This document shows, piece after piece, positions 1 to 64,000 of a DNA stretch of 64,000 bases. Where the stretch lies: the NCBI RefSeq assembly GCF_036507355.1, contig NZ_AP027877.1; one strand, given 5' to 3'. The number at the start of each line of letters is the position of its first letter. Position 1 is the first letter of the stretch. The translations under genes and the position numbers were made by a program. Source of the stretch: Escherichia coli (GTDB lineage Bacteria > Pseudomonadota > Gammaproteobacteria > Enterobacterales > Enterobacteriaceae). The notes under the pieces are model-generated. The model saw only the letters and a program-made list of their open reading frames with translations. It ran no database searches and had not been told where the DNA came from.

Positions 1-42
1 CCTCGACGAACACCAAAAAATGACCAGCGGTAAATAATTCGC

Positions 43-1776
43 GTGAAACAACAGATACAACTTCGTCGCCGTGAAGTCGATGAAACGGCAGACTTGCCCG
101 CTGAATTGCCTCCCTTGCTGCGCCGTTTATACGCCAGCCGAGGAGTACGCAGTGCGCAAGAACTGGAACGCAGTGTTAAAGGTATGTTGCCCTGGCAGCA
201 ACTGAGCGGCGTCGAAAAGGCCGTTGAGATCCTTTACAACGCTTTTCGCGAAGGAACGCGGATTATTGTGGTCGGTGATTTCGACGCTGACGGTGCCACC
301 AGCACGGCTCTAAGCGTGCTGGCGATGCGCTCGCTTGGTTGCAGCAATATCGACTACCTGGTACCAAACCGTTTCGAAGACGGTTACGGCTTAAGCCCGG
401 AAGTGGTCGATCAGGCCCATGCCCGTGGCGCGCAGTTAATTGTCACGGTGGATAACGGTATTTCCTCCCATGCGGGGGTTGAGCACGCTCGCTCGTTGGG
501 CATCCCGGTTATTGTTACCGATCACCATTTGCCGGGCGACACATTACCCGCAGCGGAAGCGATCATTAACCCTAACTTGCGCGACTGTAATTTCCCGTCG
601 AAATCACTGGCAGGCGTGGGTGTGGCGTTTTATCTGATGCTGGCGCTGCGCACCTTTTTGCGCGATCAGGGCTGGTTTGATGAGCGTAACATCGCAATTC
701 CTAACCTGGCAGAACTGCTGGATCTGGTCGCGCTGGGGACAGTAGCGGACGTCGTGCCGCTGGACGCTAATAATCGCATTCTGACCTGGCAGGGGATGAG
801 TCGCATCCGTGCCGGAAAGTGCCGTCCGGGGATTAAAGCGCTGCTGGAAGTGGCAAACCGTGATGCACAAAAACTCGCCGCCAGCGATTTAGGTTTTGCG
901 CTGGGGCCACGTCTCAATGCTGCCGGGCGACTGGACGATATGTCCGTCGGTGTGGCGCTGTTGTTGTGCGACAACATCGGCGAAGCGCGCGTGCTGGCAA
1001 ATGAACTCGATGCGCTAAACCAGACGCGAAAAGAGATCGAACAAGGAATGCAAATTGAAGCCCTGACCCTGTGCGAGAAACTGGAGCGCAGCCGCGACAC
1101 GCTACCCGGCGGGCTGGCAATGTATCACCCCGAATGGCATCAGGGCGTTGTCGGTATTCTGGCTTCGCGCATCAAAGAGCGTTTTCACCGTCCGGTTATC
1201 GCCTTTGCGCCAGCAGGTGATGGTACGCTGAAAGGTTCAGGTCGCTCCATTCAGGGGCTGCATATGCGTGATGCACTGGAGCGATTAGACACACTCTACC
1301 CTGGCATGATGCTGAAGTTTGGCGGTCATGCGATGGCGGCGGGTTTGTCGCTGGAAGAGGATAAATTCGAACTCTTTCAACAACGGTTTGGCGAACTGGT
1401 TACTGAGTGGCTGGACCCTTCGCTATTGCAAGGCGAAGTGGTGTCAGACGGTCCGTTAAGTCCAGCCGAAATGACCATGGAAGTGGCGCAGCTGCTGCGC
1501 GATGCTGGCCCGTGGGGGCAGATGTTCCCGGAGCCGCTGTTTGACGGTCATTTCCGTCTGCTGCAACAGCGGCTGGTGGGCGAACGTCATTTGAAAGTCA
1601 TGGTCGAACCGGTCGGCGGCGGTCCGCTGCTGGATGGTATTGCTTTTAATGTCGATACCGCCCTCTGGCCGGATAACGGCGTGCGCGAAGTGCAACTGGC
1701 TTACAAGCTCGATATCAACGAGTTTCGCGGCAACCGCAGCCTGCAAATTATCATCGACAATATCTGGCCAATTTAG
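43..1776 (+). CDS. recJ: single-stranded-DNA-specific exonuclease RecJ
   Basis: 577-aa ORF with DHH-family motifs (VGDFDADGATS, DHH); full-length enterobacterial RecJ-like sequence; recJ-prfB-lysS synteny. Confidence 0.95.
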   Translation: MKQQIQLRRREVDETADLPAELPPLLRRLYASRGVRSAQELERSVKGMLPWQQLSGVEKAVEILYNAFREGTRIIVVGDFDADGATSTALSVLAMRSLGCSNIDYLVPNRFEDGYGLSPEVVDQAHARGAQLIVTVDNGISSHAGVEHARSLGIPVIVTDHHLPGDTLPAAEAIINPNLRDCNFPSKSLAGVGVAFYLMLALRTFLRDQGWFDERNIAIPNLAELLDLVALGTVADVVPLDANNRILTWQGMSRIRAGKCRPGIKALLEVANRDAQKLAASDLGFALGPRLNAAGRLDDMSVGVALLLCDNIGEARVLANELDALNQTRKEIEQGMQIEALTLCEKLERSRDTLPGGLAMYHPEWHQGVVGILASRIKERFHRPVIAFAPAGDGTLKGSGRSIQGLHMRDALERLDTLYPGMMLKFGGHAMAAGLSLEEDKFELFQQRFGELVTEWLDPSLLQGEVVSDGPLSPAEMTMEVAQLLRDAGPWGQMFPEPLFDGHFRLLQQRLVGERHLKVMVEPVGGGPLLDGIAFNVDTALWPDNGVREVQLAYKLDINEFRGNRSLQIIIDNIWPI

Positions 1777-1866
1777 CGTCATCTTCTCTATAAAAAAGAG
1801 CGTGGATTGGGTACAATCCCGCTCTTATCACCGCATTTTGACTAGCTCAATAAAAGAAATCAGACC

Positions 1867-2965
1867 ATGTTTGAAATTAATCCGGTAAATAATCGCATTC
1901 AGGACCTCACGGAACGCTCCGACGTTCTTAGGGGGTATCTTTGACTACGACGCCAAGAAAGAGCGTCTGGAAGAAGTAAACGCCGAGCTGGAACAGCCGG
2001 ATGTCTGGAACGAACCCGAACGCGCACAGGCGCTGGGTAAAGAGCGTTCCTCCCTCGAAGCCGTTGTCGACACCCTCGACCAAATGAAACAGGGGCTGGA
2101 AGATGTTTCTGGTCTGCTGGAACTGGCTGTAGAAGCTGACGACGAAGAAACCTTTAACGAAGCCGTTGCTGAACTCGACGCCCTGGAAGAAAAACTGGCG
2201 CAGCTTGAGTTCCGCCGTATGTTCTCTGGCGAATATGACAGCGCCGACTGCTACCTCGATATTCAGGCAGGGTCTGGCGGTACGGAAGCACAGGACTGGG
2301 CGAGCATGCTTGAGCGTATGTATCTGCGCTGGGCAGAATCGCGTGGTTTCAAAACTGAAATCATCGAAGAGTCGGAAGGTGAAGTGGCGGGTATTAAATC
2401 CGTGACTATCAAAATCTCCGGCGATTACGCTTACGGCTGGCTGCGTACAGAAACCGGCGTTCACCGCCTGGTGCGTAAAAGCCCGTTTGACTCCGGCGGT
2501 CGTCGCCACACGTCGTTCAGCTCCGCGTTTGTTTATCCGGAAGTTGATGATGATATTGATATCGAAATCAACCCGGCGGATCTGCGCATTGACGTTTATC
2601 GCGCGTCCGGCGCGGGCGGTCAGCACGTTAACCGTACCGAATCTGCGGTGCGTATTACCCACATCCCGACCGGGATCGTGACCCAGTGCCAGAACGACCG
2701 TTCCCAGCACAAGAACAAAGACCAGGCCATGAAGCAGATGAAAGCGAAGCTTTATGAACTGGAGATGCAGAAGAAAAATGCCGAGAAACAGGCGATGGAA
2801 GATAACAAATCCGACATCGGCTGGGGCAGCCAGATTCGTTCTTATGTCCTTGATGACTCCCGCATTAAAGATCTGCGCACTGGGGTAGAAACCCGCAACA
2901 CGCAGGCCGTGCTGGACGGCAGCCTGGATCAATTTATCGAAGCAAGTTTGAAAGCAGGGTTATGA
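1867..2965 (+). CDS. prfB: peptide chain release factor 2, programmed +1 frameshift
   Basis: ATG at 1867 gives [25 protein letters not shown], then in-frame UGA at 1942-1944 in the context AGGGGGUAUCUUUGAC; +1 frame from 1943 continues to the stop at 2965 with GGQ motif (SGAGGQHVN). Confidence 0.93.
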
Positions 2966-2974
2966 GGAACCAAC

Positions 2975-4492
2975 ATGTCTGAACAACACGCACAGGGCGC
3001 TGACGCGGTAGTCGATCTTAACAATGAACTGAAAACGCGTCGTGAGAAGCTGGCGAACCTGCGCGAGCAGGGGATTGCCTTCCCGAACGATTTCCGTCGC
3101 GATCATACCTCTGACCAATTGCACGCAGAATTCGACGGTAAAGAGAACGAAGAACTGGAAGCGCTGAATATCGAAGTCGCCGTTGCTGGCCGCATGATGA
3201 CCCGCCGTATTATGGGTAAAGCGTCTTTCGTTACCCTGCAGGATGTGGGTGGCCGCATTCAGCTGTACGTTGCCCGTGACGATCTGCCGGAAGGCGTTTA
3301 CAACGAGCAGTTCAAAAAATGGGACCTCGGCGACATCCTCGGCGCGAAAGGTAAACTGTTCAAAACCAAAACCGGCGAACTGTCTATCCACTGTACCGAG
3401 CTGCGTCTGCTGACCAAAGCACTGCGTCCGCTGCCGGATAAATTCCACGGCTTGCAGGATCAGGAAGCGCGCTATCGTCAGCGTTATCTGGATCTCATCT
3501 CTAACGATGAATCCCGTAACACCTTTAAAGTGCGCTCGCAGATCCTCTCTGGTATTCGCCAGTTCATGGTGAACCGCGGCTTTATGGAAGTTGAAACGCC
3601 GATGATGCAGGTGATCCCAGGCGGTGCCGCTGCGCGTCCGTTTATCACCCACCATAACGCGCTGGATCTCGACATGTACCTGCGTATCGCGCCGGAACTG
3701 TACCTCAAGCGTCTGGTGGTCGGTGGCTTCGAGCGTGTATTCGAAATCAACCGTAACTTCCGTAACGAAGGTATCTCCGTACGTCATAACCCAGAGTTCA
3801 CCATGATGGAACTCTACATGGCTTACGCAGATTACAAAGATCTGATCGAGCTGACCGAATCGCTGTTCCGTACTCTGGCACAGGATATTCTCGGTAAGAC
3901 GGAAGTGACCTACGGCGACGTGACGCTGGACTTCGGTAAACCGTTCGAAAAACTGACCATGCGAGAAGCGATCAAGAAATATCGCCCGGAAACCGACATG
4001 GCGGATCTGGATAACTTCGACTCTGCGAAAGCGATTGCTGAATCTATCGGTATCCACGTTGAGAAGAGCTGGGGTCTGGGCCGTATCGTTACCGAGATCT
4101 TCGAAGAAGTGGCAGAAGCACATCTGATTCAGCCGACCTTCATTACTGAATATCCGGCAGAAGTTTCTCCGCTGGCGCGTCGTAACGACATTAACCCGGA
4201 AATCACAGACCGCTTTGAGTTCTTCATTGGTGGTCGTGAAATCGGTAACGGCTTTAGCGAGCTGAATGACGCGGAAGATCAGGCGCAGCGCTTCCTGGAT
4301 CAGGTTGCCGCGAAAGATGCAGGTGACGACGAAGCGATGTTCTACGATGAAGATTACGTTACCGCACTGGAACATGGCTTACCGCCGACAGCAGGTCTGG
4401 GGATTGGCATCGACCGTATGGTAATGCTGTTCACCAACAGCCATACCATCCGCGACGTTATTCTGTTCCCGGCGATGCGTCCGGTGAAATAA
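2975..4492 (+). CDS. lysS: lysine--tRNA ligase
   Basis: 505-aa ORF, class II aaRS; typical LysS N-terminus [33 protein letters not shown]. Confidence 0.95.
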
Positions 4493-4512
4493 GCATTACG
4501 TTATGCTCACAA

Positions 4513-4535
4513 CCCCGGCAAATGTCGGGGTTTTT
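4513..4535 (+). terminator. intrinsic terminator after lysS
   Basis: CCCCGGCAAATGTCGGGG hairpin followed by a T-run, ending directly at the IS1 terminus. Confidence 0.6.
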
Positions 4536-4550
4536 GGTAATGACTCCAAC

Positions 4551-5054
4551 TTATTGATAGTGTTTTATGTTCAGATAATGCCCGATGACTTTGTCATGCA
4601 GCTCCACCGATTTTGAGAACGACAGCGACTTCCGTCCCAGCCGTGCCAGGTGCTGCCTCAGATTCAGGTTATGCCGCTCAATTCGCTGCGTATATCGCTT
4701 GCTGATTACGTGCAGCTTTCCCTTCAGGCGGGATTCATACAGCGGCCAGCCATCCGTCATCCATATCACCACGTCAAAGGGTGACAGCAGGCTCATAAGA
4801 CGCCCCAGCGTCGCCATCGTGCGTTCACCGAATACGTGCGCAACAACCGTCTTCCGGAGCCTGTCATACGCGTAAAACAGCCAGCGCTGGCGCGATTTAG
4901 CCCCGACATAGCCCCACTGTTCGTCCATTTCCGCGCAGACGATGACGTCACTGCCCGGCTGTATGCGCGAGGTTACCGACTGCGGCCTGAGTTTTTTAAG
5001 TGACGTAAAATCGTGTTGAGGCCAACGCCCATAATGCGGGCTGTTGCCCGGCAT
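4551..5054 (-). CDS. insB: IS1 InsB (transposase frame, normally expressed as InsAB by -1 frameshift)
   Basis: 167-aa ORF overlapping the insA 3' end in the -1 frame; canonical IS1 InsB sequence. Confidence 0.9.
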
Positions 5055-5248
5055 CCAACGCCATTCATGGCCATATCAATGATTTTCTGGTGCGTACCGG
5101 GTTGAGAAGCGGTGTAAGTGAACTGCAGTTGCCATGTTTTACGGCAGTGAGAGCAGAGATAGCGCTGATGTCCGGCGGTGCTTTTGCCGTTACGCACCAC
5201 CCCGTCAGTAGCTGAACAGGAGGGACAGCTGATAGAAACAGAAGCCAC
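4973..5248 (-). CDS. insA: IS1 InsA
   Basis: 91-aa [46 protein letters not shown], the canonical IS1 InsA. Confidence 0.95.
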
Positions 5249-5504
5249 TGGAGCACCTCAAAAACACCATCATACACTAAATCAGTAAGTTGGCAGCATC
5301 ACCCGCATCAGGATGGGAAATAGGGTAAAAAAGTAAGGAACTTCGATACCTCTACTACAGTGAATATTTTGCTGATGATACTTCCCTTTGCCAAATGAAA
5401 TTAACCTCTTTCTCTATTACCGCGTTTTTCCAGAAGCAAGAGATTGGGTATCAAGAGGCTGGCTGCTATGATATGGCGTCTTGTTTTTTAAGCGAGGAAA
5501 GATT

Positions 5505-6260
5505 TTGAGTGCGGGACGCCTGAATAAAAAATCTCTGGGTATCGTGATGTTGTTATCGGTTGGACTGCTTTTGGCGGGCTGTTCGGGTAGCAAATCATCC
5601 GATACAGGAACGTATTCCGGCTCCGTTTACACCGTGAAACGGGGGGATACGCTATATCGTATTTCGCGCACCACGGGAACCAGCGTAAAAGAACTGGCGC
5701 GACTGAACGGCATTTCCCCCCCTTACACTATTGAAGTAGGTCAGAAACTAAAACTGGGTGGGGCGAAAAGTAGCAGTAGTACACGTAAATCAACCGCCAA
5801 ATCAACGACTAAAACCGCATCGGTTACACCGTCATCAGCGGTACCGAAATCTTCCTGGCCGCCAGTAGGGCAACGTTGTTGGTTATGGCCAACGACAGGG
5901 AAAGTTATCATGCCGTATTCGACAGCAGATGGCGGCAATAAAGGGATTGATATCTCAGCTCCACGGGGTACACCTATTTACGCCGCGGGTGCAGGAAAGG
6001 TGGTGTATGTGGGCAACCAGCTGCGTGGCTACGGTAATCTCATCATGATTAAACACAGTGAAGATTACATTACGGCTTACGCCCATAATGACACGATGCT
6101 GGTAAATAATGGGCAAAGCGTGAGGGCTGGGCAAAAAATCGCCACCATGGGGAGCACGGATGCGGCATCTGTTCGCCTGCATTTCCAGATTCGTTACCGT
6201 GCAACGGCAATTGATCCGCTACGTTACTTGCCGCCGCAGGGCAGCAAGCCAAAATGCTGA
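5505..6260 (+). CDS. ygeR: LysM/peptidase M23 lipoprotein YgeR
   Basis: Probable TTG start at 5505 preceded by GAGGA (the track ORF starts at an upstream ATG at 5481); lipobox LLAGC, LysM segment (YTVKRGDTLYRISR) and C-terminal M23 domain; located immediately upstream of glyU. Confidence 0.85.
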   Translation: MSAGRLNKKSLGIVMLLSVGLLLAGCSGSKSSDTGTYSGSVYTVKRGDTLYRISRTTGTSVKELARLNGISPPYTIEVGQKLKLGGAKSSSSTRKSTAKSTTKTASVTPSSAVPKSSWPPVGQRCWLWPTTGKVIMPYSTADGGNKGIDISAPRGTPIYAAGAGKVVYVGNQLRGYGNLIMIKHSEDYITAYAHNDTMLVNNGQSVRAGQKIATMGSTDAASVRLHFQIRYRATAIDPLRYLPPQGSKPKC

Positions 6261-6338
6261 TGGCGAATTAATCAGCAGTCAGCAGCGCGGCACTTGCTAA
6301 GGAGAGCGTAAGGTTTATAATGCCTTACGCATCTCGAA

Positions 6339-6412
6339 GCGGGCGTAGTTCAATGGTAGAACGAGAGCTTCCCAAGCTCTATACGAGGGTTCGATTCCCT
6401 TCGCCCGCTCCA
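6339..6412 (+). tRNA. glyU: tRNA-Gly (anticodon CCC)
   Basis: 74-nt sequence GCGGGCGTAGTTCAATGGTAGAACGAGAGCTTCCCAAGCTCTATACGAGGGTTCGATTCCCTTCGCCCGCTCCA with cloverleaf and CCC anticodon. Confidence 0.97.
6390..6412 (+). repeat. attL core: 3' end of glyU (23 bp), direct repeat of 10585-10607
   Basis: TTCGATTCCCTTCGCCCGCTCCA occurs identically at 6390-6412 and 10585-10607. Confidence 0.85.
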
Positions 6413-6546
6413 TGACCTTTCTTAAAGTACTCCAACCTACTGAATCCTAAGGGATACGGCTTTAAGCCTTCCGCTAGTTTTACTCACTGTAACCAACACT
6501 GTAACTAAATTTGTTGAAATAGTGAGCAGACTTAAGATCTCAGTAC

Positions 6547-8178
6547 ATGCTCAACTCAAAAACCTATCTTTATCAGCGCAATGGCGTCTTTTATATCCGC
6601 CTCAGGATGAAGTCCACAGATCGCCTGACCGTTTCACATCCTTCCCATAGCCGTTATAAAATAGCGTCAGTATCACTACGGACTAAGGATAGACGTACAG
6701 CTATGGCTTACTCACGGCAAATCAAGGCAGCACTTAGGGCAATCCATGCAGACAGACCCAACGCCTCCTATGAGGAAATGAGGGAACACCTGAGGGACAT
6801 CGCAGAGTGGGAGTTGTCTACAGGTCGTTCAGACCTCTTCGAGCCAGATATGAGAGATCTATACCGTGACCAGTATGGGGAAGTGGGAGAGAATCTTGTC
6901 CATGCTCTGGCAAGCGAGCCACTGACTATTGACCAGCATCGCTATATTAATGAGGCTCTTAATGTACTCAAGGCCTGCATGAAGCGCATTGAAGCGGGAG
7001 ATAGCCAGCCACTTATAGATTATATAGATGGATTTGATGCTGCTGCTGGGGCTAATGGCCAAGCCTCTGCAACTCTATCTGTTAGTGCTCCCCAAAAAAC
7101 AAGCATTACTGAAGGCAAACACTGCGTAACCGTTGCTTCTCTCTTTGAGCAGTACGAGCAGGAAAACGCCCAGAACTGGAAGCCAGCAACATTACGAGAA
7201 AACAAAGCTTCTCATGCTGCGTTAATCGAAGTTTTTGATTATCTGGGCCTCAATGCTGACGCCAATGTGTTAGCTCGTGCGGATATGCTTAGGGTTCGGG
7301 ATATCCTCCAGCAATTGCCGAAGAATCGTAAGCAGCGTTTCAAAGATGTTCCGTTGGTTGACCTGCTAGGTCGTGAGGATAAAACCGATTGTCTGGATAT
7401 TGTTACCATCAATAATAAATATCTCATTAAGATGGCGGCTGTTTTCAAGTGGGCCGTGCGTAATGACCTGATTAAAAAGAATATGACAGAAGGGCTAGAG
7501 CTTAAGGTTCCCCAGCGTAAAGCCTCTGAGGCGCGTAATGCTTTCTCTACGGAGCAGGTAGGACAACTACTGGCTGCCGCCCAAGTTTACTCACAGAGAC
7601 CTTCTGGTAAGCCGTATCATTATTATGTTACCGCCTTGGCTGCTATCACTGGGGCGAGACTCAATGAAATAGCCCAACTACAGGTCAAAGACGTCAGGAC
7701 CACTGAGGCGGGAACCGTTTATATTCATATCAATGAAGACGATAGTAGTCTACCCGGTAAGAGCATCAAGAACGCTCATAGTGACCGCTGTGTGCCTCTG
7801 GTCGATGGGGCCTATGGTTTTATATTGGCTGACTTTATGAGGTTGGTTGAGACCCGTAGAGGCGCTGATGGTGATGACGCTATGGTGTTCGATGGTCTTC
7901 GCCTCATGAAGAACGGTTACGGTGAGCAGGTGAGTAAATGGTTTAATCGGACGTTGTTGCCTAAAGTCCTCGCAGACCGTAGCGGCTTAGCGTTTCACTC
8001 GTTTAGACATACAGTTGCGACCCAGTTAAAACAACATGGGGTCGAGTTGGCGTATGCACAGGCGATCATGGGGCATAGTTCAGGGTCTATTACTTACGAC
8101 CGTTATGCTAAAGAGGTTGAGGTTGATAGACTGGTCAATGTGATGGCTGATGTTTATAAGGAGGTTGTGGCCCCTTAA
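6547..8178 (+). CDS. tyrosine-type integrase (543 aa, extended N-terminal region)
   Basis: C-terminal catalytic motifs ARLNEI (Arg), HSFRHTVAT (H-x-x-R), GHSSGSITYDRYAK (Tyr); first gene after the tRNA att core. Confidence 0.85.
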   Translation: MLNSKTYLYQRNGVFYIRLRMKSTDRLTVSHPSHSRYKIASVSLRTKDRRTAMAYSRQIKAALRAIHADRPNASYEEMREHLRDIAEWELSTGRSDLFEPDMRDLYRDQYGEVGENLVHALASEPLTIDQHRYINEALNVLKACMKRIEAGDSQPLIDYIDGFDAAAGANGQASATLSVSAPQKTSITEGKHCVTVASLFEQYEQENAQNWKPATLRENKASHAALIEVFDYLGLNADANVLARADMLRVRDILQQLPKNRKQRFKDVPLVDLLGREDKTDCLDIVTINNKYLIKMAAVFKWAVRNDLIKKNMTEGLELKVPQRKASEARNAFSTEQVGQLLAAAQVYSQRPSGKPYHYYVTALAAITGARLNEIAQLQVKDVRTTEAGTVYIHINEDDSSLPGKSIKNAHSDRCVPLVDGAYGFILADFMRLVETRRGADGDDAMVFDGLRLMKNGYGEQVSKWFNRTLLPKVLADRSGLAFHSFRHTVATQLKQHGVELAYAQAIMGHSSGSITYDRYAKEVEVDRLVNVMADVYKEVVAP

Positions 8179-8179
8179 G

Positions 8180-8234
8180 GATGACCATAGGCGATGACCA
8201 TAGGCGATGACCATAGGCGATGACACTTGCTACT
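8180..8234 (+). repeat. tandem 13-bp iterons (GATGACCATAGGC x3 plus a variant GATGACACTTGCTACT)
   Basis: Three perfect head-to-tail copies starting one base after the integrase stop; the variant unit recurs at about 8391-8410. Confidence 0.8.
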
Positions 8235-8293
8235 ATTCCTATGGTCCCCTTTGTGGTCCTATGTGGTCCTGTGTGACCCTTTGTGTGGTCATG
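8235..8293 (+). repeat. cluster of TGGTCC/TGTGGTC short repeats
   Basis: ATTCCTATGGTCCCCTTTGTGGTCCTATGTGGTCCTGTGTGACCCTTTGTGTGGTCATG: about five degenerate copies of one motif. Confidence 0.7.
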
Positions 8294-8330
8294 TTTTGAC
8301 TCATAGTTTTCACTACTTGTCAAGCATATT

Positions 8331-8353
8331 TAATACGACTCACTATAGGGAGA
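8331..8353 (+). promoter_or_regulatory. bacteriophage T7 RNA polymerase promoter (exact 23-bp class III consensus)
   Basis: TAATACGACTCACTATAGGGAGA read directly, predicted +1 G at 8348; followed by a TCTCTCTCTGTCTCTCTC tract. Confidence 0.85.
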
Positions 8354-8584
8354 AGGGACACAAAAAGTTTTCTCTCTCTGTCTCTCTCTATGATGACACT
8401 TGCTACTACTTCAGGTAGCTTTAACTCTAACCGTAACTTATCGCATCCTTTCAGGGGCGGGATGACCAATTACAGACACCAAGCGTTCTACTTAAAATGA
8501 ATGCTTCCTGTGTGCTCTGGGTCAGTCGATAAGTGAATAGCCTTAGACATCATATTAATTATGGTCTCTAACCCCTACAGGGGC

Positions 8585-8729
8585 TTAACTTTAAGTATTA
8601 ACTTATAGTCTACTTAAAGACACAATTAAAGATTAACTTAAAGTATTAAATTATAGATTAATTAAAGACCAATTAAAGAGTAACTTTAAGTATTAACTTA
8701 TAGTCTACTTAAAGACACAATTAAAGATT
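8585..8729 (+). repeat. AT-rich iteron array with two ~48-bp direct repeats (TTAAAGA/TTAAAGAC units)
   Basis: AACTTTAAGTATTAACTTATAGTCTACTTAAAGACACAATTAAAGATT at about 8587-8634 and 8682-8729; preceded by CCCCTACAGGGG at about 8570. Confidence 0.8.
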
Positions 8730-8920
8730 GACTCTAAGGGAATACCTTAAGAGGTGATGATATTCATAATAATCAATCACCAAACCTATAGGTCTCCTCA
8801 AGGCATTACCCAGAAGCTAACTGTATGGCCCTGTATGGTCCTGTACGCCATTCTTTAGGATGCCATGTAGTTTCGTATGGCCTGATGCCTAGCGTGGCTC
8901 AGAGACCCTCCCAGTAGTAA

Positions 8921-8945
8921 ATCAATACGACTTACTAATAGGAGA
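8921..8945 (+). promoter_or_regulatory. degenerate T7-like promoter (putative)
   Basis: CAATACGACTTACTAATAGGAGACA: 18 of 23 positions match the T7 consensus, same orientation, about 230 bp upstream of the 9158 ORF. Confidence 0.45.
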
Positions 8946-9157
8946 CACACTCCGAACCACTCACCACGTGTCTCTCAAAGTTCCACCTCTCGCGCTTCAC
9001 CATACAGTAGCTCCGCACAGCTACGACACAATCATTCATTCAATCTCAAAGTCATTCTGTTTGCATCCTGTTGTCCTGCTGGTCTCCCTTCGCTTGGGGA
9101 CTTTGAGTGGGCCAGTAGGGGGCGGTTTAGTGTGCATATTTAAAAGGTAACCAAGCA

Positions 9158-9721
9158 ATGAACAATAAACATAAACATGCAGGTCATATTATCACTATTG
9201 AAGGCCACAGCTTTAAGTCTAATGAGTCTGGCATGTGGAATCTTACAGAAATATGGAAAATCCTCGGATTACCTAACAATAAGCTACCCTCTCAGTGGCG
9301 CGGCAAGGTAACAAAGAGGCTCACCGACATGCAAAAAATGCACGTCGAGAAGATTGGTATTGAAAGCATAACCTACGCAGACAAACAGGCTACCCTCAAG
9401 TATGCAGGATGGGTCTCTGAAGATTTCGAGGACATGGTCTATGCAGCCTTTGAGGCTATCCTTGAGATGCCTGAAGTTGCCACGGTCGTTGCTAATAAGA
9501 TGGTCGAACTTGGCTATCACGCTGAAGCTGAGCTATTGGAACGTCATAAGGACGACTATAGAGAAGCTATGCAGACCCTTAAAAAGATTGGTAAACGTGT
9601 TGACGGCAGGAAGCCTGAGCGCATCTACAAGGCCGTACTTAACGGTAATCTGACGAAATTTCAAGGGTTATCCATGATTTCTCGCAGCAGTGTCTGGTAC
9701 GCCCGAACAGTGAATCTATGA
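9158..9721 (+). CDS. hypothetical protein, possible KilA-N-like N-terminal domain
   Basis: 187-aa ORF with AAGGTAA upstream; N-terminal IITIEGHSFKSNESGMWNLTEIWKILG...AGWVSEDFEDMVYAAF is reminiscent of KilA-N/APSES-type domains (tentative, from recall). Confidence 0.5.
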   Translation: MNNKHKHAGHIITIEGHSFKSNESGMWNLTEIWKILGLPNNKLPSQWRGKVTKRLTDMQKMHVEKIGIESITYADKQATLKYAGWVSEDFEDMVYAAFEAILEMPEVATVVANKMVELGYHAEAELLERHKDDYREAMQTLKKIGKRVDGRKPERIYKAVLNGNLTKFQGLSMISRSSVWYARTVNL

Positions 9722-9844
9722 TGGCTATCGATCACGATAGATGCCAGCGATCAATTTCAGGTTACCGATCGAAACAAACGATCAGCACGATGGTTGCAAT
9801 CGGATATCATATTGACACTTGTCTGACATCCTGAAGGTATCAAT

Positions 9845-10318
9845 ATGTTTGGGCTTTTTAAGAAAAAGGCAAAAGCGGAAAGGTGTTATGATGTAACACG
9901 CATTCAATACGAGCTGGTTGTAATGTCATCTAAGCTGATAAAAAAACAGACCGATATGTTCAAAGTAATAAAAGGGGAGCGAGAGGAGGCTTTAGGAGAC
10001 CCTTTATTATCAGCAGGGTATATAACGCCATGGGTCATTGGATATTGCACTGGTCTCCTGGATGCAGTGACTCAGACGGAGGCTAACAGGATGGCATTTA
10101 CATCAGAAATGCTTGGGCTTCTTTTTGCTGCAGTTTTCGGTGATGATAAGTCTCTTGAGGCCATGGGAACTTATATAGCCTGTAACGAAGCCTCCTCACC
10201 AGACCATGGATTTCATGTTACGTATGAGCTTTATATGTCTGGTCTAGCGAAAGCGTTTAATGAGGTATGTGAGGATAAACCTGCGATAGGACTTCTGAAC
10301 TATTTAATGCAGGATTGA
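9845..10318 (+). CDS. hypothetical protein (157 aa)
   Basis: ORF with no recognisable motifs; TTGACA at about 9810 upstream; last ORF before attR. Confidence 0.45.
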   Translation: MFGLFKKKAKAERCYDVTRIQYELVVMSSKLIKKQTDMFKVIKGEREEALGDPLLSAGYITPWVIGYCTGLLDAVTQTEANRMAFTSEMLGLLFAAVFGDDKSLEAMGTYIACNEASSPDHGFHVTYELYMSGLAKAFNEVCEDKPAIGLLNYLMQD

Positions 10319-10584
10319 AAATTTCCCACAAAAATCTCAGTGCCTATCTAACAGTAATAACCCTGCAACATTCCCCCGTATACCTCCAGAAGTTATCCAG
10401 AAGCCGAAGTAGGTATCCTGTCATGTATTTGAATCATCAAAGTTGTTCGTTCTATTCCTCTTTAGGGAATATTACAGCCCTACAGCCTTGACCAGAGATC
10501 ACTTGATGTGTAACCATAACTGTAACCAAAAGGATTCATCATCCTTTAAGAAACAATTGGTTAGTGAGTGATTGTCTTCGATAC

Positions 10585-10607
10585 TTCGATTCCCTTCGCC
10601 CGCTCCA
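10585..10607 (+). repeat. attR of the 4.2-kb element (also proximal att of the next islet)
   Basis: 23-bp copy of the glyU 3' end; flanking sequence diverges from the tRNA. Confidence 0.85.
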
Positions 10608-10771
10608 AACTCAAGTCTCCTGAAGTCTACCAAACTCAATTTTTCCTTGATAAATCAGCAGTTATAGCTTTCTATTAGTCTATTGAACTCAATTGTACTC
10701 CCCCAGGGTCAAGCTCAATGTGGGGGTATGGATGGGGGTATAATTGTACCCCCTGCTGAGAGGTACCCCCA

Positions 10772-11998
10772 ATGAAGCTGACTGCTCGTCAGGTTGAAAC
10801 TGCGAAACCCAAAGAGAAGCCCTACAAACTGGCCGATGGTGGTGGGCTTTACCTGCTGGTTAATCCCAACGGTAAAAGATACTGGCGTCTCAAATACCGT
10901 TCGTTAGGTAAAGAGAAGCTGCTCGCTATTGGCGTTTATCCCGATGTTTCTTTAGCTGAGGCCCGAAGTAAGCGTGAGGATGCTAAAAGAACATTAGCGG
11001 CTGGCAACGATCCCTCTCTTGAACGAAAAATTGAGAAACTTAGTCGTCAACAAGACGCTGAAAACTCGTTTGAGGCTATCACACGGGAGTGGTATCAGCG
11101 TCGCTATGACCGCTGGTCTGTCTCCTACCGCGAAGAAATGCTGAGAACCTTTGAGAAAGATGTATTTCCTTATATCGGTCACAGGCCAATCAAAGATATC
11201 AAGCCGATGGAGTTGCTTGCAGTTCTTTCAAAGATAGAAGCACGAGGGGCAACAGAGAAAGTCCGCAAGGTTCGTCAGCGTTGTGGAGAGGTCTGGAAGT
11301 ATGCCGTTGTGACTGGGAGGGCCGAGTACAATCCAGCACCTGATCTAGCCAGCGCCGTGAGTCCTCATGAGAAAGAGCACTATGCTTTTTTAACCCAGGA
11401 TGAATTGCCTGAGTTTCTTCGGACTCTGAACGCCTATGCCGGTAGTGTGCTTGTTAAGATTGCGATGCAATTGCTCATTTTAACAGGAGTAAGGCCAGGG
11501 GAGTTGAGGCAAGCGGAGTGGCAGGAGTTTGATTTTGAGAAAAAGGTTTGGAATGTACCAGCGGAACGTATGAAAATGCGCCGCCCTCATCTTGTTCCAT
11601 TATCAAGCCAGGCAATTGACCTGCTTAATCAACTTAAACCCATAACGGGAGCAGGAGCGTTATTATTCCCAGGACGTAATAATCCTAAGAAACCGATGAG
11701 CGATATGGCATTGACTGTGTTGGTCAGGCGTATCGGCTATGCCGGGCGCGTTACAGGGCATGGATTCCGCCACACGATGAGTACCATTTTGCATGAGCAG
11801 GGATTCAACTCGGCCTGGATTGAGTTACAGCTGGCTCACGTCGATAAGAACTCAATTCGTGGGACGTATAACCATGCTCAATATTTGGAAGGTCGGCGGG
11901 AGATGATGCAGTGGTATGGAGATTTCATCGGTCAAGCAGGCAAATCCGGATCATCGCTAGCTTATGCAGCTATTAGCTTGACTGCTGAATTAGAGTGA
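10772..11998 (+). CDS. P4-type tyrosine integrase
   Basis: 408-aa ORF; N-terminus MKLTARQVETAKPKEKPYKLADGGGLYLLVNPNGKRYWRLKY typical of P4-family integrases; HGFRHT and Y-containing C-terminal box; sits 165 bp after the tRNA-derived repeat. Confidence 0.9.
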   Translation: MKLTARQVETAKPKEKPYKLADGGGLYLLVNPNGKRYWRLKYRSLGKEKLLAIGVYPDVSLAEARSKREDAKRTLAAGNDPSLERKIEKLSRQQDAENSFEAITREWYQRRYDRWSVSYREEMLRTFEKDVFPYIGHRPIKDIKPMELLAVLSKIEARGATEKVRKVRQRCGEVWKYAVVTGRAEYNPAPDLASAVSPHEKEHYAFLTQDELPEFLRTLNAYAGSVLVKIAMQLLILTGVRPGELRQAEWQEFDFEKKVWNVPAERMKMRRPHLVPLSSQAIDLLNQLKPITGAGALLFPGRNNPKKPMSDMALTVLVRRIGYAGRVTGHGFRHTMSTILHEQGFNSAWIELQLAHVDKNSIRGTYNHAQYLEGRREMMQWYGDFIGQAGKSGSSLAYAAISLTAELE

Positions 11999-12008
11999 GA
12001 AGGGGCAA

Positions 12009-12056
12009 GTTGAGCCTCTTCGCTGAGAAGAGGCTCAACGTGAACCTATTTTTTTG
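12009..12056 (+). terminator. intrinsic terminator after integrase
   Basis: GTTGAGCCTCTTC-GCTG-AGAAGAGGCTCAAC hairpin followed by a T7 run. Confidence 0.7.
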
Positions 12057-12153
12057 GGAGTTAATACTTTTTGCAATTTTTTTTTTCGTGCCGTTGGATG
12101 TAAAGATCTGTGGGGGTTAGGGAAGAAAATCATGCTATGTTAGTCTTTGAGGA

Positions 12154-13131
12154 GTGAGTCAAAATGTTATAACTTTTTCAAAGAGGCGTTACATCGTGAA
12201 AGTCGTTTTTAATGTTAATGGTAAAAAAGTTCCGCTCAAATCTCTGCAATATATAAGTAAAGCAAATCAACTCGAAGTTATGCGGAATTGGTTTTTTGAG
12301 AATTTTGAAGATCCCGCGAACTCTTGCCCGTATGAATCCCGTGAAGGCGGGTATGCTTACATTTATGGGGGCCCATACGAAGCAAGTGAAGAGTTGCAAG
12401 CGATGTTTGAAGGACACGTGAAATTTGATTATATCCAAGAATTAGTCAATGAATTACAAGAACAGTGCTATGAATGGTCTGGTAATTCAAATAATATTAA
12501 TGATTGGTACGATGAAGACTTGTATGATGCTGTTACATCTTCTGAACATCCTTTTTCTAAGTTCGTTGAAAGCATTGATGGAATAAAATTGCTGTCTAAA
12601 GGCGAATTTAAAGATAAACAAAAAGATCATCTGCTTAGCATCCTATATATTAATGTCATTACAGCCCTGGAAACACTTTATGTTGAGTTATTTATTAACT
12701 CTATAGATAAAAACGACTCATATCTTGCTGACTTTATAGAAAAAGGTAAGACGGAATTTAAGGTAAATAAAGGAATATTGGCTTTGCCATTCAAAGGAGA
12801 AACTATTGAAAACATGAGGGCGCAATTAATTAAGGTAATTAAAGAGCATTTGATTAGTGCAAGTTGGCATAGTACAAACAAAGTTGTAGGACGTTATAAA
12901 GCTACATTTGATATAAAAGTACATAAAGAGTGGCCAATAGATGTGATCGAAATAGCAACTCAAAAGCGTAATCATTTAGTCCATCGTGGCGGGAAAGATA
13001 AAGAAGGTAATTCGGTAGTGATTACTGAACAGGATTTAGAAATGTTGCTGGATCACGCACAATCTCTTGGAGAAAAATTGTTTGATAGCCTTGAGGTGGC
13101 ATTACAGAAAAAAGATGAGAATGAATTTTGA
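12154..13131 (+). CDS. hypothetical protein with C-terminal HEPN-like R-x4-H motif (putative abortive-infection protein)
   Basis: 325-aa ORF; C-terminal KRNHLVHRGG fits the HEPN R-x(4-6)-H signature; AT-rich gene inside an integrase islet. Confidence 0.5.
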   Translation: MSQNVITFSKRRYIVKVVFNVNGKKVPLKSLQYISKANQLEVMRNWFFENFEDPANSCPYESREGGYAYIYGGPYEASEELQAMFEGHVKFDYIQELVNELQEQCYEWSGNSNNINDWYDEDLYDAVTSSEHPFSKFVESIDGIKLLSKGEFKDKQKDHLLSILYINVITALETLYVELFINSIDKNDSYLADFIEKGKTEFKVNKGILALPFKGETIENMRAQLIKVIKEHLISASWHSTNKVVGRYKATFDIKVHKEWPIDVIEIATQKRNHLVHRGGKDKEGNSVVITEQDLEMLLDHAQSLGEKLFDSLEVALQKKDENEF

Positions 13132-13182
13132 GTCTCGGGGTAGGTTGATAGTGCTACCGATAACGAGCAAGCAAATGATACT

Positions 13183-13202
13183 CGGCAGGCAGTGCCTGCC
13201 GG
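13183..13202. terminator. bidirectional hairpin between convergent genes
   Basis: CCGGCAGGCA-G-TGCCTGCCGG perfect inverted repeat between the 13131 and 13207 stop codons. Confidence 0.55.
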
Positions 13203-13206
13203 AGGA

Positions 13207-14910
13207 TTACTTTTTACTTCCAAATTGAATGCCGAGAAGTTTATTCTCTGCTTTATCGCCACGTAGAGTAAGAACAATTTTTGATTTCAGTTCTAACATT
13301 TCGATTTCAGATAAAGTTGTTTCCATAGCATTAAAGTTTTCAGTGTTTAAAGATGCTATATATTGCTTTCCGCTTCGTTTTAATGACTGATTGACAAATG
13401 AGAACCATCTTGCGCGAACACCTGGATCTATATCAGCAAAAAGACGGTTATCATGCCATAGCATATCCATGGCATGGTTTTCACCACATGTAAATACTAA
13501 CCAGTCAAAGCATAATATCCTAGCATCATTGATCCCATCCGAATCATCACCCTCGATTTGGATGCTTAGATCATAACGAATTTTGTTGTCACCAGTATTA
13601 ACATCCAAAACTATTCCTGCTGGTACCCTTGGGTACATTATTTCTGCGAGCTCAGCAAAAATTTTATCGTATTCTGAAAGAGGATTTGTAGAAGCATAGT
13701 TTACCGCTAATCTGTCTTGTTCAACTTTTCGTTCTCTTAGATTTTGAGCTTTCTGTTGAAGGTTAATAGAAAAATTTAAATAATCATGTAACCTTTCTTT
13801 TTCTTCTTTAAATTCAGCTAGTTGTCTAGCTATGACTGCGTATTCATCAAATGCTTTCTTGCCTTGCAGGGATTCCAAATATGAATCACGTAATGCTGAA
13901 ATATCCTTAATGTCAATTTTAAGAGATTCAATTTCTAACAAAAGTTTTACTTTATCATTTTCAAGTCTTTTCTTTCTGTTAAAAGATAATGATTTGTGAA
14001 AATTTTCAACTGACTCAAAATGGGCCAATGTTTCTGGCTTGAAAATCTCTTGTAAGCCATTGTACAGTTCAAGAAGCTCTTCTCTTGAAATGTCAGGGTG
14101 TTCTAATAAAGTTTTTTCTATATTATTTACTTTAAATTCAGCTATATTTTTGTTTTTTTCAACTTCTCGTAATTTTATAGTTAAACTGTTTGTTTCATTC
14201 TCAATAGCTCTGTATTGCTCGTGAACTTGAAATGCATTCAGTTCATCCTGCAGTCTTGGGATCTCTCTTTCTAGCCACTCATAGCGTACTTTAGGTTGAG
14301 AGCCTGCTCTAAACATGTCTTTTAGAATATCATCGTCTTGCCAATTTTTTAGCGATTGACTTACTTTATCCAGCTCTTGCTTATTATTTCTTTTAGATAA
14401 TATTAAATTATGATCTATACCGAGAAGAAATGCGGTACGAAGCAATGCTTCAAAGTCTTGCTCCTTTTTTGTCCTAGTTGGACTGATGCAGTCATCTCTG
14501 GTATATCGCGAAAAACGCTTAAATAAAGATCTGAATGATAAATACGGAATGTTATTCTCAAGATTAAATATTCCTATTTTATCTAATAAATCTTTAAATG
14601 CTTTTAAAGATATTGTTTTGTCATTTAATAATAATTTTTTTCCATTGCCCGTTCTAGATATTAAGTACTCAACTCCATTATGAGAAAAAAGTAAAGAGAA
14701 CCACCAATCTGGAACTGCTGAAGTTAATTTTTTATCAGCATTAGCTCCTAAACAATGTTGAATGAGACCGAGAATAAGTGTCTTACCGACTCCGTTACTA
14801 CTGCCTTCTTTTTCTTTAGAGCTATCACCAATGATCAACGTTAGTCCTGTATCATTGAAATGCACTGGATGAAAAGTTGGCTGATCGCAAGTTAAGCGAA
14901 TTAACTTCAT
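13207..14910 (-). CDS. SMC/ABC-type P-loop ATPase with long coiled-coil region (putative anti-phage ATPase)
   Basis: 567-aa ORF; Walker A GSSNGVGKT near the N-terminus; long K/E-rich heptad-like middle; start codon abuts the stop of the upstream 101-aa gene. Confidence 0.65.
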   Translation of the reverse strand: MKLIRLTCDQPTFHPVHFNDTGLTLIIGDSSKEKEGSSNGVGKTLILGLIQHCLGANADKKLTSAVPDWWFSLLFSHNGVEYLISRTGNGKKLLLNDKTISLKAFKDLLDKIGIFNLENNIPYLSFRSLFKRFSRYTRDDCISPTRTKKEQDFEALLRTAFLLGIDHNLILSKRNNKQELDKVSQSLKNWQDDDILKDMFRAGSQPKVRYEWLEREIPRLQDELNAFQVHEQYRAIENETNSLTIKLREVEKNKNIAEFKVNNIEKTLLEHPDISREELLELYNGLQEIFKPETLAHFESVENFHKSLSFNRKKRLENDKVKLLLEIESLKIDIKDISALRDSYLESLQGKKAFDEYAVIARQLAEFKEEKERLHDYLNFSINLQQKAQNLRERKVEQDRLAVNYASTNPLSEYDKIFAELAEIMYPRVPAGIVLDVNTGDNKIRYDLSIQIEGDDSDGINDARILCFDWLVFTCGENHAMDMLWHDNRLFADIDPGVRARWFSFVNQSLKRSGKQYIASLNTENFNAMETTLSEIEMLELKSKIVLTLRGDKAENKLLGIQFGSKK

Positions 14911-15216
14911 TTAACTTTCCTTATTTTTTAATTTGTCATAATTGCAACAGATTGGCATTATTCTGTTTTCATTATCTAGCGTTATTTGTTTGATGCAAAA
15001 AAGAATGTCTACGGCAAGTATAAATTGTGTAAAAGAGGGCGTGATTATCGTTGATTTATTTTTCCGCTCTATTTTTGTCCATAGTTCTTCTATGGATACC
15101 GGTCCATCAATTAACGAACGGATGTATCCTGCAATCGCAATTAGGGAGTTACTAAACCTAACATGCTTATGTGGCAGAAGCATTGCTTGGATGTTCATAA
15201 GCATCACATGTCTCAA
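14911..15216 (-). CDS. small hypothetical protein coupled to the ATPase
   Basis: 101-aa ORF whose stop (14911-14913) is immediately followed by the ATPase ATG (14908-14910), suggesting translational coupling. Confidence 0.5.
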   Translation of the reverse strand: MRHVMLMNIQAMLLPHKHVRFSNSLIAIAGYIRSLIDGPVSIEELWTKIERKNKSTIITPSFTQFILAVDILFCIKQITLDNENRIMPICCNYDKLKNKES

Positions 15217-15390
15217 AATATTTAGCTAAAATTAACTCTGCAGCAAATCGATAACTCGCGACCGCACTTGTGGGAACTTGCGGGGGAAGGAGTTTATCTA
15301 TCATCCAAGTATATCTTAAATCTGCATAATTGTGGTTATCTTCAGTTATCGCCAATTTACTTTTTGCATAAGTATCTCTAACTTCTTGAG

Positions 15391-16173
15391 CTATAGTTTG
15401 TTCAAGACCACAAGACCATTATCAACAGAATCTAAAAATTCATTTATCAAATATAGTTGATAGCTAAAAGATTCCAGCCTGCTTTTTATTGGTTTTGTAA
15501 TACCATTTATTTTTATTTTATCTTCGAAGTCCGGGGCTGTTTCACTTAAAAAATTCATGGGTGAAGAAGATTTTTGTGCTAAAAAAGTCAATACTTCACC
15601 AACAGCTCGAGTATCTGTAAAGTCTAAATTAACCTCAGGAATGAAACCTACAATATCTTGCTTTTCACCCTCGGATAATGACATAAACTTTTGAAGGAGC
15701 TCCATCCCACCCATTGCACCTGCGTGATTAAGACTTTTACTGATTGCAAGTGTATTTAATGAAAGTCCAACAGGTGCTGGAATACCCTTGAAATAATCAT
15801 TCATTACAAAAGTATATTTTGATACTTTCCCCCATTTGGCGACTAATTTATCAAAGTCGCCAATCGATTTATTAACAGCTTCTAGCTCTTTGGTTTGATT
15901 TGAAGGTTTAGGTCCATAAACTTGGAAGTAATGAGCCTCATGAGCAATCCACCCATCATTCCCGCCATCTCCCCAGTTTCCCCAAGGGGAAACAGCTTGA
16001 AAGCCAGGAGTCGCGTATTGCATAACCTTCGAAAAAAGCGCCTGAAAACTGTCTCCCATACATTCATGTACTTTTAACCGAAAGAACTGTCTGTAGAGGT
16101 AATCTTGCTGTGTCGAACTCATTTTCCTCTCATCCATGATGAACACTTTTGATGATAATATCCTCTCATTCAT
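15391..16173 (-). CDS. hypothetical protein (260 aa), first gene of the ATPase operon, candidate effector
   Basis: ORF with WGNWGDGGNDGWIAHEAHYF segment; no confident family assignment. Confidence 0.5.
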   Translation of the reverse strand: MNERILSSKVFIMDERKMSSTQQDYLYRQFFRLKVHECMGDSFQALFSKVMQYATPGFQAVSPWGNWGDGGNDGWIAHEAHYFQVYGPKPSNQTKELEAVNKSIGDFDKLVAKWGKVSKYTFVMNDYFKGIPAPVGLSLNTLAISKSLNHAGAMGGMELLQKFMSLSEGEKQDIVGFIPEVNLDFTDTRAVGEVLTFLAQKSSSPMNFLSETAPDFEDKIKINGITKPIKSRLESFSYQLYLINEFLDSVDNGLVVLNKL

Positions 16174-16332
16174 TGTTGTAAACCTATGATTAGCAAAATT
16201 GGAGATGCTTTCACTTTAGAGTTGGTATCTAAAGGTTATAAATTATCAAAACAGGTTGTATAGATATCAAATTGAATACGATTTGACATATATGTTAATC
16301 TGATTAGTATCAGAGAAAAACAGGAGTCCTTA

Positions 16333-16683
16333 ATGTCGCTTATCCCCCTACAACTCTTCAAAAACCTCTCCGATGAAACCCGTTTGGGCATCGTGTTGCT
16401 GCTTAGAGAGATGGGAGAGCTGTGCGTGTGCGACCTTTGCACTGCGCTAGAACAGTCGCAGCCCAAGATCTCCCGTCATCTGGCAATGCTCCGGGAAAGT
16501 GGTCTATTGCTGGATCGTAAACAGGGCAAGTGGGTTCACTACCGCTTATCCCCGCATATTCCTTCCTGGGCCGCTCAGGTGATTGAGCAGGCCTGGTTAA
16601 GCCAACAGGACGATGTGCAGGCCATCGCCCGTAAGCTGGCATCAGCAAACTGCTCTGGTAGCGGTAAGGCTGTTTGTATCTAA
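16333..16683 (+). CDS. arsR: arsenical resistance operon repressor ArsR
   Basis: 116-aa ArsR/SmtB-family protein with metal-binding ELCVCDLC and HTH. Confidence 0.9.
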   Translation: MSLIPLQLFKNLSDETRLGIVLLLREMGELCVCDLCTALEQSQPKISRHLAMLRESGLLLDRKQGKWVHYRLSPHIPSWAAQVIEQAWLSQQDDVQAIARKLASANCSGSGKAVCI

Positions 16684-16730
16684 AAAATTTGCCTGAACAT
16701 ATATGATTTTTCGAATGCGAGGTGTTCAGA

Positions 16731-17093
16731 ATGAAAAAGTTAACGGTGTTTGACCCGGCAATGTGCTGCAGTACCGGCGTATGTGGCTCAGATGTCGATC
16801 AGGTTCTGGTTGATTTTTCTGCTGATGTGCAGTGGCTGAAAGGACGTGGCGTACAGGTTGAACGTTACAACCTGGCGCAGCAGCCCATGAGCTTTGTTCA
16901 AAATGAGAAAGCGAAAGCATTCCTCGAAGCATCTGGAGCAGAAGGGCTTCCGTTACTGCTGTTGGACGGTGAAACGGTGATGGCAGGGCGATACCCAAAA
17001 CGCGCTGAGCTGGCTCGCTGGTTCGGTATACCGCTGGAGAAGGTAGGTTTAGCTCCCACCAGCTGCTGTGGTGGTAATACTTCCTGTTGCTGA
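16731..17093 (+). CDS. arsD: arsenical metallochaperone ArsD
   Basis: ATG at 16731 with GAGGTG SD; MKKLTVFDPAMCCSTGVCG with conserved Cys12/13/18. Confidence 0.9.
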   Translation: MKKLTVFDPAMCCSTGVCGSDVDQVLVDFSADVQWLKGRGVQVERYNLAQQPMSFVQNEKAKAFLEASGAEGLPLLLLDGETVMAGRYPKRAELARWFGIPLEKVGLAPTSCCGGNTSCC

Positions 17094-17110
17094 GTATGTC
17101 AGGAGGACAT

Positions 17111-18862
17111 ATGAAATTCTTACAGAATATCCCGCCTTACCTGTTTTTTACCGGTAAGGGAGGTGTAGGAAAAACTTCTATTTCCTGCGCGACGGCAATC
17201 CGCCTTGCTGAACAGGGTAAGCGGGTTTTGCTGGTCAGTACCGATCCGGCCTCCAATGTCGGCCAGGTATTCGATCAGGCTATCGGTAACACCATTCGCC
17301 CTGTGGCAGCAGTTCCTGAACTTTCCGCTCTGGAAATCGACCCGCAGGAAGCCGCCAAACAATATCGTTCCAGAATCGTTGCTCCTATCAAAGATCTTTT
17401 GCCTGATGACGTTGTTAACAGTATCAGCGAGCAGCTTTCAGGAGCCTGTACCACTGAGATTGCGGCGTTTGATGAGTTCACCGGCTTATTGACAGACGCT
17501 TCCCTGCTGACCCGCTTCGATCACATCATTTTTGATACAGCGCCGACGGGCCACACGATTCGCCTTCTCCAGCTTCCCGGTGCCTGGAGTAACTTCATTG
17601 AGAGTAACCCGGATGGTGCTTCCTGTCTTGGCCCAATGGCCGGACTGGAAAAGCAGCGTGAGCAGTATGCTCATGCGGTAGAGGCGTTATCCGATCCTGA
17701 ACGTACCCGCCTGGTTCTGGTTGCAAGACTGCAAAAATCCACGCTGCAGGAAGTCGCCCGCACCCATGAAGAACTCGCCGCAATTGGCCTGAAAAACCAG
17801 TACCTGGTGATTAATGGTGTGCTGCCTAAAGCCGAAGCTGAACATGACGCCCTGGCCGCTGCGATATGGCAACGTGAACAGGAGGCACTGGCAAATCTTC
17901 CTGCCGGTTTATCCGGGTTGCCGACAGATACCCTATTACTACAGCCAGTCAATATGGTTGGTGTTTCAGCATTGAAGGGACTGCTGGATACCCGTTCTGA
18001 GGCATTACCGCTCCCGGTAACGAACATCCAGTACACGCCTGAAAACATATCGCTCTCTGGCCTGGTCAATGATATCGCCCGCAGTGAACACGGCCTGATT
18101 ATGCTGATGGGCAAAGGTGGCGTGGGTAAAACCACGATGGCTGCTGCCATCGCCGTAAGGCTGGCGGATATGGGATTTGATGTCCATCTCACCACCTCAG
18201 ATCCCGCTGCACATCTCAGTACCACGCTGAACGGTAGCCTTAATAACCTGCAGGTCAGCAGGATTAATCCACACGAAGAAACCGAACGCTATCGCCAGCA
18301 TGTTCTTGAGACGAAGGGTAAAGATCTGGACGAAGCAGGGAAACGGCTACTGGAAGAGGATTTGCGCTCTCCCTGTACTGAAGAAATTGCCGTGTTTCAG
18401 GCCTTTTCCAGGGTGATTCGTGAAGCGGGTAAACGGTTTGTTGTCATAGATACCGCCCCTACCGGACACACGCTGTTGCTGCTGGATGCGACCGGGGCTT
18501 ACCACCGAGAGATTGCCAAAAAAATGGGGAGTAAAGGTCATTTTACTACCCCAATGATGCAGCTTCAGGATCCGGATAGAACCAAAGTTCTGCTTGTTAC
18601 GCTTCCTGAAACCACACCGGTTCTGGAAGTGGCAAACCTGCAGGCTGACCTTGAAAGAGCGGGGATTCATCCGTGGGGCTGGATTATCAATAACAGCCTT
18701 TCCATTGCGGATACGCGTTCTCCGTTGCTTTGCCAGCGCGCCCGGCAGGAACGGCCTCAGATTGAGGCTGTTAAGAATCAGCATGCTGAGCGTATAGCGC
18801 TTGTTCCGGTGCTGGCGTCAGAGCCCGCCGGTATTAAAAAGCTCAGAGAGTTGATGAGTTAA
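17111..18862 (+). CDS. arsA: arsenite-transporting ATPase ArsA
   Basis: ATG at 17111 after AGGAGG; two nucleotide-binding halves each with GKGGVGKT; about 583 aa. Confidence 0.92.
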
Positions 18863-18909
18863 TTTTTTGGCATATACAGGGCGGCAAAGTCGCCCTGTCA
18901 GGAGGTTTT

Positions 18910-20199
18910 ATGTTACTGGCAGGCGCTATTTTTGTCCTGACCATTGTTTTGGTTATCTGGCAACCAAAGGGATTAGGGATCGGCTGGAGTGCAATGCTGG
19001 GCGCGGGACTGGCTCTGATATCAGGCGTTGTGCATGTGGGCGATATTCCGGTGGTGTGGAATATCGTCTGGAACGCGACGGCGACCTTTATTGCCGTAAT
19101 TATTATCAGCCTGCTGCTTGATGAGTCCGGTTTTTTCGAATGGGCAGCGCTGCACGTTTCCCGCTGGGGTAACGGTCGTGGACGTTTGCTCTTTACGTAT
19201 ATCGTTCTGCTCGGTGCGGCGGTGGCGGCACTGTTTGCCAACGATGGTGCGGCACTTATTCTGACGCCGATAGTCATCGCCATGCTGCTGGCATTAGGGT
19301 TCAGCAAAGGCACCACGCTGGCATTCGTCATGGCTGCCGGTTTTATTGCCGATACGGCCAGCCTGCCGCTTATCGTGTCGAACCTGGTGAATATAGTCTC
19401 GGCGGACTTCTTTGGACTGGGCTTCACTGAGTATGCGTCGGTAATGGTGCCGGTGGATATTGCCGCTATTATCGCCACGCTGGTGATGCTGCATCTGTTC
19501 TTCCGCAAAGATATTCCACCGACTTACGACCTGGCTCTCCTGAAAGCACCGGCAAAGGCGATTAAAGATCTGGCAACCTTCAGAACCGGCTGGATAGTTT
19601 TAATTCTTCTGCTGGTTGGGTTCTTTGTCCTCGAGCCGCTCGGTATTCCCGTTAGCGCGATTGCGGCTGTTGGAGCTGTGATCCTGTTTGCTGTAGCTAA
19701 ACGAGGCCATGCCATTAACACCGGCAAAGTGCTGCGCGGTGCGCCATGGCAGATCGTCATCTTCTCATTGGGGATGTACCTGGTGGTCTACGGTCTGCGC
19801 AACGCCGGGCTAACCGAATACCTTTCAGGTGTGCTGAACGTACTGGCGTATAAAGGACTCTGGGCCGCAACGCTGGGTACTGGTTTCCTGACGGCTTTCC
19901 TCTCTTCCATCATGAACAACATGCCTACCGTGCTGGTTGGCGCTCTCTCGATCGATGGAAGCACCGCATCCGGCGTTATTAAAGAGGCGATGATCTACGC
20001 CAACGTGATTGGCTGCGATCTGGGGCCGAAAATTACACCTATTGGTAGCCTGGCAACGCTGCTCTGGCTGCATGTACTTTCACAGAAGAATATGACCATC
20101 ACCTGGGGATACTATTTCCGCACCGGGATCGTCATGACTCTGCCTGTGCTGTTTGTAACGCTGGCCGCGCTGGCGCTACGTCTCTCTTTCACTTTGTAA
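18910..20199 (+). CDS. arsB: arsenite efflux pump ArsB
   Basis: 429-aa polytopic membrane protein, ArsB family. Confidence 0.92.
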
Positions 20200-20211
20200 T
20201 GAGATACTGAT

Positions 20212-20637
20212 ATGAGCAACATCACCATTTATCACAACCCGGCCTGCGGCACGTCGCGTAATACGCTGGAGATGATCCGCAACAGTGGTACTGAACCGAC
20301 CGTAATTCTTTACCTTGAGACTCCACCGTCTCGCGATGAGCTGGTCAAACTCATTGCAGATATGGGCATTTCAGTCCGGGCTTTGCTGCGCAAAAACGTC
20401 GAGCCTTATGAAGAACTGGGGCTTGCAGAAGATAAGTTTACTGACGATCAGTTAATCGGCTATATGCTGCAGCATCCGATCCTGATTAACCGCCCGATTG
20501 TGGTGACACCGTTGGGAACGCGCCTGTGCCGTCCTTCCGAAGTGGTACTGGATATTCTTCCGGATGCGCAAAAAGGCGCATTTGCAAAGGAAGACGGCGA
20601 GAAAGTCGTTGATGAAACAGGTAAACGATTGAAATAA
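20212..20637 (+). CDS. arsC: arsenate reductase (glutaredoxin-coupled) ArsC
   Basis: 141-aa ORF MSNITIYHNPACGTSRNTLEMIR with catalytic Cys12. Confidence 0.92.
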   Translation: MSNITIYHNPACGTSRNTLEMIRNSGTEPTVILYLETPPSRDELVKLIADMGISVRALLRKNVEPYEELGLAEDKFTDDQLIGYMLQHPILINRPIVVTPLGTRLCRPSEVVLDILPDAQKGAFAKEDGEKVVDETGKRLK

Positions 20638-20643
20638 ATATAA

Positions 20644-20661
20644 AGGGGGCTGATGCCCCCT
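20644..20661. terminator. hairpin between convergent arsC and acetyltransferase genes
   Basis: AGGGGGC-TGAT-GCCCCCT stem-loop. Confidence 0.5.
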
Positions 20662-20671
20662 TATTCCTGCC

Positions 20672-21208
20672 TCAGAGCATACGATCTGAATCTTCTGGCA
20701 GAGTACTATTCCCTTCACCAAGTTTCATTTGCAGCAAAACCGTGTCAAGCCAGCGGCCATGCTTGAAACCAATGTCCTTTAATGTACCTATTTCAGTAAA
20801 TCCTGCGCGGATATGAAGCGCTACAGAAGCGACGTTAGCGCTGTCACCCACAACAGCAATCATCTGGCGATAGCCTTCGGACTCGGCCCATTTTAATGCA
20901 TGATCGAGCAGTGCTTTTCCGACGCCCTGTCGCTGATAAGCCGAATCAATATATATCGAATTTTCGACCGTATACCGATAGGCATGGCGTTCGCGGTAAC
21001 GGGAAATATAACAGTAGCCGATGACCGTATCGCCATGCAGAGCGACATACCATGGGAATCCTCGAGACTGAATGCTCCTCAGTCGGTTAAGCATTTCCTG
21101 CGTATCCGGAGGTTCGGTTTCGAAGCTACCTGTACCATGCAGAACATGGTGAGCATAGATATTGCGTATCGCGGTAATGTGCTGTTCTTCAGCATTAATA
21201 ATGTGCAT
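20672..21208 (-). CDS. GNAT N-acetyltransferase, phosphinothricin/arsinothricin acetyltransferase-like (ArsN-like)
   Basis: 178-aa ORF with GNAT acetyl-CoA motif QRQGVGKALL; PAT/Bar-like; located in an ars cluster, where ArsN1-type enzymes occur. Confidence 0.6.
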   Translation of the reverse strand: MHIINAEEQHITAIRNIYAHHVLHGTGSFETEPPDTQEMLNRLRSIQSRGFPWYVALHGDTVIGYCYISRYRERHAYRYTVENSIYIDSAYQRQGVGKALLDHALKWAESEGYRQMIAVVGDSANVASVALHIRAGFTEIGTLKDIGFKHGRWLDTVLLQMKLGEGNSTLPEDSDRML

Positions 21209-21332
21209 CGTGTTACTCCAGTAATGGTGTTTTACAAACTACCGGAATTCGCGACAGCAGGTTAAGTACTTAAACTTATAACCTGTATAAGCAAAAGTTT
21301 GGCTGCAGTAAATGGGGCCGTAGCCCCATCTA

Positions 21333-22034
21333 TTAGCCTGCCATTTTTGCCAGCAGAGCCGCACCCACTGGTTCTTCGTTCTGCAGTGGCGTTAATGCAA
21401 TACGCTTTGCAAACTGCTCTGCAACGTCATTTATCAGCGGCAGTTCGCGACTGGCTCGGGTTACCAGGAACGGTGAGGACGGTTTCGCAGCAGCCAGACT
21501 GCTATTGATTACCCATGCCCATGGTTCAATTTCAGCCCGACGCAAATCCTGTTGCAGGTTTGCCGCTTCCAGCACCGGTGTCGTTTCGGCAAGCGTCACG
21601 ATAATCACCTTCGTCTTCTCCGGGTCATCGGCCAGAGACTGCTGGGGACGCCGGTTAAGGTCGGATTCTTCAATCAACCACCGCTCATCTTCAGGTAATG
21701 CCTGCAATGTTTCAGGCAGGCAAATATCCAGCGTTGAGATTGCATCAGTGGATGGATCAGTTAATGGGGCATCATCTTCCAGATCAACGAATTCCCTGGT
21801 GGTGCGGTACTCATCAATCAGCAGATTCCTCGCCGCCCGATACAGCCAGGCTCGCGGATTCTCCATTTCGCAGAAACTGTCTGAATGAGCGCGGGCACGC
21901 AGGAATAGCTCTTGTAGAAGGTCTGCTGCTTTTTCGCTATCACCTGTCTTCTATGTCAGAAAGCGAGAGAGTTCGGCTTCATGTTGCTGCCAGAACACGC
22001 TCATGCAGTTGTTGAATGCCGTTACATCACTCAT
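21333..22034 (-). pseudogene. degenerate ECF sigma factor-like gene with in-frame amber stop, fused to a 3' fragment of arsA
   Basis: Minus-strand frame from ATG 22034 reads MSDVTAFNNCMSVFWQQHEAELSRFLT-stop (TAG = plus 21951-21953), then ...ENPRAWLYRAARNLLIDEYR (ECF region 2-like), ending in KVIIVTLAETTPVLEAANLQQDLRRAEIEPWAWVINSSL, which parallels the ArsA C-terminus. Confidence 0.6.
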
Positions 22035-22042
22035 ACCAGCCC

Positions 22043-22586
22043 TCAAATTTTGCTCTGATTAACCCGCCGTGAAAGTTCTTCTGCAGATTCTTTTCGTTCG
22101 CTGTAGCGATCAACGAGATAGGCTGAGTTACCTCGGGTCAGCAGAGTAAATTTCACCAGTTCTTCCATCACATCCACGATTCGGTCGTAATAAGACGACG
22201 GTTTCATTCGTCCATCTTCATCAAATTCCTGCCAGGCTTTTGCCACAGAGGACTGATTCGGGATGGTGATCATCCGCATCCAGCGGCCAAGAATTCGCAT
22301 CTGGTTTACGGCATTGAAAGACTGAGAGCCACCGCAGACCTGCATAACGGCCAGTGTCTTACCCTGCGAAGGGCGAACAGCGCCTTCTGATAACGGTATC
22401 CAATCAATCTGGGCTTTCATGATGCCGGTCATCGCACCATGGCGTTCAGGGGAACACCACACCATCCCTTCGGACCAACGAACCAGCTCGCGCAGTTCCA
22501 TGACTTTAGGATGTGAGTCAGGCGCATCATCAGGAAGAGGCAAGCCTGAGGGATTGAAGATCCGAACCTCTTCGCCCATGGCTGCA
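22043..22586 (-). pseudogene. arsH: arsH (NADPH-dependent FMN reductase), 5'-truncated by IS insertion
   Basis: ArsH-like sequence from [17 protein letters not shown] onward; the first ~42 codons of the track ORF (22587-22714) lie inside the IS element. Confidence 0.7.
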
Positions 22587-22604
22587 TGAATCGCCACGGA
22601 TAAT

Positions 22605-23417
22605 CTAGACACTTCCGAGCCGTTGATAATACTGGTTTTCATATTCTGTCGGTGACATCTGATCGCTGGAACCATGCCGACGCTTACTGTTATAAAACAT
22701 TTCGATGTAATCAAAAATATCGCTGCGGGCTTCTTCCCGCGTTCCGTAGATCTTTTTCTTTATCCGTTCGCGTTTCAACAACTGGAAAAAGCTTTCTGCA
22801 ACCGCATTATCATGGCAGTTACCGCGACGGCTCATGCTGCCCTCCAGGCCGTGTGATTTCAGGAACGACTGCCACTCATGGCTTGTGTACTGACTGCCCT
22901 GATCCGAATGAACCAGCACCTGTTTTTGGGGATTACGGCGCCATACAGCCATCAGCAGTGCGTTCAGGACAATGTCCTTTGTCATCCGGGATTGCATGGA
23001 CCAGCCGATAATTTTGCGTGAGAACAGATCAACAACCACGGCAAGATACAGCCAGCCTTCGTGGGTCCTGATGTAGGTTATGTCCGTTACCCAACGCTTA
23101 TCCGGAGCATCCGGATTGAACTGTCGCTGGAGCCTGTTGGGCGACACGATACTGGCCTCGCCTTTACGTGCCCGCGGGCTCCGGTATCCGACCTGAGCCT
23201 TTATCCCGACACGTTTCATCAGTCGCCAGACTCTGTTCACTCCGCACTGTTGCCCGCTGTCCCGCAGATCCAGATGGATTTTGCGATAACCATAGACGCA
23301 TCCCGATTCCAGCCAGAACTGTTTAATCTGCCCTGTCAGCCTCAGGTCTGCCTGATGGCGTTGTGAATGCGGCTGCTGAAGCCAGGCGTAAAAACCACTG
23401 GGATGAACATCCAGCAC
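22605..23417 (-). CDS. IS3-family transposase OrfB (DDE integrase domain)
   Basis: DDE catalytic region (WVTDITY...[10 protein letters not shown]...[11 protein letters not shown]); the true frame probably extends upstream to overlap orfA for -1 frameshift fusion. Confidence 0.85.
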
Positions 23418-23473
23418 CCGACAGAGCAGGCGAACAGGCCAGCAACAGGTGTTGTCACGGATAAAGGCGTACC

Positions 23474-23758
23474 TCAGTCGGACAGCTTTGCGAAGTACGC
23501 CGCGGCTTTTTTTAATATGTCCCGTTCGTCGGTAACCCGCTTCAGCTCTTTCTGGAGACGGCGGATCTCGGCCTGAGCATCTGACTGTTCTTTATTAGCG
23601 GAAGAATCCGGACCGTACTTCTTTATCCAGGCGTAAAGGCTGTGGGTGGTGATATCGAGACGTGTTGCAACGCTGGCAACAGAATAACCGCGATCAACAA
23701 CCTGTTTGACTGCTTCAATTTTAAACTCTTCGGGATAACGCTTACCGCTCATGGGCAC
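23474..23758 (-). CDS. IS3-family transposase OrfA (HTH)
   Basis: 94-aa ORF with HTH and leucine-zipper-like C-terminus (RRLQKELKRVTDERDILKKAAAYFA). Confidence 0.85.
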   Translation of the reverse strand: MPMSGKRYPEEFKIEAVKQVVDRGYSVASVATRLDITTHSLYAWIKKYGPDSSANKEQSDAQAEIRRLQKELKRVTDERDILKKAAAYFAKLSD

Positions 23759-23812
23759 CTCTCTTTAAGCCATCTTAAATGACTCTGAGGTGTCTGTTAA
23801 ACCCGTGGCGAT

Positions 23813-24790
23813 TCACTCTAATGCTTTTTGAGCAGCAAGTTCAAGTTCACTTTTTCCATGAAGTGCCAAAGACATATGGCATTCCGCTAGAAGGCAATAA
23901 CATTCTGTTTTTAGCGTCTGTATATCACTTTTATTTTGTAATCCATCAAATATAGTCATGGCCCTGTAAATGCTTTCAGGGGTGAACTCGTAAAGTTCTT
24001 TCTTTCCGGCTAACATTTCATCTGATAAATAATGATTCTTATATCCTTGGTCCTGCTTAGCTAATCTTACAGATCGTTCTGGTTTATGTACCGTTTGAAG
24101 GATATTATCTATAATAAATTGTGATGTATTATGTAGTTCATCAACAGGGAGATGATTACTGGCGATGAGGAAAAGGTTTTTAGCGTCGATCAACTCAATG
24201 TATAAAGTGTTCACTGCATTATTCTGGTTTATTCTTCCTGTAACGAAATAATCTGGCTTGAATCTGCTCAAGAATGAATTTTGAGATATGTGGTCATTAC
24301 AAAAATTTGTCGCAGCCATCGGATAGGTATAGAGACCATCGATTTTTTTATTTGAAATGATTTGTACTAATTCCTGATTAAGTATTAATGGATCCAGTGT
24401 ATTCAATGAAGTGGTGAAAGGGAATATAGCTATGGAATAGTCTGAAGTATTATCTTCATTAATTTTAGTTTTGAAAACCTGCCCGCTGAAACGATAACCT
24501 TTCCGGTAGATTGTTTCTATGCAGCGATCATAGCCAATTTTTTCAAAAATGCAGCGCAAAGAATAGATACATCTTGTCAGGGACTCGTCACTAACAATAA
24601 TATTTTTCCATACTGATTCGATGATCATATCTTTCAGTACAACATGACCAGCGGATTCAAGTAATACTATTAATACACCTAACTCTTTCGGTGGAATATA
24701 AACTTGCTCATTTCCTTGAGTAAGAATTCCATCTTCCGTGAGCGTTAATCCCTCAAGAAAATGATATGAGAATTTATTTTCTAAGTCCAT
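23813..24790 (-). pseudogene. ygeH: ygeH-like HilA/ToxR-type regulator (ETT2), 3'-truncated by the IS3-family element
   Basis: 325 aa with N-terminal winged-helix region; the reading frame stops on the TGA that is the first triplet of the IS terminus; K-12 YgeH is about 458 aa (recall). Confidence 0.65.
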
Positions 24791-25123
24791 TAGTTAACCT
24801 CTATGAAAAAATTGGTTTCTTGCATCCTGCATAAGCAATAGAAATTATGGCTATTCATATTTATATGTCATTAACGCTACAGGAGTTTACATTCGACATA
24901 TCTATGGTTGTGTTCACTAATTTATCTTAGGAATTCAGTGATGTAATCTGAAATAGCCTTATTCAATTTTGATAAAGTAAAATGCTCTCTAAAGCATTGA
25001 AAAATAATGATTTATTGTATGCTCTTAACTGTTTTAAGATGCTGATTTAAGAAAAGATAAGAGGTGCTGGTTATAGTGGTTAATGCACTATAACCAGCAA
25101 TTTTAACCAAATGATTGTAATGC

Positions 25124-25615
25124 TTAGTTATTATCTTCTGAATTATCGGTTAAGAGTTCGACATATGCCTGCGCTTTACTCTTAACACTATCATCCTCAC
25201 AATTGTTAATAATATGAAAGAAACATTGCATTGCGTTATCGATATTTTTAGCCCCAATTTGACATTGACCCATACGATAAATAACTGAATAGTCATCATA
25301 TGGCGAGTAATTATAACTTAGCTTGTAAAGGTCATATGCTTGTTGATATTTCTTTTTTGACTGACATACTGATGCAAAACCTTTTAGATATTCATGATTT
25401 TCGAACGCATAAATGCACAATAATTTATAATAAATTTCTGCCTCCGTTATATTACCCTTTTCATGGTAGTCGAATGCATATGCATATATTCTATCAAGGA
25501 TATCAGGAGTCAAACCATGTAGTAATGCCAGATTTTCTCCTTTCGATAATGCGTGTTTTAGTTGATTTGCCCATTCATCACTATTATTGAATATTTCAAT
25601 TGTTTCTGTGTCCAT
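25124..25615 (-). CDS. ygeG: TPR-containing type III secretion chaperone-like protein YgeG
   Basis: 163-aa acidic TPR protein, SicA/class II chaperone-like; ETT2 position. Confidence 0.7.
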   Translation of the reverse strand: MDTETIEIFNNSDEWANQLKHALSKGENLALLHGLTPDILDRIYAYAFDYHEKGNITEAEIYYKLLCIYAFENHEYLKGFASVCQSKKKYQQAYDLYKLSYNYSPYDDYSVIYRMGQCQIGAKNIDNAMQCFFHIINNCEDDSVKSKAQAYVELLTDNSEDNN

Positions 25616-25861
25616 AATATTCCTCTGTGATGTGTCTCGTGATGCTAAATTATTATTGATTGACTCATTAATATTTCTACATTTATCTTTTTTAAATTAT
25701 GAGTTTTAAGCTTGCATTGCTTATGAGTATATTTCTTCATTATTAGTAAAATTACTGTCCACTACAAACTAATTACATTATTAGTTATTTTGATAATATT
25801 CACCTTATTAGTAATCTTAATTACGACATTCCATAAATGCCTTAATGTGCATGACCATGAT

Positions 25862-26266
25862 TCATATTATCAATTTCCATTTTTCGATCAAAATTAAAAA
25901 GGGGATTTTTGCGAAGGGGCGAATGTCGTTTGTTTTTTTTTCTTTATTATGTCTGGTGATGAGGGGGGATAGAACGTCGGTGCATATAGTAGAGAATTTA
26001 TCCAGGTCTAAATTATTCTCTATTTTGGTCAGTTTTATGAGTTCATTTGTAGCCATACTCATTAAATCATCTGTTATCGGAAATTTATATATGCTCATAG
26101 CAGATAATATTGCTTGCTGAATTATTTCTTCAGAAAAATCCGCTATCTTTATTGACAAATCATGTATTTGATATTTTCCTCCAAGAGATTCTTGTTCAAT
26201 ATAATTTAAACCAGACCTCATAGTAATTTTAACTGGATTAACGAATTTTTCTTCATTTTTCTTCAT
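25862..26266 (-). CDS. ETT2-associated hypothetical protein (ygeF-like)
   Basis: 134-aa AT-rich ORF in the ygeF position relative to ygeG; no motif support. Confidence 0.35.
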   Translation of the reverse strand: MKKNEEKFVNPVKITMRSGLNYIEQESLGGKYQIHDLSIKIADFSEEIIQQAILSAMSIYKFPITDDLMSMATNELIKLTKIENNLDLDKFSTICTDVLSPLITRHNKEKKTNDIRPFAKIPFLILIEKWKLII

Positions 26267-26759
26267 TTTTCTTATTTTTGTTCTCCTGATCAGGAACTAA
26301 TGGTTGCAGTGGTAGGCTATTATTAATATTTCGTGGCTTCATTTTACATTTCTCTCATTTGATTAGAGCAAAATCCGAACTCGCAGCTTCTGATAATGTC
26401 AAATATCACCTTTTCTCATACTTTATTCTATCAAAAATCGCTCATTTTTACTTTTTTTACCATAATGTTACTTTGTAGCATCGGCAATTTACATAACTTA
26501 CACGTTGTTTTTTATATCCTGAAAAAACAGATAGATAGTGTGCGCACTCGAAATGATATTGGTAACATAAATAGCTTTATTCGTGATAAACATCTCAAAA
26601 GATTTCCTTTATTATATTCGAAATTCATTTGATCAAGGTTATCACCTTATGGAGACGTTACGTAGAATGACTATATTTGTTATCGGCACATTAGGGGTAT
26701 TAATTTTAGTATTGATGGAAGGTGATTATTGAACAGTAACATCGAGTCACGGTAAAAAT

Positions 26760-27197
26760 GTGAGGTATATAATGGATATTGAGTTTTCGCAGATTCATGA
26801 AATGGTCTATATGCATGATATTGTAAATTCGGACTCGAAAAAGAAACCAAGGATTCCGTTAAAAAAATTCCTTAATGCTGAGAAGGTTCTCACGCAAACA
26901 ACATCATGGGCATTAAATTCAAGATATGTGAATGTTAATTCTGTTAATAATGCCAACGTAAAGAGTAAAGTTAAAAACAGTTATATCTCACGATCTGTCA
27001 ATGATGAGTTTAGTTTAACAGATGATGAAATCAATTCTTTTAAAGAAACGTTAGTCCTTTCCTCTATTGATTCACTGAGTAAACTGGTTCTTAATAATCC
27101 TCTTTCTGTATTGTTTACTTCGACTGTACGAAGGAATAATAATCGAGCTAAGATGAATGTAGAGTTCGACTCATGGATTTGCACCAGATGTTGTTGA
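26760..27197 (+). CDS. yqeK: hypothetical protein YqeK-like
   Basis: 145-aa ORF; size, orientation and position match K-12 yqeK. Confidence 0.45.
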
Positions 27198-27345
27198 TAC
27201 ATGATATTTTACATTGCAAGGGGATGTCTGAAATGAAAGATGTTGATCAAAACTTTGATGCTTTAGACTGCCATATACTGCAAGCATATTTAATTTTATT
27301 GTTTTATGATTAACGAGGTTCCATCTTTTTGTTATCTATTTTAGT

Positions 27346-27840
27346 TTACCTTGCACAATGCATTATTGCTCTGTTACCAATACTCAAAATAAAAGCATGC
27401 TTACCTTGCTTTAGTATATTATAGCTTACACTTTTTTCTGGAAAGACATAAAAATCAGGAATAAGTTCTGCAAGTCTATCATCATCGACTTGATCCATAA
27501 TCTCAAACTTATTAACTTTCTTTGATGTTAAATGGGCTGTGTCATAGTTTTCAACCCATGTGTATTCAATATTTCGCCGTATTGATTTACTTTCTCTGTT
27601 ACCTTGTTGCCAGGTTCCACTCAACGCAACAGTTCCTGTTTTATTTTTTTGGTTATACATAAAGTCGATAGTAAGATTTGCTCGCCCCTGGTCATTAAAA
27701 ATTACCCAATTTGCAGTGCATGTCTCATTATATATCATTTTTTCTGCAGTGTAAGAATAGACAGTGAAGAGAATAAACCCACTGATAAAAACTAAAATAA
27801 ATAATAAGTTTTTTTTATAATCAATCACGATTAACCTCAC
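27346..27840 (-). CDS. yqeJ: hypothetical membrane-anchored protein YqeJ
   Basis: 164-aa ORF with N-terminal TM helix; overlaps the end of yqeI, suggesting an operon. Confidence 0.55.
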   Translation of the reverse strand: MRLIVIDYKKNLLFILVFISGFILFTVYSYTAEKMIYNETCTANWVIFNDQGRANLTIDFMYNQKNKTGTVALSGTWQQGNRESKSIRRNIEYTWVENYDTAHLTSKKVNKFEIMDQVDDDRLAELIPDFYVFPEKSVSYNILKQGKHAFILSIGNRAIMHCAR

Positions 27841-28630
27841 GGTAAGACAGGGTTAAACAGCCTGCCACTTCATGTTGGTTATAGTTTTTATTGCATGCCA
27901 TAACAATCATCCCCGGTGAGGATTTTGCAAGAGGGAAGTATAACCACGGATATTTTTTACAGTTAATCCCCGAATCCAATATCCGTGTTTTATATTTATC
28001 GAACTCTTTCAACCCATCAATTGTATCTTCTGTTACATTAAAATGGCAGCCATTAATTTCCGCAACAATCTTGTAATCCTTGAAAAATGGCTTCGGTTGA
28101 TTATTATTCCATAGCCAATATGCAAAATATGCGCCTATGACAAATGCGCTCAACATAATTAGATGACTTTTTATATGTTTGAGGATTTTGTTATTGAAAT
28201 TCTTTGCGCCACCAATGCTCTCTTTGTATCCCGCATTAACTTTTATGGCCGGTGGGGTATTGTGTGTATGTGCGTCTGTTGACGAGTTTATTACATGATT
28301 TTGTATGTTAATGTCATTATGGATCTTGAATCCTCTTCTCGGCACGGTTGCAATAAGTGAGTGGGTAGTATCACCAACAGCGCGAAATCCGCGTCTGATA
28401 ATGGATATGTTCTGATATAACGTGTTAGTTGGCACACGCATACCTTCTTCTTCCCAGACTCTGGTGAAAAAATCTTGTTGTGCAACCACATCAGGAAAAG
28501 CTTCAAGTAGAAGGGATAAACAACGACTGGCTGGCGTTGTCAGAACGACGTTAAGATCGGCGTTATGTACCGATATTAATTTTCGGTGCTCAGGCCAGAA
28601 CTCGATATTATCGTTAATAATCCAGTACAT
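27821..28630 (-). CDS. yqeI: ToxR-like winged-helix transcriptional regulator YqeI
   Basis: 269 aa; N-terminal OmpR/ToxR-type DNA-binding region followed by a TM segment (LIMLSAFVIGAYFAYWLW). Confidence 0.65.
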   Translation of the reverse strand: MYWIINDNIEFWPEHRKLISVHNADLNVVLTTPASRCLSLLLEAFPDVVAQQDFFTRVWEEEGMRVPTNTLYQNISIIRRGFRAVGDTTHSLIATVPRRGFKIHNDINIQNHVINSSTDAHTHNTPPAIKVNAGYKESIGGAKNFNNKILKHIKSHLIMLSAFVIGAYFAYWLWNNNQPKPFFKDYKIVAEINGCHFNVTEDTIDGLKEFDKYKTRILDSGINCKKYPWLYFPLAKSSPGMIVMACNKNYNQHEVAGCLTLSYREVNRD

Positions 28631-28963
28631 ACGTCAATAAACACTAAATCAATCGAAATGGAAATCACATAGTTTGCTAAGTATATTGGTATTTACGGCA
28701 TAAATATATATTAATTTTATATTTATCATGATGATTGAAATGAGGCTTTAATGGCGCAACGTAAAACTTTATATAAATTAACATGGTTAACATTTATGCC
28801 ACTATTGTTGATAAATTCATATTTCGTAATGCTTCTGAATTTTTCGTGTGATGGTTTTAAATACTATGTTGTTTACTCTTGGGGTTACTGCTTATTTATA
28901 AAATACGGGCATTCCAATAGATGCCCGTATAAGCAGAGTATGATTCTGGCAGATCGTTGAGTA

Positions 28964-29656
28964 TTAATGTTGGACCGAATGTGAACGAATAAATAACTCG
29001 TTTATTTTACCACCCATTCTCTTTTCGATTCGTTGCTTGTACGCGTAGATGCTACGGATATCCATATCCAGAACTTCAGTAATCTGATATGGGTTATAAC
29101 CAGAAACCATATACCCCATTATGGTGAATTCCATCTGAGTTAATGTGTTACCTCTGGTAAATGATAAATAACGACCAATAAATAGTTGTCTGATCTTTTC
29201 ATTGGCAACATCAAGACCATCATCATTATATATGACAGCAGATATTGCAGAGTTGTGCTTTCGCCAGTAGTTAGCTAACGATTGCATATTGCGGTCGCTG
29301 ACTAAAACAATCCCCATGTCAGTACTTGCAAGATAGTCAATCCAGTCTTTTTCAAGGAATAGACGTAAAAAACTTACTGAAAAATCGACAAAAATATATC
29401 CGCTTAATCTCGCATTGTGGTTTTTTGTTAAGATACCTTCCACCACACCACGATTAAAATATGAACTTTCTTCGGGCCACATACAAAAACACGAGTTTGC
29501 GCAATACTGAAAACGCGGTGACTCTTCTGGCATTATTTGGCAATGCATTGAGCAACTATTGCATGTAAGACTTTTATAACGACTACAAAGCCCCATGTTA
29601 AGAACCTCCCTATCCGTATATAATTGCATAATTTCATTGGTTATTGATGATGTCAA
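28964..29656 (-). CDS. yqeH: LuxR-family (GerE-type HTH) regulator YqeH
   Basis: 230 aa with C-terminal HTH (LTQMEFTIMGYMVSGYNPYQITEVLDMDIRSIYAYKQRI). Confidence 0.6.
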   Translation of the reverse strand: MTSSITNEIMQLYTDREVLNMGLCSRYKSLTCNSCSMHCQIMPEESPRFQYCANSCFCMWPEESSYFNRGVVEGILTKNHNARLSGYIFVDFSVSFLRLFLEKDWIDYLASTDMGIVLVSDRNMQSLANYWRKHNSAISAVIYNDDGLDVANEKIRQLFIGRYLSFTRGNTLTQMEFTIMGYMVSGYNPYQITEVLDMDIRSIYAYKQRIEKRMGGKINELFIRSHSVQH

Positions 29657-30055
29657 TACACCATGATTTTGTAATGTTGCTGGGAAAAATTGCGATTAAT
29701 CTGTATTTGCTATAATTCTGATTAAGACATTTAAAAATGCATTTCTCGTTATTAAATATGATTATGTTTCACTGATTTAATCTTGCATGGTTGAGAGTGG
29801 TCCAGATAACTATCTCATGGTATGAGAATATCTATATCGCAAATTGTTTTTGAATGACCAGAAGATATCTTGCGAATCTAAGTTATGCATCTTAAATAGT
29901 CTTATTTAAGATGTTCAGATCTCTTTGTGTGTTTAACTAACTGATAATTCTAGGATATGATGAGAGAAGTGATAGGGCGGAATAATAACAAATGAACATT
30001 ATGAAAAATGGAATGGTTCAAAATTGTAGTAATTTTGAACCATTCACAATGGATA

Positions 30056-31285
30056 TTAGCTAAAGAACATTACCGATACGCACAGAATACCCACGATCAG
30101 CGTAATCAGATTTCCGATGGAACGCCAGGGTTTAAGCGCCGGGATGAGATACGTTGACAGCGTAGGCATGATGAAAAGTATCATGGCAATGAGTGGGCCG
30201 CTGATCGCATAAATCATCGAAATCGCGTTCGGGTTAATGCAACAAACAATGAAGGTGATCAGCGATACCAACATAATTGATAGTGCGCGGTTAAATGCAC
30301 GACTTTTCTTTACACCAACCTGCTGTAATGTTGTTTTGACGACCTCTGTGGCACCTTCAATAACGCCAAAGTACGTACCCAGGAATGATTTCGACATGGC
30401 AACTACTGCGACAATAATCCCGGAAATTGACAACCATGCTGGGGCGTTCGGCAGCATAGAAAGCGCCGATAAAATGGTGACCCCTTCTTCTTTAGCCGCT
30501 TCAATATACGAAGGTGGAATAGAAAGCAGGCAGCTAAAGACAAAGAACAGTACACTTATGCAGATGATGAGATAAGCGACTTTCATAATTTTTTTGCATT
30601 TATCCATAGCGTGTTCGCCATATTTTTCACGTCTGTCTATGGCAAACGTAGAAATAATGGGCGTATGGCTAAAGGCGAAAACCATCACGGGAATCGATAT
30701 CCATATCTGGTGAAGGGTATTCTGATTGAACTCTACCTGGGTTGTTAATAGATCAGGTTGCCAACTACCGACAAGGTAAATGGAAAGAAATAAGAAATAG
30801 GCAATCAATGGGAATACCAAAAATCCCATTACCCGAATAGTGGCATGACGTCCCATCAGAAAAATGAGATTCAGAATTAATACAACACCCAGACTCACCA
30901 ACATACGGATGCGAAGATCAATAACCATATGCTTTGCCAGCTGTTCCGTAAGTGAGTTGGTAATTGCCACTGCATATATCAACACGACGACAAAAAAGGC
31001 GATGAAGTACAGCGTGGTAATCAGATTACCTATCTTCTTGCCATAGTAGTGTGTTACTGCGCCCGTTATCCCTTCACCTGCTGATGTTTTCGATGAGAGG
31101 ATGAACTGACATAAGGCTTTATGTGGCCAGTATGTTAAAGGCCAGGCGACCAGAGCAGTAATAAACAGGACCACAGCCCCTGCCGAACCTAACTGAATAG
31201 GAAGGAAGAGCGTGCCTGCACCAACGGCTGTGCCGTAGAGCGCGAAACTCCACAGAGTTTCTTCTTTTGACCAAATATTAGACAT
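30056..31285 (-). CDS. yqeG: HAAAP-family amino acid (serine-type) transporter YqeG
   Basis: 409-aa polytopic membrane protein resembling SdaC/TdcC. Confidence 0.85.
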   Translation of the reverse strand: MSNIWSKEETLWSFALYGTAVGAGTLFLPIQLGSAGAVVLFITALVAWPLTYWPHKALCQFILSSKTSAGEGITGAVTHYYGKKIGNLITTLYFIAFFVVVLIYAVAITNSLTEQLAKHMVIDLRIRMLVSLGVVLILNLIFLMGRHATIRVMGFLVFPLIAYFLFLSIYLVGSWQPDLLTTQVEFNQNTLHQIWISIPVMVFAFSHTPIISTFAIDRREKYGEHAMDKCKKIMKVAYLIICISVLFFVFSCLLSIPPSYIEAAKEEGVTILSALSMLPNAPAWLSISGIIVAVVAMSKSFLGTYFGVIEGATEVVKTTLQQVGVKKSRAFNRALSIMLVSLITFIVCCINPNAISMIYAISGPLIAMILFIMPTLSTYLIPALKPWRSIGNLITLIVGILCVSVMFFS

Positions 31286-31536
31286 TATCTGAACGTATCA
31301 TCTACAAATTAAACAAAATAGAGGGCAATTTACCATAAACCAGGTTAAGTATGGGAGATTAACGCCCTATCTACCCCTCTATTGGTGGGTTAGTGGTTGC
31401 AAACCTTACGTGCCAGTTATGTCTCTGACTGCTGGTCAGGCGTATTTCCTTTGTGATAAAAATCACTTTTTTTAAACAATTAAGATAACTGTAATTAACA
31501 ATCATTTACTATTGCACTGTTAATTGGTGCGAGGTT

Positions 31537-32721
31537 GTGATGAAAGACGTTGTGATTGTCGGGGCGTTACGGACACCTATCGGCTGCTTTCGTGGTGCGT
31601 TAGCGGGTCATTCCGCCATGGAACTTGGTAGTCTGGTCGTGAAAGCGTTAATAGAACGTACCGGCGTGCCTGCATATGCGGTGGATGAAGTGATTCTTGG
31701 CCAGGTGTTGACTGCAGGGGCAGGGCAGAATCCGGCAAGGCAATCGGCTATTAAAGGTGGCCTTCCTAATAGCGTTTCTGCAATCACGATTAATGACGTT
31801 TGCGGTTCCGGGCTTAAAGCACTGCATCTGGCTACTCAGGCGATACAGTGTGGCGAGGCTGATATTGTCATCGCCGGTGGCCAGGAAAACATGAGCCGCG
31901 CACCACATGTTCTGACTGATAGCCGCACCGGTGCACAGCTTGGCAATAGCCAGTTGGTTGACAGTCTTGTGCATGATGGGTTGTGGGATGCCTTCAATGA
32001 TTATCATATTGGTGTCACCGCCGAAAATCTGGCTCGCGAATATGGCATCAGCCGTCAGTTGCAGGATGCTTACGCACTTAGCTCGCAACAAAAAGCGCGA
32101 GCGGCGATTGACGCCGGACGATTTAAAGATGAGATCGTCCCGGTAATGACCCAAAGTAATGGTCAGACGTTGGTTATTGATACCGATGAACAGCCACGCA
32201 CTGACGCCAGTGCAGAAGGCTTAGCCCGTTTAAATCCTTCATTTGATAGTCTCGGTTCTGTGACAGCGGGTAATGCATCATCCATAAACGATGGCGCAGC
32301 TGCGGTAATGATGATGAGCGAAGCCAAAGCACGAGCGTTGAATTTACCCGTGCTGGCCCGCATCCGCGCATTTGCCAGCGTTGGTGTAGATCCAGCATTG
32401 ATGGGAATTGCGCCGGTGTATGCGACCCGCCGTTGCCTGGAGCGTGTGGGCTGGCAGTTGGCTGATGTCGATCTTATCGAGGCTAATGAAGCGTTTGCTG
32501 CACAGGCGCTTTCGGTTGGCAAGATGCTTGAATGGGATGAGCGTCGGGTCAATGTCAATGGTGGCGCGATCGCACTCGGTCACCCGATAGGCGCTTCCGG
32601 TTGCCGAATCCTGGTTTCTCTGGTTCATGAAATGGTGAAACGTAATGCCCGCAAAGGACTGGCAATGCTTTGTATCGGCGGGGGCCAGGGCGTAGCATTG
32701 ACCATTGAACGTGACGAGTAG
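31537..32721 (+). CDS. yqeF: acetyl-CoA C-acetyltransferase (thiolase) YqeF
   Basis: Thiolase motifs (active-site Cys in NDVCGSGLKAL; C-terminal GHPIGASGCRIL, CIGGGQGVA). Confidence 0.9.
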   Translation: MMKDVVIVGALRTPIGCFRGALAGHSAMELGSLVVKALIERTGVPAYAVDEVILGQVLTAGAGQNPARQSAIKGGLPNSVSAITINDVCGSGLKALHLATQAIQCGEADIVIAGGQENMSRAPHVLTDSRTGAQLGNSQLVDSLVHDGLWDAFNDYHIGVTAENLAREYGISRQLQDAYALSSQQKARAAIDAGRFKDEIVPVMTQSNGQTLVIDTDEQPRTDASAEGLARLNPSFDSLGSVTAGNASSINDGAAAVMMMSEAKARALNLPVLARIRAFASVGVDPALMGIAPVYATRRCLERVGWQLADVDLIEANEAFAAQALSVGKMLEWDERRVNVNGGAIALGHPIGASGCRILVSLVHEMVKRNARKGLAMLCIGGGQGVALTIERDE

Positions 32722-33007
32722 CTCTGCATTTCCTCCTTACCGATAAATATCTGCCGTCATTAATCTGTTGAATAATGATGGCTGGTGAGTCGACATACCT
32801 TTTCAGGACTCCCTGATTTTTCCATTCTCATGACATATTCGTGATCGACACTGCACTTTTTTTAATCCTTAACTTAAAAATGAAACATTGTTTTATTTTT
32901 AATTGAAAACCCTATCCCATGGGCATATCATCCCCTTATAGAGAAAACGAAACAGTGTTTCACTATCGTTTTCTATTTTCACGCTTCACTGATTATCGGA
33001 GGTTGAT

Positions 33008-33843
33008 GTGGACGTAAGACAGAGCATCCACAGTGCGCACGCAAAAACACTGGATACCCAAGGGCTGCGCAATGAATTTTTGGTTGAAAAGGTATTTGTC
33101 GCCGATGAGTACACCATGGTTTACAGCCACATTGACCGAATTATTGTTGGCGGCATTATGCCGGTAACTAAAACGGTTTCCGTTGGCGGGGAAGTTGGTA
33201 AACAACTCGGCGTAAGCTATTTCCTTGAACGTCGCGAGTTAGGTGTTATCAATATTGGCGGTGCCGGTACGATTACTGTCGATGGTCATGCTATGAAATC
33301 GGTCACCGCGACGCCCTGTATGTTGGTAAAGGTGCAAAAGAAGTTGTCTTTGCCAGTATTGATACCGCCACTCCGGCAAAGTTTTATTACAATTGCGCAC
33401 CTGCGCATACGACGTATCCCACCAAAAAAGTCACACCGGACGAAGTATCTCCAGTCACGTTAGGCGATAACCTCACCAGTAACCGTCGCACAATTAACAA
33501 ATATTTTGTCCCGGATGTGCTGGAAACCTGCCAATTGAGTATGGGGCTGACGGAGCTGGCTCCAGGTAACTTGTGGAACACCATGCCGTGTCACACTCAC
33601 GAGCGCCGGATGGAAGTTTATTTCTATTTCAATATGGATGATGACGCCTGCGTTTTCCACATGATGGGGCAGCCGCAAGAAACGCGTCATATTGTAATGC
33701 ATAACGAGCAGGCGGTGATCTCCCCGAGCTGGTCGATCCATTCCGGCGTCGGAACCAAAGCTTATACCTTTATCTGGGGCATGGTCGGTGAAAACCAGGT
33801 CTTTGATGATATGGACCATGTGGCCGTTAAAGATTTGCGCTAG
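33008..33843 (+). pseudogene. kduI: kduI (5-dehydro-4-deoxy-D-glucuronate isomerase) with an apparent single-base frameshift
   Basis: Two ORFs in different frames (33008-33463 and 33517-33843) together span a kduI-sized locus; the second frame is open back to 33292 and reads [24 protein letters not shown]...; frames meet at about 33288-33290. Confidence 0.75.
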
Positions 33844-33872
33844 TTGTGGGCATAAACGAATAAGGTATTGTT

Positions 33873-34634
33873 ATGATTTTAAGTGCATTTTCTCTCGAAG
33901 GTAAAGTTGCGGTCGTCACTGGTTGTGATACTGGACTGGGCCAGGGGATGGCGTTGGGGCTGGCGCAAGCGGGCTGTGACATTGTTGGCATTAACATCGT
34001 TGAACCGACTGAAACCATCAAGCAAGTCACGGTGCTGGGGCGTCGTTTTTTAAGCCTGACCGCCGATCTGCGAAAGATTGATGGCATTCCAGCACTGCTG
34101 GATCGCGCGGTAGCTGAGTTTGGTCATATTGATATCCTGGTGAATAACGCCGGATTGATTCGCCGCGAAGATGCTCTCGAGTTCAGCGAAAAAGACTGGG
34201 ACGATGTCATGAACCTGAATATCAAGAGCGTATTCTTCATGTCTCAGGCAGCGGCGAAACACTTTATCGCGCAAGGCAATGGCGGCAAGATTATCAATAT
34301 CGCGTCAATGCTCTCCTTCCAGGGCGGGATCCGTGTGCCTTCTTATACCGCATCAAAAAGCGGTGTGATGGGCGTGACGCGATTGATGGCGAACGAATGG
34401 GCTAAACACAACATTAATGTTAATGCGATAGCTCCGGGTTACATGGCGACCAACAATACTCAACAATTGCGGGCAGATGAACAACGTAGCGCGGAAATTC
34501 TCGACCGCATTCCAGCTGGCCGTTGGGGACTGCCGAGTGACCTGATGGGGCCGGTAGTGTTCCTTGCCTCCAGCGCTTCAGATTATGTGAATGGTTATAC
34601 CATTGCCGTGGATGGCGGTTGGCTGGCGCGTTAA
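33873..34634 (+). CDS. kduD: 2-dehydro-3-deoxy-D-gluconate 5-dehydrogenase
   Basis: 253-aa SDR with TGCDTGLG cofactor motif and YTASK active site. Confidence 0.92.
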   Translation: MILSAFSLEGKVAVVTGCDTGLGQGMALGLAQAGCDIVGINIVEPTETIKQVTVLGRRFLSLTADLRKIDGIPALLDRAVAEFGHIDILVNNAGLIRREDALEFSEKDWDDVMNLNIKSVFFMSQAAAKHFIAQGNGGKIINIASMLSFQGGIRVPSYTASKSGVMGVTRLMANEWAKHNINVNAIAPGYMATNNTQQLRADEQRSAEILDRIPAGRWGLPSDLMGPVVFLASSASDYVNGYTIAVDGGWLAR

Positions 34635-34655
34635 TTCATTCTTCTTACTTTTATG

Positions 34656-34681
34656 ACCCTGCCGCATGGCAGGGTTTTTTA
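34656..34681 (+). terminator. intrinsic terminator after kduD
   Basis: ACCCTGCCGCATGGCAGGGT followed by a T6 run. Confidence 0.75.
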
Positions 34682-34948
34682 TATCTGTAGATCATCATAA
34701 TCCATATCATGGTTATGAAATAATCCATATCAATTATCAATTAATGAACTTTATGAATTTTATCTGCTTTAAAATTAGGTGGTTAATAATAATCTCAATA
34801 ATTCAACTTAATTTGAAAATTGGAATATCCATCACATAACGACATGTCGCAGCAATTTAATCCATATTTATGCTGTTTCCGACCTGACACCTGTGTGAGT
34901 TGTTCACGTATTTTTTCACTATGTCTTACTCTCTGCTGGCAGGAAAAA

Positions 34949-36367
34949 ATGGTTACTATCAATACGGAATCTGCTTTAACGCCACGTTCTTTGCGGGATA
35001 CGCGGCGTATGAATATGTTTGTTTCGGTAGCTGCTGCGGTCGCAGGATTGTTATTTGGTCTTGATATCGGCGTAATCGCCGGAGCGTTGCCGTTCATTAC
35101 CGATCACTTTGTGCTGACCAGTCGTTTGCAGGAATGGGTGGTCAGTAGCATGATGCTCGGTGCAGCAATTGGTGCGCTGTTTAATGGTTGGCTGTCGTTC
35201 CGCCTGGGGCGTAAATACAGCCTGATGGCGGGGGCTATCCTGTTTGTACTCGGTTCGATAGGGTCCGCTTTTGCGACCAGCGTAGAGATGTTAATCGCCG
35301 CTCGTGTGGTGCTGGGCATTGCTGTCGGGATCGCGTCTTACACCGCTCCTCTGTATCTTTCTGAAATGGCAAGTGAAAACGTTCGCGGTAAGATGATCAG
35401 TATGTACCAGTTGATGGTCACACTCGGCATTGTGCTGGCGTTTTTATCCGATACAGCGTTCAGTTATAGCGGTAACTGGCGCGCAATGTTGGGGGTTCTT
35501 GCTTTACCAGCAGTCCTGCTGATTATTCTGGTGGTCTTCCTGCCAAATAGCCCGCGCTGGCTAGCGGAAAAGGGGCGTCATATTGAGGCAGAAGAAGTGT
35601 TGCGTATGCTGCGTGATACGTCGGAAAAAGCGCGAGAAGAACTCAACGAAATTCGTGAAAGCCTGAAGTTAAAACAGGGCGGTTGGGCACTGTTTAAGAT
35701 CAACCGTAACGTCCGTCGTGCTGTGTTTCTCGGTATGTTGTTGCAGGCGATGCAGCAGTTTACCGGTATGAACATCATCATGTACTACGCACCGCGTATC
35801 TTCAAAATGGCGGGCTTTACGACGACAGAACAACAGATGATTGCGACTCTGGTCGTGGGGCTGACCTTTATGTTCGCCACCTTTATTGCGGTGTTTACGG
35901 TAGATAAAGCAGGGCGTAAACCGGCTCTGAAAATTGGTTTCAGCGTGATGGCGTTAGGCACTCTGGTGCTGGGCTATTGCCTGATGCAGTTTGATAACGG
36001 TACGGCTTCCAGTGGCTTGTCCTGGCTCTCTGTTGGCATGACGATGATGTGTATTGCCGGTTATGCGATGAGCGCCGCGCCAGTGGTGTGGATCCTGTGC
36101 TCTGAAATTCAGCCGCTGAAATGCCGCGATTTTGGCATCACCTGCTCAACGACGACAAACTGGGTGTCGAATATGATTATCGGCGCGACCTTCCTGACAC
36201 TACTTGATAGCATTGGCGCTGCCGGTACGTTCTGGCTCTACACTGCGCTGAACATTGCGTTTGTAGGCATCACTTTCTGGCTCATTCCGGAAACCAAAAA
36301 TGTCACGCTGGAACATATCGAACGCAAACTGATGGCAGGCGAGAAGTTGAGAAATATCGGCGTCTGA
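34949..36367 (+). CDS. araE: arabinose:H+ symporter
   Basis: MFS sugar porter; start taken at [17 protein letters not shown] (472 aa); the upstream in-frame extension in the track is not coding. Confidence 0.92.
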
Positions 36368-36373
36368 TTTCAC

Positions 36374-36406
36374 GGGCCGGATGTGCTGTACATCCGGCCC
36401 TTTTTT
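36374..36406 (+). terminator. intrinsic terminator after araE
   Basis: GGGCCGGATG-TGCTGTA-CATCCGGCCC followed by TTTTTT. Confidence 0.8.
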
Positions 36407-36495
36407 CGTTAATAGAGATTGGGCACCTGGCCGTTGAGGCGTTTGTCTCGTTCCTTATTCAGCCTTGTTGCGGTAACACACATCAGGAGAGAGGA

Positions 36496-37188
36496 ATGAA
36501 AACAATTGGTTTGCTGGGAGGAATGAGCTGGGAATCCACTATTCCTTACTATCGTCTGATAAATGAAGGCATTAAACAGCGGCTTGGTGGGCTTCACTCT
36601 GCGCAAGTGCTGCTACATAGCGTCGATTTTCATGAAATAGAAGAGTGCCAGCGTCGCGGTGAGTGGGACAAAACCGGGGATATTCTGGCTGAGGCGGCGC
36701 TTGGCTTACAGCGGGCGGGCGCAGAAGGCATTGTGTTATGTACCAATACGATGCACAAAGTGGCGGATGCTATAGAGTCTCGTTGCTCTCTGCCTTTCTT
36801 ACACATTGCGGATGCCACCGGACGTGCAATTACCGGGGCCGGAATGACTCGTGTGGCGCTGCTGGGTACGCGTTACACCATGGAACAGGATTTTTATCGC
36901 GGGCGGCTGACGGAACAATTTTCCATCAATTGTCTTATTCCTGAAGCGGATGAACGGGCGAAGATTAATCAGATTATTTTTGAAGAACTGTGTCTGGGGC
37001 AATTTACCGAAGCGTCACGCGCTTATTATGCGCAAGTGATTGCTCGCCAGGCAGAACAGGGGGCGCAGGGTGTCATTTTTGGCTGTACGGAAATTGGTTT
37101 ACTGGTGCCAGAAGAGCGCAGTGTTCTGCCTGTGTTTGATACCGCGGCGATCCATGCCGAGGATGCTGTCGCTTTTATGCTGTCGTAG
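36496..37188 (+). CDS. ygeA: Asp/Glu-type amino acid racemase YgeA
   Basis: 230-aa Asp/Glu/hydantoin racemase-family protein; position between araE and lysR. Confidence 0.85.
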
Positions 37189-38110
37189 CTGACGACAGAA
37201 TAGCGTCAAGAGAAGTGACCAGTTTCGGTAACCCCGCTTGTAAATGCTCACTAAACGCCTGCACCAGCGCTGATGACGGGCGATGCAGAGGGCGGATCAG
37301 GCTGACGGTGAACGGAACCGCAATACTGAACCGCCGCACCACTAAACCGCTTGCCGCATAATCCAGTGCGGTGAGCGGGTTAACCACCGAAACACCTACC
37401 CCCGCCCGTACCATTGCGCACACTGACGCGGCGCTGTGGGTTTCTACGATCATGCGTCGTTTAACCTGATGTTCAGTAAACAATTGATCCAGCAACTGGC
37501 GATAGCTGTCAGTACGGGAAAGGCTGATGTAGTTCTCACTGTGAAAATCTTCTGGCGTTAATATCTCTTTTGTCGTCAGCGGATGACCCGGAGGTAACAC
37601 ACACACTTCATCTAAAGAGAGTAATTCGGTTCGTTCTGTTCCCGCAGGCGTATGGAGCGTCTCAGTGAGTCCTAAATCATGACGCTGGGCCGAGAGCCAC
37701 TCTTCAAGTAGCGGTGATTCCTGGGGCACGATATTTAAGCTGACATCGGGATAACGTGCCAGAAAGAGTTGCAGGAGCTGCGGTAAAAAAGATTGCGAAA
37801 AGACCGGCAGGCAGGCAATAGACAGTTCTCCCTGGCGAAACTCGCGCAGACTTTCTGCAGCGCTGACAATTCGATCCAGTCCGTACCAGGATCGTTGCAC
37901 TTCTTCAAACAGACGCAGTCCTTGCACGGTAGGATGTAATCGTCCACGTACGCGCTCAAACAATTTCAGCCCGATCACCTTCTCAAAGCGCGCCAGTTCG
38001 CGGCTGACGGTTGGCTGTGAGGTGTGTAGCAGGTGTGCTGCCTCAGTCAGGCTTCCGGCGGTCATTACCGCATGAAAAATTTCAATATGACGTAAGTTAA
38101 CGGCGGCCAT
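37175..38110 (-). CDS. lysR: LysR transcriptional activator of lysA
   Basis: 311-aa LTTR with N-terminal HTH; divergent from lysA. Confidence 0.92.
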
Positions 38111-38231
38111 TAGCGCTCTCTCGCAATCCGGTAATCCATATCATTTTTGCATAGACTCGACATAAATCGATATTTTTTATTCTTTTTATGATGTGGCGTA
38201 ATCATAAAAAAGCACTTATCTGGAGTTTGTT

Positions 38232-39494
38232 ATGCCACATTCACTGTTCAGCACCGATACCGATCTCACCGCCGAAAATCTGCTGCGTTTGCCCGCTGAA
38301 TTTGGCTGCCCGGTGTGGGTCTACGATGCGCAAATTATTCGTCGGCAGATTGCAGCGCTGAAACAGTTTGATGTGGTGCGCTTCGCGCAGAAAGCCTGTT
38401 CCAATATTCATATTTTGCGCTTAATGCGCGAGCAGGGCGTGAAAGTGGATTCCGTCTCATTGGGGGAAATCGAACGCGCGTTGGCGGCGGGATATAATCC
38501 GCAGACGCATCCCGATGACATTGTTTTTACTGCGGATGTTATCGATCAGGCGACCCTCGAGCGCGTCAGTGAATTGCAAATTCCGGTGAATGCGGGTTCT
38601 GTTGATATGCTCGACCAACTGGGCCAGGTTTCGCCAGGGCATCGGGTATGGCTGCGCGTTAACCCGGGGTTTGGTCACGGACATAGCCAAAAAACCAATA
38701 CCGGTGGCGAAAACAGCAAGCACGGTATCTGGTACACCGATCTGCCCGCCGCACTGGACGTGATACAACGTCATCATCTGCAGCTGGTCGGCATTCACAT
38801 GCACATTGGTTCTGGCGTTGATTATGCCCATCTGGAACAGGTGTGTGGTGCGATGGTGCGTCAGGTCCTCGAATTCGGTCAGGATTTACAGGCTATTTCT
38901 GCGGGCGGTGGGCTTTCTGTTCCTTATCAACAGGGTGAAGAGGCGGTTGATACCGAACATTATTATGGTCTGTGGAATGCCGCGCGTGAGCAAATTGCCC
39001 GCCATTTGGGCCACCCTGTGAAACTGGAAATTGAACCGGGTCGCTTCCTGGTAGCGCAGTCTGGCGTATTAATTACTCAGGTGCGGAGCGTCAAACAAAT
39101 GGGTAGCCGCCACTTTGTGCTTGTTGATGCCGGGTTCAACGATCTGATGCGCCCGGCAATGTACGGTAGTTACCACCATATCAGTGCTCTGGCAGCTGAT
39201 GGTCGTTCTCTGGAACACGCGCCAACGGTGGAAACCGTCGTCGCCGGGCCGTTATGTGAATCGGGCGATGTCTTTACCCAGCAGGAAGGGGGAAATGTCG
39301 AAACCCGCGCCTTGCCGGAAGTGAAGGCGGGTGATTATCTGGTACTGCATGATACAGGGGCATATGGCGCATCAATGTCATCCAACTACAACAGCCGTCC
39401 GCTGTTACCAGAAGTTCTGTTTGATAATGGCCAGGCGCGGTTGATTCGCCGTCGCCAGACCATCGAAGAATTACTGGCGCTGGAATTGCTTTAA
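38232..39494 (+). CDS. lysA: diaminopimelate decarboxylase
   Basis: 420-aa PLP-dependent fold-III decarboxylase. Confidence 0.93.
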   Translation: MPHSLFSTDTDLTAENLLRLPAEFGCPVWVYDAQIIRRQIAALKQFDVVRFAQKACSNIHILRLMREQGVKVDSVSLGEIERALAAGYNPQTHPDDIVFTADVIDQATLERVSELQIPVNAGSVDMLDQLGQVSPGHRVWLRVNPGFGHGHSQKTNTGGENSKHGIWYTDLPAALDVIQRHHLQLVGIHMHIGSGVDYAHLEQVCGAMVRQVLEFGQDLQAISAGGGLSVPYQQGEEAVDTEHYYGLWNAAREQIARHLGHPVKLEIEPGRFLVAQSGVLITQVRSVKQMGSRHFVLVDAGFNDLMRPAMYGSYHHISALAADGRSLEHAPTVETVVAGPLCESGDVFTQQEGGNVETRALPEVKAGDYLVLHDTGAYGASMSSNYNSRPLLPEVLFDNGQARLIRRRQTIEELLALELL

Positions 39495-39500
39495 CTGCGG

Positions 39501-40532
39501 TTAGTCGCTGGTTGCATGATGACTTGCCTCCAGCGACGGAGTTGACACTGAATGGCGACGTACCAGCGTCGGACTAAAGACATTAGTGATTTCCGGGAGA
39601 GGGCGATTATCCGCCAGCGCCAAAGCCAGTTCGGCAGCCTGGGTCGCCATCGTCACGATTGGATAACGCACGGTGGTCAGGCGCGGTCGCACATAGCGTG
39701 ACACCAGCACATCATCAAAGCCAATTAACGAAATCTCACCTGGTACATCAATACCATTATCATTGAGCACGCCCATCGCACCCGCCGCCATTGAATCGTT
39801 ATAACAGGCTACCGCAGTGAAATTTCTTCCTCGTCCCAAAAGCTCGGTCATTGCCTGTTCGCCGCCGCTTTCGTCTGGTTCGCCAAATGTCACCAGCCGG
39901 TCATTGGCCGCAATACCACTTTCAGCAAGGGCATCGTAATACCCTTGCAGACGATCTTCGGCGTCAGAAATAGAGTGGTTAGAGCACAGATAACCAATGC
40001 GGGTATGACCTTGCTGAATTAAATGACGCGTTGCCAGCCAGGCACCGTAACGATCGTCCAGAGCAATACAACGGTTTTCAAAGCCAGGCAGGATACGGTT
40101 GATCAGCACCATACCGGGCATTTGTTTCATTAATGAGGCTAAATCGGCATCCGGGATCATTTTGGCATGGACGACCAACGCAGCACAGCGATGGCGGATC
40201 AGTTGCTCAATAGCCTGACGCTCTTTTTGTTCGTTGTGGTAACCGTTGCCAATCAATAAGAAATTACCGGTGTGATAAGCCACCTGTTCGACCGCTTTCA
40301 CCATTGCACCGAAAAACGGATCGGAAACATCACCAACGACCAGACCGACTGTTTCAGTGGTCTGCTGTGCCAGCGCACGGGCGTTGGCGTTCGGGTGATA
40401 GCTAAGAGACTCCATTGCACTATGCACAGCCAGCCGGGACGCTTCGCTGGCTTTGGGTGAATTATTAATGACGCGGGAAACGGTGGCGACTGAAACGCCT
40501 GCCAGTCGGGCTACATCCTTTATGGTCGCCAT
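39501..40532 (-). CDS. galR: galactose operon repressor GalR (LacI family)
   Basis: 343 aa; N-terminal HTH MATIKDVARLAGVSVATVSRVIN. Confidence 0.92.
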   Translation of the reverse strand: MATIKDVARLAGVSVATVSRVINNSPKASEASRLAVHSAMESLSYHPNANARALAQQTTETVGLVVGDVSDPFFGAMVKAVEQVAYHTGNFLLIGNGYHNEQKERQAIEQLIRHRCAALVVHAKMIPDADLASLMKQMPGMVLINRILPGFENRCIALDDRYGAWLATRHLIQQGHTRIGYLCSNHSISDAEDRLQGYYDALAESGIAANDRLVTFGEPDESGGEQAMTELLGRGRNFTAVACYNDSMAAGAMGVLNDNGIDVPGEISLIGFDDVLVSRYVRPRLTTVRYPIVTMATQAAELALALADNRPLPEITNVFSPTLVRRHSVSTPSLEASHHATSD

Positions 40533-40746
40533 GAAAATACCTTAGTGGGTAAACGCTTACATTCTTTCAGTGTTACGGAAAACGCCCGTTGGTTCAAGGG
40601 GCGGTGTGTTTTCATCAGTGGGAATGTGAGCCAAACGCAAATAAGTAAGACAAAAAAAGAGATTGCAAACCTTTGGTTACACTTTGCGAAACGCTGTTGC
40701 GATTGACCGCTGGTGGCGTTTGGCTTCAGGTTGCTAAAGTGGTGAT

Positions 40747-40828
40747 CCCAGAGGTATTGATAGGTGAAGTCAACTTCGGGTTGAGCACATGAATTACACC
40801 AGCCTGCGCAGATGCGCAGGTTTTTTTT
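40747..40828 (+). ncRNA. omrB: small regulatory RNA OmrB
   Basis: CCCAGAGGTATTGATAGGTGAAGTCAACTTCGGGTTGAGC... ending in the CCTGCGCAGATGCGCAGG-T9 terminator; galR-aas intergenic location. Confidence 0.85.
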
Positions 40829-40943
40829 TGCCGGTCATCAATCTGTAACAGTAACCGACAATTTACACACCTCGTTGCATTTCCCTTCATTCCTTTGCGT
40901 TTTCTCGCTGGCGAAGAGTCGTCGTGCAGACCACAATCAAGAT

Positions 40944-41031
40944 CCCAGAGGTATTGATTGGTGAGATTATTCGGTACGCTCTTCGTACCCTGTCTCTTGC
41001 ACCAACCTGCGCGGATGCGCAGGTTTTTTTT
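40944..41031 (+). ncRNA. omrA: small regulatory RNA OmrA
   Basis: CCCAGAGGTATTGATTGGTGAGATTATTCGGTACGCTCTTCGTACC... with CCTGCGCGGATGCGCAGG-T8 terminator; tandem with omrB and sharing the 5' seed. Confidence 0.85.
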
Positions 41032-41097
41032 CGCACCTAATTTACTGTCGCTCGCGTTCTTTATCTCGTGTAATCTCCCTCCATTCGCTTTTACTGA

Positions 41098-44464
<3,367 letters not shown>

Positions 44465-44467
44465 TAT

Positions 44468-44494
44468 TTAACGCCGGTTTTAACCGGCGTTAAT
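44468..44494. terminator. bidirectional terminator between lplT and tas
   Basis: TTAACGCCGGTT-TTAACCGGCGTTAA palindrome. Confidence 0.6.
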
Positions 44495-44496
44495 CT

Positions 44497-45537
44497 TTAT
44501 GGTGCCGGATAAGTATAAACCTGATGTACCGCTTCAATTTCAGCTAATACGTCTTCGCTTAACTCCAGATGTAAACTTTCGACGTTAGTTTTCAGCTGCT
44601 CCATCGTGGTTGCGCCCAGCAGAGTGCTGGCAACAAACGGTTGACGGCGTACAAAAGCGAGCGCCATCTGAGCAGGATCCAGTCCATGACGTCTGGCAAT
44701 ATCAACATACGCCGCGACGGCTTTTTGCGTTTGCTCACCGCTATAGCGGGTGAACCGACTAAAGAGCGTATTACGTGCGCCAGCGGGTTTTGCACCGTTG
44801 AGATATTTCCCGGTCAGCGTGCCGAAACCCAGGCACGAATAGGCCAGCAGTTCGACCCCTTCATACTGGCTGACTTCTGCCAGACCTACTTCAAAACTGC
44901 GGTTTAACAGACTGTAAGGGTTCTGAATGGTGACAATACGCGGCAGATCGTGTTTGTCCGCCAGATGCAGGTAGCGCATTACGCCAAATGCAGTTTCGTT
45001 CGACACGCCGATATAACGAATTTTTCCCGCTCGTTGGTACTCTGCCAGTGCGTCCAGCGTATCCAGCAGCGAAACCGCAGGCGCAGAATCTGTCCAGCTA
45101 TAACCGAGTTTGCCGAAGCAGTTGGTTGGGCGCTGCGGCCAGTGCACCTGATAAAGATCGAGGTAATCAGTCTGCAGACGCTTGAGGCTGTCATGCAGCG
45201 CTTCGCGGATATTCTTCCGATCCAGCGCCTGATCCGGGCGGATGCCCTTGTCATTATTGCGCGACGGTCCGCTCACTTTGGAGGCGATAATTAACTTTTC
45301 GCGGCTGCCATGTTTCGCCAGCCAGTTGCCGACGTAGGTTTCGGTTAACCCTTGCGTTTCGGGGCGCGGAGGTACTGGGTACATTTCGGCAACGTCGATA
45401 AGGTTAATGCCCTGAGCGACGGCATAGTCGAGTTGTGCGTGGGCGTCGGCTTCGCTGTTCTGTTCACCAAACGTCATCGTGCCAAGCCCCAGCGTGCTGA
45501 CTTCCAGCGAACTGTGGGGTATACGGTGATATTGCAT
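44497..45537 (-). CDS. tas: aldo-keto reductase Tas
   Basis: 346-aa AKR-family protein. Confidence 0.9.
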   Translation of the reverse strand: MQYHRIPHSSLEVSTLGLGTMTFGEQNSEADAHAQLDYAVAQGINLIDVAEMYPVPPRPETQGLTETYVGNWLAKHGSREKLIIASKVSGPSRNNDKGIRPDQALDRKNIREALHDSLKRLQTDYLDLYQVHWPQRPTNCFGKLGYSWTDSAPAVSLLDTLDALAEYQRAGKIRYIGVSNETAFGVMRYLHLADKHDLPRIVTIQNPYSLLNRSFEVGLAEVSQYEGVELLAYSCLGFGTLTGKYLNGAKPAGARNTLFSRFTRYSGEQTQKAVAAYVDIARRHGLDPAQMALAFVRRQPFVASTLLGATTMEQLKTNVESLHLELSEDVLAEIEAVHQVYTYPAP

Positions 45538-45644
45538 AGCCGTTTCCTTTTTATAATCACGACATAAGGAATATAAAAATGGCAGAGGGAAGGGAAAAGG
45601 GAAAGAGAAAAATCTTAAGGCCAGCCGGATGCTGACCTTATTTG

Positions 45645-45863
45645 TTAACGTTCAATTATTTGCGAAACATCATCACGATTAATTTGCATCGCGTTACCTT
45701 GCTGATCGTGATAACTCACCAGCCCGGTATCATCATCAATTTCAGGTTTTCCATCGGTCAAAATCATACGGCCATCTTTGGTCGCCATGACGTAATCACT
45801 GGAACACCCGGAAACAGCAAACGCCAGTCCGACTGCAGAAATCATTACTGCCCATTTTTTCAT
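45645..45863 (-). CDS. ygdR: small lipoprotein YgdR
   Basis: 72 aa with signal peptide and lipobox (AVSGC). Confidence 0.85.
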
Positions 45864-46000
45864 CCGGTTATCCTCATTTGGCCCACCTATGATAATAGTC
45901 TGTTTATAAACTGACGTTATATATCTTGAAAGCAGGAAAATCTTAAACTGTGAGGGTAACAGGAGTGAGTACGCCCTCCCGCAGGAGAGCGTACGGAGTA

Positions 46001-46714
46001 TCAGAGCGGGTTCTTTTTGTTGCGAATCAGGTTGAGGCTTTCAACCGCAATAGAGAAGAACATCGCGAAGTAGATGTAACCTTTCGGTACGTGGATGTCG
46101 AAACTTTCCAGAATCAGGGTAAAGCCCACCAGAATCAGGAAAGAGAGCGCCAGCATTTTTACCGAAGGATGGCGCTCGACAAAATCACCAATCGAGCGCG
46201 CGGCGAACATCATCACGCCTACGGCAATCACCACGGCGGCCATCATAATAAACAGGTGATCTGACAGACCCACAGCGGTAATCACCGAGTCGAGGCTGAA
46301 GATAATATCCAGCAGCATAATCTGCACGATAGCGCCGAGGAATGATGAAACGCGTGTTTTCAGCCCTTCTTCTTCACCTTCAATGGATTCGTGGATTTCC
46401 TTGCTGGCTTTCCAGATAAGGAACAAGCCACCCAGAAGCAGAATCAAATCACGGGCGGAAATTTCCTGACTGAATATTGTAAAAAGCGGATTCGTCAGGC
46501 GCGTAACCCAGGCGATTGATGCCAGCAGCGCCAGACGCATAACCATGGCTCCCGCCAACCCCAGACGGCGCGCATGAGCACGTTGTGCTGTGGGGAGCTT
46601 TGCCACCACCAGAGAAAGGAAAATAATATTGTCGATCCCAAGAACGATCTCTAGCAGCGTCAGCGTACCGAGCGCAAGCCAGGCGTTAGGATCGGTTATC
46701 CATGCAAATAACAT
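46001..46714 (-). CDS. ygdQ: TerC-family inner membrane protein YgdQ
   Basis: 237-aa polytopic membrane protein. Confidence 0.85.
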
Positions 46715-46782
46715 CTAAAAAGCCCTGCCAAAAAAATGAAGCGGTAATTATATGCCCGGAAAGCGGCAGGTCAAAGCGATGG

Positions 46783-47472
46783 CTACTGGATCAGAAAATG
46801 ACGGGCCAGCAGCGCACTGGTGAAATTTTTCTTCAAATAAAAGCCGCGCGGCAGCGTCAGAATCCGTTCGCCCCGGGAACCAATGGCTTCGGTAAGCGCT
46901 TTCGCATTCGCTGCTTTCGGTCGTATCTGTAAATATTCCCCGTGACGAGCGGTAATCCGCTCAACCTGACCGAGAACAATCATATCCATTAATTCTTCCC
47001 AGTCTTCGCGTAGCTGCCGGTCTTCCTCTTCATTCGGGCTCCACAGTAACGGTGATCCTATGCGACGCTGCGCCAGCGGGATGCTGCGCTCGCCTTCAAC
47101 CGGTATCCACAGTACGCGTTTGAGCTTGTGGCGTACGTGGCTGGTTTCCCAGGTCACCCCGCTATTACCCGTTAACGGGGCAACACAAACGAATGTTGTT
47201 TCCAGCGGACGACCAAGACTATCCACAGGGATAGTTTTAAGTTCCACGCCCAGAGCAGCAAAATCTTGCTCAGGTTTACTCCCTGCGCTGGCACCTAGCC
47301 AGATCTCCAGTAACACGCCAATCCAGCCTTTATCGCGTTTTAAATTCTCTGGCGTAACCAGCCCGGCAAGTGCCGCCAGTTCTCCCAATGTATAACCAGA
47401 AAGTTGCTGTGCTTGCGCTAACAACTGTTCTTCAGTTTCGGGAGGAGAGAGCAGTGGGCGAGGTTGGGACAT
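46783..47472 (-). CDS. mutH: DNA mismatch repair endonuclease MutH
   Basis: 229 aa; [33 protein letters not shown] typical of MutH. Confidence 0.95.
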
Positions 47473-48156
47473 GTCATGATACCTTGGTTAAAAAACAAAC
47501 AGCAATTATGTGCCGAATATTCGCAGTGTAACTTTTTCCACATGCGTTGTTCAATTCTCTGATTTATATTGCTTTTTAGGTTGCCGGTAATCGAGTTGCG
47601 CAACACTGCAACGGGTTTTCCAAATCTGGTCACTGAAAATAAACAGGATCTTACACCATGTTATCCACAGAAAGCTGGGATAACTGTGAAAAACCTCCAC
47701 TACTGTTTCCATTTACAGCCTTGACGTGCGACGAAACTCCAGTTTTTAGTGGTTCAGTGCTTAACTTAGTGGCACATTCTGTGGATAAATACGGCATTGG
47801 TTGATCTTTCGCCAACCCGTAAAAGAGAGGTGTGACCTGGGTCACGAATTACTCTTTTTCATTACTTAAATTACATGTAATGCATTGACTGATAATGAAT
47901 ATTTTAAAATGTCTATATCGGGCTTATTCAGAATGCTCCGGGTTTTCCCGTAGTAATTCCGTAGTTCTTCACAACTCTATCCACAGAAAAGGTGAATAAA
48001 AACGGCTATCCACCCCTTCCTCTGTTTATAACTCTGCACATAACTGTGAGTTATTCAATTGTTATTAGTGTGTAATGCTCTGCAGAGAGTGGTTTACCGT
48101 CTTCCTGGAGTATGAAACAATCATTCGTATATAAAGCTTTATATTGAGGTAGTCCG

Positions 48157-48687
48157 GTGATTGATGACGATGGCTACCGCCCAAACGTAGGTATCGTGAT
48201 TTGTAATCGCCAGGGGCAGGTAATGTGGGCCCGGCGATTTGGTCAGCACTCCTGGCAATTTCCGCAAGGCGGAATTAACCCCGGAGAATCCGCAGAGCAG
48301 GCGATGTACCGTGAATTGTTTGAAGAAGTAGGATTAAGCCGCAAAGACGTTCGAATCCTTGCTTCAACGCGTAACTGGTTGCGCTACAAATTACCGAAAC
48401 GTTTGGTGCGTTGGGACACGAAGCCGGTTTGTATCGGCCAAAAACAAAAATGGTTTCTCTTGCAGCTGGTGAGCGGCGATGCAGAAATCAATATGCAAAC
48501 CAGCAGTACACCAGAGTTTGACGGCTGGCGATGGGTAAGTTACTGGTATCCGGTCAGACAGGTGGTGTCATTTAAACGTGATGTCTACCGTAGGGTAATG
48601 AAAGAGTTCGCGAGTGTGGTGATGTCACTGCAGGAAAATACGCCAAAACCACAAAACGCATCTGCTTATCGACGTAAAAGAGGTTAA
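48157..48687 (+). CDS. rppH: RNA pyrophosphohydrolase (Nudix)
   Basis: 176 aa with Nudix box ([22 protein letters not shown]). Confidence 0.93.
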
Positions 48688-48699
48688 GTCACGCCAATT

Positions 48700-50946
48700 A
48701 TGCTCACTCGCCTGCGCGAAATAGTCGAAAAGGTAGCCAGCGCACCACGCCTGAATGAGGCGTTAAATATTCTGGTTACCGACATCTGTCTTGCGATGGA
48801 TACCGAGGTCTGTTCGGTCTACCTGGCCGATCATGATCGACGTTGTTACTACCTGATGGCGACCCGGGGGCTGAAAAAACCACGCGGTCGCACTGTAACG
48901 CTTGCGTTTGATGAAGGGATCGTCGGCCTGGTTGGCAGGCTGGCGGAACCGATAAACCTTGCAGATGCGCAAAAGCACCCCAGCTTCAAATACATCCCCT
49001 CCGTAAAAGAAGAACGTTTCCGCGCGTTTTTAGGCGTACCAATTATTCAACGTCGCCAGTTGCTTGGTGTACTGGTGGTACAGCAACGAGAGTTGCGCCA
49101 GTATGACGAAAGTGAAGAATCCTTCCTGGTGACGCTTGCCACCCAGATGGCAGCTATTCTTTCTCAGTCGCAGTTGACTGCCTTGTTTGGGCAATATCGC
49201 CAGACGCGAATCCGCGCATTACCGGCAGCACCTGGTGTGGCGATTGCCGAAGGCTGGCAGGATGCCACGTTACCTTTAATGGAACAGGTGTATCAGGCAT
49301 CAACGCTGGATCCGGCTCTGGAACGCGAACGACTGACCGGGGCGCTGGAAGAAGCGGCAAACGAGTTTCGCCGCTACAGCAAACGCTTTGCCGCCGGAGC
49401 ACAAAAAGAAACGGCGGCTATTTTCGATCTTTACTCGCACCTGCTTTCGGACACCCGGCTGCGTCGCGAATTGTTTGCCGAGGTTGATAAAGGCTCGGTG
49501 GCAGAGTGGGCGGTAAAAACGGTCATTGAAAAATTTGCCGAACAGTTTGCCGCGCTAAGCGATAACTATCTCAAAGAGCGGGCTGGCGATTTACGTGCGC
49601 TGGGTCAGCGATTGCTGTTTCATCTTGATGACGCTAATCAAGGGCCGAACGCCTGGCCGGAACGTTTCATTCTGGTGGCAGATGAACTGTCAGCGACAAC
49701 TCTTGCTGAGCTGCCCCAGGATCGCTTAGTCGGTGTTGTCGTGCGAGATGGCGCAGCCAACTCCCATGCTGCGATCATGGTACGTGCGCTGGGGATCCCT
49801 ACCGTGATGGGCGCGGATATTCAGCCTTCGGTGCTGCATCGTCGGACGCTGATCGTCGATGGTTATCGCGGTGAATTGCTGGTCGATCCGGAGCCGGTAC
49901 TGCTGCAAGAATATCAGCGGCTAATTAGTGAAGAGATTGAGCTTAGCCGTCTGGCGGAAGATGACGTCAATTTACCCGCGCAGTTAAAAAGTGGCGAGCG
50001 TATAAAAGTCATGCTCAATGCCGGTTTAAGCCCGGAACATGAAGAAAAACTGGGTAGCCGTATTGATGGCATCGGTCTTTATCGCACTGAAATCCCATTC
50101 ATGCTGCAAAGTGGTTTCCCGTCGGAAGAAGAACAGGTGGCGCAGTATCAGGGGATGCTGCAAATGTTCAATGATAAACCCGTCACCTTGCGTACGCTGG
50201 ATGTCGGAGCAGATAAGCAGCTGCCTTACATGCCGATCAGCGAAGAGAATCCATGCCTGGGTTGGCGTGGGATTCGCATTACGCTCGATCAGCCGGAGAT
50301 CTTCTTGATCCAGGTGCGGGCGATGCTGCGTGCTAATGCCGCTACGGGCAACCTGAATATTCTGTTGCCGATGGTCACAAGCCTCGATGAAGTTGACGAA
50401 GCACGCCGCCTGATTGAACGTGCCGGACGTGAAGTCGAGGAGATGATCGGTTACGAAATTCCCAAACCACGTATCGGCATCATGCTGGAAGTGCCGTCAA
50501 TGGTATTTATGCTGCCGCATCTGGCAAAGCGGGTCGATTTCATCTCTGTTGGCACCAACGATCTGACTCAATACATTCTGGCCGTTGATCGCAACAATAC
50601 CCGGGTGGCGAACATTTATGACAGTCTTCATCCTGCAATGTTACGAGCTCTGGCGATGATCGCCCGGGAAGCGGAAATACATGGAATCGATCTCCGTTTG
50701 TGCGGTGAAATGGCGGGCGATCCCATGTGCGTGGCAATCCTCATTGGGCTTGGGTATCGCCATCTGTCTATGAACGGACGTTCTGTAGCGCGGGTAAAAT
50801 ACCTGCTGCGGCGCATTGATTTTGCCGAAGCAGAAAATCTTGCGCAGCGTAGTCTGGAAGCGCAACTGGCGACCGAAGTTCGCCATCAGGTTGCAGCCTT
50901 TATGGAGCGTCGCGGCATGGGCGGGTTGATTCGCGGAGGGTTATAG
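48700..50946 (+). CDS. ptsP: phosphoenolpyruvate-protein phosphotransferase PtsP (enzyme I-Ntr)
   Basis: 748 aa; N-terminal GAF domain plus enzyme I domains. Confidence 0.93.
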   Translation: MLTRLREIVEKVASAPRLNEALNILVTDICLAMDTEVCSVYLADHDRRCYYLMATRGLKKPRGRTVTLAFDEGIVGLVGRLAEPINLADAQKHPSFKYIPSVKEERFRAFLGVPIIQRRQLLGVLVVQQRELRQYDESEESFLVTLATQMAAILSQSQLTALFGQYRQTRIRALPAAPGVAIAEGWQDATLPLMEQVYQASTLDPALERERLTGALEEAANEFRRYSKRFAAGAQKETAAIFDLYSHLLSDTRLRRELFAEVDKGSVAEWAVKTVIEKFAEQFAALSDNYLKERAGDLRALGQRLLFHLDDANQGPNAWPERFILVADELSATTLAELPQDRLVGVVVRDGAANSHAAIMVRALGIPTVMGADIQPSVLHRRTLIVDGYRGELLVDPEPVLLQEYQRLISEEIELSRLAEDDVNLPAQLKSGERIKVMLNAGLSPEHEEKLGSRIDGIGLYRTEIPFMLQSGFPSEEEQVAQYQGMLQMFNDKPVTLRTLDVGADKQLPYMPISEENPCLGWRGIRITLDQPEIFLIQVRAMLRANAATGNLNILLPMVTSLDEVDEARRLIERAGREVEEMIGYEIPKPRIGIMLEVPSMVFMLPHLAKRVDFISVGTNDLTQYILAVDRNNTRVANIYDSLHPAMLRALAMIAREAEIHGIDLRLCGEMAGDPMCVAILIGLGYRHLSMNGRSVARVKYLLRRIDFAEAENLAQRSLEAQLATEVRHQVAAFMERRGMGGLIRGGL

Positions 50947-51096
50947 CGCGGATCATATACATATCTTTTAACGGTATCCGGCAACCAGCCAGGTCCCCTT
51001 GTGCTATTATTCGCACCTTTGGAGCGCCTGAAACCTGCGGCGCGCATTTCAATCGCTGTTCTCTTTCAGCGAAATAACAAGAACTTGTGGTGACAG

Positions 51097-51972
51097 ATGA
51101 CCAGTAGCTATCTGCATTTTCCGGAGTTTGATCCGGTCATTTTCTCAATAGGACCCGTGGCGCTTCACTGGTACGGCCTGATGTATCTGGTGGGTTTCAT
51201 TTTTGCAATGTGGCTGGCAACACGTCGGGCGAATCGTCCGGGCAGCGGCTGGACCAAAAATGAAGTTGAAAACTTACTCTATGCGGGCTTCCTCGGCGTC
51301 TTCCTCGGGGGACGTATTGGTTATGTTCTGTTCTACAATTTCCCGCAGTTTATGGCCGATCCGCTGTATCTGTTCCGTGTCTGGGACGGCGGCATGTCCT
51401 TCCACGGCGGCCTGATTGGCGTTATCGTGGTGATGATTATCTTCGCCCGCCGTACTAAACGTTCCTTCTTCCAGGTTTCTGATTTTATCGCACCACTCAT
51501 TCCGTTTGGTCTTGGTGCCGGGCGTCTGGGCAACTTTATTAACGGTGAATTGTGGGGCCGCGTTGACCCGAACTTCCCGTTTGCCATGCTGTTCCCAGGC
51601 TCCCGTACAGAAGATATTTTGCTGCTGCAAACCAACCCGCAGTGGCAATCCATTTTCGACACTTACGGTGTGCTGCCGCGCCACCCATCACAGCTTTACG
51701 AACTGCTGCTGGAAGGTGTGGTGCTGTTTATTATCCTCAACCTGTATATTCGTAAACCGCGCCCAATGGGAGCTGTCTCAGGCTTGTTCCTGATTGGCTA
51801 CGGCGCGTTTCGCATCATTGTTGAGTTTTTCCGCCAGCCCGACGCGCAGTTTACCGGTGCCTGGGTGCAGTACATCAGCATGGGGCAAATTCTTTCCATC
51901 CCGATGATTGTCGCGGGTGTGATCATGATGGTCTGGGCATATCGTCGCAGCCCACAGCAACACGTTTCCTGA
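51097..51972 (+). CDS. lgt: prolipoprotein diacylglyceryl transferase
   Basis: 291-aa membrane protein with Lgt signature region. Confidence 0.93.
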
Positions 51973-51978
51973 GGAACC

Positions 51979-52773
51979 ATGAAACAGTATTTAGAACTGA
52001 TGCAAAAAGTGCTCGACGAAGGCACACAGAAAAACGACCGTACCGGAACCGGAACGCTTTCCATTTTTGGTCATCAGATGCGTTTTAACCTGCAGGATGG
52101 ATTCCCGCTGGTGACAACTAAACGTTGCCACCTGCGTTCCATCATCCATGAACTGCTGTGGTTTCTGCAGGGCGACACTAACATTGCTTATCTACACGAA
52201 AACAATGTCACCATCTGGGACGAATGGGCCGATGAAAACGGCGACCTCGGACCAGTGTATGGTAAACAGTGGCGCGCCTGGCCAACGCCAGATGGTCGTC
52301 ATATTGACCAGATCACTACGGTACTGAACCAGCTGAAAAACGACCCGGATTCCCGCCGCATTATTGTTTCAGCGTGGAACGTAGGCGAACTGGATAAAAT
52401 GGCGCTGGCACCGTGCCATGCATTCTTCCAGTTCTATGTGGCAGACGGCAAACTCTCTTGCCAGCTTTATCAGCGCTCCTGTGACGTCTTCCTCGGCCTG
52501 CCGTTCAACATTGCCAGCTACGCGTTACTGGTGCATATGATGGCGCAGCAGTGCGATCTGGAAGTGGGTGATTTTGTCTGGACCGGTGGCGATACGCACC
52601 TGTACAGCAATCATATGGATCAAACTCATCTGCAATTAAGCCGCGAACCGCGTCCGCTGCCGAAGTTGATTATCAAACGTAAACCCGAATCCATCTTCGA
52701 CTACCGTTTCGAAGACTTTGAGATTGAAGGCTACGATCCGCATCCGGGCATTAAAGCGCCGGTGGCTATCTAA
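51979..52773 (+). CDS. thyA: thymidylate synthase
   Basis: 264 aa with active-site region ([24 protein letters not shown]). Confidence 0.95.
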
Positions 52774-52793
52774 TTACGAAACATCCTGCCAGA

Positions 52794-52821
52794 GCCGACG
52801 CTAGTGTGCGTCGGTTTTTTT
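52794..52821 (+). terminator. intrinsic terminator after thyA
   Basis: CCGACGC-TAGTGT-GCGTCGG followed by T7. Confidence 0.8.
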
Positions 52822-52956
52822 ACCCTCCGTTAAATTCTTCGAGACGCCTTCCCGAAATTTTGCAACGTCCTGCAACGGCGTAAATAGTCCGGAAGATGCG
52901 CCGAAGAAATAGAAACTGGCCCTCGTCTTTTTTTCTCCTCGCTCCATACTGCCGGC

Positions 52957-53427
52957 ATGAAAACACAACGTGGTTATACGCTGATTGAAACGCTGGTCGC
53001 GATGCTGATTCTGGTCATGCTAAGCGCAAGTGGACTCTATGGCTGGCAATACTGGCAGCAGTCGCAACAGCTTTGGCAAACCGCCAGCCAGGCGCGGGAC
53101 TATTTGCTCTATTTACGTGAAGATGCCAACTGGCATAACCGCGACCACAGTATCAGTGTTATCAGGGAGGGGATGTTATGGTGCCTTGTGAGTTCCGTTG
53201 CTGGGGCGAATACCTGTCATGGCAGTTCACCATTGGTCTTTGTGCCACGCTGGCCCGAAGTCGAAATGAGCGACCTGACACCTTCGCTTGCTTTCTTTGG
53301 CCTGCGCAATACCGCATGGGCCGGGCATATTCGCTTCAAAAACACAACGGGCGAGTGGTGGCTGGTGGTTTCGCCGTGGGGAAGACTCCGGCTTTGTCAG
53401 CAAGGAGAAACAGAAGGATGCCTGTAA
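52957..53427 (+). CDS. ppdA: prepilin peptidase-dependent protein A
   Basis: 156 aa with type IV pilin-like N-terminus ([13 protein letters not shown]). Confidence 0.85.
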
Positions 53428-53981
53428 AAGAGCAAGGTTTTTCTCTGCTGGAAGTGTTGATTGCTATGGCGATCAGTAGCGTATTGTTGCTGGGAGCGGC
53501 ACGCTTTCTGCCTGCGTTACAGCGTGAAAGTTTAACGGGCACCCGTAAGCTGGCGCTGGAAGATGAAATCTGGCTGCGGGTATTTACCGTCGCGAAGCAT
53601 CTCCAGAGGGCGGGTTATTGTCATGGCAGCTGTACCGGCGAAGGGCTGGAAATTGTCGGACAGGGTGACTGTATCATTGTGCAGTGGGATGCGAACAGTA
53701 ACGGTATCTGGGATCGCGAACCGGTAAAAGAGTCCGACCAGATTGGATTTCGTTTGAAGGAGCATGTGCTGGAAACGCTACGCGGTGCGACATCCTGTGA
53801 AGGTAAGGGCTGGGATAAAGTCACTAATCCGGATGCCATCATTATCGACACTTTTCAGGTCGTACGTCAGGATGTCAGCGGCTTCTCGCCGGTGTTGACG
53901 GTTAATATGCGTGCTGCCAGTAAGTCTGAACCGCAAACCGTGGTGAATGCCAGCTATAGCGTGACAGGATTCAACCTGTGA
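53418..53981 (+). CDS. ppdB: prepilin peptidase-dependent protein B
   Basis: Start taken at [17 protein letters not shown] (ATG 53418, overlapping the ppdA end); the longer track ORF from 53178 is an upstream extension. Confidence 0.8.
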
Positions 53982-54385
53982 ACCGCGAAAAGGGTGTTTC
54001 GTCACTGGCTCTGGTCCTGATGCTGCTGGTTTTGGGTAGCTTGCTATTACAAGGAATGAGCCAACAGGATCGCAGTTTTGCCTCTCGCGTGAGCATGGAA
54101 AGTCAGTCATTGCGCCGCCAGGCCATCGTTCAGTCGGCGCTGGCGTGGGGAAAAATGCACTCCTGGCAGACGCAGCCAGCAGTTCAGTGCTCGCAGTACG
54201 CTGGAACCGATGCCCGGGTTTGTTTGCGTTTATTGGCAGATAATGAAGCCTTATTGATTGCCGGTTATGAAGGCGTTTCGTTGTGGCGAACAGGTGAAGT
54301 CATCGATGGAAACATTGGTTTTTCGCCACGCGGCTGGAGCGATTTTTGTCCGCTGAAAGAGGGGGCGTTATGTCAGCTTCCCTGA
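53978..54385 (+). CDS. ygdB: YgdB (DUF2509) protein
   Basis: 135-aa ORF with 4-nt overlap with ppdB; ppdAB-ygdB-ppdC-recC operon context. Confidence 0.8.
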
Positions 54386-54693
54386 AGAATCAACAAGGCT
54401 TTAGCCTGCCGGAGGTAATGTTGGCGATGGTGTTGATGGTGATGATTGTCACTGCGTTATCGGGTTTCCAGCGAACATTAATGAACAGTCTTGCCAGCAG
54501 AAACCAGTACCAACAGCTCTGGCGGCATGGTTGGCAGCAAACGCAACTGCGCGCGATTTCGCCACCTGCCAACTGGCAGGTCAACCGAATGCAGACATCG
54601 CAGGCGGGATGTGTCAGCATCAGCGTTACGCTAGTTTCACCCGGGGGCAGAGAAGGCGAGATGACCCGCCTGCATTGCCCGAATCGTCAGTAG
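54370..54693 (+). CDS. ppdC: prepilin peptidase-dependent protein C
   Basis: Start taken at [20 protein letters not shown] (pilin-like N-terminus); 107 aa. Confidence 0.8.
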
Positions 54694-54705
54694 TCAGGAG
54701 CCGCT

Positions 54706-57700
54706 ATGTTAAGGGTCTACCATTCCAATCGTCTGGACGTGCTGGAAGCGTTGATGGAGTTTATTGTCGAACGCGAACGGCTGGACGATCCTTTCGAACC
54801 AGAGATGATTCTGGTGCAAAGTACCGGTATGGCACAGTGGCTGCAAATGACCCTGTCGCAAAAGTTTGGTATTGCGGCAAACATTGATTTTCCGCTGCCT
54901 GCGAGCTTTATCTGGGATATGTTCGTCCGGGTGTTACCGGAGATCCCCAAAGAGAGCGCCTTTAACAAACAGAGCATGAGCTGGAAACTGATGACTCTGC
55001 TGCCGCAATTGCTGGATCGCGAAGACTTTACCCTGTTGCGGCATTATCTGACTGACGATAGCGACAAGCGAAAACTGTTCCAGCTTTCCTCAAAAGCGGC
55101 GGACCTGTTTGACCAGTATCTGGTCTATCGTCCGGACTGGCTGGCACAGTGGGAAACAGGACATTTGGTTGAAGGGCTGGGAGAGGCACAGGCCTGGCAA
55201 GCGCCGTTGTGGAAGGCGCTGGTGGAATATACACATGAACTCGGACAACCGCGTTGGCACCGCGCCAATCTCTATCAGCGCTTTATCGAAACGCTGGAGT
55301 CCGCGACGACCTGCCCGCCGGGGTTACCTTCGCGCGTCTTTATATGCGGTATTTCCGCGTTACCGCCTGTTTATCTCCAGGCGCTCCAGGCGCTGGGTAA
55401 ACATATTGAAATCCATCTCCTGTTTACCAACCCCTGCCGTTATTACTGGGGCGATATTAAAGATCCTGCTTATCTGGCGAAACTGCTGACCCGTCAGCGT
55501 CGACACAGTTTTGAAGATCGCGAATTGCCGCTATTTCGCGATAGCGAAAATGCCGGGCAGCTCTTTAACAGCGATGGTGAACAGGATGTCGGCAACCCGC
55601 TGCTGGCTTCATGGGGTAAGCTTGGGCGCGACTACATTTATCTCCTTTCTGACCTGGAGAGCAGCCAGGAGCTGGACGCCTTTGTCGATGTCACGCCAGA
55701 TAACCTGCTGCATAACATTCAGTCTGACATTCTGGAACTGGAAAACCGCGCCGTTGCTGGTGTGAACATCGAAGAGTTTTCCCGTAGCGATAACAAACGC
55801 CCGCTTGATCCACTGGATAGCAGTATCACCTTCCACGTTTGCCATAGCCCGCAGCGTGAAGTTGAAGTTTTGCACGATCGCCTGCTGGCGATGCTGGAGG
55901 AAGACCCGACACTTACTCCGCGCGACATCATCGTGATGGTGGCCGACATCGACAGCTACAGTCCGTTTATTCAGGCAGTGTTTGGTAGCGCACCTGCGGA
56001 TCGTTACCTGCCTTACGCCATTTCCGACCGTCGTGCGCGGCAGTCACATCCGGTACTGGAAGCGTTTATCAGCCTGTTATCACTGCCTGACAGTCGCTTT
56101 GTGTCAGAGGATGTGCTGGCGCTGCTGGATGTGCCGGTGCTGGCGGCGCGGTTTGACATCACCGAAGAAGGGCTGCGTTATTTACGCCAGTGGGTCAACG
56201 AGTCCGGCATTCGTTGGGGCATAGATGACGACAACGTTCGCGAGCTGGAACTCCCCGCCACCGGACAACACACCTGGCGATTTGGCCTGACGCGTATGTT
56301 GTTGGGCTACGCGATGGAGAGCGCGCAGGGCGAGTGGCAATCGGTTCTACCTTATGATGAATCGAGCGGCTTAATTGCAGAACTGGTGGGGCATCTGGCT
56401 TCACTGCTAATGCAGCTAAACATCTGGCGTCGCGGGCTGGCACAGGAGCGTCCGCTGGAAGAGTGGTTGCCGGTTTGTCGCGATATGCTCAACGCCTTCT
56501 TCCTGCCGGATGCGGAAACCGAAGCGGCGATGACGCTGATCGAACAACAATGGCAGGCGATTATCGCCGAAGGTTTAGGTGCGCAGTATGGCGACGCGGT
56601 GCCGCTGTCACTATTGCGTGATGAACTGGCACAGCGTCTGGATCAAGAACGTATCAGCCAGCGTTTTCTCGCCGGACCGGTTAACATTTGTACTCTGATG
56701 CCAATGCGTTCAATTCCGTTCAAAGTGGTTTGCCTGCTGGGAATGAACGACGGCGTTTATCCACGTCAGCTTGCGCCATTGGGCTTTGACCTGATGAGCC
56801 AGAAACCGAAGCGTGGCGACCGTAGCCGTCGCGATGACGACCGCTACCTGTTCCTGGAAGCGTTAATTTCCGCGCAGCAAAAACTCTATATCAGCTATAT
56901 CGGGCGTTCCATTCAGGATAACAGTGAACGTTTCCCGTCGGTACTGGTGCAGGAACTGATCGACTACATCGGGCAAAGTCATTATCTACCGGGCGATGAA
57001 GCGCTCAACTGTGATGAAAGCGAGGCAAGGGTAAAAGCGCATCTTACTTGCCTACATACCCGGATGCCGTTTGATCCGCAAAACTACCAGCCAGGCGAAC
57101 GACAAAGCTATGCTCGTGAATGGCTACCTGCGGCCAGCCAGGCTGGTAAAGCACATTCTGAATTTGTTCAGCCGCTGCCGTTTACCTTACCGGAAACCGT
57201 GCCGCTGGAAACGCTACAACGATTCTGGGCACATCCGGTGCGGGCGTTCTTCCAGATGCGTTTGCAGGTGAACTTCCGTACTGAAGACAGCGAAATCCCC
57301 GACACCGAGCCATTTATTCTGGAAGGACTTAGCCGTTATCAAATCAATCAGCAGTTATTGAATGCACTGGTTGAGCAGGATGATGCCGAACGCTTGTTCC
57401 GCCGCTTCCGGGCGGCAGGGGATTTACCGTATGGCGCTTTTGGTGAAATTTTCTGGGAAACACAGTGCCAGGAGATGCAGCAGCTTGCCGACAGAGTCAT
57501 TGCCTGTCGCCAGCCGGGGCAGAGTATGGAAATTGATCTCGCTTGCAACGGTGTGCAGATAACTGGCTGGTTGCCGCAGGTGCAGCCGGATGGCTTGTTG
57601 CGCTGGCGTCCCTCTTTATTAAGTGTGGCGCAGGGAATGCAACTTTGGCTGGAACACCTTGTCTACTGTGTCAGCGGTGGTAATGGTGAAAGTCGCCTTT

Positions 57701-58074
57701 TTCTACGCAAAGACGGCGAGTGGCGTTTTCCGCCGCTTGCAGCCGAACAGGCTTTGCATTACCTCTCACAACTGATTGAGGGGTATCGTGAAGGGATGTC
57801 CGCGCCATTGCTGGTGTTACCTGAAAGTGGCGGCGCGTGGCTAAAAACCTGTTATGACGCGCAAAACGATGCCATGCTGGATGACGATTCCACGTTGCAA
57901 AAAGCCCGTACGAAATTCCTTCAGGCTTACGAAGGCAACATGATGGTGCGTGGCGAAGGTGATGATATCTGGTATCAACGGCTCTGGCGGCAATTAACAC
58001 CAGAGACAATGGAGGCAATCGTTGAACAGTCGCAACGTTTCCTGTTACCGCTGTTTCGCTTTAATCAGTCATGA
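54706..58074 (+). CDS. recC: exodeoxyribonuclease V gamma subunit RecC
   Basis: 1122 aa; MLRVYHSNRLDVLEALMEFIVERERLDDPFEPEMILVQSTGMAQW typical of RecC. Confidence 0.95.
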   Translation: MLRVYHSNRLDVLEALMEFIVERERLDDPFEPEMILVQSTGMAQWLQMTLSQKFGIAANIDFPLPASFIWDMFVRVLPEIPKESAFNKQSMSWKLMTLLPQLLDREDFTLLRHYLTDDSDKRKLFQLSSKAADLFDQYLVYRPDWLAQWETGHLVEGLGEAQAWQAPLWKALVEYTHELGQPRWHRANLYQRFIETLESATTCPPGLPSRVFICGISALPPVYLQALQALGKHIEIHLLFTNPCRYYWGDIKDPAYLAKLLTRQRRHSFEDRELPLFRDSENAGQLFNSDGEQDVGNPLLASWGKLGRDYIYLLSDLESSQELDAFVDVTPDNLLHNIQSDILELENRAVAGVNIEEFSRSDNKRPLDPLDSSITFHVCHSPQREVEVLHDRLLAMLEEDPTLTPRDIIVMVADIDSYSPFIQAVFGSAPADRYLPYAISDRRARQSHPVLEAFISLLSLPDSRFVSEDVLALLDVPVLAARFDITEEGLRYLRQWVNESGIRWGIDDDNVRELELPATGQHTWRFGLTRMLLGYAMESAQGEWQSVLPYDESSGLIAELVGHLASLLMQLNIWRRGLAQERPLEEWLPVCRDMLNAFFLPDAETEAAMTLIEQQWQAIIAEGLGAQYGDAVPLSLLRDELAQRLDQERISQRFLAGPVNICTLMPMRSIPFKVVCLLGMNDGVYPRQLAPLGFDLMSQKPKRGDRSRRDDDRYLFLEALISAQQKLYISYIGRSIQDNSERFPSVLVQELIDYIGQSHYLPGDEALNCDESEARVKAHLTCLHTRMPFDPQNYQPGERQSYAREWLPAASQAGKAHSEFVQPLPFTLPETVPLETLQRFWAHPVRAFFQMRLQVNFRTEDSEIPDTEPFILEGLSRYQINQQLLNALVEQDDAERLFRRFRAAGDLPYGAFGEIFWETQCQEMQQLADRVIACRQPGQSMEIDLACNGVQITGWLPQVQPDGLLRWRPSLLSVAQGMQLWLEHLVYCVSGGNGESRLFLRKDGEWRFPPLAAEQALHYLSQLIEGYREGMSAPLLVLPESGGAWLKTCYDAQNDAMLDDDSTLQKARTKFLQAYEGNMMVRGEGDDIWYQRLWRQLTPETMEAIVEQSQRFLLPLFRFNQS

Positions 58075-58249
58075 GTGCTGTATAAAAATTGCGCAATCTA
58101 TCCGCTTACTTTATGATGCGCACCAGTCACGGACTGATGGTTATATAAACATAGGCTGACTCGTGCAGCACAAGATTAAATTCTGGCAGATCATTTGCGT
58201 TAACCTGTTGAATCTGTCCAGAAAATAAAGTTGATTATGAGGTCCGTGA

Positions 58250-61138
58250 ATGCCCCGCAGCACCTGGTTCAAAGCATTATTGTTGTTTGTTGCCCTCTGG
58301 GCACCATTAAGTCAGGCAGAAACGGGATGGCAGCCGATTCAGGAAACCATCCGTAAAAGTGATAAAGATAACCGCCAGTATCAGGCTATACGTCTGGATA
58401 ACGGTATGGTGGTCTTGCTGGTTTCTGATCCGCAGGCAGTTAAATCGCTATCGGCGCTGGTGGTGCCCGTTGGGTCGCTGGAAGATCCCGAGGCGTACCA
58501 GGGGCTGGCACATTACCTTGAACATATGAGTCTGATGGGGTCGAAAAAGTACCCGCAGGCTGACAGTCTGGCCGAATATCTCAAAATGCACGGCGGTAGT
58601 CACAATGCCAGCACTGCGCCGTATCGCACGGCTTTCTATCTGGAAGTTGAGAACGACGCCTTGCCCGGTGCGGTAGACCGCCTGGCCGATGCTATTGCAG
58701 AACCCTTGCTCGACAAGAAATACGCCGAACGTGAGCGTAATGCAGTGAACGCTGAATTAACCATGGCGCGTACGCGTGACGGGATGCGCATGGCACAGGT
58801 CAGCGCAGAAACCATTAACCCGGCACATCCCGGTTCAAAGTTTTCTGGTGGTAACCTCGAAACTTTAAGCGACAAACCTGGTAATCCGGTGCAGCAGGCG
58901 CTGAAAGATTTCCACGAGAAGTACTATTCCGCCAATCTGATGAAGGCGGTTATTTACAGTAATAAACCGCTGCCGGAGTTGGCAAAAATGGCGGCGGACA
59001 CTTTTGGTCGCGTGCCGAACAAAGAGAGCAAAAAACCGGAAATCACCGTGCCGGTAGTCACCGACGCGCAAAAGGGCATTATCATTCATTACGTCCCTGC
59101 GCTGCCGCGTAAAATGTTGCGCGTTGAGTTTCGCATCGATAACAACTCAGCGAAGTTCCGTAGTAAAACCGATGAATTGATTACCTATCTGATTGGCAAT
59201 CGCAGCCCAGGTACACTTTCTGACTGGCTGCAAAAGCAGGGATTAGTTGAGGGCATTAGCGCCAACTCCGATCCTATCGTCAACGGCAACAGCGGCGTAT
59301 TAGCGATCTCTGCGTCTTTAACCGATAAAGGCCTGGCTAATCGCGATCAGGTTGTGGCGGCAATTTTTAGCTATCTCAATCTGTTACGTGAAAAAGGCAT
59401 TGATAAACAATACTTCGATGAACTGGCGAATGTGCTGGATATCGACTTCCGTTATCCGTCGATCACCCGTGATATGGATTACGTCGAATGGCTGGCAGAT
59501 ACCATGATTCGCGTTCCTGTTGAGCATACGCTGGATGCAGTCAATATTGCCGATCGGTACGATGCTAAAGCAGTAAAGGAACGTCTGGCGATGATGACGC
59601 CGCAGAATGCGCGTATCTGGTATATCAGCTCGAAAGAGCCGCACAATAAAACGGCTTATTTTGTCGATGCGCCGTATCAGGTCGATAAAATTAGCGCACA
59701 AACTTTCGCTGACTGGCAGAAAAAAGCCGCCGACATTGCGCTCTCTTTGCCAGAGCTTAACCCTTATATTCCTGATGATTTCTCGCTGATTAAGTCAGAG
59801 AAGAAATACGACCATCCAGAGCTGATTGTTGATGAGTCGAATCTGCGCGTGGTGTATGCGCCAAGCCGTTATTTTGCCAGCGAGCCCAAAGCTGATGTCA
59901 GCCTGATTTTGCGTAATCCGAAAGCCATGGACAGCGCCCGCAATCAGGTGATGTTTGCGCTCAATGATTATCTCGCAGGGCTGGCGCTTGATCAGTTAAG
60001 CAACCAGGCGTCGGTTGGTGGCATAAGTTTTTCCACCAACGCTAACAACGGCCTTATGGTTAATGCTAATGGTTACACACAGCGTCTGCCGCAGCTGTTC
60101 CAGGCATTGCTCGAGGGGTACTTTAGCTATACCGCTACGGAAGATCAGCTTGAGCAGGCAAAGTCCTGGTATAACCAGATGATGGATTCCGCAGAAAAGG
60201 GTAAAGCGTTTGAGCAGGCGATTATGCCCGCGCAGATGCTCTCGCAAGTGCCGTACTTCTCGCGAGATGAACGGCGTAAAATTTTGCCCTCCATTACGTT
60301 GAAAGAGGTGCTGGCCTATCGCGACGCCTTAAAATCAGGGGCTCGACCAGAGTTTATGGTTATCGGCAACATGACCGAGGCCCAGGCAACAACGCTGGCA
60401 CGCGATGTGCGAAAACAGTTGGGCGCTGATGGTTCAGAGTGGTGTCGTAACAAAGATGTCGTGGTCGATAAAAAACAATCCGTCATCTTTGAAAAAGCCG
60501 GTAACAGCACCGACTCCGCACTGGCAGCGGTATTTGTACCGACTGGCTACGATGAATACACCAGCTCAGCCTATAGCTCTCTGTTGGGGCAGATCGTACA
60601 GCCGTGGTTCTACAATCAGTTGCGTACCGAAGAACAGTTGGGCTATGCCGTGTTTGCGTTTCCAATGAGCGTGGGGCGTCAGTGGGGCATGGGCTTCCTT
60701 TTGCAAAGCAATGATAAACAGCCTTCATTCTTGTGGGAGCGTTACAAGACGTTTTTCCCAACCGCAGAGGCAAAATTGCGGGCGATGAAGCCAGAAGAGT
60801 TTGCGCAAATCCAGCAGGCGGTAATTACCCAGATGCTGCAGGCACCGCAAACGCTCGGCGAAGAAGCATCGAAGTTAAGTAAAGATTTCGATCGCGGCAA
60901 TATGCGCTTCGATTCGCGTGATAAAATCGTGGCCCAGATAAAACTGCTGACGCCGCAAAAACTTGCTGATTTCTTCCATCAGGCGGTGGTCGAGCCGCAA
61001 GGCATGGCTATTCTGTCGCAGATTTCCGGCAGCCAGAACGGGAAAGCCGAATATGTGCATCCTGAAGGCTGGAAAGTGTGGGAGAACGTCAGCGCGTTGC
61101 AGCAAACAATGCCCCTGATGAGTGAAAAGAATGAGTGA
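58250..61138 (+). CDS. ptrA: protease III (pitrilysin)
   Basis: 962 aa with signal peptide and inverted zinc-binding motif HYLEH (M16 family). Confidence 0.95.
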   Translation: MPRSTWFKALLLFVALWAPLSQAETGWQPIQETIRKSDKDNRQYQAIRLDNGMVVLLVSDPQAVKSLSALVVPVGSLEDPEAYQGLAHYLEHMSLMGSKKYPQADSLAEYLKMHGGSHNASTAPYRTAFYLEVENDALPGAVDRLADAIAEPLLDKKYAERERNAVNAELTMARTRDGMRMAQVSAETINPAHPGSKFSGGNLETLSDKPGNPVQQALKDFHEKYYSANLMKAVIYSNKPLPELAKMAADTFGRVPNKESKKPEITVPVVTDAQKGIIIHYVPALPRKMLRVEFRIDNNSAKFRSKTDELITYLIGNRSPGTLSDWLQKQGLVEGISANSDPIVNGNSGVLAISASLTDKGLANRDQVVAAIFSYLNLLREKGIDKQYFDELANVLDIDFRYPSITRDMDYVEWLADTMIRVPVEHTLDAVNIADRYDAKAVKERLAMMTPQNARIWYISSKEPHNKTAYFVDAPYQVDKISAQTFADWQKKAADIALSLPELNPYIPDDFSLIKSEKKYDHPELIVDESNLRVVYAPSRYFASEPKADVSLILRNPKAMDSARNQVMFALNDYLAGLALDQLSNQASVGGISFSTNANNGLMVNANGYTQRLPQLFQALLEGYFSYTATEDQLEQAKSWYNQMMDSAEKGKAFEQAIMPAQMLSQVPYFSRDERRKILPSITLKEVLAYRDALKSGARPEFMVIGNMTEAQATTLARDVRKQLGADGSEWCRNKDVVVDKKQSVIFEKAGNSTDSALAAVFVPTGYDEYTSSAYSSLLGQIVQPWFYNQLRTEEQLGYAVFAFPMSVGRQWGMGFLLQSNDKQPSFLWERYKTFFPTAEAKLRAMKPEEFAQIQQAVITQMLQAPQTLGEEASKLSKDFDRGNMRFDSRDKIVAQIKLLTPQKLADFFHQAVVEPQGMAILSQISGSQNGKAEYVHPEGWKVWENVSALQQTMPLMSEKNE

Positions 61139-64000
61139 TGTCGCCGAGACACTAGATCCTTTGCGCTTGCCCTTACAGGGTGAGCGCCTGATTGAAGCCT
61201 CTGCCGGCACAGGCAAAACCTTTACGATTGCGGCGCTCTATTTGCGCCTGTTACTTGGACTAGGCGGTTCCGCCGCCTTTCCCCGCCCGCTGACCGTTGA
61301 AGAACTGCTGGTGGTCACCTTTACCGAGGCTGCCACGGCAGAATTGCGCGGTCGTATCCGTAGCAATATCCACGAGTTGCGCATCGCCTGTCTGCGTGAA
61401 ACCACCGACAATCCACTGTACGAACGCCTGCTGGAAGAGATCGACGATAAAGCGCAAGCCGCGAAGTGGTTGTTGTTAGCCGAACGGCAGATGGATGAAG
61501 CGGCAGTCTTTACTATTCACGGTTTTTGCCAGCGCATGCTCAACCTGAATGCCTTTGAATCCGGCATGCTGTTTGAGCAGCAGCTGATTGAAGATGAGTC
61601 TCTGCTACGTTACCAGGCCTGCGCCGATTTCTGGCGTCGCCACTGCTACCCGCTGCCGCGTGAAATAGCCCAGGTCGTCTTTGAAACCTGGAAAGGGCCG
61701 CAGGCGTTGCTGCGCGATATTAATCGTTATCTGCAAGGCGAAGCGCCGGTTATCAAAGCACCGCCGCCCGATGATGAAACGCTGGCTTCCCGCCACGCGC
61801 AAATTGTGGCGCGTATTGCTACGGTAAAACAGCAGTGGCGCGACGCAGTGGGTAAACTGGATGCGCTGATCGAATCTTCTGGTATTGATCGACGCAAGTT
61901 TAACCGTAGCAATCAGGCTAAATGGATCGACAAGATCAGCGCCTGGGCAGAAGAAGAGACCAACAGTTATCAGTTGCCAGAGTCGCTGGAAAAATTCTCT
62001 CAGCGTTTCTTAGAAGATCGCACGAAAGCCGGGGGGGAAACCCCACGACATCCACTGTTTGAGGCGATCGATCAACTGCGTGCAGAACCATTGTCGATCC
62101 GCGATCTGGTGATCACCCGCGCATTGGCTGAGATCCGCGAAACAGTAGCGCGTGAGAAACGCCGCCGTGGCGAATTGGGTTTTGATGACATGTTAAGTCG
62201 GCTCGATTCCGCGCTGCGTAGCGAAAGCGGCGAGGTGTTGGCAGCGGCGATCCGTACGCGATTCCCGGTGGCAATGATCGATGAATTTCAGGATACCGAC
62301 CCCCAGCAGTACCGAATTTTTCGCCGTATCTGGCACCATCAGCCGGAAACCGCATTGTTGCTGATTGGCGACCCGAAACAGGCCATATATGCATTCCGGG
62401 GTGCGGATATCTTCACTTATATGAAGGCGCGTAGCGAAGTTCACGCCCACTACACCTTAGACACCAACTGGCGCTCCGCACCAGGAATGGTGAACAGTGT
62501 GAATAAGCTTTTCAGCCAGACTGATGACGCGTTCATGTTTCGCGAAATACCGTTTATTCCAGTGAAATCAGCCGGGAAAAATCAGGCGTTACGTTTTGTC
62601 TTTAAAGGTGAAACGCAGCCTGCGATGAAAATGTGGCTGATGGAAGGCGAAAGCTGCGGCGTTGGCGACTATCAAAGTACCATGGCGCAGGTATGTGCTG
62701 CGCAAATCCGCGACTGGCTACAAGCCGGACAGCGGGGCGAAGCGTTGCTGATGAACGGCGACGAAGCGCGTCCGGTGCGTGCTTCGGACATCAGTGTGCT
62801 GGTGCGCAGCCGCCAGGAGGCCGCCCAGGTGCGCGATGCCTTAACGTTGCTGGAAATCCCTTCCGTTTACCTTTCGAACCGCGACAGTGTTTTTGAAACT
62901 CTGGAAGCACAGGAGATGCTTTGGCTGTTGCAGGCGGTGATGACACCCGAACGTGAGAACACCCTGCGCAGTGCGCTGGCAACGTCAATGATGGGGCTGA
63001 ATGCGCTGGATATTGAAACGCTGAATAATGACGAACATGCGTGGGATGCGGTAGTCGAAGAGTTCGATGGTTATCGGCAAATCTGGCGCAAACGTGGCGT
63101 TATGCCGATGCTGCGGGCGCTGATGTCGGCGCGTAACATTGCAGAAAACTTGCTGGCAACGGCAGGCGGTGAGCGGCGTCTTACCGATATCTTGCATATC
63201 AGCGAACTGCTACAAGAAGCCGGAACGCAGCTGGAAAGTGAACATGCCCTGGTACGCTGGTTATCGCAACATATCCTCGAGCCAGACAGTAATGCCTCCA
63301 GCCAACAAATGCGCCTCGAAAGTGATAAGCATCTGGTACAGATTGTCACGATCCATAAATCAAAAGGGCTGGAATATCCGCTGGTCTGGTTGCCATTTAT
63401 TACCAATTTCCGCGTCCAGGATCAGGCGTTTTATCACGATCGCCACTCGTTTGAGGCTGTTCTGGATCTTAACGCTGCGCCAGAAAGCGTCGAGCTTGCG
63501 GAGGTCGAACGTCTGGCGGAAGATCTGCGTTTGCTTTACGTGGCGCTGACGCGTTCGGTTTGGCATTGCAGTCTCGGCGTTGCACCGCTGGTGCGCCGTC
63601 GTGGCGATAAAAAAGGTGACACCGACGTCCACCAAAGTGCGCTCGGGCGTTTGCTGCAAAAAGGGGAACCGCAAGATGCGGCAGGGCTTCGCACCTGTAT
63701 TGAAGCGTTATGCGATGATGATATTGCCTGGCAAACGGCACAAACTGGTGATAACCAGCCCTGGCAGGTTAATGATGCTTTAACTGCAGAACTGAATGCG
63801 AGGACGCTACAACGATTGCCCGGCGATAACTGGCGTGTCACCAGCTACTCCGGCTTGCAGCAGCGTGGTCACGGTATCGCTCAGGATCTGATGCCACGGC
63901 TGGATGTTGATGCCGCAGGCGTGGTCAGCGTCGTTGAAGAACCGACGTTAACACCGCATCAGTTCCCGCGCGGTGCGTCACCGGGGACATTCTTGCACAG
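61131..64000 (+). CDS. recB: exodeoxyribonuclease V beta subunit RecB (5' partial, runs off the window)
   Basis: ATG at 61131 overlapping the ptrA stop; MSDVAETLDPLRLPLQGERLIEASAGTGKTFTIAALYLRLLLG (Walker A); open to the window end, so absent from the ORF track. Confidence 0.93.
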   Translation, partial: MSDVAETLDPLRLPLQGERLIEASAGTGKTFTIAALYLRLLLGLGGSAAFPRPLTVEELLVVTFTEAATAELRGRIRSNIHELRIACLRETTDNPLYERLLEEIDDKAQAAKWLLLAERQMDEAAVFTIHGFCQRMLNLNAFESGMLFEQQLIEDESLLRYQACADFWRRHCYPLPREIAQVVFETWKGPQALLRDINRYLQGEAPVIKAPPPDDETLASRHAQIVARIATVKQQWRDAVGKLDALIESSGIDRRKFNRSNQAKWIDKISAWAEEETNSYQLPESLEKFSQRFLEDRTKAGGETPRHPLFEAIDQLRAEPLSIRDLVITRALAEIRETVAREKRRRGELGFDDMLSRLDSALRSESGEVLAAAIRTRFPVAMIDEFQDTDPQQYRIFRRIWHHQPETALLLIGDPKQAIYAFRGADIFTYMKARSEVHAHYTLDTNWRSAPGMVNSVNKLFSQTDDAFMFREIPFIPVKSAGKNQALRFVFKGETQPAMKMWLMEGESCGVGDYQSTMAQVCAAQIRDWLQAGQRGEALLMNGDEARPVRASDISVLVRSRQEAAQVRDALTLLEIPSVYLSNRDSVFETLEAQEMLWLLQAVMTPERENTLRSALATSMMGLNALDIETLNNDEHAWDAVVEEFDGYRQIWRKRGVMPMLRALMSARNIAENLLATAGGERRLTDILHISELLQEAGTQLESEHALVRWLSQHILEPDSNASSQQMRLESDKHLVQIVTIHKSKGLEYPLVWLPFITNFRVQDQAFYHDRHSFEAVLDLNAAPESVELAEVERLAEDLRLLYVALTRSVWHCSLGVAPLVRRRGDKKGDTDVHQSALGRLLQKGEPQDAAGLRTCIEALCDDDIAWQTAQTGDNQPWQVNDALTAELNARTLQRLPGDNWRVTSYSGLQQRGHGIAQDLMPRLDVDAAGVVSVVEEPTLTPHQFPRGASPGTFLH

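Follow-up and report, generated by a model that had tools for sequence, protein, structure and literature searches.

Heterobivalent integrases recognize their attachment sites in two ways, and it is established for them that the N-terminal domain of Int occupies the arms and the catalytic domains the core (PMC2951348). For phage P4, the arm repeats of attP and the int promoter Pint are attributed to Pierson & Kahn (1987) and Piazzolla et al. (2006), and P4 Int is cited as repressing its own promoter Pint (in PMC7286903 and PMC2951348). The GenBank record of P4 (NC_001609) annotates GGGGGCA as "attP arm sequence repeat" features. The integrase IntS of KplE1 negatively autoregulates its gene, and at that locus the arm site P'1 overlaps the -10 element (PMC2951348). 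Repression of its own promoter has also been shown by experiment for the PAI I536 integrase (PMC7286903), and autoregulation has been predicted for tRNA-Gly-associated integrases with the layout considered here (PMC2951348).

We analyzed a window of 64,000 nucleotides of Escherichia coli DNA (contig NZ_AP027877.1), in which a sequence-only reading had pointed to clustered GGGGGTA heptamers upstream of a P4-type integrase gene and had proposed that they serve as an operator for autoregulation of the integrase or as binding sites for a recombination directionality factor (RDF). Our analysis indicates that the four heptamers are very probably arm-type integrase sites, located on the int-proximal (P') arm of the attachment site of a P4-family island at the 3' end of tRNA-Gly(CCC).

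Results

The integrase gene, its core and the surrounding islands

The features of the locus are collected in Table 1. The integrase open reading frame contains the Pfam domains Arm-DNA-bind_3 (3e-28), Phage_int_M and Phage_integrase. Along all of its 408 aa it shares 45% identity with P4 Int, and the N-termini of the two proteins are nearly identical (MKLTARQVETAKPKEKPYKLADGGGLYL in the window and MKLNARQVETAKPKDKTYKMADGGGLYL in P4). The att core is present first as the last 23 bases of tRNA-Gly(CCC), 6390-6412. Its second copy serves two elements, being the attL core for the P4-type island and the right-end core for a small island that occupies 6413-10607. From the end of this core to the int ATG are 164 bp, and int shares the strand of the tRNA and points away from it. 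Because int reads away from the tRNA, its promoter must lie inside attL.

Table 1. Features of the tRNA-Gly(CCC) locus and its P4-type island, in window coordinates.
Feature	Position	Strand	Remarks
tRNA-Gly(CCC) gene glyU, chromosomal target	6339..6412	+	Identified with ARAGORN
Exact repeat of the tRNA 3' end (second copy), TTCGATTCCCTTCGCCCGCTCCA	10585..10607	+	23-mer search: 2 matches vs 0 expected
P'1 arm-type site (predicted), GGGGGTA	10722..10728	+	Begins 114 bp past the core end; invariant in the ET245 alignment
P'2 arm-type site (predicted), GGGGGTA	10734..10740	+	12 bp after P'1
-10-like hexamer TATAAT, candidate int promoter element	10739..10744	+	Read in the sequence
P'3 arm-type site (predicted), inverted, TACCCCC on the + strand	10747..10753	-	Palindrome partner of P'2; kept in ET245
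Shine-Dalgarno-like GAGAGG for int	10758..10763	+	Between P'3 and P'4; our own reading of the sequence
P'4 arm-type site (predicted), inverted, TACCCCC	10764..10770	-	1 bp before the int ATG; invariant in ET245
P4-type tyrosine integrase, 408 aa, with N-terminal arm-DNA-binding domain	10772..11998	+	Pfam; comparison with P4 Int
IS3-family insertion sequence	22585..23815	-	orfB 22605-23417, orfA 23474-23758

Two islands lie in tandem in the window, the small one of 4.2 kb being followed, from 10608 onward, by the P4-type island. The same P4-type island is present in the E. coli sequence NZ_OZ197100.1, with 99.9% identity over window positions 10585-22584. There it directly abuts an intact tRNA-Gly, and a relative of the small island comes after it. 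This swapped order implies that the integrations of the two elements at their shared core would have been independent and fairly recent. The cargo beside int (12154-16173) resembles anti-phage defence genes and is followed by a full ars operon. It includes an open reading frame with a weak match to a HEPN/RES N-terminal domain (12154-13131) and a DUF2326 protein (13207-14910), after which come two genes that are labelled 'ABC-three component system' in relatives.

The match of the window to full-length islands ends at approximately 22580, within arsH, where the IS3-family element is next, and a truncated ygeH of the ETT2 region begins at 23816, abutting this element. The core (tRNA 3' end) was not found a third time in the window, nor does any other 11-mer shared with the att region mark a right end there, because the IS3-family element truncates the island. 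A deletion has removed the distal half of the island and, along with it, a portion of the ETT2 type III secretion cluster. The distal half lost from the window island comprises an AlpA-like RDF, a DUF932/antirestriction/RadC/YeeU-CbtA module and attR, and a tblastn search of the window for a Vis/AlpA homologue gave no significant match (best E = 0.17). With an intact integrase gene and without P-arm sites, attR and a Vis/AlpA gene, the window island is a truncated, immobilised remnant, in which only the autoregulatory consequence of the sites could still operate.

The heptamer cluster upstream of int

Four copies of a heptamer in both orientations had been described from the sequence, and the quoted string, TGGGGGTATGGATGGGGGTATAATTGTACCCCCTGCTGAGAGGTACCCCC, is indeed found at 10721-10770. 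Searching both strands of the 64-kb window for exact GGGGGTA gave six copies, four of which, two in each orientation, are packed into 49 bp (10722-10770). The total for the window is not over-represented (6 observed vs 3.8 expected), but by chance 64 kb should contain only about 2e-7 clusters of four copies in a 49-nt stretch, and in 300 first-order Markov simulations the number of copies per such span never exceeded two. The remaining two exact copies, at 1931 and 37397, were set aside; both are isolated and neither belongs to the P4-type island, the copy at 37397 lying within DNA that matches the chromosomal lysR/ygeA region. A degenerate fifth copy, TACTCCCCC at 10696-10704, was likewise rejected as a site, since it is not kept in the diverged relative ET245; the sequence-only reading had begun its region at 10695, probably to include this copy.

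The other parts of the description agreed with the sequence as well. The string GGGGGTA-taattg-TACCCCC occupies 10734-10753 and forms an inverted repeat over the -10-like hexamer, the final two bases of P'2 being the first two of TATAAT, and the last heptamer stops just short of the integrase start codon. P'3 is an extra inverted copy that is missing from P4 and from most relatives of the GGGGG type. The lineage-specific detail of this array is this extra copy, which creates the palindrome over the hexamer.

In the interval between the core and P'1, AACTCAA occurs three times as a direct repeat (10608, 10633 and 10686). Two blocks, TAGTCTAYTGAACTCAAT at 10676-10693 and GGTCAAGC at 10707-10714, are invariant even in ET245. 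These repeats and blocks are candidate sites for accessory proteins (RDF or IHF) or candidate promoter elements.

Presence of the motif on both arms

Full-length copies from other E. coli carry the heptamer at their other end also. At the right end of the island in NZ_OZ197100.1, TTTGGGGGTATCTTTGGGGGTAT sits 53 bp ahead of the right-end core copy TTCTAATCCCTTCGCCCGCTCCA. In the diverged island ET245, GGGGGTATTTTTGGGGGTAT sits 54 bp ahead of the right-end core copy, and a right-end GGGGGTA pair is present in LD93-1 as well. All of these right-end pairs consist of direct copies only, 12 bp apart. The two-arm argument rests on these related genomes, the window itself having the P' arm alone. The circular form of an intact island would read: two direct sites, core, two direct and two inverted sites, int. 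The int gene of ET245 is approximately 75% identical at the DNA level to that of the window; all four heptamers are unchanged in this island and the spacers between them differ. The full-length islands encode an AlpA-family protein of 68-71 aa with 34-40% identity to P4 Vis.

NZ_OZ197100.1 also has a perfect inverted repeat of 12 bp, ATAACTTGAAAA...TTTTCAAGTTAT (L002 reverse complement, 2214-2266), which is situated between the two GGGGGTA copies of the P arm and the core at the right end and may be a site for an accessory factor.

The small island of the window (6413-10607) encodes its own tyrosine recombinase of 543 aa (6547-8178), which differs from the P4-type integrase. In this island TGTAACYA occurs in pairs with a spacing of 12 bp, one at 6488/6500 (75 bp past the first core) and one at 10509/10521 (56 bp before the second core). 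These pairs follow the same arm logic as GGGGGTA, with another motif and a common tRNA-Gly core.

Conservation of the architecture among integrase relatives

We compared 32 distinct upstream regions of integrase relatives from viral contigs, and defined the architecture as a hexamer that is directly repeated at 10-14 bp and whose reverse complement occurs no more than 26 nt from the start codon. This combination of a direct pair and an inverted copy is present in 23 of the 32 regions, compared to 0.035 expected from shuffles, and in most relatives the inverted copy lies at -5 to -12 relative to the int start. The motif itself varies by element, with at least five versions represented (GGGGGTA, GGGGGCA, ACGGTAT, GTATAG and TGTATA). 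By our own arithmetic the distance from the core to P'1 is 114 bp in the relatives L022 and L054 as well.

One relative, L011 (IMGVR_UViG_2728369591_000008, 364-601), is also located at tRNA-Gly(CCC), and its integrase is 65% identical to that of the window in the best tblastn segment. The N-terminus of this integrase differs (MLLSDLAIRRAKPKE), and its arm motif is a direct GTATAG pair with CTATAC abutting the ATG. The occurrence of another Int N-terminus and another motif at the same tRNA indicates that the motif tracks the integrase and not the target. The small island of the window, which has its own TGTAACYA pairs at the shared core, leads to the same conclusion.

The candidate int promoter and possible autoregulation

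A promoter and terminator scan of 10400-10900 called nothing, and a complete sigma-70 promoter was thus not found in this interval. The perfect TATAAT shares bases with P'2 and has P'3 after it. No acceptable -35 element accompanies it, the hexamer 17-18 bp 5' of it being a poor one, and it reads TATTTT in ET245. Because nothing was called by the scan, TATAAT is treated here as a candidate promoter element. The IHF consensus (WATCAANNNNTTR or WATCARNNNNTTR) was not matched in 10560-10780.

Counted from the int ATG, the heptamers reach from -50 to -2. They overlie the -10-like hexamer and the probable start of transcription, as well as the stretch that separates the ribosome-binding site (RBS) from the ATG. 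Because the sites span this interval, bound Int is expected to reduce int expression. By analogy with the described integrases, autoregulation of int in the window is plausible as a by-product or secondary role of the arm sites. The proposal of an operator for autoregulation therefore stands in part: the heptamers are putative protein sites that are linked to the integrase and placed to affect int expression. They would be first of all arm sites, belonging to the P' arm of attL or attP, and not a dedicated operator, given that the motif recurs at the far end of the island and that the layout is that of the P4 attP arm repeats.

Discussion

Our interpretation of the heptamers as arm-type sites leads to a simple model for their use. 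GGGGGTA would be bound by the N-terminal Arm-DNA-bind_3 domain of Int, and the core at 10585-10607 by its C-terminal domains. The P' sites of an intact element, with the two direct copies on its other arm, would let Int bridge the arms and the core, and this bridging would build the complex for integration and excision. Int bound to the same sites would, in addition, lower the expression of int.

As arm-type sites the heptamers are an ordinary feature, whose mechanism is already established for P4 and KplE1 and raises no new question. Their value is for annotation. For a tRNA-Gly island with arsenic-resistance and defence genes, they fix the left boundary and show how the attachment site is laid out, and they allow the copy in the window to be recognised as an immobilised remnant that has kept an intact integrase and is without a right end and an excision factor. 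They also provide a sequence rule for P4-family islands, in which two direct copies 12 bp apart are combined with an inverted copy immediately next to the start codon of int. This rule locates the arms of the attachment site and predicts the arm motif, which changes from element to element.

A more elaborate role can be considered for the lineage of tRNA-Gly islands to which the window island belongs. P'3 would here complete a perfect palindromic operator over a consensus -10 element, and nested leader hairpins (P'1:P'4 and P'2:P'3) would enclose the RBS, so that one set of repeats would act in assembly of the recombination complex, in transcriptional self-repression and in control of Int at the RNA level (translation or stability). 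We consider this combination unlikely.

It is also decidedly improbable that the inverted copies act mainly in RNA, with an int leader that starts upstream of 10720 and forms nested GGGGGUA:UACCCCC hairpins, which would bury the RBS and control translation or transcript stability. The segment 10712-10800 does fold into nested P'1:P'4 and P'2:P'3 stems (-36.8 kcal/mol, z = -3.3 vs shuffles), and throughout the family the direct copies change in step with the inverted ones, as they also would in an RNA stem. P4 int is reportedly under post-transcriptional control too, and Vis is said to bind RNA, both of which we counted in favor of a function in the leader. The fold is, however, an automatic outcome of inverted repeats. 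Furthermore, the other end of the island has pairs of direct copies only, which are without a hairpin partner, and use of TATAAT at 10739 as the -10 element would place the transcript start at approximately 10751, giving a leader without P'1 and P'2.

According to the second proposal of the sequence-only reading, the heptamers are RDF binding sites. The RDF of the island would be a Vis/AlpA-type excisionase, which would occupy them instead of the integrase. Consistent with this proposal, full-length islands do have an AlpA-family gene related to P4 vis, and in KplE1 the RDF TorI binds attL and represses int (PMC2951348). The distribution of the motif argues against it, however. The motif is found on both arms and in both orientations, it matches the annotated arm repeats of P4 attP, and across relatives it changes along with the N-terminal sequence of Int. 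Better candidates for accessory-factor sites exist between the core and P'1, and, as a weaker argument, the sites are unchanged in a window that is without a Vis/AlpA homologue. On these grounds RDF binding to the heptamers is highly unlikely. An artefact without function, due to chance or to low-complexity G/C runs, as the unexceptional number of heptamers in the whole window might suggest, is excluded by the cluster statistics and by conservation, the heptamers being invariant where the spacers diverge and the architecture recurring among the relatives.

Interpreted as arm-type integrase sites, the heptamers can be compared feature by feature with those of P4. The target of P4 is tRNA-Leu and that of the window island is tRNA-Gly(CCC); the 3' end of a tRNA is the insertion site for P4 and for islands of the window type alike, and a Vis/AlpA-type RDF is encoded by the full islands as it is by P4. 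The host elements differ, P4 being a satellite phage and the window island a truncated arsenic-resistance and defence island. The arm motifs, GGGGGCA in P4 and GGGGGTA in the window, show a single base difference, and the geometry from core to integrase gene is identical: the distance from the core end to the first int-side site is 114 bp in both (4078 to 3963 in P4, 10607 to 10722 in the window), and in both the int-side direct pair is spaced by 12 bp. The P4 repeat at 3963-3957 is the counterpart of P'1, and the P4 TGCCCCC at 3923-3917, 2 bp before the ATG of MKLNARQV, is the counterpart of P'4. On the far arm, P4 and the full islands of the window type each have two direct copies 12 bp apart, and the last of these is 56 bp from the 20-bp core in P4 and 53-54 bp from the 23-bp core in the full islands. 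P4 has one inverted copy, whereas the window has two, with P'3 palindromic with P'2 over a perfect TATAAT. By our own reading, nothing in the window corresponds to the likely P4 promoter (TTGAAA, 18 bp, CATAAT at the first repeat), which in P4 and several relatives is the better promoter candidate and lies one repeat further upstream.

The IntS-TorI system of KplE1 (CPS-53)/HK620 (Panis et al. 2010, PMC2951348) resembles the window in that int points away from the tRNA and the regulatory region lies in attL. Arm-type P' sites overlap promoter elements in KplE1, and in the window the predicted P'2 overlaps the candidate -10-like hexamer. The window integrase is 46-50% identical to integrases of the Sf6/HK633 type that are annotated as IntS. 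The P' sites of KplE1 differ from those of the window in having TAAA in common, and its RDF is TorI, in contrast to the AlpA/Vis-type RDF of the full islands. Repression was measured in KplE1, and in the window it would be expected by analogy.

Integrase I of PAI I536, from uropathogenic E. coli, is a genomic-island integrase like that of the window. An IHF site in its promoter is emphasised as a regulator, whereas the interval 10560-10780 of the window is without a match to the IHF consensus. Lambda Int, like the window integrase, is heterobivalent, and its arm sites (P1, P2 and P'1-P'3) flank the core in mixed orientations. It differs in the family of its N-terminal domain and in its motif. 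Furthermore, lambda int is not transcribed from within attL (PMC2951348), and as a result the lambda arm sites have no second role as an operator of int.

Follow-up and report, generated by a model that had tools for sequence, protein, structure and literature searches.

A CP4-like integrative island of Escherichia coli with an independent HEPN gene and a frameshifted ABC-three-component operon in its integrase-proximal cargo slot

The locus described here lies in a window of 64,000 nucleotides of Escherichia coli DNA (GCF_036507355.1, NZ_AP027877.1), and its features are collected in Table 1. Directly after a tyrosine integrase gene come a single gene for a HEPN protein and, convergent with it, a minus-strand operon (16173-13207) in the order effector, middle component MC6 and DUF2326 ATPase; the arsenic resistance operon arsRDABC follows within the same island as the conserved right flank of this variable segment. 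The terminator-like hairpin lies directly past the ATPase stop codon, between the convergent genes, and the weak promoter-like site upstream of the operon is divergent from the arsR promoter region, in a region where the total count of promoter-like sites is not above that of shuffled sequences. The stop codon of MC6 abuts the start of the ATPase gene.

Table 1. Features of the integrase-proximal end of the island (positions in the window)
Feature	Position	Strand	Remarks
23-bp repeat of tRNA-Gly(CCC) 3' end	10585-10607	+	Exact second copy of 6390-6412
P4-type tyrosine integrase, 408 aa	10772-11998	+	Pfam and NCBIfam matches
Single-gene HEPN protein, 311 aa, intact	12196-13131	+	GTG start 12196; longest ORF from 12154 (325 aa)
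G+C-rich terminator-like hairpin	13183-13201	-	8-pair stem, 7 G-C pairs, then T-rich tail; consensus match only
DUF2326 SMC/Rad50-like ABC ATPase, 567 aa, intact, LmuB-equivalent sensor	13207-14910	-	
ABC-3C middle component MC6, 90 aa, LmuC-equivalent	14911-15183	-	ATG 15183; alternative starts 15204, 15216
Out-of-frame remnant, last ~72 effector residues (distal CTD10 helices)	15167-15390	-	
Truncated effector gene, 243 aa from RefSeq start	15391-16122	-	Longest ORF starts 16173
8-bp tandem duplication, CAAGACCA twice on + strand	15403-15418		Frameshifts effector
Promoter-like site upstream of operon	16242-16270	-	TTGATA-17-GATAAT, 10/12 matches; weak
arsRDABC operon	16333-20637	+	RefSeq annotation of collinear E. 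coli loci

The integrase has the arm-binding, central and catalytic domains of a P4-like tyrosine recombinase (Pfam Arm-DNA-bind_3, 7e-28; Phage_int_M, 7e-33; Phage_integrase, 4e-27; NCBIfam PRK09692, 2e-91), bearing out an earlier reading of the locus made from the sequence alone. It is the second of a tandem array at tRNA-Gly(CCC), adjoining the tRNA gene and att direct repeats. The 23-bp att repeat, for which the chance expectation is 0 matches, forms the junction between an upstream island (6413-10584) and the island under study, and it is exactly at this repeat that the homology of E. coli glyU islands to the window begins. No right att repeat lies within the 64-kb window. E. coli 23S01245-7 has one in its complete copy of the same island, which measures ~22.3 kb from repeat to repeat and contains arsRDABC together with a CP4-type backbone; an element ending at 16173, as the sequence-only reading had it, is incompatible with that extent. 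The copy in the window is cut off by an IS3. The locus represents one end, that nearest the integrase, of a CP4-like integrative island of ~22 kb, inserted in tandem behind another island at tRNA-Gly(CCC).

The backbone of the full island is CP4-57-like (YfjJ, GTPase, DUF932, antirestriction, RadC, YeeU/CbtA), and its cargo includes, among other genes, arsenic resistance, the CbtA/YeeU toxin-antitoxin pair and an antirestriction gene. Between 12 and 23.5 kb there is nothing other than the HEPN gene, the ABC-three-component (ABC-3C) operon, ars genes or IS; searches with PADLOC, NCBIfam, Pfam and PHROGs turned up neither primase nor capsid genes there, and nothing psu- or sid-like, in agreement with the sequence-only reading, and the annotation of the full island likewise holds no primase/helicase (alpha) and no sid, psu or delta capsid-redirecting genes. 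A P4-like phage satellite, which would carry alpha, sid, psu and delta, is thereby ruled out. The island resembles the integrase-proximal defense hotspots of P4-like and CP4-like elements in Enterobacteria, both in the P4-type integrase adjoining a tRNA gene and in the exchange of cargo directly after the integrase between otherwise collinear islands; unlike P4 satellites, it has the CP4-57-like backbone and carries arsenic resistance.

That exchange can be delimited closely. In other E. coli the same slot holds SIR2-HerA, and homology to such a locus ends at 11925 and resumes at 16349, while homology to a thrW-type island starts at 11750, which places the left recombination boundary in the last ~70-250 bp of the integrase gene. 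G+C is 0.29-0.38 across 12.0-16.2 kb vs 0.48-0.55 in the flanks. In Klebsiella the equivalent thrW slot adjoins a type I RM locus with an embedded Septu. The slot, bounded by the 3' end of the integrase gene on one side and by arsR on the other (~11.93-16.35 kb), is a swappable cargo site; in this strain the HEPN gene and the ABC-3C operon occupy it as independent conflict modules. The expectation of defense cargo thus stands for the genes directly after the integrase; that the island carries only such cargo does not, given ars and the other genes.

The AT-rich HEPN-like gene of the sequence-only reading is also confirmed. Its product combines an N-terminal HEPN/RES NTD1 domain with a predicted C-terminal HEPN domain of the RiboL-PSP type. 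In the window protein NTD1 is the sole domain that Pfam detects directly (PF18870, HEPN_RES_NTD1, 7e-05); PF18735 is not reported by the Pfam search of this protein and is precomputed for many of its homologues (29-71% identity), which carry PF18870 together with PF18735. Across 32 sequences, down to 28% identity, E159, H225 and R258-x4-H263-R264-x-G266 are invariant, the Rx4-6H motif reading R258-N-H-L-V-H263-R-G-G. The protein thus shares with HEPN RNase toxins of the RiboL-PSP clade, whose function is comparable to that of Abi-type HEPN proteins, the R-x4-H and R-x-G residues, the invariant Glu in the first core helix, the WH motif, PF18735 in its homologues and a genomic setting among defense genes or mobile elements; unlike them it has an extra N-terminal NTD1 domain, and no gene for an MNT-type antitoxin or another partner adjoins its own. 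The exact sequence is recorded in NCBI as a hypothetical protein, no PADLOC model matches it and our literature search found no experimental data on it. We regard the gene as a predicted RNase toxin or defense gene, whose product would most likely be a stress- or phage-triggered RNase arresting the cell.

The convergent three-gene ATPase operon described earlier is present, although its first gene is frameshifted rather than intact. Contrary to the view that the system could not be named with confidence, the operon is an ABC-3C system of the type II Lamassu superfamily, the two having been equated (10.1101/2025.06.23.660979; PMC10586767). The name follows from matches to PADLOC PDC-M68B, DUF2326, MC6 and, in the intact allele, CTD10, together with RefSeq product names. 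The ATPase matches Pfam DUF2326 and, over its full length, PDC-M68B (8e-73); it is an SMC/Rad50-like ABC ATPase whose two head halves are separated by a coiled-coil insert, and its best structural match is Lamassu LmuB. Its Walker B sequence, hhhHD[S/N], fits the short-Lamassu pattern hhhhD[Q/S/T/E] (bioRxiv 10.1101/2025.04.02.646746). The small gene between those for effector and ATPase matches MC6 (4e-16) and MC7 (1e-05) in Pfam and is named 'ABC-three component system middle component 6' by RefSeq. Domain E-values of 8e-73, 4e-16 and 3e-29 are far beyond chance. The families of the operon being already named in RefSeq, the locus is in this respect largely ordinary; the searchable literature yielded no experimental report on a DUF2326/MC6/CTD10 system.

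The effector of the window has a complete N-terminal domain of the restriction endonuclease fold, with the PD-(D/E)xK core (alpha-beta-beta-beta-alpha-beta), followed by only the first part of CTD10: owing to the frameshift, it covers positions 2-63 of 134 (E 0.063) and lacks the complete helical C-terminal domain, which in intact E. coli alleles occupies residues 173-307 (E 1.4e-09) and has seven helices. D52, N55, D56 and Q67 are invariant, and at position 69 a Y, F or H takes the place of K, the third strand bearing Q67-x-Y69 instead of (D/E)xK; K85 and D89 on the next helix are invariant as well and may substitute for the catalytic (D/E)xK. Nuclease activity is plausible, not assured.

The lesion itself is an 8-bp tandem duplication, absent from three E. 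coli alleles (L001, L003 and L005). It shifts the frame after residue ~237 and cuts a 315-aa effector to 243 aa, with loss of the distal half of CTD10; removing the 8 bp restores a 315-aa frame identical to L001. The ~190 effector homologues are ~315 aa long, and the truncated form is recorded on 1 contig vs 98 for the intact form. In intact alleles the region of the effector stop overlaps the MC6 start. The segment 12100-16250 of this strain, which had been proposed for cloning, carries the frameshifted effector. Relatives have independent lesions of their own, namely IS903B in the ATPase gene, ISSen4 in the effector gene, further broken alleles and, in Klebsiella, an ATPase remnant of 85 aa; two independent lesions in the CTD10 coding region lie within 10 bp of one another. 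Of the loss-of-function mutations selected in V. cholerae DdmA, most were nonsense or frameshift changes, and every one fell in the C-terminal domain (PMC11707656).

The closest known system is type II (short) Lamassu, the DdmABC (LmuA-LmuC-LmuB) of V. cholerae and Salmonella enterica. The operon shares with it the order of effector, small middle component and ~570-650-aa SMC/Rad50-like ATPase, an effector with a PD-(D/E)xK-fold N-terminal and an all-helical C-terminal domain, a Walker B without catalytic Glu and a place in defense hotspots; as in V. cholerae Lamassu, the ATPase has no CxxC zinc hook. It differs in its Pfam families (DUF2326, MC6 and CTD10 vs DUF3732, MC3 and CTD7/CTD12), in an effector motif D56...Q67-x-Y69 plus K85 and D89 vs the Cap4-type (D/E)xK, and in the frameshift of the window copy. 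By PADLOC profiles it is not a canonical Lamassu, there being no significant full-length match to LmuA, LmuB or LmuC: LmuB is matched at 1.5e-4 in the P-loop region (residues 38-98), LmuA at 2e-3 to 6e-3 over ~90 residues and LmuC not at all, and in a search of PDB profiles LmuB comes up only at E 0.87. Since sequence profiles link the ATPase to LmuB only at the P-loop, the analogy rests on fold and operon logic, and we found no tested or structurally solved member of the DUF2326/MC6/CTD10 subfamily.

In the defense-system HMM search proposed earlier, the ATPase matches a component of PDC-M68, one of the PADLOC PDC entries, which are candidates predicted by genomic embedding, whereas neither the HEPN protein nor MC6 is matched by any model. 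PADLOC called no validated system at the locus. The likeness to PDC-M68 is partial, for the intact effector matches PDC-M68A only via its C-terminal domain (E 1e-3), and the head of the effector at this locus is therefore of another kind.

As a template from which to infer a mechanism, including the anti-phage role and its trigger, we take the structures and biochemistry of Lamassu (bioRxiv 10.1101/2025.03.14.643221; 10.1101/2025.04.02.646746). As in the solved Lamassu complexes, a dimer of the SMC/Rad50-like ATPase and the small middle component would hold one effector via the latter's helical C-terminal domain. Once abnormal DNA, such as ends or replication intermediates, was sensed, the effector would be released and could then oligomerize through the same domain, activating the PD-(D/E)xK-fold nuclease domain and killing the infected cell. 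Without distal CTD10 the effector of this strain could presumably neither dock nor oligomerize, and translational coupling to MC6 would be lost too, for which reasons the Lamassu-like system is most likely non-functional here. The best explanation of the locus, to which we give a probability of roughly 0.75, is a CP4-like island slot with an independent HEPN module and a frameshifted ABC-3C/type II Lamassu-like operon.

It is quite improbable that the system still functions here, whether because the duplication arose in sequencing or assembly or because the 243-aa product and a 62-aa ORF make up a split effector. Both other components, MC6 and the ATPase, are intact, a single genome accounts for the record of the truncated protein, an assembly error is possible in principle, and the last CTD10 helices are encoded by the 62-aa in-frame ORF (15167-15355), which has a TTG start; however, an 8-bp non-homopolymer tandem duplication is atypical of read errors, residues ~238-253 are missing from both pieces, none of the ~190 homologues is split, and the several other independent inactivations in relatives mark loss as a recurrent outcome. 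Still less probable is that all four genes, which the sequence-only reading had treated as one combination, make up one system, in which the HEPN RNase would be a second effector or a regulator. The four genes are indeed found as a set, 90-99% identical in DNA sequence, in E. coli, Enterobacter, Klebsiella aerogenes and Salmonella, where the integrase preceding them is one of two (glyU or thrW), and one terminator region is common to the convergent HEPN gene and operon. Their orientation nonetheless rules out co-transcription, and the parts occur separately: more divergent homologues of the HEPN gene (84-37% identity) are found without ABC-3C genes in Dickeya, Aeromonas, Serratia, Pseudoalteromonas and other E. 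coli elements, the three-gene unit is conserved without the HEPN gene in Erwinia and in Geobacter (45% identity), and thousands of Klebsiella assemblies have an intact HEPN gene, with the ATPase gene called only as the 85-aa remnant. The HEPN gene is an independent single-gene module, often adjoining integrases.

The modules might instead serve the island, through addiction or competitor exclusion (plasmid elimination as by DdmABC, or post-segregational killing) rather than anti-phage immunity. Both are integrative-element cargo directly after integrases, an antirestriction gene and CbtA/YeeU are part of the full island too, 46 plasmids carry distant homologues of the ATPase, and the targets of Lamassu/DdmABC include plasmids in addition to phages (PMC10586767; 10.1101/2025.03.14.643221). 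We nevertheless consider this unlikely, given that SIR2-HerA, a recognized anti-phage system, occupies the same slot, that Thoeris, type I RM and Septu are neighbors of the modules in other genomes, and that frequent inactivation fits a costly abortive-infection system. Service to the island and defense are compatible with each other. Very little weight attaches to a compact integrase islet whose sole cargo is a new, unnamed defense system: satellite and prophage genes are absent, the cargo is AT-rich and no validated PADLOC system was called, but the operon belongs to families whose names RefSeq already applies, the island of ~22 kb has non-defense cargo, and the effector is a pseudogene here.

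The preferred reading, of an independent HEPN module beside a frameshifted ABC-3C operon, leaves room for two more novel possibilities, to which we give somewhat less than even odds: a stand-alone HEPN anti-phage RNase and a working DUF2326/MC6/CTD10 clade of Lamassu type with a non-canonical active site. The protein with NTD1 and RiboL-PSP HEPN domains, whose gene is intact at the thrW island in thousands of Klebsiella pneumoniae assemblies and recurs beside the integrases of several elements, may be a stand-alone, integrase-adjacent anti-phage RNase with NTD1 as a new sensing domain and lacking an antitoxin partner. The DUF2326/MC6/CTD10 clade may likewise be a working Lamassu-type system, its nuclease using a D...QxY and helix-borne K/D site; if it is, its cost would drive the repeated inactivation.

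The layout of the locus proposed by the sequence-only reading holds for the integrase, the HEPN gene and the convergent operon, all of which the open reading frame (ORF) listing places as described; the exception is the first operon gene, which is frameshifted. The stretch is as AT-rich as had been claimed, with a G+C content of 0.29-0.38 across 12.0-16.2 kb against 0.48-0.55 on both flanks, and the integrase carries the P4-like set of domains (Arm-DNA-bind_3, Phage_int_M and Phage_integrase). The asserted absence of satellite or prophage genes was also borne out: searches with PADLOC, NCBIfam, Pfam and PHROGs found zero matches to primase, capsid, psu or sid families among the ORFs of 12-23.5 kb. 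An Rfam scan of 6-17 kb returned a tRNA as the sole RNA gene, and promoter and terminator scans of the region did not rise above shuffles, apart from one strong hairpin.

Genes of the locus, with coordinates in the window
Feature	Length	Coordinates	Strand	Source and remarks
Integrase	408 aa	10772-11998	+	ORF listing
HEPN ORF	325 aa	12154-13131	+	ORF listing; RefSeq homologues begin at GTG 12196, giving 311 aa
Operon ORF 1 (effector)	260 aa	16173-15391	-	ORF listing
Operon ORF 2 (MC6)	101 aa	15216-14911	-	ORF listing
Operon ORF 3 (ATPase)	567 aa	14910-13207	-	ORF listing

The gene combination had not been matched with confidence to any named defense system, yet PADLOC, Pfam and RefSeq together name the operon as ABC-3C/Lamassu-like. 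The proposed check against defense profiles succeeded for the ATPase, which has a full-length match to PADLOC PDC-M68B (8e-73) and a match to Pfam DUF2326 (3e-29); the small second ORF matches Pfam MC6 (“ABC-3C middle component 6,” 4e-16), and residues 173-307 of the intact effector match CTD10 (“C-terminal domain 10 of ABC-3C systems,” 1.4e-09). ABC-3C product names already stand in RefSeq for collinear loci, and published work regards ABC-3C and type II Lamassu as one superfamily (10.1101/2025.06.23.660979; PMC10586767; PMC11707656). The gene order, effector, middle component and ATPase, is that of Lamassu LmuA-C-B. In its AlphaFold2 model (pLDDT 89.6), the ATPase consists of an N-terminal half of the head, an antiparallel coiled coil of ~260 residues and a C-terminal half of the head. 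Its Walker A motif is N39-G-x-G-K43-[S/T]; its Walker B motif, hhhH486-D487-[S/N], is missing the catalytic Glu and in this fits the hhhhD[Q/S/T/E] pattern of short Lamassu systems (10.1101/2025.04.02.646746). The intact effector is modeled (pLDDT 83.8) as an alpha/beta N-terminal domain followed by a seven-helix C-terminal domain. The three-gene unit is kept in Erwinia (effector identity 83%) and in Geobacter metallireducens (45%), and the ATPase family, taken at E <= 1e-3, comprises 1,021 representative clusters and is present on 46 plasmids.

At the level of primary sequence, the link to canonical Lamassu is marginal. The canonical PADLOC models give LmuB at 1.5e-4 over the P-loop only and LmuA at ~5e-3, with LmuC unmatched. 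Attempts to tie the ATPase to solved structures by sequence failed: phmmer against them found nothing, and a profile of 42 sequences searched against the PDB returned nothing beyond coiled-coil noise and, at E 0.87, LmuB, leaving fold comparison alone as informative. Likewise, the effector-family profile had no meaningful match among PDB sequences, and a search for other architectures with the effector N-terminal domain alone recovered 11 fragments, all of the same family. Solved Lamassu systems combine DUF3732, MC3 and CTD7/12, whereas this locus combines DUF2326, MC6 and CTD10. The effector head has invariant D52, N55, D56 and Q67, and invariant K85 and D89 on the next helix, but deviates from the classical nuclease signature at position 69, where Y, F or H replaces the expected catalytic Lys. 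Since the match of the intact effector to PADLOC PDC-M68A (E 1e-3) is confined to the C-terminal domain, its head differs from that of the PDC-M68 reference; PADLOC PDCs are themselves predictions by genomic embedding. Searches of the literature found no experimental papers on the DUF2326/MC6/CTD10 subfamily. The operon is fairly described as representing a predicted subfamily within the ABC-3C/Lamassu superfamily rather than a novel type of system. A phage-encoded origin of the ATPase and the HEPN protein was also considered, PHROGs having families for both; it was rejected because the ATPase had zero matches to 50,697 phage records and the HEPN protein had three weak ones only, to unannotated fecal phage contigs.

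In this strain, the Lamassu-like operon is most likely inactivated. The window is 99.8% and 97.5% identical to other E. coli alleles over the locus, and alignment with three of them revealed an 8-bp tandem duplication (CAAGACCA twice, 15403-15418, + strand) missing from all three. The reading frame is lost after approximately residue 237, giving a product of 243 aa rather than 315 that retains only positions 2-63 of the 134 in the CTD10 profile; deleting 8 bp yields a protein identical to the allele of E. coli 23S01245-7. Homologues are 313-325 aa long in nearly all cases among the matches listed (120 of ~190). Only one contig, of 4.64 Mb and from E. coli, has the exact truncated protein, compared with 98 contigs for the intact 315-aa form. 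A programmed frameshift was considered and rejected, since every other allele keeps the reading frame. The allele is best regarded as loss of function, by analogy with characterized relatives: the C-terminal domain of Lamassu effectors is sequestered by LmuB and LmuC and also builds the active tetramer (10.1101/2025.03.14.643221; 10.1101/2025.04.02.646746), and spontaneous mutations abolishing toxicity of Vibrio cholerae DdmA are mostly nonsense or frameshift changes, all in the C-terminal domain (PMC11707656). Moreover, the intact effector gene overlaps the MC6 start while the premature stop falls ~170-200 nt upstream of it, so translational coupling to MC6 should be lost.

Such damage is not peculiar to the window. 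In E. coli CAVP773 (L004), the effector gene carries ISSen4 (8655-9895 of that locus) with a 4-bp target duplication, ACCG; the insertion site corresponds to 15407-15410 of the window and lies within its duplicated 8-bp segment. In a gene of 948 bp, two independent lesions thus lie within 10 bp of each other, a coincidence that may reflect chance or a fragile or target site. The idea that the 8-bp duplication is the scar of an excised insertion sequence finds no support, ISSen4 at the same spot giving its 4-bp ACCG duplication. The ATPase gene of MSB1_9D carries IS903B, and frameshifted or replaced ends also occur in several further sequences of the same 90%-identity cluster. All that is called of the ATPase beside the intact HEPN gene of Klebsiella pneumoniae is a remnant of 85 aa: the ABC-3C operon has been lost and the HEPN gene retained. 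This thrW island, found in thousands of assemblies and read in five loci (L017-L021, 5570-14306), comprises a P4-like integrase, the HEPN gene, the remnant (the C-terminal part of a DUF2326 ATPase, called in three of these loci) and a type I restriction-modification locus with an embedded Septu system (PtuA 1e-172, PtuB 2e-60). Natural inactivation of the ABC-3C effector or ATPase has thus recurred through a frameshift, two different IS elements and deletion; these lesions mirror the C-terminal-domain suppressor mutations of DdmA, and recurrent loss fits a costly abortive infection system.

The HEPN gene, by contrast with the operon beside it, is intact in the window. Pfam places HEPN/RES N-terminal domain 1 (NTD1) at ORF residues 41-106 (7e-05), and homologues carry NTD1 and/or the RiboL-PSP HEPN domain PF18735. 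Residues invariant across 32 sequences, the most distant at 28% identity, are R258-x4-H263-R264-x-G266 together with E159 in the first core helix and a W-H225 pair; they constitute the HEPN catalytic signature. We infer a triggered RNase in which NTD1 would act as a sensing or autoinhibitory domain. The protein matches no PADLOC model, and we found no experimental literature on it. Its relatives neighbor a ParE/HTH pair in Dickeya, Thoeris in Aeromonas, a P4-like integrase at thrW and then the type I system with Septu in K. pneumoniae, a prophage-like element (immediately after the integrase) in Serratia, an AlpA/P4-integrase element in another E. coli and a second HEPN gene in Pseudoalteromonas. 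Because the ABC-3C operon is present in none of these contexts, the HEPN gene is an independent single-gene module, accompanying the operon within one recent cargo lineage only. In the Aeromonas loci (L009-L012, 7420-9971), which adjoin Thoeris, a 138-aa gene lies upstream of the homologue and a 330-aa gene follows it after 16 bp, neither with a Pfam family; these two genes may be partners missing from the E. coli locus.

What the integrase heads is larger than the islet carrying only defense-like cargo that had been envisioned. On the upstream side, recJ-prfB-lysS are followed by an IS1 fragment, actS and tRNA-Gly(CCC) (6339-6412). The 23 terminal bases of the tRNA recur exactly at 10585-10607; there are therefore two islands in tandem, the first spanning 6413-10584 with its own 543-aa integrase and the studied one starting at 10585, the exact start of homology with other E. 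coli glyU islands. E. coli 23S01245-7 has the same island (99.8% identity over 10585-17000) bounded by att repeats ~22.3 kb apart; beyond the locus, it encodes arsRDABC, an arsN-like acetyltransferase, arsH, a YfjJ-family protein, a GTPase, DUF932, an antirestriction protein, RadC and YeeU/CbtA. Given this att-bounded arsenic-resistance island, the integrase heads a CP4-like element with a variable first cargo position and not a small defense-only islet. The copy in the window is cut off after arsH by an IS3 element, and a right-hand att repeat sought within the window is absent.

Several features of the surroundings deserve record. The unrelated island at the same tRNA-Gly encodes a tyrosine integrase (6547-8178), a 187-aa protein weakly matching a phage transcription regulator (phrog_129) and a 157-aa protein without a family match; a similar island with a 544-aa “site-specific integrase” follows the ars island in 23S01245-7, its counterpart here preceding it. 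The IS1 transposase fragment (4551-5054) lies between lysS and actS. In the other E. coli genomes, actS is preceded by the xdhABC-ygeV region; its absence here suggests a deletion associated with IS1. Toward its distal end (21333-23800), the studied island is degraded: a single ORF (21333-21866) fuses a C-terminal fragment of arsA with a sigma-factor fragment, and arsH (22043-22714), matching only profile positions 52-219, overlaps an IS3-family transposase ORF (22605-23417). Past the IS3 element lie ETT2 remnants (ygeH, truncated to 325 of 458 residues, and a SicA-like chaperone), then yqeF, kduD, araE, lysA and galR. The kduI ORF (33008-33463) covers no more than the first ~96 of the 277 positions in its profile and appears frameshifted or truncated in this strain.

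The suggestion of an integrase-associated hotspot with defense-type cargo proved sound. E. coli HH107 and MS 115-1 share the integrase (91% identity) and the ars operon with the window, but between the equivalents of 11925 and 16349 SIR2 and HerA genes (PADLOC, 2e-53 and 5e-168) take the place of the cargo. In CAVP773, the four cargo genes lie behind a different integrase at tRNA-Thr; the homologous stretch starts at 11750, in the 3′-terminal part of the integrase gene, and stops in a partial arsR. This is the pattern of a defense hotspot whose cargo is swapped by recombination between conserved flanks; the present cargo is rare, occurring in 6 of the 5,426 complete E. coli genomes. In Erwinia tasmaniensis (L013, 5291-7704), the same ABC-3C trio is also near a P4-like integrase, separated from it by two genes (370 and 433 aa) without PADLOC or Pfam matches that may be further hotspot cargo.

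Taken together, the original observation is partly confirmed and its interpretation partly supported. The operon family is already described computationally and annotated publicly, and the copy in this strain is broken; as it stands, the locus offers little new biology, and any cloning should preferably use an intact allele such as that of E. coli L26 (NZ_CP146250.1 953467-956374). Interest remains in a candidate Lamassu subfamily with an unusual nuclease motif, in its repeated natural inactivation and in the HEPN gene, which is intact, very widespread and uncharacterized, and would be a cheap single-gene candidate for a defense assay. More broadly, the integrase-to-arsR stretch at glyU and thrW serves the CP4-like islands of Enterobacteria as a slot for defense cargo.

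What the first reader, a model, noticed from the sequence alone, without database searches (positions are those of the whole stretch)
12154..13131. Stand-alone HEPN-like protein (R-x4-H motif) as candidate abortive-infection RNase
The C-terminal KRNHLVHRGG fits the HEPN catalytic signature found in Abi-type and toxin RNases; the gene is convergent with the ATPase operon and separated from it by a perfect 10-bp hairpin.
Basis: inference. Interest (0 to 1): 0.45.

Follow-up and report, generated by a model that had tools for sequence, protein, structure and literature searches.

The report
Stand-alone HEPN anti-phage defence gene

Summary
The ORF is real. Its true start is most likely GTG 12196 (311 aa), not 12154. 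The hairpin has 9-nt arms, not 10.

Relatives sit alone in cargo spots of mobile elements, with no conserved partner. These spots include the P2 gpA-portal hotspot, integrase-adjacent sites and prophage edges.

The family is already validated. The window protein is 72% identical, without gaps, to WP_014639476.1 of system DS-33 (DefensePredictor, Science 2026). In DS-33, deleting the second gene kept defence. Deleting the HEPN gene or mutating R258A abolished it.

The RNA target and the trigger are unknown.

One new observation came out of the work. Proteins with PF18870 usually end in an acidic stretch plus a terminal Phe, whatever their effector: 71% of the HEPN class, 45% of aRES-type, 47% of the others. 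The tail resembles SSB C-terminal tails and may be part of the sensor.

The parts
12196..13131 (+). Coding sequence of the defence protein (311 aa plus stop). It starts at GTG 12196. The stretch 12154-12195 of the listed ORF is probably 5' leader.
   Evidence: RefSeq start in the 99.8%-identical locus L001. Homologue lengths and N-termini agree. dN/dS is 0.06-0.15 against six homologues. It is 72% identical to the DS-33 protein WP_014639476.1.
12181..12186 (+). Shine-Dalgarno-like AAGAGG, 9 nt before GTG 12196.
   Evidence: Read directly from the sequence.
12196..12549 (+). N-terminal domain (aa 1-118), Pfam PF18870 HEPN/RES N-terminal domain 1. Invariant residues are W32, F33, P40, G58, G59, P60, F71 and W94. 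It is the presumed sensor or regulatory module.
12550..13113 (+). [quoted passage not shown]
12670..12672 (+). Codon of invariant E159 in the long helix 140-170. This is the conserved acidic residue of HEPN helix 2.
   Evidence: Alignment A2, the model's secondary structure, and the HEPN definition in PMC3710099.
12967..12984 (+). Catalytic motif R258-N-H-L-V-H263 (Rx4H), followed by R264-G-G.
   Evidence: It is the only Rx4-6H in the protein. H263 is invariant and R258 and R264 are at least 90% conserved. The motif lies at the C-terminal end of helix 248-263, just before the last helix. R258A abolishes defence in DS-33.
13114..13128 (+). C-terminal tail D-E-N-E-F-COOH: an acidic stretch ending in the terminal Phe.
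   Evidence: 112 of 157 HEPN-class relatives end in Phe. Position -1 is E or D in 79 of those and P in 15. The background is 9 of 158 long ORFs.
12001..12047 (+). Terminator-like hairpin plus T-run after the integrase gene. It separates the integrase from the HEPN transcription unit.
13183..13201 (.). G+C-rich hairpin (9-nt arms) between the convergent HEPN and ATPase genes. It is probably a shared terminator.

Best explanation
The gene encodes a self-contained anti-phage defence protein of the family validated as the HEPN component of DS-33.

Shown here: the protein has an N-terminal PF18870 domain and a C-terminal HEPN domain with an intact Rx4H site. It is under strong purifying selection. 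It travels alone as cargo of integrative elements and prophages.

Shown in a 72%-identical homologue (published): the protein alone protects E. coli against T7, T3, Bas67 and Bas26 and needs R258.

Inferred: the protein is kept inactive in uninfected cells, with no antitoxin involved. The N-terminal domain, possibly together with the acidic Phe-terminated tail, detects an infection cue. Two HEPN domains then form the composite Rx4H site and cleave RNA without a metal cofactor. tRNA anticodon loops or mRNA are the likely targets, by analogy with HepS, DARNA, ApeA and PrrC. Translation stops and the infection aborts.

For: Motif. R258-x4-H263 lies at the end of the penultimate core helix, N follows R, and E159 is invariant in helix 2. 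This is as HEPN is defined in PMC3710099.

Profiles. PF18735 and PF18870 match the query weakly and its relatives widely.

Selection. dN/dS is 0.06-0.15.

Context. Relatives lie in the P2/186 gpA-portal hotspot in Yersinia (hotspot defined in PMC9122126). Others lie next to prophage or island integrases or at prophage ends. The family is PHROG 17908. The block is AT-rich foreign DNA next to an ABC-3C system.

Experiment in a homologue. DS-33 Table S7 gives log10 defence of: wild type 3.8 (T7), 3.3 (T3), 4 (Bas67), 5 (Bas26); second gene deleted 4.8, 3.3, 4, 5; HEPN gene deleted about 0; R258A 0.8 on T7. The window protein is 72% identical over 305 aa without gaps, and R258 aligns with R258.

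No partner. The DS-33 second gene has no homologue in the window or in 21 loci. There is no tandem-repeat RNA and no Rfam hit.
Against: The window allele itself is untested and is only 72% identical to the tested protein.

The query's own Pfam scores are below the gathering thresholds (24.2 against 27.4; 22.5 against 28.4). Foldseek against the PDB gave nothing significant. PADLOC v2 has no model that matches it.

RNase activity, the RNA target, dimerisation, the trigger and abortive behaviour have not been shown for any member of this family. The DefensePredictor main text does not discuss DS-33 individually.

The neighbouring ABC-3C effector gene is frameshifted in this strain, so part of this island is decaying.
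Confidence: 0.8

Rival explanations
1. It is an additional effector or accessory subunit of the adjacent ABC-3C system (DUF2326 ATPase, MC6, effector). In that case the ATPase complex would switch it on.
For: The gene is adjacent to the same ABC-3C set in the window and in six E. coli genomes. This includes one inserted at a different tRNA with a different integrase. Both genes lie in the same AT-rich block.
Against: The gene is on the opposite strand and separated by a terminator-like hairpin. None of the more distant relatives examined has a DUF2326 or MC neighbour. The homologue in DS-33 works without any ABC-3C genes. The ABC-3C effector is broken here while the HEPN gene is intact.
Confidence: 0.04
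2. It is the toxin of a toxin-antitoxin or addiction module that stabilises the island. An unrecognised protein or RNA antitoxin would sit nearby, as in HEPN-MNT or AbiF-type systems.
For: Many HEPN proteins are toxins of such modules (PMC3710099; list). In Dickeya the gene follows a ParE/HTH pair.
Against: No MNT or other conserved small neighbour appears in any context. There is no tandem-repeat RNA and no Rfam match beside the gene. DS-33 lacking its second gene is viable and still defends. The Dickeya ParE/HTH pair is a complete module of its own.
Confidence: 0.05
3. It is a non-defensive HEPN protein, for example an RNA-processing or nucleotide-binding factor of the mobile element. Its role in DS-33 would then not carry over to this allele.
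For: Only 72% identity to the tested protein. Profile scores are below threshold.
Against: The catalytic motif and all family-invariant residues are kept. Purifying selection is strong. Its locations are classic anti-phage cargo sites.
Confidence: 0.06

Closest known systems
DS-33 HEPN protein WP_014639476.1 (DefensePredictor, DeWeirdt et al., Science 2026, PMC13092281)
   Same: It is 72% identical over 305 aa without gaps. It has the same two-domain architecture, the same R258-x4-H263-R-G-G motif and the same acidic tail ending in Phe. In DS-33 this protein alone defends and needs R258.
   Different: DS-33 was cloned with a downstream 333-aa GNAT-like gene. That gene is absent here and in all loci examined, and it was dispensable in the published test. 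The DS-33 protein has a tail 9 aa longer. The window allele is untested.
aRES (Osterman et al., bioRxiv 10.64898/2026.01.28.702374)
   Same: It is a stand-alone defence protein with a PF18870 N-terminal domain followed by an effector domain. The E. coli UC5 aRES also ends in an acidic Phe tail..FDDLMDF. 50 of 110 of its homologues end in Phe.
   Different: Its effector is a RES NADase, not HEPN. It has an extra N-terminal zinc ribbon. Direct profile-to-sequence comparison of the two N-terminal domains gave no signal, so the link rests on the shared Pfam model only.
HepS (Gifsy-1 prophage, PMC13043305)
   Same: It is a single HEPN protein with no partner, carried by a prophage. It is inactive by default and works as an Rx4-6H-dependent abortive tRNase.
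DARNA / PD-T7-3 (bioRxiv 10.64898/2026.02.22.705581)
   Same: It is a single-protein HEPN defence against T7 and T3, and an anticodon nuclease.
   Different: The domain order is reversed: N-terminal HEPN and C-terminal ssDNA-binding domain. PADLOC's PD-T7-3 model does not match the window protein or its relatives.
RiboL-PSP-HEPN family (PF18735; Anantharaman et al. 2013, PMC3710099), distantly related to AbiD/AbiF
   Same: The HEPN domain aligns over the whole profile. The Rx4-6H motif is conserved as in this 'active' family.
   Different: The founding members are fused to endoRNase L-PSP or sit in ParB operons. The query scores below the curated threshold.

Membership tests
HEPN superfamily | [quoted passage not shown] | tested here: met
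HEPN superfamily | [quoted passage not shown] | tested here: met
   R258-N-H-L-V-H263 ends helix 248-263 and the last helix is 278-309. H263 is invariant and R258 at least 90% conserved. The residue after R is N or H. Definition from PMC3710099.
HEPN superfamily | Conserved acidic residue in helix 2 | tested here: met
   E159 is invariant in helix 140-170.
HEPN superfamily | Metal-independent RNase activity | not testable with these tools
   No biochemical data exist for this family. Only the R258A loss of defence is known.
Pfam PF18735 HEPN_RiboL-PSP | Score at or above the gathering threshold (28.4 bits) | tested here: inconclusive
   The query's C-terminal half scores 22.5 bits, E=1.2e-4, over profile positions 14-190 of 191. 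Relatives P0106 (38.5 bits) and P0096 (37.9 bits) pass. 24 of 46 match at E<0.01.
Pfam PF18870 HEPN_RES_NTD1 | Score at or above the gathering threshold (27.4 bits) | tested here: inconclusive
   The query scores 24.2 bits, E=4.5e-5. 44 of 46 relatives match. P0111 (29.0), P0114 (29.5) and P0121 (40.2) pass.
DS-33 (DefensePredictor) | Full-length homology to WP_014639476.1 with the catalytic R258 conserved | tested here: met
   72% identity over 305 aa, no gaps, E=3e-159, R258 aligned.
DS-33 (DefensePredictor) | Downstream GNAT-like second gene (WP_000354965.1) | tested here: not met
   tblastn finds no homologue in the window or in 21 loci. The gene was dispensable for defence in the published test, so it is not essential to the system.
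DS-33 (DefensePredictor) | Anti-phage activity of this allele | not testable with these tools
   This needs plaque assays.
aRES | PF18870 N-terminal domain plus a RES NADase domain | tested here: not met
   No RES domain in the query. aRES proteins have RES at about aa 190-360.
HEPN-MNT or type III (AbiF-like) toxin-antitoxin | Adjacent MNT nucleotidyltransferase gene or tandem-repeat RNA antitoxin | tested here: not met
   No such neighbour in 10 contexts. No tandem repeats and no Rfam hit.
ABC-3C system component | Conserved, co-directional linkage to a DUF2326 ATPase and a middle component | tested here: not met
   The genes are convergent. They are linked only in close E. coli relatives and not in other contexts.

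The most novel reading that the evidence does not exclude
The PF18870 N-terminal domain and the Phe-terminated tail (acidic in the HEPN and RES classes, Pro-Phe in the others) may together form one portable infection sensor. Bacteria would have bolted it onto interchangeable killers: HEPN RNase here and in DS-33, RES NADase in aRES, and also PIN, GmrSD/ParB-like, KAP NTPase and hydrophobic-helix effectors.

The tail looks like the C-terminal tips of single-stranded-DNA-binding proteins. From established knowledge, E. coli SSB ends ..DDDIPF. T7 gp2.5 has an acidic tail whose terminal Phe is essential (cited). Examples from this work are ..DENEF..GDIPF and ..DDLMDF.

It could therefore act in one of two ways. 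It could be a bait for phage replication proteins that dock on SSB tails. Or it could be an internal ligand of the N-terminal domain that an incoming SSB tail displaces.

Neither the DS-33 paper nor the aRES paper mentions the tail or the trigger.
Probability: 0.15. Interest if true: 0.75.

Novelty: new member of a known kind. Interest (0 to 1): 0.35.

Why it matters
It gives a function to a gene that RefSeq calls "hypothetical protein". It also shows that this E. coli island carries two independent defence cassettes next to its integrase.

More broadly, the same N-terminal domain and the same Phe-terminated tail occur on a validated RNase defence (DS-33) and a validated NADase defence (aRES). 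One sensing principle may therefore serve several effectors. That would make the unknown trigger of both systems testable with a few tail and N-terminal-domain mutants.

Tried and rejected
These searches and leads gave nothing.
- Sequence search of the PDB with the family profile: nothing, best E 0.03 to a ribosomal protein.
- Foldseek of the full model against the PDB: nothing significant, with HEPN toxins only at E about 1.
- PADLOC: no model for the query. Relatives gave only weak RTasHEPN, PD-T4-2_B and ApeA hits. It is therefore not PD-T4-2, PD-T4-5, PD-T7-3 or ApeA.
- NCBIfam: nothing.
- Cultured-phage records: only 3 weak hits at 28-30% identity.
- hhalign of the N-terminal-domain profile against a single aRES sequence: no signal.
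- Tandem repeats and Rfam near the gene: none, so there is no type III RNA antitoxin.
- Sigma-70 promoter scan upstream on the + strand: no site at the tool's thresholds.
- Rousset 2022 "putative HEPN" pFR103 from the P2 hotspot is an unrelated protein.
- WP_097419291.1, also 311 aa and 936 nt in the DefensePredictor tables, is an unrelated membrane protein; the matching length is a coincidence.
- A third copy of the tRNA-Gly 3' repeat that would close the island was not found in the window.

Full report
**1. The observation**

An ORF runs from GTG 12154 to the stop at 13131 on the + strand and contains KRNHLVHRGG. The real start is almost certainly GTG 12196, giving 311 aa. Three lines support this.
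- RefSeq uses this start in an E. coli chromosome that is 99.8% identical here (NZ_OZ197100, WP_058687311.1, "hypothetical protein").
- Nearly all homologues are 310-320 aa and begin MK[VI]VF.
- AAGAGG lies 9 nt upstream of 12196, whereas the 12154 GTG has GAGGA abutting it with no spacer.

The intergenic hairpin is real but has 9-nt arms (13183-13191 and 13193-13201, 1 nt between), not 10 bp.

R-x4-H occurs once in the protein. About 0.17 such matches (0.5 for Rx4-6H) are expected by chance, so the motif alone proves little. All residue numbers below use the 311-aa form.

**2. What the protein is**

A search of 5.8 billion proteins found 128 relatives in Enterobacterales, Aeromonas, Halomonas, Pseudoalteromonas, Pseudomonas and others. 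Most have no name, but some carry precomputed Pfam hits PF18870 and PF18735.

In an alignment of 46 members down to 28% identity, the invariant residues are M29, W32, F33, P40, P45, G58, G59, P60, F71, W94, E159, H225, H263 and G266. R258 and R264 are at least 90% conserved.

Pfam results:
- 44 of 46 members match PF18870 (HEPN/RES N-terminal domain 1) and 24 of 46 match PF18735 (RiboL-PSP-HEPN).
- The query itself is below both curated thresholds: PF18870 scores 24.2 bits against 27.4.
- The query's C-terminal half alone scores 22.5 bits against 28.4 on PF18735, but spans profile positions 14-190 of 191.

The motif sits where the HEPN definition puts it (PMC3710099):
- It lies at the C-terminal end of the penultimate core helix (248-263), before the last helix (278-309).
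- A polar residue (N; H in distant relatives) follows R.
- An invariant acidic residue (E159) lies in the long helix 140-170.
- A helical insert (174-238) lies between them.

Anantharaman et al. list the RiboL-PSP-HEPN family as catalytically active and distantly related to AbiD/AbiF.

The gene is under strong purifying selection. dN/dS is 0.084 against a 91%-identical E. coli allele and 0.06-0.15 against five more distant homologues; a seventh comparison was saturated at synonymous sites.

**3. Surroundings and relatives' contexts**

The window is E. coli: the left flank is 98.8% identical to E. coli chromosomes. Two integrative elements sit in tandem at tRNA-Gly(CCC). The 23-nt 3' end of the tRNA (6390-6412) is repeated at 10585-10607.

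The second element starts with a P4-type integrase (10772-11998), followed by a terminator hairpin (12001-12047). Then come the HEPN gene and a convergent ABC-3C system:
- DUF2326 ATPase at 13207-14910, matching PADLOC PDC-M68B at E=8e-73.
- MC6 at 14911-15183.
- An effector gene at 15167-16122.

An ars operon follows. The 12-16 kb block is 33-37% G+C against about 50% around it.

The HEPN-plus-ABC-3C pairing recurs in six E. coli genomes, once at a tRNA-Thr with another integrase. It is not conserved further out:
- Dickeya: the gene follows a ParE/HTH pair beside an integrase.
- Aeromonas veronii: it lies at a prophage edge.
- Serratia: it lies directly after a prophage integrase.
- Yersinia enterocolitica: it lies between gpA and ogr/portal of P2/186-like prophages. 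This is the anti-phage hotspot defined by Rousset et al. (PMC9122126).
- E. coli: it lies on a satellite-like element (P4-type integrase, AlpA, Rep) and in a P22-like phage.
- Citrobacter: it lies beside the integrase of a 186-like prophage.
- Another genome: it lies beside an integrase.
- Pseudoalteromonas: a second, shorter RiboL-PSP-HEPN gene follows it.

It belongs to PHROG 17908, "unknown function" (E=3e-153). No tandem-repeat RNA or Rfam family lies beside it. The gene is therefore a stand-alone cargo gene of mobile elements.

**4. It has already been tested**

The supplementary tables of DefensePredictor (Science 2026, PMC13092281) contain WP_014639476.1. This is a 320-aa E. coli protein that is the first gene of system DS-33, lab code "GNAT". 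The window protein is 72% identical to it over 305 residues without a gap (E=3e-159), and R258 aligns with R258.

Table S7 gives these log10 reductions in plating:

| Construct | T7 | T3 | T5 | Bas67 | Bas26 |
|---|---|---|---|---|---|
| Wild type | 3.8 | 3.3 | 0.8 | 4 | 5 |
| Second (GNAT-like) gene deleted | 4.8 | 3.3 | 1.7 | 4 | 5 |
| HEPN gene deleted | 0.1 | -0.5 | 0.5 | 0 | 0.5 |
| R258A | 0.8 | not seen | 0.4 | not seen | not seen |

The R258A rows for T3, Bas67 and Bas26 were not in the part of the table I read.

So the HEPN protein alone suffices and needs the Rx4H arginine. The second gene has no homologue in the window or in any of the 21 loci fetched. The paper's main text does not discuss DS-33 individually. 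It says only that four validated systems have HEPN domains. The RNA target, the trigger and the role of the N-terminal domain are open.

**5. Mechanism**

- Shown here: the architecture, the intact active-site residues, the selection, and the solo mobile context.
- Shown in the homologue: defence that depends on R258.
- Inferred by analogy with HepS (PMC13043305), DARNA/PD-T7-3 and general HEPN knowledge: the protein is inactive at rest, an infection cue is sensed by the non-catalytic part, two HEPN domains pair to form the active site, and RNA is cut (probably tRNA or mRNA). The outcome would be growth arrest.

**6. The N-terminal domain and the tail**

PF18870 is also one of the two Pfam domains used to define aRES, a stand-alone RES-domain NADase defence (bioRxiv 10.64898/2026.01.28.702374). 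aRES proteins match PF18870 at aa 28-148, with 41.1 bits for the Klebsiella protein. A direct profile-to-sequence comparison with the window's domain gave no signal, however.

Unexpectedly, these proteins tend to end in phenylalanine.
- HEPN class: 112 of 157 end in Phe. Position -1 is E or D in 79 and P in 15, and position -3 is E or D in 68. Examples are ..DENEF here..ESEF..GDIPF and ..EEMPF.
- Non-HEPN class: 28 of 60 end in Phe, typically W-x6-P-F.
- aRES homologues: 50 of 110 end in Phe, for example ..FDDLIDF..DDSDF and ..EIDPF.
- The tested E. coli UC5 aRES ends ..FDDLMDF. I reconstructed this from the paper's Table S4.
- Background: 9 of 158 long ORFs in the same loci end in Phe.

The counts are not corrected for shared ancestry. 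Even so, the pattern spans three effector classes. The tail resembles SSB C-terminal tips. E. coli SSB ends ..DDDIPF (established knowledge). T7 gp2.5 has an acidic tail with an essential terminal Phe (as cited). That the tail is a bait or an autoinhibitory ligand is my hypothesis only. Nothing here tests it.

**7. Verdict**

The gene is a new member (72% identity) of a family already shown to be a single-protein, HEPN-dependent anti-phage defence. Interest is therefore moderate to low. What remains of interest is the unknown trigger and target, and the shared N-terminal-domain-plus-tail module.

Noticed in passing
window 15411-15418 (- strand gene 15167-16122): The effector gene of the neighbouring ABC-3C system carries an 8-bp tandem duplication (TGGTCTTG TGGTCTTG) relative to the 99.8%-identical E. 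coli locus, where it is an intact 315-aa gene. The frameshift truncates it at about 243 aa and removes the C-terminal (CTD10-like) part. In another E. coli (L002) the same gene is cut by ISSen4. The ABC-3C system therefore looks inactivated in two independent ways, while the HEPN gene stays intact.
   Followed up: partly
window 6390-6412 and 10585-10607: The 23-nt 3' end of tRNA-Gly(CCC) is repeated exactly 4.2 kb downstream. This indicates two integrative elements in tandem. The first (6413-10584) carries a 543-aa integrase and a KilA-N protein. The second starts with the P4-type integrase. In E. coli NZ_OZ197100 only the second element is present. No third repeat closing the second element was found in the window.
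   Followed up: partly
family-wide; window 13114-13128: Proteins with the PF18870 N-terminal domain usually end in a terminal Phe after acidic residues or Pro, whatever their effector domain (HEPN, RES or other). The tail resembles SSB C-terminal tips. It is not mentioned in the DS-33 or aRES papers.
   Followed up: partly
P0112-P0119, P0123, P0124, P0154 and similar: A large set of PF18870 proteins has no nuclease domain. Instead they have a GHNxPP motif, a coiled-coil region and a hydrophobic C-terminal helix ending W-x6-P-F. They may be membrane-acting effectors. Other fusions are to PIN_8, GmrSD_N and KAP NTPase.
   Followed up: no
L003 9007-9564 (Pseudoalteromonas distincta): A second, shorter (185 aa) RiboL-PSP-HEPN gene and a 205-aa unknown gene directly follow the family member. 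This may be a multi-HEPN variant of the system.
   Followed up: no
window 12000-16000: This block is 33-37% G+C against about 45-53% on both sides. It covers exactly the HEPN gene and the ABC-3C genes, which suggests they arrived together as foreign cargo distinct from the integrase and the ars operon.
   Followed up: no
window 13207-16122 versus DefensePredictor DS-30: DefensePredictor also validated an ABC-3C-type system (DS-30, code ABC3) with a DUF2326 ATPase. It has different small components from the MC6 variant in the window. The two were not compared in detail.
   Followed up: no

Follow-up and report, generated by a model that had tools for sequence, protein, structure and literature searches.

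Organization of the locus

The window, a 64,000-nucleotide stretch of Escherichia coli DNA, harbors three consecutive ORFs at 13207-16173. All are on the minus strand, at 16173..15391 (260 aa), 15216..14911 (101 aa from TTG) and 14910..13207 (567 aa). A sequence-only reading of this DNA had described them as an operon with Lamassu/ABC-three-component-like architecture. The ORFs, the Walker A motif GSSNGVGKT in the 567-aa ORF, the WGNWGDGGNDGW...HEAHYF string in the 260-aa ORF, and the junction at which the TAA (14913-14911) of the 101-aa ORF abuts the ATG (14910-14908) of the 567-aa ORF are all real, but the 260-aa gene is not intact and the starts of the first two genes had to be revised. Given its length in DNA of 33-37% GC, the 567-aa ORF is not a chance ORF. 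Hundreds of homologues were found for each of the three products.

The middle gene (14911..15183, minus strand) encodes a 90-aa LmuC-like middle component. It matches Pfam MC6 (4.1e-16) and MC7 (1.1e-5), with the MC6 match beginning at residue 14 of the 101-aa ORF. The most likely start is the ATG at 15183, as annotated in relatives; the RefSeq homologue is 273 nt and is named 'ABC-three component system middle component 6'. PADLOC has no model for the middle component, and NCBIfam gave no match for either the first or the second gene.

A consensus scan of the upstream region (16155..16270, minus strand), which is divergent from arsR, revealed two sigma-70-like promoter matches, TTGATA-17-GATAAT at 16270..16242 and TTTACA-16-TATTAT at 16182..16155. 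These are only suggestive, since their count is not above that in shuffled sequence. With the second match as promoter, transcription would begin between the ATG at 16173 and the ATG at 16122. A G+C-rich hairpin (CGGCAGGCACTGCCTGCCG; 13183..13201, minus strand), identified by a terminator scan and from the sequence, is located 6 nt past the ATPase stop. It is likely the operon terminator, and would be common to the convergent gene at 12196-13131.

The effector gene is frameshifted

The 260-aa ORF begins at 16173, but the conserved start is the ATG at 16122, which is preceded by GAGAGG and is used in all homologues. From this start, the LmuA-like effector gene (15391..16122, minus strand) encodes 243 aa; the intact effector in E. 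coli relatives is 315 aa. An 8-bp tandem duplication at 15411..15418 (TGGTCTTG TGGTCTTG on the coding strand) causes a frameshift after residue 237 and puts the stop at 15393-15391. It is the sole indel in the effector gene when the window is aligned with two E. coli genomes (99.7% and 98.7% identical). In-silico repair allows the effector ORF to read to the TAA at 15169-15167 and restores the family C-terminus, KYFETCDAYEHP. The out-of-frame remainder (15167..15410, minus strand) comprises the last 78 codons of CTD10. Its shifted-frame translation, ...EQTIAQEVRDTYAKSKLAITEDNHNYADLRYTWMIDKLL...AKYFETCDAYEHPSNASAT followed by the stop, matches the end of the intact 315-aa proteins residue for residue, and a 62-aa ORF at 15355..15167 is part of it. 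The 260-aa protein as a unit is thus an artefact, and the window is an example of how raw-ORF scanning can take a frameshifted pseudogene for a novel protein of this length.

A sequencing artefact and a phase-variation tract were both considered as the source of the duplication and rejected; the sequence is neither a homopolymer nor a simple repeat, and RefSeq has an entry for exactly this 243-aa product, WP_338388096.1. The truncated allele is found on a single contig, compared to at least 98 contigs for the intact 315-aa form, and the encoding-contig index records no contig for the exact truncated protein. The duplication most likely arose as a genuine, single mutational event.

The first gene belongs to a conserved family of ~315-aa proteins that begin with a restriction-endonuclease fold and end in an ABC-3C CTD10 domain. 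PF20275 is present in all effector homologues among the matches listed. In the intact allele (315 aa, E. coli NZ_OZ197100), residues 173-307 align to CTD10 model positions 2-134 of 134 (E 1.4e-9). The match in the window copy covers model positions 2-63 of 134 (E 0.063), leaving an incomplete C-terminal domain. The lost segment holds the block of KYFETCDAYEHP, the most conserved of the family, including the invariant residues R267, W270, F300, E301, C303, D304, Y306 and P309. In intact alleles the end of the effector gene and the start of the middle component share 17 nt. The duplication removes the last 78 residues of CTD10 and also breaks the coupling between the end of the effector gene and the start of MC6. 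In characterized Lamassu systems the effector C-terminal domain is the module for sequestration and oligomerization. Mutations in the DdmABC effector that suppress toxicity are mostly nonsense or frameshift mutations, all in the C-terminal domain, and truncations of this domain abolish DdmA toxicity (PMC11707656). Because the effector gene is frameshifted, the local copy is probably dead, and is most likely an inactivated remnant.

Alternatively, the locus may still be functional here, with the 243-aa effector retaining activity or the MC6 and ATPase pair working on its own. The MC6 and ATPase ORFs are intact, four Desulfovibrio MAGs encode MC6 and the ATPase with no adjacent effector and with housekeeping genes flanking the pair, and Haudiquet et al. 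report a clade of short Lamassu in which the effector domain has been lost. However, this would require function without the best-conserved block of these proteins, without a domain that mediates both sequestration and activation in solved systems and whose truncation abolishes DdmA toxicity, and without translational coupling to MC6, from an allele seen on one contig. Continued function is considered very improbable, and an inactivated remnant is the better explanation for the copy in the window.

The effector N-terminal domain

The N-terminal ~165 aa of the effector have a restriction-endonuclease (PD-(D/E)xK) fold, including the alpha-beta-beta-beta-alpha-beta core. This fold bears out the proposal that the first gene encodes the effector. 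Invariant elements of the domain are GDGGNDG(W)...Q67, K85 and N108, with D52/D56 and Q67 conserved across the effector family. The canonical catalytic triad is incomplete. At the beta-3 motif, Q67-V-Y69, the residue two positions past Q67 varies among Tyr, Phe and His across the family and is never Lys. The canonical lysine could be replaced by K85, which is invariant and lies on the next helix. From fold topology, D56 may correspond to FokI D450, and Q67/Y69 to D467/K469. This correspondence stays tentative, since hhalign of the effector family against an approximate FokI cleavage-domain sequence aligned just 14 irrelevant columns. On the effector side, a non-canonical site composed of D52/D56, Q67-x-Tyr and a lysine putatively supplied by the following helix is the feature that touches on a distinct Lamassu type.

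A nuclease fold that lacks the canonical lysine does not assure nuclease activity. The domain may instead bind DNA through a restriction-endonuclease fold that has lost catalysis, or be some other hydrolase. The family-wide replacement of the (D/E)xK lysine by Tyr, Phe or His fits such a role, as does the result with the FokI sequence. In addition, no Pfam nuclease family was found for the effector, and a scan of 27 diverse N-terminal domains gave one marginal match, to Mrr_cat (8e-3). A role other than a nuclease is nevertheless considered unlikely, and a nuclease, as predicted from the fold, is the preferred reading.

The sensor ATPase

The third gene (13207..14910, minus strand) encodes an LmuB-like sensor ATPase of 567 aa and of the DUF2326/YydD type. 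The N-terminal half-head bears the Walker A motif SSNGVGKT and is followed by an antiparallel coiled coil (~167-425), which is broken at its apex (270-292), and then by the C-terminal half-head. The protein is an ABC ATPase of the Rad50/SMC type in which a coiled-coil insert separates the Walker A half from the Walker B half, as expected for ABC-3C and in keeping with the SMC/ABC-type layout named in the sequence-only reading. The C-terminal half contains a signature-like SDGIN (457-461), the Walker B sequence LWHD487-N488 and the D-loop FADID. Walker B lacks the catalytic glutamate, and W485-H486-D487-N488 is invariant in 34 ATPase sequences. Asn is also found where the alignment suggests that the H-loop histidine would lie. 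With Asn at both positions, the ATPase is probably an ATP-binding switch, not a motor. The coiled coil has no CxxC zinc hook, and conserved residues at its apex are P272, D273, F290, H297, F304 and H305.

Short LmuB proteins are ~600 aa, with a Walker B of the form hhhhD[Q/S/T/E] and an optional zinc hook (0, 1 or 2 copies); LmuB of V. cholerae has no copy. The Asn that follows the Walker B Asp is outside the published Q/S/T/E list, but is likewise without a carboxylate. On the sensor side, the features that touch on a distinct Lamassu type are the loss of the Walker B glutamate, the absence of a zinc hook and the Asn at the expected H-loop histidine.

The predicted fold of the ATPase is nearest to solved LmuB and Rad50, with Rad50 as close as LmuB. 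Its full length matches PADLOC PDC-M68B (7.7e-73; residues 3-563 on model positions 2-581 of 581). The match to the PADLOC LmuB model is weak and restricted to the Walker A region (residues 38-98, E 1.5e-4). A TrlF match in NCBIfam (E 0.007, 15 bits against a cutoff of 350) was rejected as spurious.

Genomic context and distribution

The operon is cargo of an island with a P4-type integrase at tRNA-Gly(ccc) of the E. coli chromosome. The integrase and an att repeat flank the operon region, which has a GC content of 0.33-0.37. A neighboring gene encodes a 311-aa HEPN protein. It was considered as a fourth component and rejected, since it is missing beside the operon in relatives from Geobacter, Halomonas, Thiodiazotropha and plasmids.

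The locus is present in 6 of 5426 complete E. coli genomes, and IS elements (IS903B or ISSen4) interrupt two of the six related E. coli loci. Copies of the branch abound in the Enterobacter cloacae complex, where one ATPase sequence is found in 2544 blocks of the assembly collection. Loci with the order effector-MC6-ATPase recur across Proteobacteria, Desulfobacterota and Chlorobiaceae, where islands, an ICE and plasmids carry them. In Geobacter, Thiodiazotropha, Enterobacter and a Halomonas ICE, where the operon sits between traC and traU, this A-C-B order is kept and the genes overlap or abut. Distant plasmid-borne relatives (23-33% identity) also retain the gene order and are found on 46 plasmids. 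In a species-level genome scan, MC6 is directly upstream of the ATPase in all 21 testable loci from other species; 16 of these have a full effector and one has a truncated effector. The three genes are therefore found together widely; the sequence-only reading had named a lack of co-occurrence as a ground against its proposal. The repeated independent disruptions in Enterobacterales, including the 8-bp duplication, IS903B, ISSen4 and other truncated alleles, could reflect a high cost of autoimmunity.

This distribution bears on the possibility, raised by the sequence-only reading against its own proposal, that the ATPase is a housekeeping repair protein of the SMC/RecN/SbcC type or a subunit of an ABC transporter. 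The closeness of its fold to Rad50 would be compatible with such a role. However, the locus is sporadic, with so few complete E. coli genomes harboring it, and is borne on a low-GC, integrase-containing island at tRNA-Gly. The ATPase is always accompanied by MC6 and usually by a CTD10 effector, rather than by an Mre11/SbcD nuclease. The catalytic glutamate is absent and there is no adjacent transporter partner. A housekeeping function thus has almost no remaining probability.

A search of 50,697 phage genomes gave no match, and only two viral contigs matched. A phage-borne origin was rejected on this basis. The main role of the system may also lie outside phage defense, in competition between mobile elements or in maintenance of the island or plasmid, by plasmid restriction or addiction. 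The exclusive location on mobile elements (tRNA islands, the Halomonas ICE and the plasmids of distant relatives) and the near absence from viral sequences are consistent with this role, and DdmABC, itself a Lamassu system, first came to light as a plasmid-restriction module (10.1101/2025.03.14.643221). Phage defense is nonetheless compatible with these observations, since characterized Lamassu systems do both. A main role other than phage defense is judged rather unlikely.

Proposed mechanism

In Lamassu, LmuB2-LmuC sequesters the oligomerization domain of the effector, and the released effector tetramerizes. By analogy to the solved Lamassu systems, a complex of two ATPase subunits and the middle component would hold one effector monomer inactive, with its C-terminal domain sequestered. 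Binding of the ATPase to foreign DNA structures, such as DNA ends or replication intermediates, would release the effector. The freed effector would then oligomerize via its C-terminal domain to form an active nuclease that degrades DNA, and the infection would be aborted. We infer this sequence of events for intact members of the family.

Relationship to known systems

The class of system to which the locus belongs is already known. The sequence-only reading suggested an undescribed variant of an ATPase-based defense family, an idea that fails because in RefSeq the proteins of near-identical loci already bear 'ABC-three component system' names, in six E. coli genomes; Pfam domains and a PADLOC candidate, PDC-M68B, also exist. 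Its architecture, effector role and co-occurrence were right, but the novelty claim was not, and the frameshift in the first gene was overlooked. Newer DefenseFinder models are built from ABC-3C seeds. Krishnan et al. 2020 is reportedly the primary paper on ABC-3C, with the class predicted in that year. The LmuACB Lamassu systems have since been equated with ABC-3C, which is divided into classes CTD1-12 and MC1-8 (10.1101/2025.03.14.643221; PMC10586767). It is reasonable to conclude, with a probability of about 0.8, that the locus is an ABC-3C operon of the Lamassu superfamily on a genomic island, and that the local copy is most likely an inactivated remnant.

The discovery value of the locus is small, given the existing Pfam domains and RefSeq names and the related Lamassu systems with structures and a mechanism. 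The DUF2326/YydD-MC6-CTD10 sub-branch does represent a gap in the annotation of defense systems, since PADLOC v2 does not recognize it as Lamassu. A literature search found no paper mentioning PDC-M68, nothing functional on PDC-M68, DUF2326 or YydD, and no member of the DUF2326/MC6/CTD10 branch with experimental data. The nuclease domain of the sub-branch, which lacks the canonical lysine, is a modest point of interest. That this branch is a mechanistically distinct type of Lamassu, perhaps with a trigger or substrate other than that of Cap4-type systems, is doubtful.

No meaningful match came from sequence searches of the PDB, whether the query was MC6, the ATPase (both as one sequence and as a profile), the effector profile or a wider profile of the N-domain, and no sequence similarity to the solved LmuA, LmuB or LmuC chains was detected. 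The PADLOC LmuA model matches the effector with an E of only 0.005, and the established Lamassu HMM for LmuB does not recognize the ATPase as LmuB. The ATPase matches PDC-M68B of the candidate system PDC-M68 end to end, whereas the intact effector matches PDC-M68A in its C-terminal domain only (residues 182-308, E 1.1e-3), indicating that the effector N-terminal domain differs from the PDC-M68A model. FokI/Mrr-type PD-(D/E)xK domains differ from that of the effector, which lacks the lysine two after the Gln (Tyr, Phe or His instead); no sequence-level match to them was found for the putatively catalytic N-terminal domain. Unlike Rad50-Mre11 and SbcCD, the locus is mobile and sporadic and encodes no Mre11/SbcD phosphoesterase partner, and its ATPase has a much shorter coiled coil without a zinc hook or catalytic glutamate.

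All three components are matched by the Pfam models of ABC-3C, in the order effector-MC-ATPase. There is no difference at the family level; the window copy alone has a CTD10 shortened by a frameshift. A close known system is Type II or 'short' Lamassu, represented by V. cholerae DdmABC and Salmonella enterica LmuACB (PDB 9hqu/9hqx, 9uxl). The solved LmuBs are DUF3732 proteins, whereas the ATPase described here is a DUF2326 protein with a Walker B of D-N instead of D-[Q/S/T/E]. V. cholerae DdmA and DdmB contain CTD7 and MC3 (PMC11707656), in place of the CTD10 and MC6 found here. Finally, the nuclease of short Lamassu is a Cap4/DUF4297 domain with QxK in beta-3, whereas the effector of this branch is not a Cap4/DUF4297 protein and has QxY at the same position.

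Identity and layout of the operon

The 12-16 kb block of the window (33-37% GC, versus about 50% elsewhere) harbors three minus-strand ORFs. The ORF list for 9-21 kb places them at 16173..15391 (gene 1, 260 aa as first described), 15216..14911 (gene 2, 101 aa from a TTG), and 14910..13207 (gene 3, 567 aa), as in the sequence-only reading. The strings quoted there, GSSNGVGKT and WGNWGDGGNDGW...HEAHYF, both occur in the translated ORFs, and the TAA/ATG junction between gene 2 and the ATPase gene lies at 14913-14908. Promoter-like hexamers precede gene 1 in numbers not above chance, and a terminator scan found a hairpin 3' of the ATPase stop.

The Lamassu/ABC-three-component-like (ABC-3C) architecture initially suggested for these genes is correct. 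Gene 2 matches the Pfam middle-component family MC6 (4.1e-16), with a weaker match to MC7, the C-terminus of gene 3 matches DUF2326, and the intact allele of gene 1 matches the C-terminal effector domain CTD10. The ATPase is named "YydD (DUF2326 family)" at JGI and is covered end to end by the PADLOC candidate PDC-M68B (7.7e-73), whereas the PADLOC LmuB model matches weakly, around the Walker A motif only. The locus is therefore not the undescribed variant first supposed; it is a known, annotated, and computationally defined defense-type system. What interest remains lies in this DUF2326/MC6/CTD10 sub-branch and its odd predicted nuclease site.

A frameshift in the effector gene

Of 5,426 complete E. 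coli genomes searched by megablast with window positions 12000-16300, only six contain the locus (95-99.7% identity). Their annotation names gene 1, of 948 nt and 315 aa, "ABC-three component system protein", gene 2 "ABC-three component system middle component 6" (273 nt), and gene 3 "DUF2326 domain-containing protein". In an alignment with two of the six loci, the single indel in gene 1 is an 8-bp tandem duplication, TGGTCTTG TGGTCTTG, at 15411-15418. Because of it, the reading frame changes after residue 237 and runs into a new stop at 15391, leaving the remaining 78 codons in another frame down to the TAA at 15169-15167; in silico removal of the 8 bp restores the full family C-terminus. All effector homologs in the family alignment begin at MSSTQQ... 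or its equivalent, and the corresponding ATG at 16122 is preceded by a GAGAGG Shine-Dalgarno sequence. The duplication and the conserved start therefore indicate that the supposed 260-aa unknown protein joins 17 extra upstream codons to the 5' three-quarters of the 315-aa gene. Read from ATG 16122, the product has 243 aa and is identical to WP_338388096.1, "hypothetical protein [Escherichia coli]", from one 4.64-Mb contig. Gene 2 most likely starts at ATG 15183, giving 90 aa. In intact alleles this start overlaps the effector stop by 17 nt, a coupling that is lost in the window.

The intact effector matches CTD10 over the whole model (residues 173-307, 1.4e-9), whereas the window effector matches only the first 63 of 134 model positions; what the frameshift cuts off is the best conserved portion of the domain. 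In DdmABC, the effector mutations that spontaneously suppress toxicity all fall within the CTD, and most are nonsense or frameshift changes (PMC11707656). Independent insertions disrupt two of the six related E. coli loci: IS903B in the ATPase gene (L013, NZ_LR890349) and ISSen4 in the effector gene (L014, NZ_CM176349). Counting the window frameshift, three of seven E. coli copies are broken. Several further truncated or out-of-frame alleles occur in the same 90% cluster, a list that is not a fair sample; out-of-frame alleles are also known from Enterobacter (P0243, P0248, and P0250). Because of the truncation of CTD10, the DdmABC suppressors, and the other broken copies, the window locus is read as an inactivated remnant in which MC6 and the ATPase are still intact. 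Elsewhere, a Legionellaceae MAG (L026, 2698-3740) retains only the last ~107 effector codons, with an integrase fragment at the upstream position, and is another independently degraded copy.

Predicted effector site and ATPase motifs

Searching with the intact effector brought up 189 proteins; almost all are 313-325 aa long, and PF20275 (CTD10) is their sole precomputed family. The N-terminal ~165 residues are highly conserved, and no Pfam family was found for them. G51, D52, D56, G57, Q67, P71, K85, and N108 are invariant in a wider effector set (25-42% identity to the first sequence of the alignment). The AlphaFold2 model (pLDDT 82) has the order alpha-alpha-beta-beta-beta-alpha-beta, as in the PD-(D/E)xK fold. 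By topology, D52 and D56 begin strand 2, and Q67-V-Y69 lies in strand 3 at the canonical (D/E/Q)-x-K place; every member examined has Tyr, Phe, or His where the lysine would be. From the modeled strand order and motif placement, the N-domain is thus predicted to be a restriction-endonuclease fold with a non-canonical site, and it is likely to be a nuclease. The missing lysine is proposed to be K85, located on the following helix.

In an alignment of 34 ATPases (52-86% identity to the query), the Walker A motif, N39-G-x-G-K-T, is invariant. The family also has an SDGIN signature-like motif, a W-H-D487-N488 Walker B, a FADID D-loop, and N522 at the expected position of the H-loop histidine; no CxxC was found in the 34 sequences.

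Distribution and co-occurrence

Whether the ATPase belongs to a housekeeping family, and whether the three genes fail to co-occur, are both answered in favor of a mobile three-component system. A pattern-based scan with one genome per species yielded 25 loci from Gamma-, Beta-, and Alphaproteobacteria, Desulfobacterota, and Chlorobiaceae. MC6 lies directly upstream of the ATPase in all 21 testable loci, defined by a complete ATPase and enough upstream DNA; the effector is full in 16, truncated in one, and absent in four. Among distant effector homologs, the trio keeps its gene order, with overlapping or adjoining genes, in Geobacter metallireducens, in Halomonas sp. H10-9-1, and in Candidatus Thiodiazotropha, where the middle gene is simply uncalled. 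The Halomonas operon (L005, 6001-8922) belongs to a conjugative element, in which it separates traC from traU. This defense-type cargo inside a transfer operon adjoins an MvaT-like gene. On 46 plasmids, more remote DUF2326 ATPases (23-33% identity) keep the effector-MC6-ATPase order, and one Paracoccus effector retains a GD-KK-SDG...QCYAP motif. Only two viral contigs, and no phage genome, carry the system.

The four loci without an effector gene nearby, from Desulfovibrio MAGs (L027, L028, L030, and L039), pair MC6 with a DUF2326 ATPase; the genes flanking these pairs are housekeeping ones, for example a thymidylate kinase-like gene and one for an HD-domain protein. They may represent an effector-less two-gene variant, comparable to the short-Lamassu clade lacking an effector domain mentioned by Haudiquet et al. 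On a Vibrio alginolyticus plasmid (L042, NZ_CP135970), a 338-aa "ABC-three component system protein" (1780-2796) precedes MC6 and the DUF2326 ATPase. The GD..NDG...QVY motif is missing from its N-terminal domain, but its tail is CTD10-like (…AYFFEECDIG). This combination points to exchange of effectors on a shared adaptor domain, the modularity expected for the ABC-3C class, and this effector may correspond to PADLOC PDC-M68A.

Genomic context

Two tandem islands occupy the E. coli chromosomal site at tRNA-Gly(ccc) (6339-6412), separated by a near-perfect copy (23/25) of the tRNA 3' end at 10583-10607. The first, about 4.2 kb, encodes a 543-aa tyrosine recombinase (6547-8178) and unknown proteins of 187 and 157 aa. 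The second consists, in order, of a P4-type integrase (10772-11998), a HEPN gene, the ABC-3C operon, and arsRDABC; in E. coli NZ_OZ197100 it directly abuts the tRNA. An Enterobacter ATPase (P0122) 98% identical to that of the window occurs in 2544 indexed blocks of the assembly collection. The Enterobacter module has the same integrase and HEPN neighbor, adjoins proBA, and carries nickel/cobalt cargo in place of ars. A separate low-GC block (23813-29656, 31-36%) is a remnant of the ETT2 type III secretion island, with a truncated YgeH/HilA-like regulator (325 aa versus a 458-position model), a SicA-like chaperone, and an EcpR-like regulator.

The HEPN gene (12196-13131, plus strand, 311 aa; longest ORF from 12154) is convergent with the ATPase gene and shares its hairpin terminator. 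It matches Pfam HEPN_RES_NTD1 (7e-5) and carries a KRNHLVHRGG (Rx4H) motif in its C-terminus; its homologs carry PF18870 and PF18735 (RiboL-PSP HEPN), and no PADLOC or NCBIfam model was found for it. It accompanies the integrase and operon in E. coli and Enterobacter and is absent from distant loci. The gene probably stands on its own, as a single-gene defense or toxin candidate of the HEPN RNase type.

Comparison with characterized Lamassu systems

The recent review and structural literature groups ABC-3C, DdmABC, and Lamassu LmuACB as one superfamily with classes CTD1-12 and MC1-8 (10.1101/2025.03.14.643221; PMC10586767). In Salmonella and V. cholerae, a single LmuA is sequestered through its C-terminal oligomerization domain by LmuC and two folded LmuB protomers. 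Its release is triggered by DNA ends or by structures of phage replication; the freed LmuA then tetramerizes, which builds an active nuclease site, and the infected cell is killed. The LmuB Walker B lacks the catalytic glutamate, slowing hydrolysis (10.1101/2025.03.14.643221). Sequence searches detected no similarity between the window proteins and the solved Lamassu proteins, and the families differ: DUF2326, MC6, and CTD10 here, versus DUF3732 in the solved LmuB, MC3 in V. cholerae DdmB, and CTD7 in DdmA. Every architectural element is common to both, including a Walker B without glutamate (here D-N). By analogy, systems of the window type would act through the same sequestration, release, tetramerization, and killing as the solved Lamassu systems.

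Follow-up and report, generated by a model that had tools for sequence, protein, structure and literature searches.

An operon in the 64,000-nucleotide stretch of E. coli DNA analysed here (NZ_AP027877.1; hereafter the window) matches the arsRDABC operon of the E. coli plasmid R773 in its five genes, their order and their shared strand. ArsA, ArsD and ArsC are 87.8%, 89.0% and 94.3% identical between the two, and key residues are shared: the CVCDLC motif of ArsR; Cys12, Cys13 and Cys18 of ArsD, which also keeps both C-terminal CC pairs; Cys113, Cys172 and Cys422 of ArsA, with two P-loops and two DTAPTGH motifs; and Cys12, Arg60, Arg94 and Arg107 of ArsC. Unlike the plasmid-borne R773 operon, the window copy is chromosomal, lying within a tRNA-Gly island. 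It is a diverged allele relative to R773, with its closest DNA relatives (94%) being plasmid copies from Klebsiella, Raoultella and Serratia; the corresponding module, on IncF-type plasmids, is also found in Leclercia at ~94% identity.

A likeness in layout is also offered by IncFIB(K) Klebsiella plasmids of the pKPN3/pKP187/pBIC1a type, which carry arsRDABC, a GNAT gene and arsA2-arsD2-sigma-arsH-arsR2, with the gene set, order and orientation seen here and ~94% DNA identity to window positions 16346-22582, a deletion excepted. In contrast to this dual module, the window lacks 2,058 bp, arsR2 and the 5' end of arsH, and its sigma gene carries a nonsense codon. Four other E. coli genomes, NZ_OZ197100 (isolate 23S01245-7), Combat11I9, L26 and 23CRST011, have the same actS-glyU site, integrase, ABC-3C trio and ars module; in these, arsH is intact and both arsR2 and the genes of the distal island are retained, whereas the window has suffered an insertion sequence (IS)-associated deletion reaching into ygeH. 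NZ_OZ197100 is 99.86% identical over window positions 10585-22584 and shares the 2,058-bp deletion, with arsH and arsR2 intact and no IS.

Against this background, we consider it very likely that the locus is a mobile dual ars module in which arsRDABC is intact, a second operon is destroyed, and a PAT-family GNAT gene that is probably not arsenic-regulated lies between them (Table 1). The cluster is unremarkable for a mobile arsenic-resistance module, its type having been catalogued before. The elements named in a sequence-only reading of this DNA were recovered where it had placed them, using six-frame ORFs and NCBIfam models.

Table 1. Features of the ars-bearing island and its flanks, in window coordinates; cut-offs are the curated NCBIfam values
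Feature	Coordinates	Strand	Evidence or remark
tRNA-Gly(ccc) gene (glyU)	6339-6412		integration site of ars island
Direct repeat of last 23 nt of tRNA-Gly(ccc)	10585-10607	+	left attachment site of ars-bearing island
Tyrosine integrase of ars-bearing island	10772-11998	+	Pfam Arm-DNA-bind_3, Phage_int_M, Phage_integrase
ABC-3C (ABC-three-component) defence-like system, 3 genes	13207-16173	-	Pfam DUF2326, MC6; PADLOC PDC-M68B; RefSeq annotation
Candidate ars promoter region	16262-16310	+	promoter match and conserved inverted repeat
arsR, As(III)-sensing repressor	16333-16683	+	228.9 bits (cut-off 97); ELCVCDLC metal-binding site
arsD, metallochaperone	16731-17093	+	133.7 bits (cut-off 90)
arsA, pump ATPase	17111-18862	+	942.4 bits (cut-off 650)
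arsB, arsenite/antimonite efflux permease	18910-20199	+	721.9 bits (cut-off 457)
arsC, glutaredoxin-type arsenate reductase	20212-20637	+	300.9 bits (cut-off 242)
GC-rich hairpin AAGGGGGC-tgat-GCCCCCTT	20640-20664		between convergent arsC and GNAT genes
GNAT, 178 aa, intact; phosphinothricin/methionine-sulfoximine/arsinothricin acetyltransferase family	20672-21208	-	convergent to arsRDABC
GNAT upstream region	21209-21332	-	conserved palindrome and GC hairpin
Conserved palindrome CTTATACAGGTTATAAG	21275-21291		LysR-type T-N11-A box upstream of GNAT
arsA2 3' stump	21333-21625	-	about the last 96 of 585 codons
Junction of 2,058-bp deletion	21625-21626		2-bp microhomology
ECF sigma-factor gene 5' stump	21626-22034	-	136 of 181 codons; stop at codon 28
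arsH pseudogene	22043-22584	-	last 180 of 237 codons; 344.8 bits on ArsH model
IS3-family insertion sequence, 1,229 bp	22587-23815	-	terminal inverted repeats TGAATCGCCACGG
IS orfB (rve integrase)	22605-23417	-	
IS orfA (HTH)	23474-23758	-	
ygeH (ETT2 regulator)	23816-24790	-	3' end lost to IS-associated deletion

The five arsRDABC genes are intact and co-oriented across positions 16333-20637, and their products all exceed the NCBIfam cut-offs, with end-to-end model coverage and no frameshifts; ArsB, for example, is full length at 429 aa and covers model positions 2-428 of 430. The arsD gene truly starts with the ATG at 16731 rather than the GTG at 16722, and arsA with the ATG at 17111. These scores, together with the identities to the R773 chains and the plasmid modules given above, bear out the claim that this is the R773- or plasmid-type five-gene operon. 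A sigma-70-like promoter (TTGACA-16-TAGTAT, 16283-16310) stands ahead of arsR and is preceded and overlapped by an inverted repeat, ATCAAAT...ATTTGA, that is kept in diverged copies and is presumed to be the ArsR operator. At the other end, the hairpin behind arsC resembles a minus-strand terminator and is probably common to arsC and the GNAT gene. By analogy, we infer that the operon should work as in R773: ArsR would repress it through the promoter inverted repeat until As(III) is bound, ArsC would reduce arsenate to arsenite with glutathione and glutaredoxin, the ArsA ATPase would receive As(III) or Sb(III) from ArsD, and the ArsAB pump would export the metalloid.

The GNAT protein has Pfam GNAT domains and PDB sequence matches to PAT-family chains (E=7e-52 downwards), and its AF2 model (pLDDT 92.8) adopts a PAT-like fold, with a Foldseek TM of 0.91 to 5WPH, one of the structures of PpArsN1 from P. 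putida KT2440 (PDB 5JTF, 5WPH, 6M7G). The closest solved relatives, all from other genera, are the PATs of P. syringae (PSPTO_3321; 9IGK, 9IGL), Brucella ovis (5DWN) and S. meliloti (4JXQ), at 43-46% identity and TM 0.93-0.96, the nearest being PSPTO_3321 with bound L-phosphinothricin (46%). Among NCBIfam models the protein scores best on ArsN1 family B, at 146.1 bits against a cut-off of 210; family A (93.6 vs 170) and the phosphinothricin N-acetyltransferase equivalog NF040502 (114.9 vs 300) are likewise missed. These scores place the protein in the wider PAT/MAT/ArsN1 superfamily only, and not with unrelated acetyltransferases, the grouping that the sequence-only reading had itself named as telling against its proposal. 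The substrate that the enzyme N-acetylates is most likely a glutamine synthetase inhibitor resembling glutamate or methionine: phosphinothricin or methionine sulfoximine, and possibly arsinothricin.

It may, more specifically, be a functional ArsN1-type arsinothricin N-acetyltransferase of the arsenic-resistance system, in which case the island would protect against arsinothricin, an organoarsenical antibiotic, as well as inorganic arsenic; on balance, we find this doubtful. Although ArsN1 family B is its top match, both ArsN1 cut-offs are missed, and chromosomal homologues without ars linkage do equally well on the ArsN1 models (131-147 bits), as do the three PATs on the family B model (136-144 bits). 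This GNAT and PpArsN1 share the Arg-x-Arg, Tyr and catalytic Glu positions, yet the two are only 33% identical, against 46% to the phosphinothricin-bound PAT. In an alignment to BAR, for which numbering and residue roles reportedly go back to Christ et al. 2017, Arg72, Arg74, Tyr77, Glu82 and Tyr86 of the GNAT match Lys78, Arg80, Tyr83, Glu88 and Tyr92, whereas the methyl-pocket position is Thr156 in place of BAR Val161, a residue that would be Val158 of PpArsN1 under an assumed numbering offset of +3.

Genomic context is similarly divided. By the definition of Nadar et al. 2019, arsN1 is a pat orthologue sited in ars operons (PMC6465285), and the GNAT gene, like that of PpArsN1, has ars neighbours: it adjoins ars genes, between two ars operons, in every module copy examined, plasmid and chromosomal, down to copies only 70% identical to one another. 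Across 80 relatives in species-representative genomes, however, ars genes occur within 10 kb at a single locus; the wider clade is not ars-associated, and one ars-linked copy shows 84% identity to a Citrobacter gene that is not part of an ars cluster, against 70% to this GNAT. Furthermore, the gene differs from that of PpArsN1 in not being co-oriented with arsRDABC, and its upstream operator is a LysR-type box rather than the inverted repeat of ArsR1 or ArsR2. Thus, of the label 'ArsN-like', the family placement stands, while the thresholds, the identity to PpArsN1 and the linkage count speak against ArsN1 proper. The failed thresholds are nonetheless compatible with arsinothricin acetylation, given PAT-family promiscuity: SvPAT has similar affinity for phosphinothricin and arsinothricin (PMC6465285).

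The upstream region hints at where the gene came from. A CTTAT-N7-ATAAG box lies 83-86 nt upstream of the GNAT ATG in ars-linked copies, and at the same spacing where the gene is accompanied by a divergent LysR gene and followed by an MFS gene; in 14EC033 it is still present even with two opposite-strand genes between arsA2 and GNAT. The window contains no such LysR gene. With the box kept and its LysR gene absent, the GNAT seems to have been picked up from a LysR-GNAT-MFS detoxification locus on a chromosome, and on that view it is probably its own transcription unit, outside arsenic control. The region also holds a GC hairpin directly 3' of the arsA2 stop codon, and a scan for a consensus sigma-70 promoter directly upstream of GNAT gave none at threshold, so the gene could be silent. 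Its constant place inside ars modules suggests selection for ars linkage, and a function connected with arsenic, for instance arsinothricin resistance, would be in keeping with that. A more speculative reading, which we think unlikely, is that the GNAT represents a third, uncharacterised PAT/ArsN1 clade, recruited from the LysR-GNAT-MFS locus into an ars module that is widespread among enterobacteria, because it inactivates arsinothricin or a related natural organoarsenical or antimetabolite; if so, a ready-made resistance gene to a candidate antibiotic would already be in circulation on Klebsiella, Enterobacter and E. coli plasmids.

Returning to the dual module, the minus-strand genes beyond the GNAT are the remains of a second convergent operon, arsR2-arsH-ECF sigma-arsD2-arsA2. 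Related E. coli islands have this operon undamaged, as do many plasmids from Klebsiella, Raoultella and Serratia. Annotations of E. coli Combat11I9, K. variicola pKP187 and E. coli 14EC033 show the complete layout, and its genes are listed one by one for pBIC1a/pKPN3-like plasmids (PMC6286996). The GNAT gene and arsH are not isolated accessories; they belong to or flank this destroyed operon. Three lesions have killed it: the 2,058-bp deletion, the stop codon in the sigma stump, and an IS3-family insertion accompanied by a neighbouring deletion. BLAST against two related loci (labelled L001 and L003) served to map the breakpoints. At window 21625/21626, position 13627 of L003 is joined to 15686; the deletion took the sigma gene's end and the whole of arsD2 together with most of arsA2, so that 21333-22034 is no spacer, being the arsA2 3' stump fused in frame to the ECF sigma 5' stump. 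Window 22584 corresponds to L001 12585 and window 23816 to L003 20573. Between these lies the IS, assigned to the IS3 family by its terminal inverted repeats, orfA and orfB in overlapping frames, and multiple identical genomic copies (100% at other E. coli sites). A target-site duplication was sought at the IS ends and none was found, consistent with an IS-associated deletion. Together, the IS and the adjacent deletion removed arsR2 with its promoter, the first 57 arsH codons, the remainder of the island and the ygeH 3' end.

The module-bearing island sits at glyU, where a tRNA-adjacent tyrosine integrase and a repeat of the tRNA 3' end mark it as tRNA-integrated; an extra islet of 4.2 kb (6413-10584) lies in tandem at the same site in this window. 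The integrase is also annotated in the syntenic E. coli loci. As the sequence-only reading had it, the cluster is placed between a 'defence islet' and the ETT2 gene ygeH; the former is the ABC-3C trio (PADLOC PDC-M68B match of 244 bits), a member of the same island as the ars genes. No third copy of the tRNA-Gly 3'-end repeat occurs within the 64-kb window, indicating that the right island end has been lost. The island is thus visibly decaying, through the 2-kb deletion, the nonsense codon, the IS-associated deletion and the missing right attachment site. Such decay might suggest that the cluster as a whole, even arsRDABC, survives only as a silent relic and adds nothing to the arsenic phenotype beyond the core chromosomal arsRBC, but we hold this to be very improbable: none of the five arsRDABC genes is shortened, every functional residue, the promoter and the candidate operator are intact, and the sister genome NZ_OZ197100 is 100% identical from arsR to the arsH breakpoint and nearly so across the 12 kb that begin at the att repeat, a sign of recent common descent.

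The arsH remnant aligns only to positions 52-219 of the 219-position ArsH model, confirming the 5' truncation already reported for it. A loop of the LYGSVRERSYS type binds FMN phosphate in the flavodoxin-like NADPH:FMN reductase fold; this N-terminal loop is among the 57 codons absent relative to intact alleles, and the remnant is therefore not a full-length ArsH. From a start within the IS (22714), a 223-codon ORF runs uninterrupted across 22043-22714 into the remnant, which by itself scores 344.8 bits; it might give a functional truncated or hybrid ArsH, but we give this next to no credence, as the product would lack the FMN-phosphate loop with the rest of those codons, its replacement residues are IS terminal sequence in a non-coding frame, and the native arsR2 promoter is deleted. 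The sequence-only reading had overlooked both the arsA2-sigma stumps and the IS as the cause of the arsH truncation; its end coordinate for the cluster, 22586, is the exact edge of the IS.

The cluster at 16333-22586 is a decayed allele of the glyU ars island seen in NZ_OZ197100 (a near-identical E. coli genome, isolate 23S01245-7) and in E. coli Combat11I9, and it represents no new kind of system. An intact arsRDABC operon faces a convergent GNAT acetyltransferase gene and the wreck of a second ars operon, and among known systems the nearest are R773 arsRDABC, the pKPN3/pKP187-type dual ars module and the glyU islands of the two genomes just named. Its value is practical, for annotation, and it holds little for basic biology.

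Six-frame ORF listing and NCBIfam/Pfam scans recover the five arsRDABC genes as an uninterrupted plus-strand run, each scoring above the cut-off of its model (see table). The mechanical ORF starts of arsD (GTG 16722) and arsA (TTG 17087) lie upstream of the ATGs, which are the real starts because they match residue 1 of the R773 proteins and the RefSeq annotation of the near-identical genome. Identity to the R773 chains in the PDB is 87.8% for ArsA, 89.0% for ArsD and 94.3% for ArsC. Moreover, ArsR contains ELCVCDLC; ArsD has Cys12/13/18 and both C-terminal Cys pairs; ArsA has Cys113/172/422, two GKGGVGKT P-loops and two DTAPTGH motifs; and ArsC has Cys12, Arg60, Arg94 and Arg107. The inverted repeat ATCAAAT...ATTTGA overlaps the promoter upstream of arsR (TTGACA-16-TAGTAT) and is kept in copies only about 82% identical. 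Together, the gene run, scores, R773 identities, residues and promoter establish a real and complete operon of R773 type, as the sequence-only reading had proposed. The mechanism of arsRDABC is textbook knowledge, and from its complete conservation we infer that the operon would very probably provide inducible, ATP-driven efflux of As(III)/Sb(III) and reduction of As(V), as in R773. Annotation of the strain should count it as a full operon for high-level arsenic/antimony efflux.

Main features of the ars cluster, its surroundings and related loci (window coordinates unless a locus is named)
Feature	Position	Strand	Details
tRNA-Gly(ccc), glyU	6339-6412
Extra integrase-bearing islet	6413-10584		4.2 kb
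Repeat of tRNA end	10585-10607		23 nt
Integrase of ars-bearing island	10772-11998
325-aa ORF and ABC-3C trio	12154-16173
arsR promoter	16283-16310		TTGACA-16-TAGTAT
arsR	16333-16683	+	PRK10141, 228.9 bits, cut-off 97
arsD	16731-17093	+	NF033727, 133.7 bits, cut-off 90
arsA	17111-18862	+	TIGR04291, 942.4 bits, cut-off 650
arsB	18910-20199	+	NF011980, 721.9 bits, cut-off 457
arsC	20212-20637	+	NF007456, 300.9 bits, cut-off 242
Palindromic box before GNAT	21275-21291	-	CTTAT-N7-ATAAG
Same box, related locus L008	L008 5916-5932
Same box, Pantoea sp. IMH	L015 9916-9932
Fused sigma/arsA2 ORF	21333-21866	-	177 codons
Sigma stump	21626-22034	-
IS3-family element	22587-23815		1,229 bp; terminal repeats TGAATCGCCACGG, HTH orfA, rve orfB
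ygeH, truncated	23816-24790
arsR2 (ancestral second operon)		convergent to arsRDABC	107 aa, C-terminal CCxxxxxC
arsH (ancestral second operon)		convergent to arsRDABC	237 aa
ECF sigma factor (ancestral second operon)	Combat11I9 (L003) 15550-16095	convergent to arsRDABC	181 aa, regions 2 and 4, ends ...VCCHKKMN
arsD2 (ancestral second operon)		convergent to arsRDABC	120 aa
arsA2 (ancestral second operon)		convergent to arsRDABC	585 aa
Extra genes of E. coli 14EC033	L011 2212-2904 and 8088-9343
Pantoea sp. IMH GNAT-ars locus	L015 9006-15156
Citrobacter GNAT homologue, metagenome scaffold	L004 6001-6645		same in L005, L006

The minus-strand stretch 21333-22034 consists of gene remnants rather than spacer; the sequence-only reading had overlooked them. 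The C-terminal part of a single ORF matches the final 86 positions of the ArsA model (109.7 bits), and its N-terminal part matches SigZ-type ECF sigma factors. The ancestral layout, with the GNAT gene between arsA2 and arsC, is seen in Combat11I9, the K. variicola plasmid pKP187 (L002) and E. coli 14EC033, and a table of the pBIC1a/pKPN3 plasmids lists the same dual-module genes (PMC6286996). BLAST of the window against these loci maps a 2,058-bp deletion, with window 21625/21626 corresponding to L003 13627 joined to 15686 and 2 bp of microhomology at the junction. This deletion took the 3' end of the sigma gene, the whole of arsD2 and most of arsA2; it left the two stumps joined in frame, and codon 28 of the sigma stump is in addition a stop. 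NZ_OZ197100 has the same deletion, and RefSeq calls both stumps pseudogenes there.

At the other end of the wreck, arsH matches model positions 52-219 only, and 180 of its 237 codons remain. Gone with the rest is LYGSVRERSYS, a loop of intact alleles that binds the FMN phosphate in this flavodoxin-like reductase family, so the remnant is a pseudogene, and the strain should be scored as being without functional arsH. Homology to intact islands ends at 22584 and is followed by two orphan bases and then the IS3-family element, whose orfB (rve) scores 338.7 bits (cut-off 160) and of which full-length, 100%-identical copies are found elsewhere in E. coli. No target-site duplication flanks the element, and its far side borders directly on the interior of ygeH (window 23816 = L003 20573), which together identify an IS-associated deletion that removed arsR2 with its promoter/operator, the 5' end of arsH, the distal island genes and part of ygeH, the last losing about 400 nt of its 3' end. 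A sigma-70 scan found no outward-facing promoter at the IS end at its threshold. Between the ABC-3C/arsR junction (window 16000) and 22584, NZ_OZ197100 matches at 100% identity, and it shows none of the IS-associated damage. Three independent lesions leave the second operon non-functional, which we regard as virtually certain. As a side observation, ygeH encodes a HilA-family regulator of ETT2 and is full length but frameshifted in Combat11I9.

The intact sigma gene lies between arsH and arsD2 and encodes a genuine ECF factor with regions 2 and 4 and a terminal vicinal Cys-Cys (..SPVCCHKKMN). No anti-sigma gene was found near it, and a literature search on ECF sigma factors in ars operons returned nothing relevant. 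It could be an arsenite-responsive factor, and the second operon that contains it, of which only stumps survive in the window, could merit bench work.

The last 23 nt of tRNA-Gly(ccc) are repeated once, with no further copy elsewhere in the 64-kb window. Between the tRNA 3' end and this repeat, in tandem at glyU, sits an extra islet that NZ_OZ197100, elsewhere almost identical, does not have. Its ORFs are one for a 543-aa protein whose C-terminal part is a phage-integrase domain, a weakly KilA-N-like one and an unassigned one of 157 aa. The ars-bearing island begins at 10585 with an integrase, a hypothetical gene and an ABC-3C trio, followed by the ars module. Directly upstream of arsR, the ABC-3C system comprises DUF2326 (PADLOC candidate PDC-M68B), Middle Component 6 (MC6) and a third component; before it lies a 325-aa ORF in which a HEPN/RES N-terminal domain is matched below threshold. 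GC content is 31-38% across the defence genes and steps up to 50-55% in the ars module, which fits a mosaic origin. The earlier description of a cluster set between a defence islet and an ETT2 remnant is thus sound, with the ABC-3C trio before the ars module and ygeH beyond the IS. Over 15500-24500, Rfam at permissive E-values gave two sub-threshold chance matches only, and Tandem Repeats Finder gave no repeats.

Plasmid copies from Klebsiella, Raoultella, Serratia and Leclercia share about 94% identity with the ars module, and the dual module is annotated on many Klebsiella-group plasmids. Of 5,426 complete E. coli genomes, 290 have arsD-arsA DNA (230 chromosomal and 77 plasmid places). Second-operon DNA is present in 109 genomes and the deletion allele, counted where a match covered 80% or more of the query, in two; the glyU island arrangement is common to five genomes. 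E. coli 14EC033 carries a diverged dual module (about 82% identical) with a glutathione-synthetase-like gene upstream of arsR, and with genes for a TauE/SafE exporter and a wHTH regulator inserted between the GNAT gene and arsA2.

The GNAT is unquestionably a member of the phosphinothricin/methionine-sulfoximine/arsinothricin acetyltransferase (PAT/MAT/ArsN1) family. Pfam GNAT domains are found, PDB sequence matches (E=7e-52 downwards) are all PAT-like chains, and the AF2 model (pLDDT 92.8) reaches a Foldseek TM of 0.93-0.96 to its best matches. The protein does not group with unrelated acetyltransferases, the outcome that would have counted against the sequence-only reading. Its Arg72, Arg74, Tyr77, Glu82 and Tyr86 align with Lys78, Arg80, Tyr83, Glu88 and Tyr92 of BAR, whose numbering and residue roles were reportedly described by Christ et al. 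2017; these positions are invariant or nearly so in a 15-sequence alignment, in a binding-site mapping that is approximate, made via the BAR alignment and an assumed numbering offset for P. putida KT2440 ArsN1 (PpArsN1).

The proposed likeness to ArsN therefore holds for the family, but both ArsN1 cut-offs fail: the GNAT scores 146.1 against 210 for family B and 93.6 against 170 for family A. The PAT equivalog fares similarly (114.9 against 300), and PGAP, with these cut-offs failed, names the protein only 'GNAT family N-acetyltransferase'. The closest solved relative, at 46% identity, is the P. syringae PSPTO_3321 PAT crystallised with L-phosphinothricin (a literature search on 9IGK / PSPTO_3321 found nothing relevant), followed by Brucella and Sinorhizobium PATs; PpArsN1 is 33% identical, level with BAR and YncA/MddA. 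Furthermore, chromosomal homologues without ars linkage score 131-140 bits on the ArsN1b model, the same as the window GNAT. These homologues are a Citrobacter gene about 70% identical, whose neighbours are pgaA at one end and glyU plus actS at the other, and the Pectobacterium and Pantoea genes (59%). For the ars-linked copy in 14EC033, identity is 84% to the chromosomal gene of Citrobacter and only 70% to the window GNAT, so linked and unlinked copies interleave. In a scan of species-representative genomes, just one of 80 loci with GNAT relatives (47-73% identity), in Pantoea sp. IMH, had ars genes within 10 kb by tblastn with ArsA, ArsB, glutaredoxin-type ArsC, ArsD, ArsH and ArsR, a test blind to clusters that lack arsH and are based on Acr3, ArsM or thioredoxin-type ArsC.

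These four tests argue against naming the GNAT ArsN1, and it should not be so labelled automatically. N-acetylation of some glutamine-synthetase-inhibiting amino-acid analogue is a reasonably likely activity, and selectivity for arsinothricin is doubtful. The substrate of an ars-linked PAT-like enzyme would become relevant if arsinothricin becomes an antibiotic. The Pantoea locus may illustrate how a GNAT could become ars-linked: straight after its LysR, GNAT and MFS genes come arsR-arsH and a convergent arsC-arsB-arsR, which make up one of two arsRBCH clusters that the strain gained by horizontal transfer (PMC5155266).

The GNAT gene probably has its own promoter, since about 100 nt upstream of it are kept in 14EC033 although two opposite-strand genes (TauE/SafE, wHTH) split it from arsA2 there; no consensus sigma-70 promoter appeared at the scan threshold. 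A palindrome, CTTAT-N7-ATAAG, lies 83-86 nt before the ATG in ars-linked copies and recurs in Pectobacterium, Pantoea IMH, Phytobacter, a Klebsiella sp. and a soil MAG. A divergent LysR-type gene abuts it in those five chromosomal loci, and the Pectobacterium and Pantoea IMH loci also have an MFS transporter gene that overlaps the stop codon of the GNAT. The classic LysR operator has the form T-N11-A, which the palindrome fits, making it a predicted LysR-type box; no homologue of the adjacent LysR gene occurs in the window or the related ars loci. Most simply read, the GNAT came from a LysR-GNAT-MFS 'acetylate and export' detoxification locus and brought its operator along but left the regulator behind. 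Arsenic would in that case not control its transcription, so losing the arsR2 promoter should not on its own silence it, though expression may be low without the activator.

Two other ideas were set aside. The box is neither the ArsR2 operator (ATTTCTATA...TATAGAAAT) nor the arsR1 inverted repeat, the sequences being unrelated. Arrival with a glyU attachment-site relic was considered because the Citrobacter homologue abuts glyU, and was dropped as the Citrobacter and window downstream sequences have no obvious similarity by eye. In Citrobacter, 34 bp separate the end of the gene from the 3' end of tRNA-Gly(ccc) glyU, beside actS; the E. coli ars island is integrated at the same chromosomal site, which may be coincidence.
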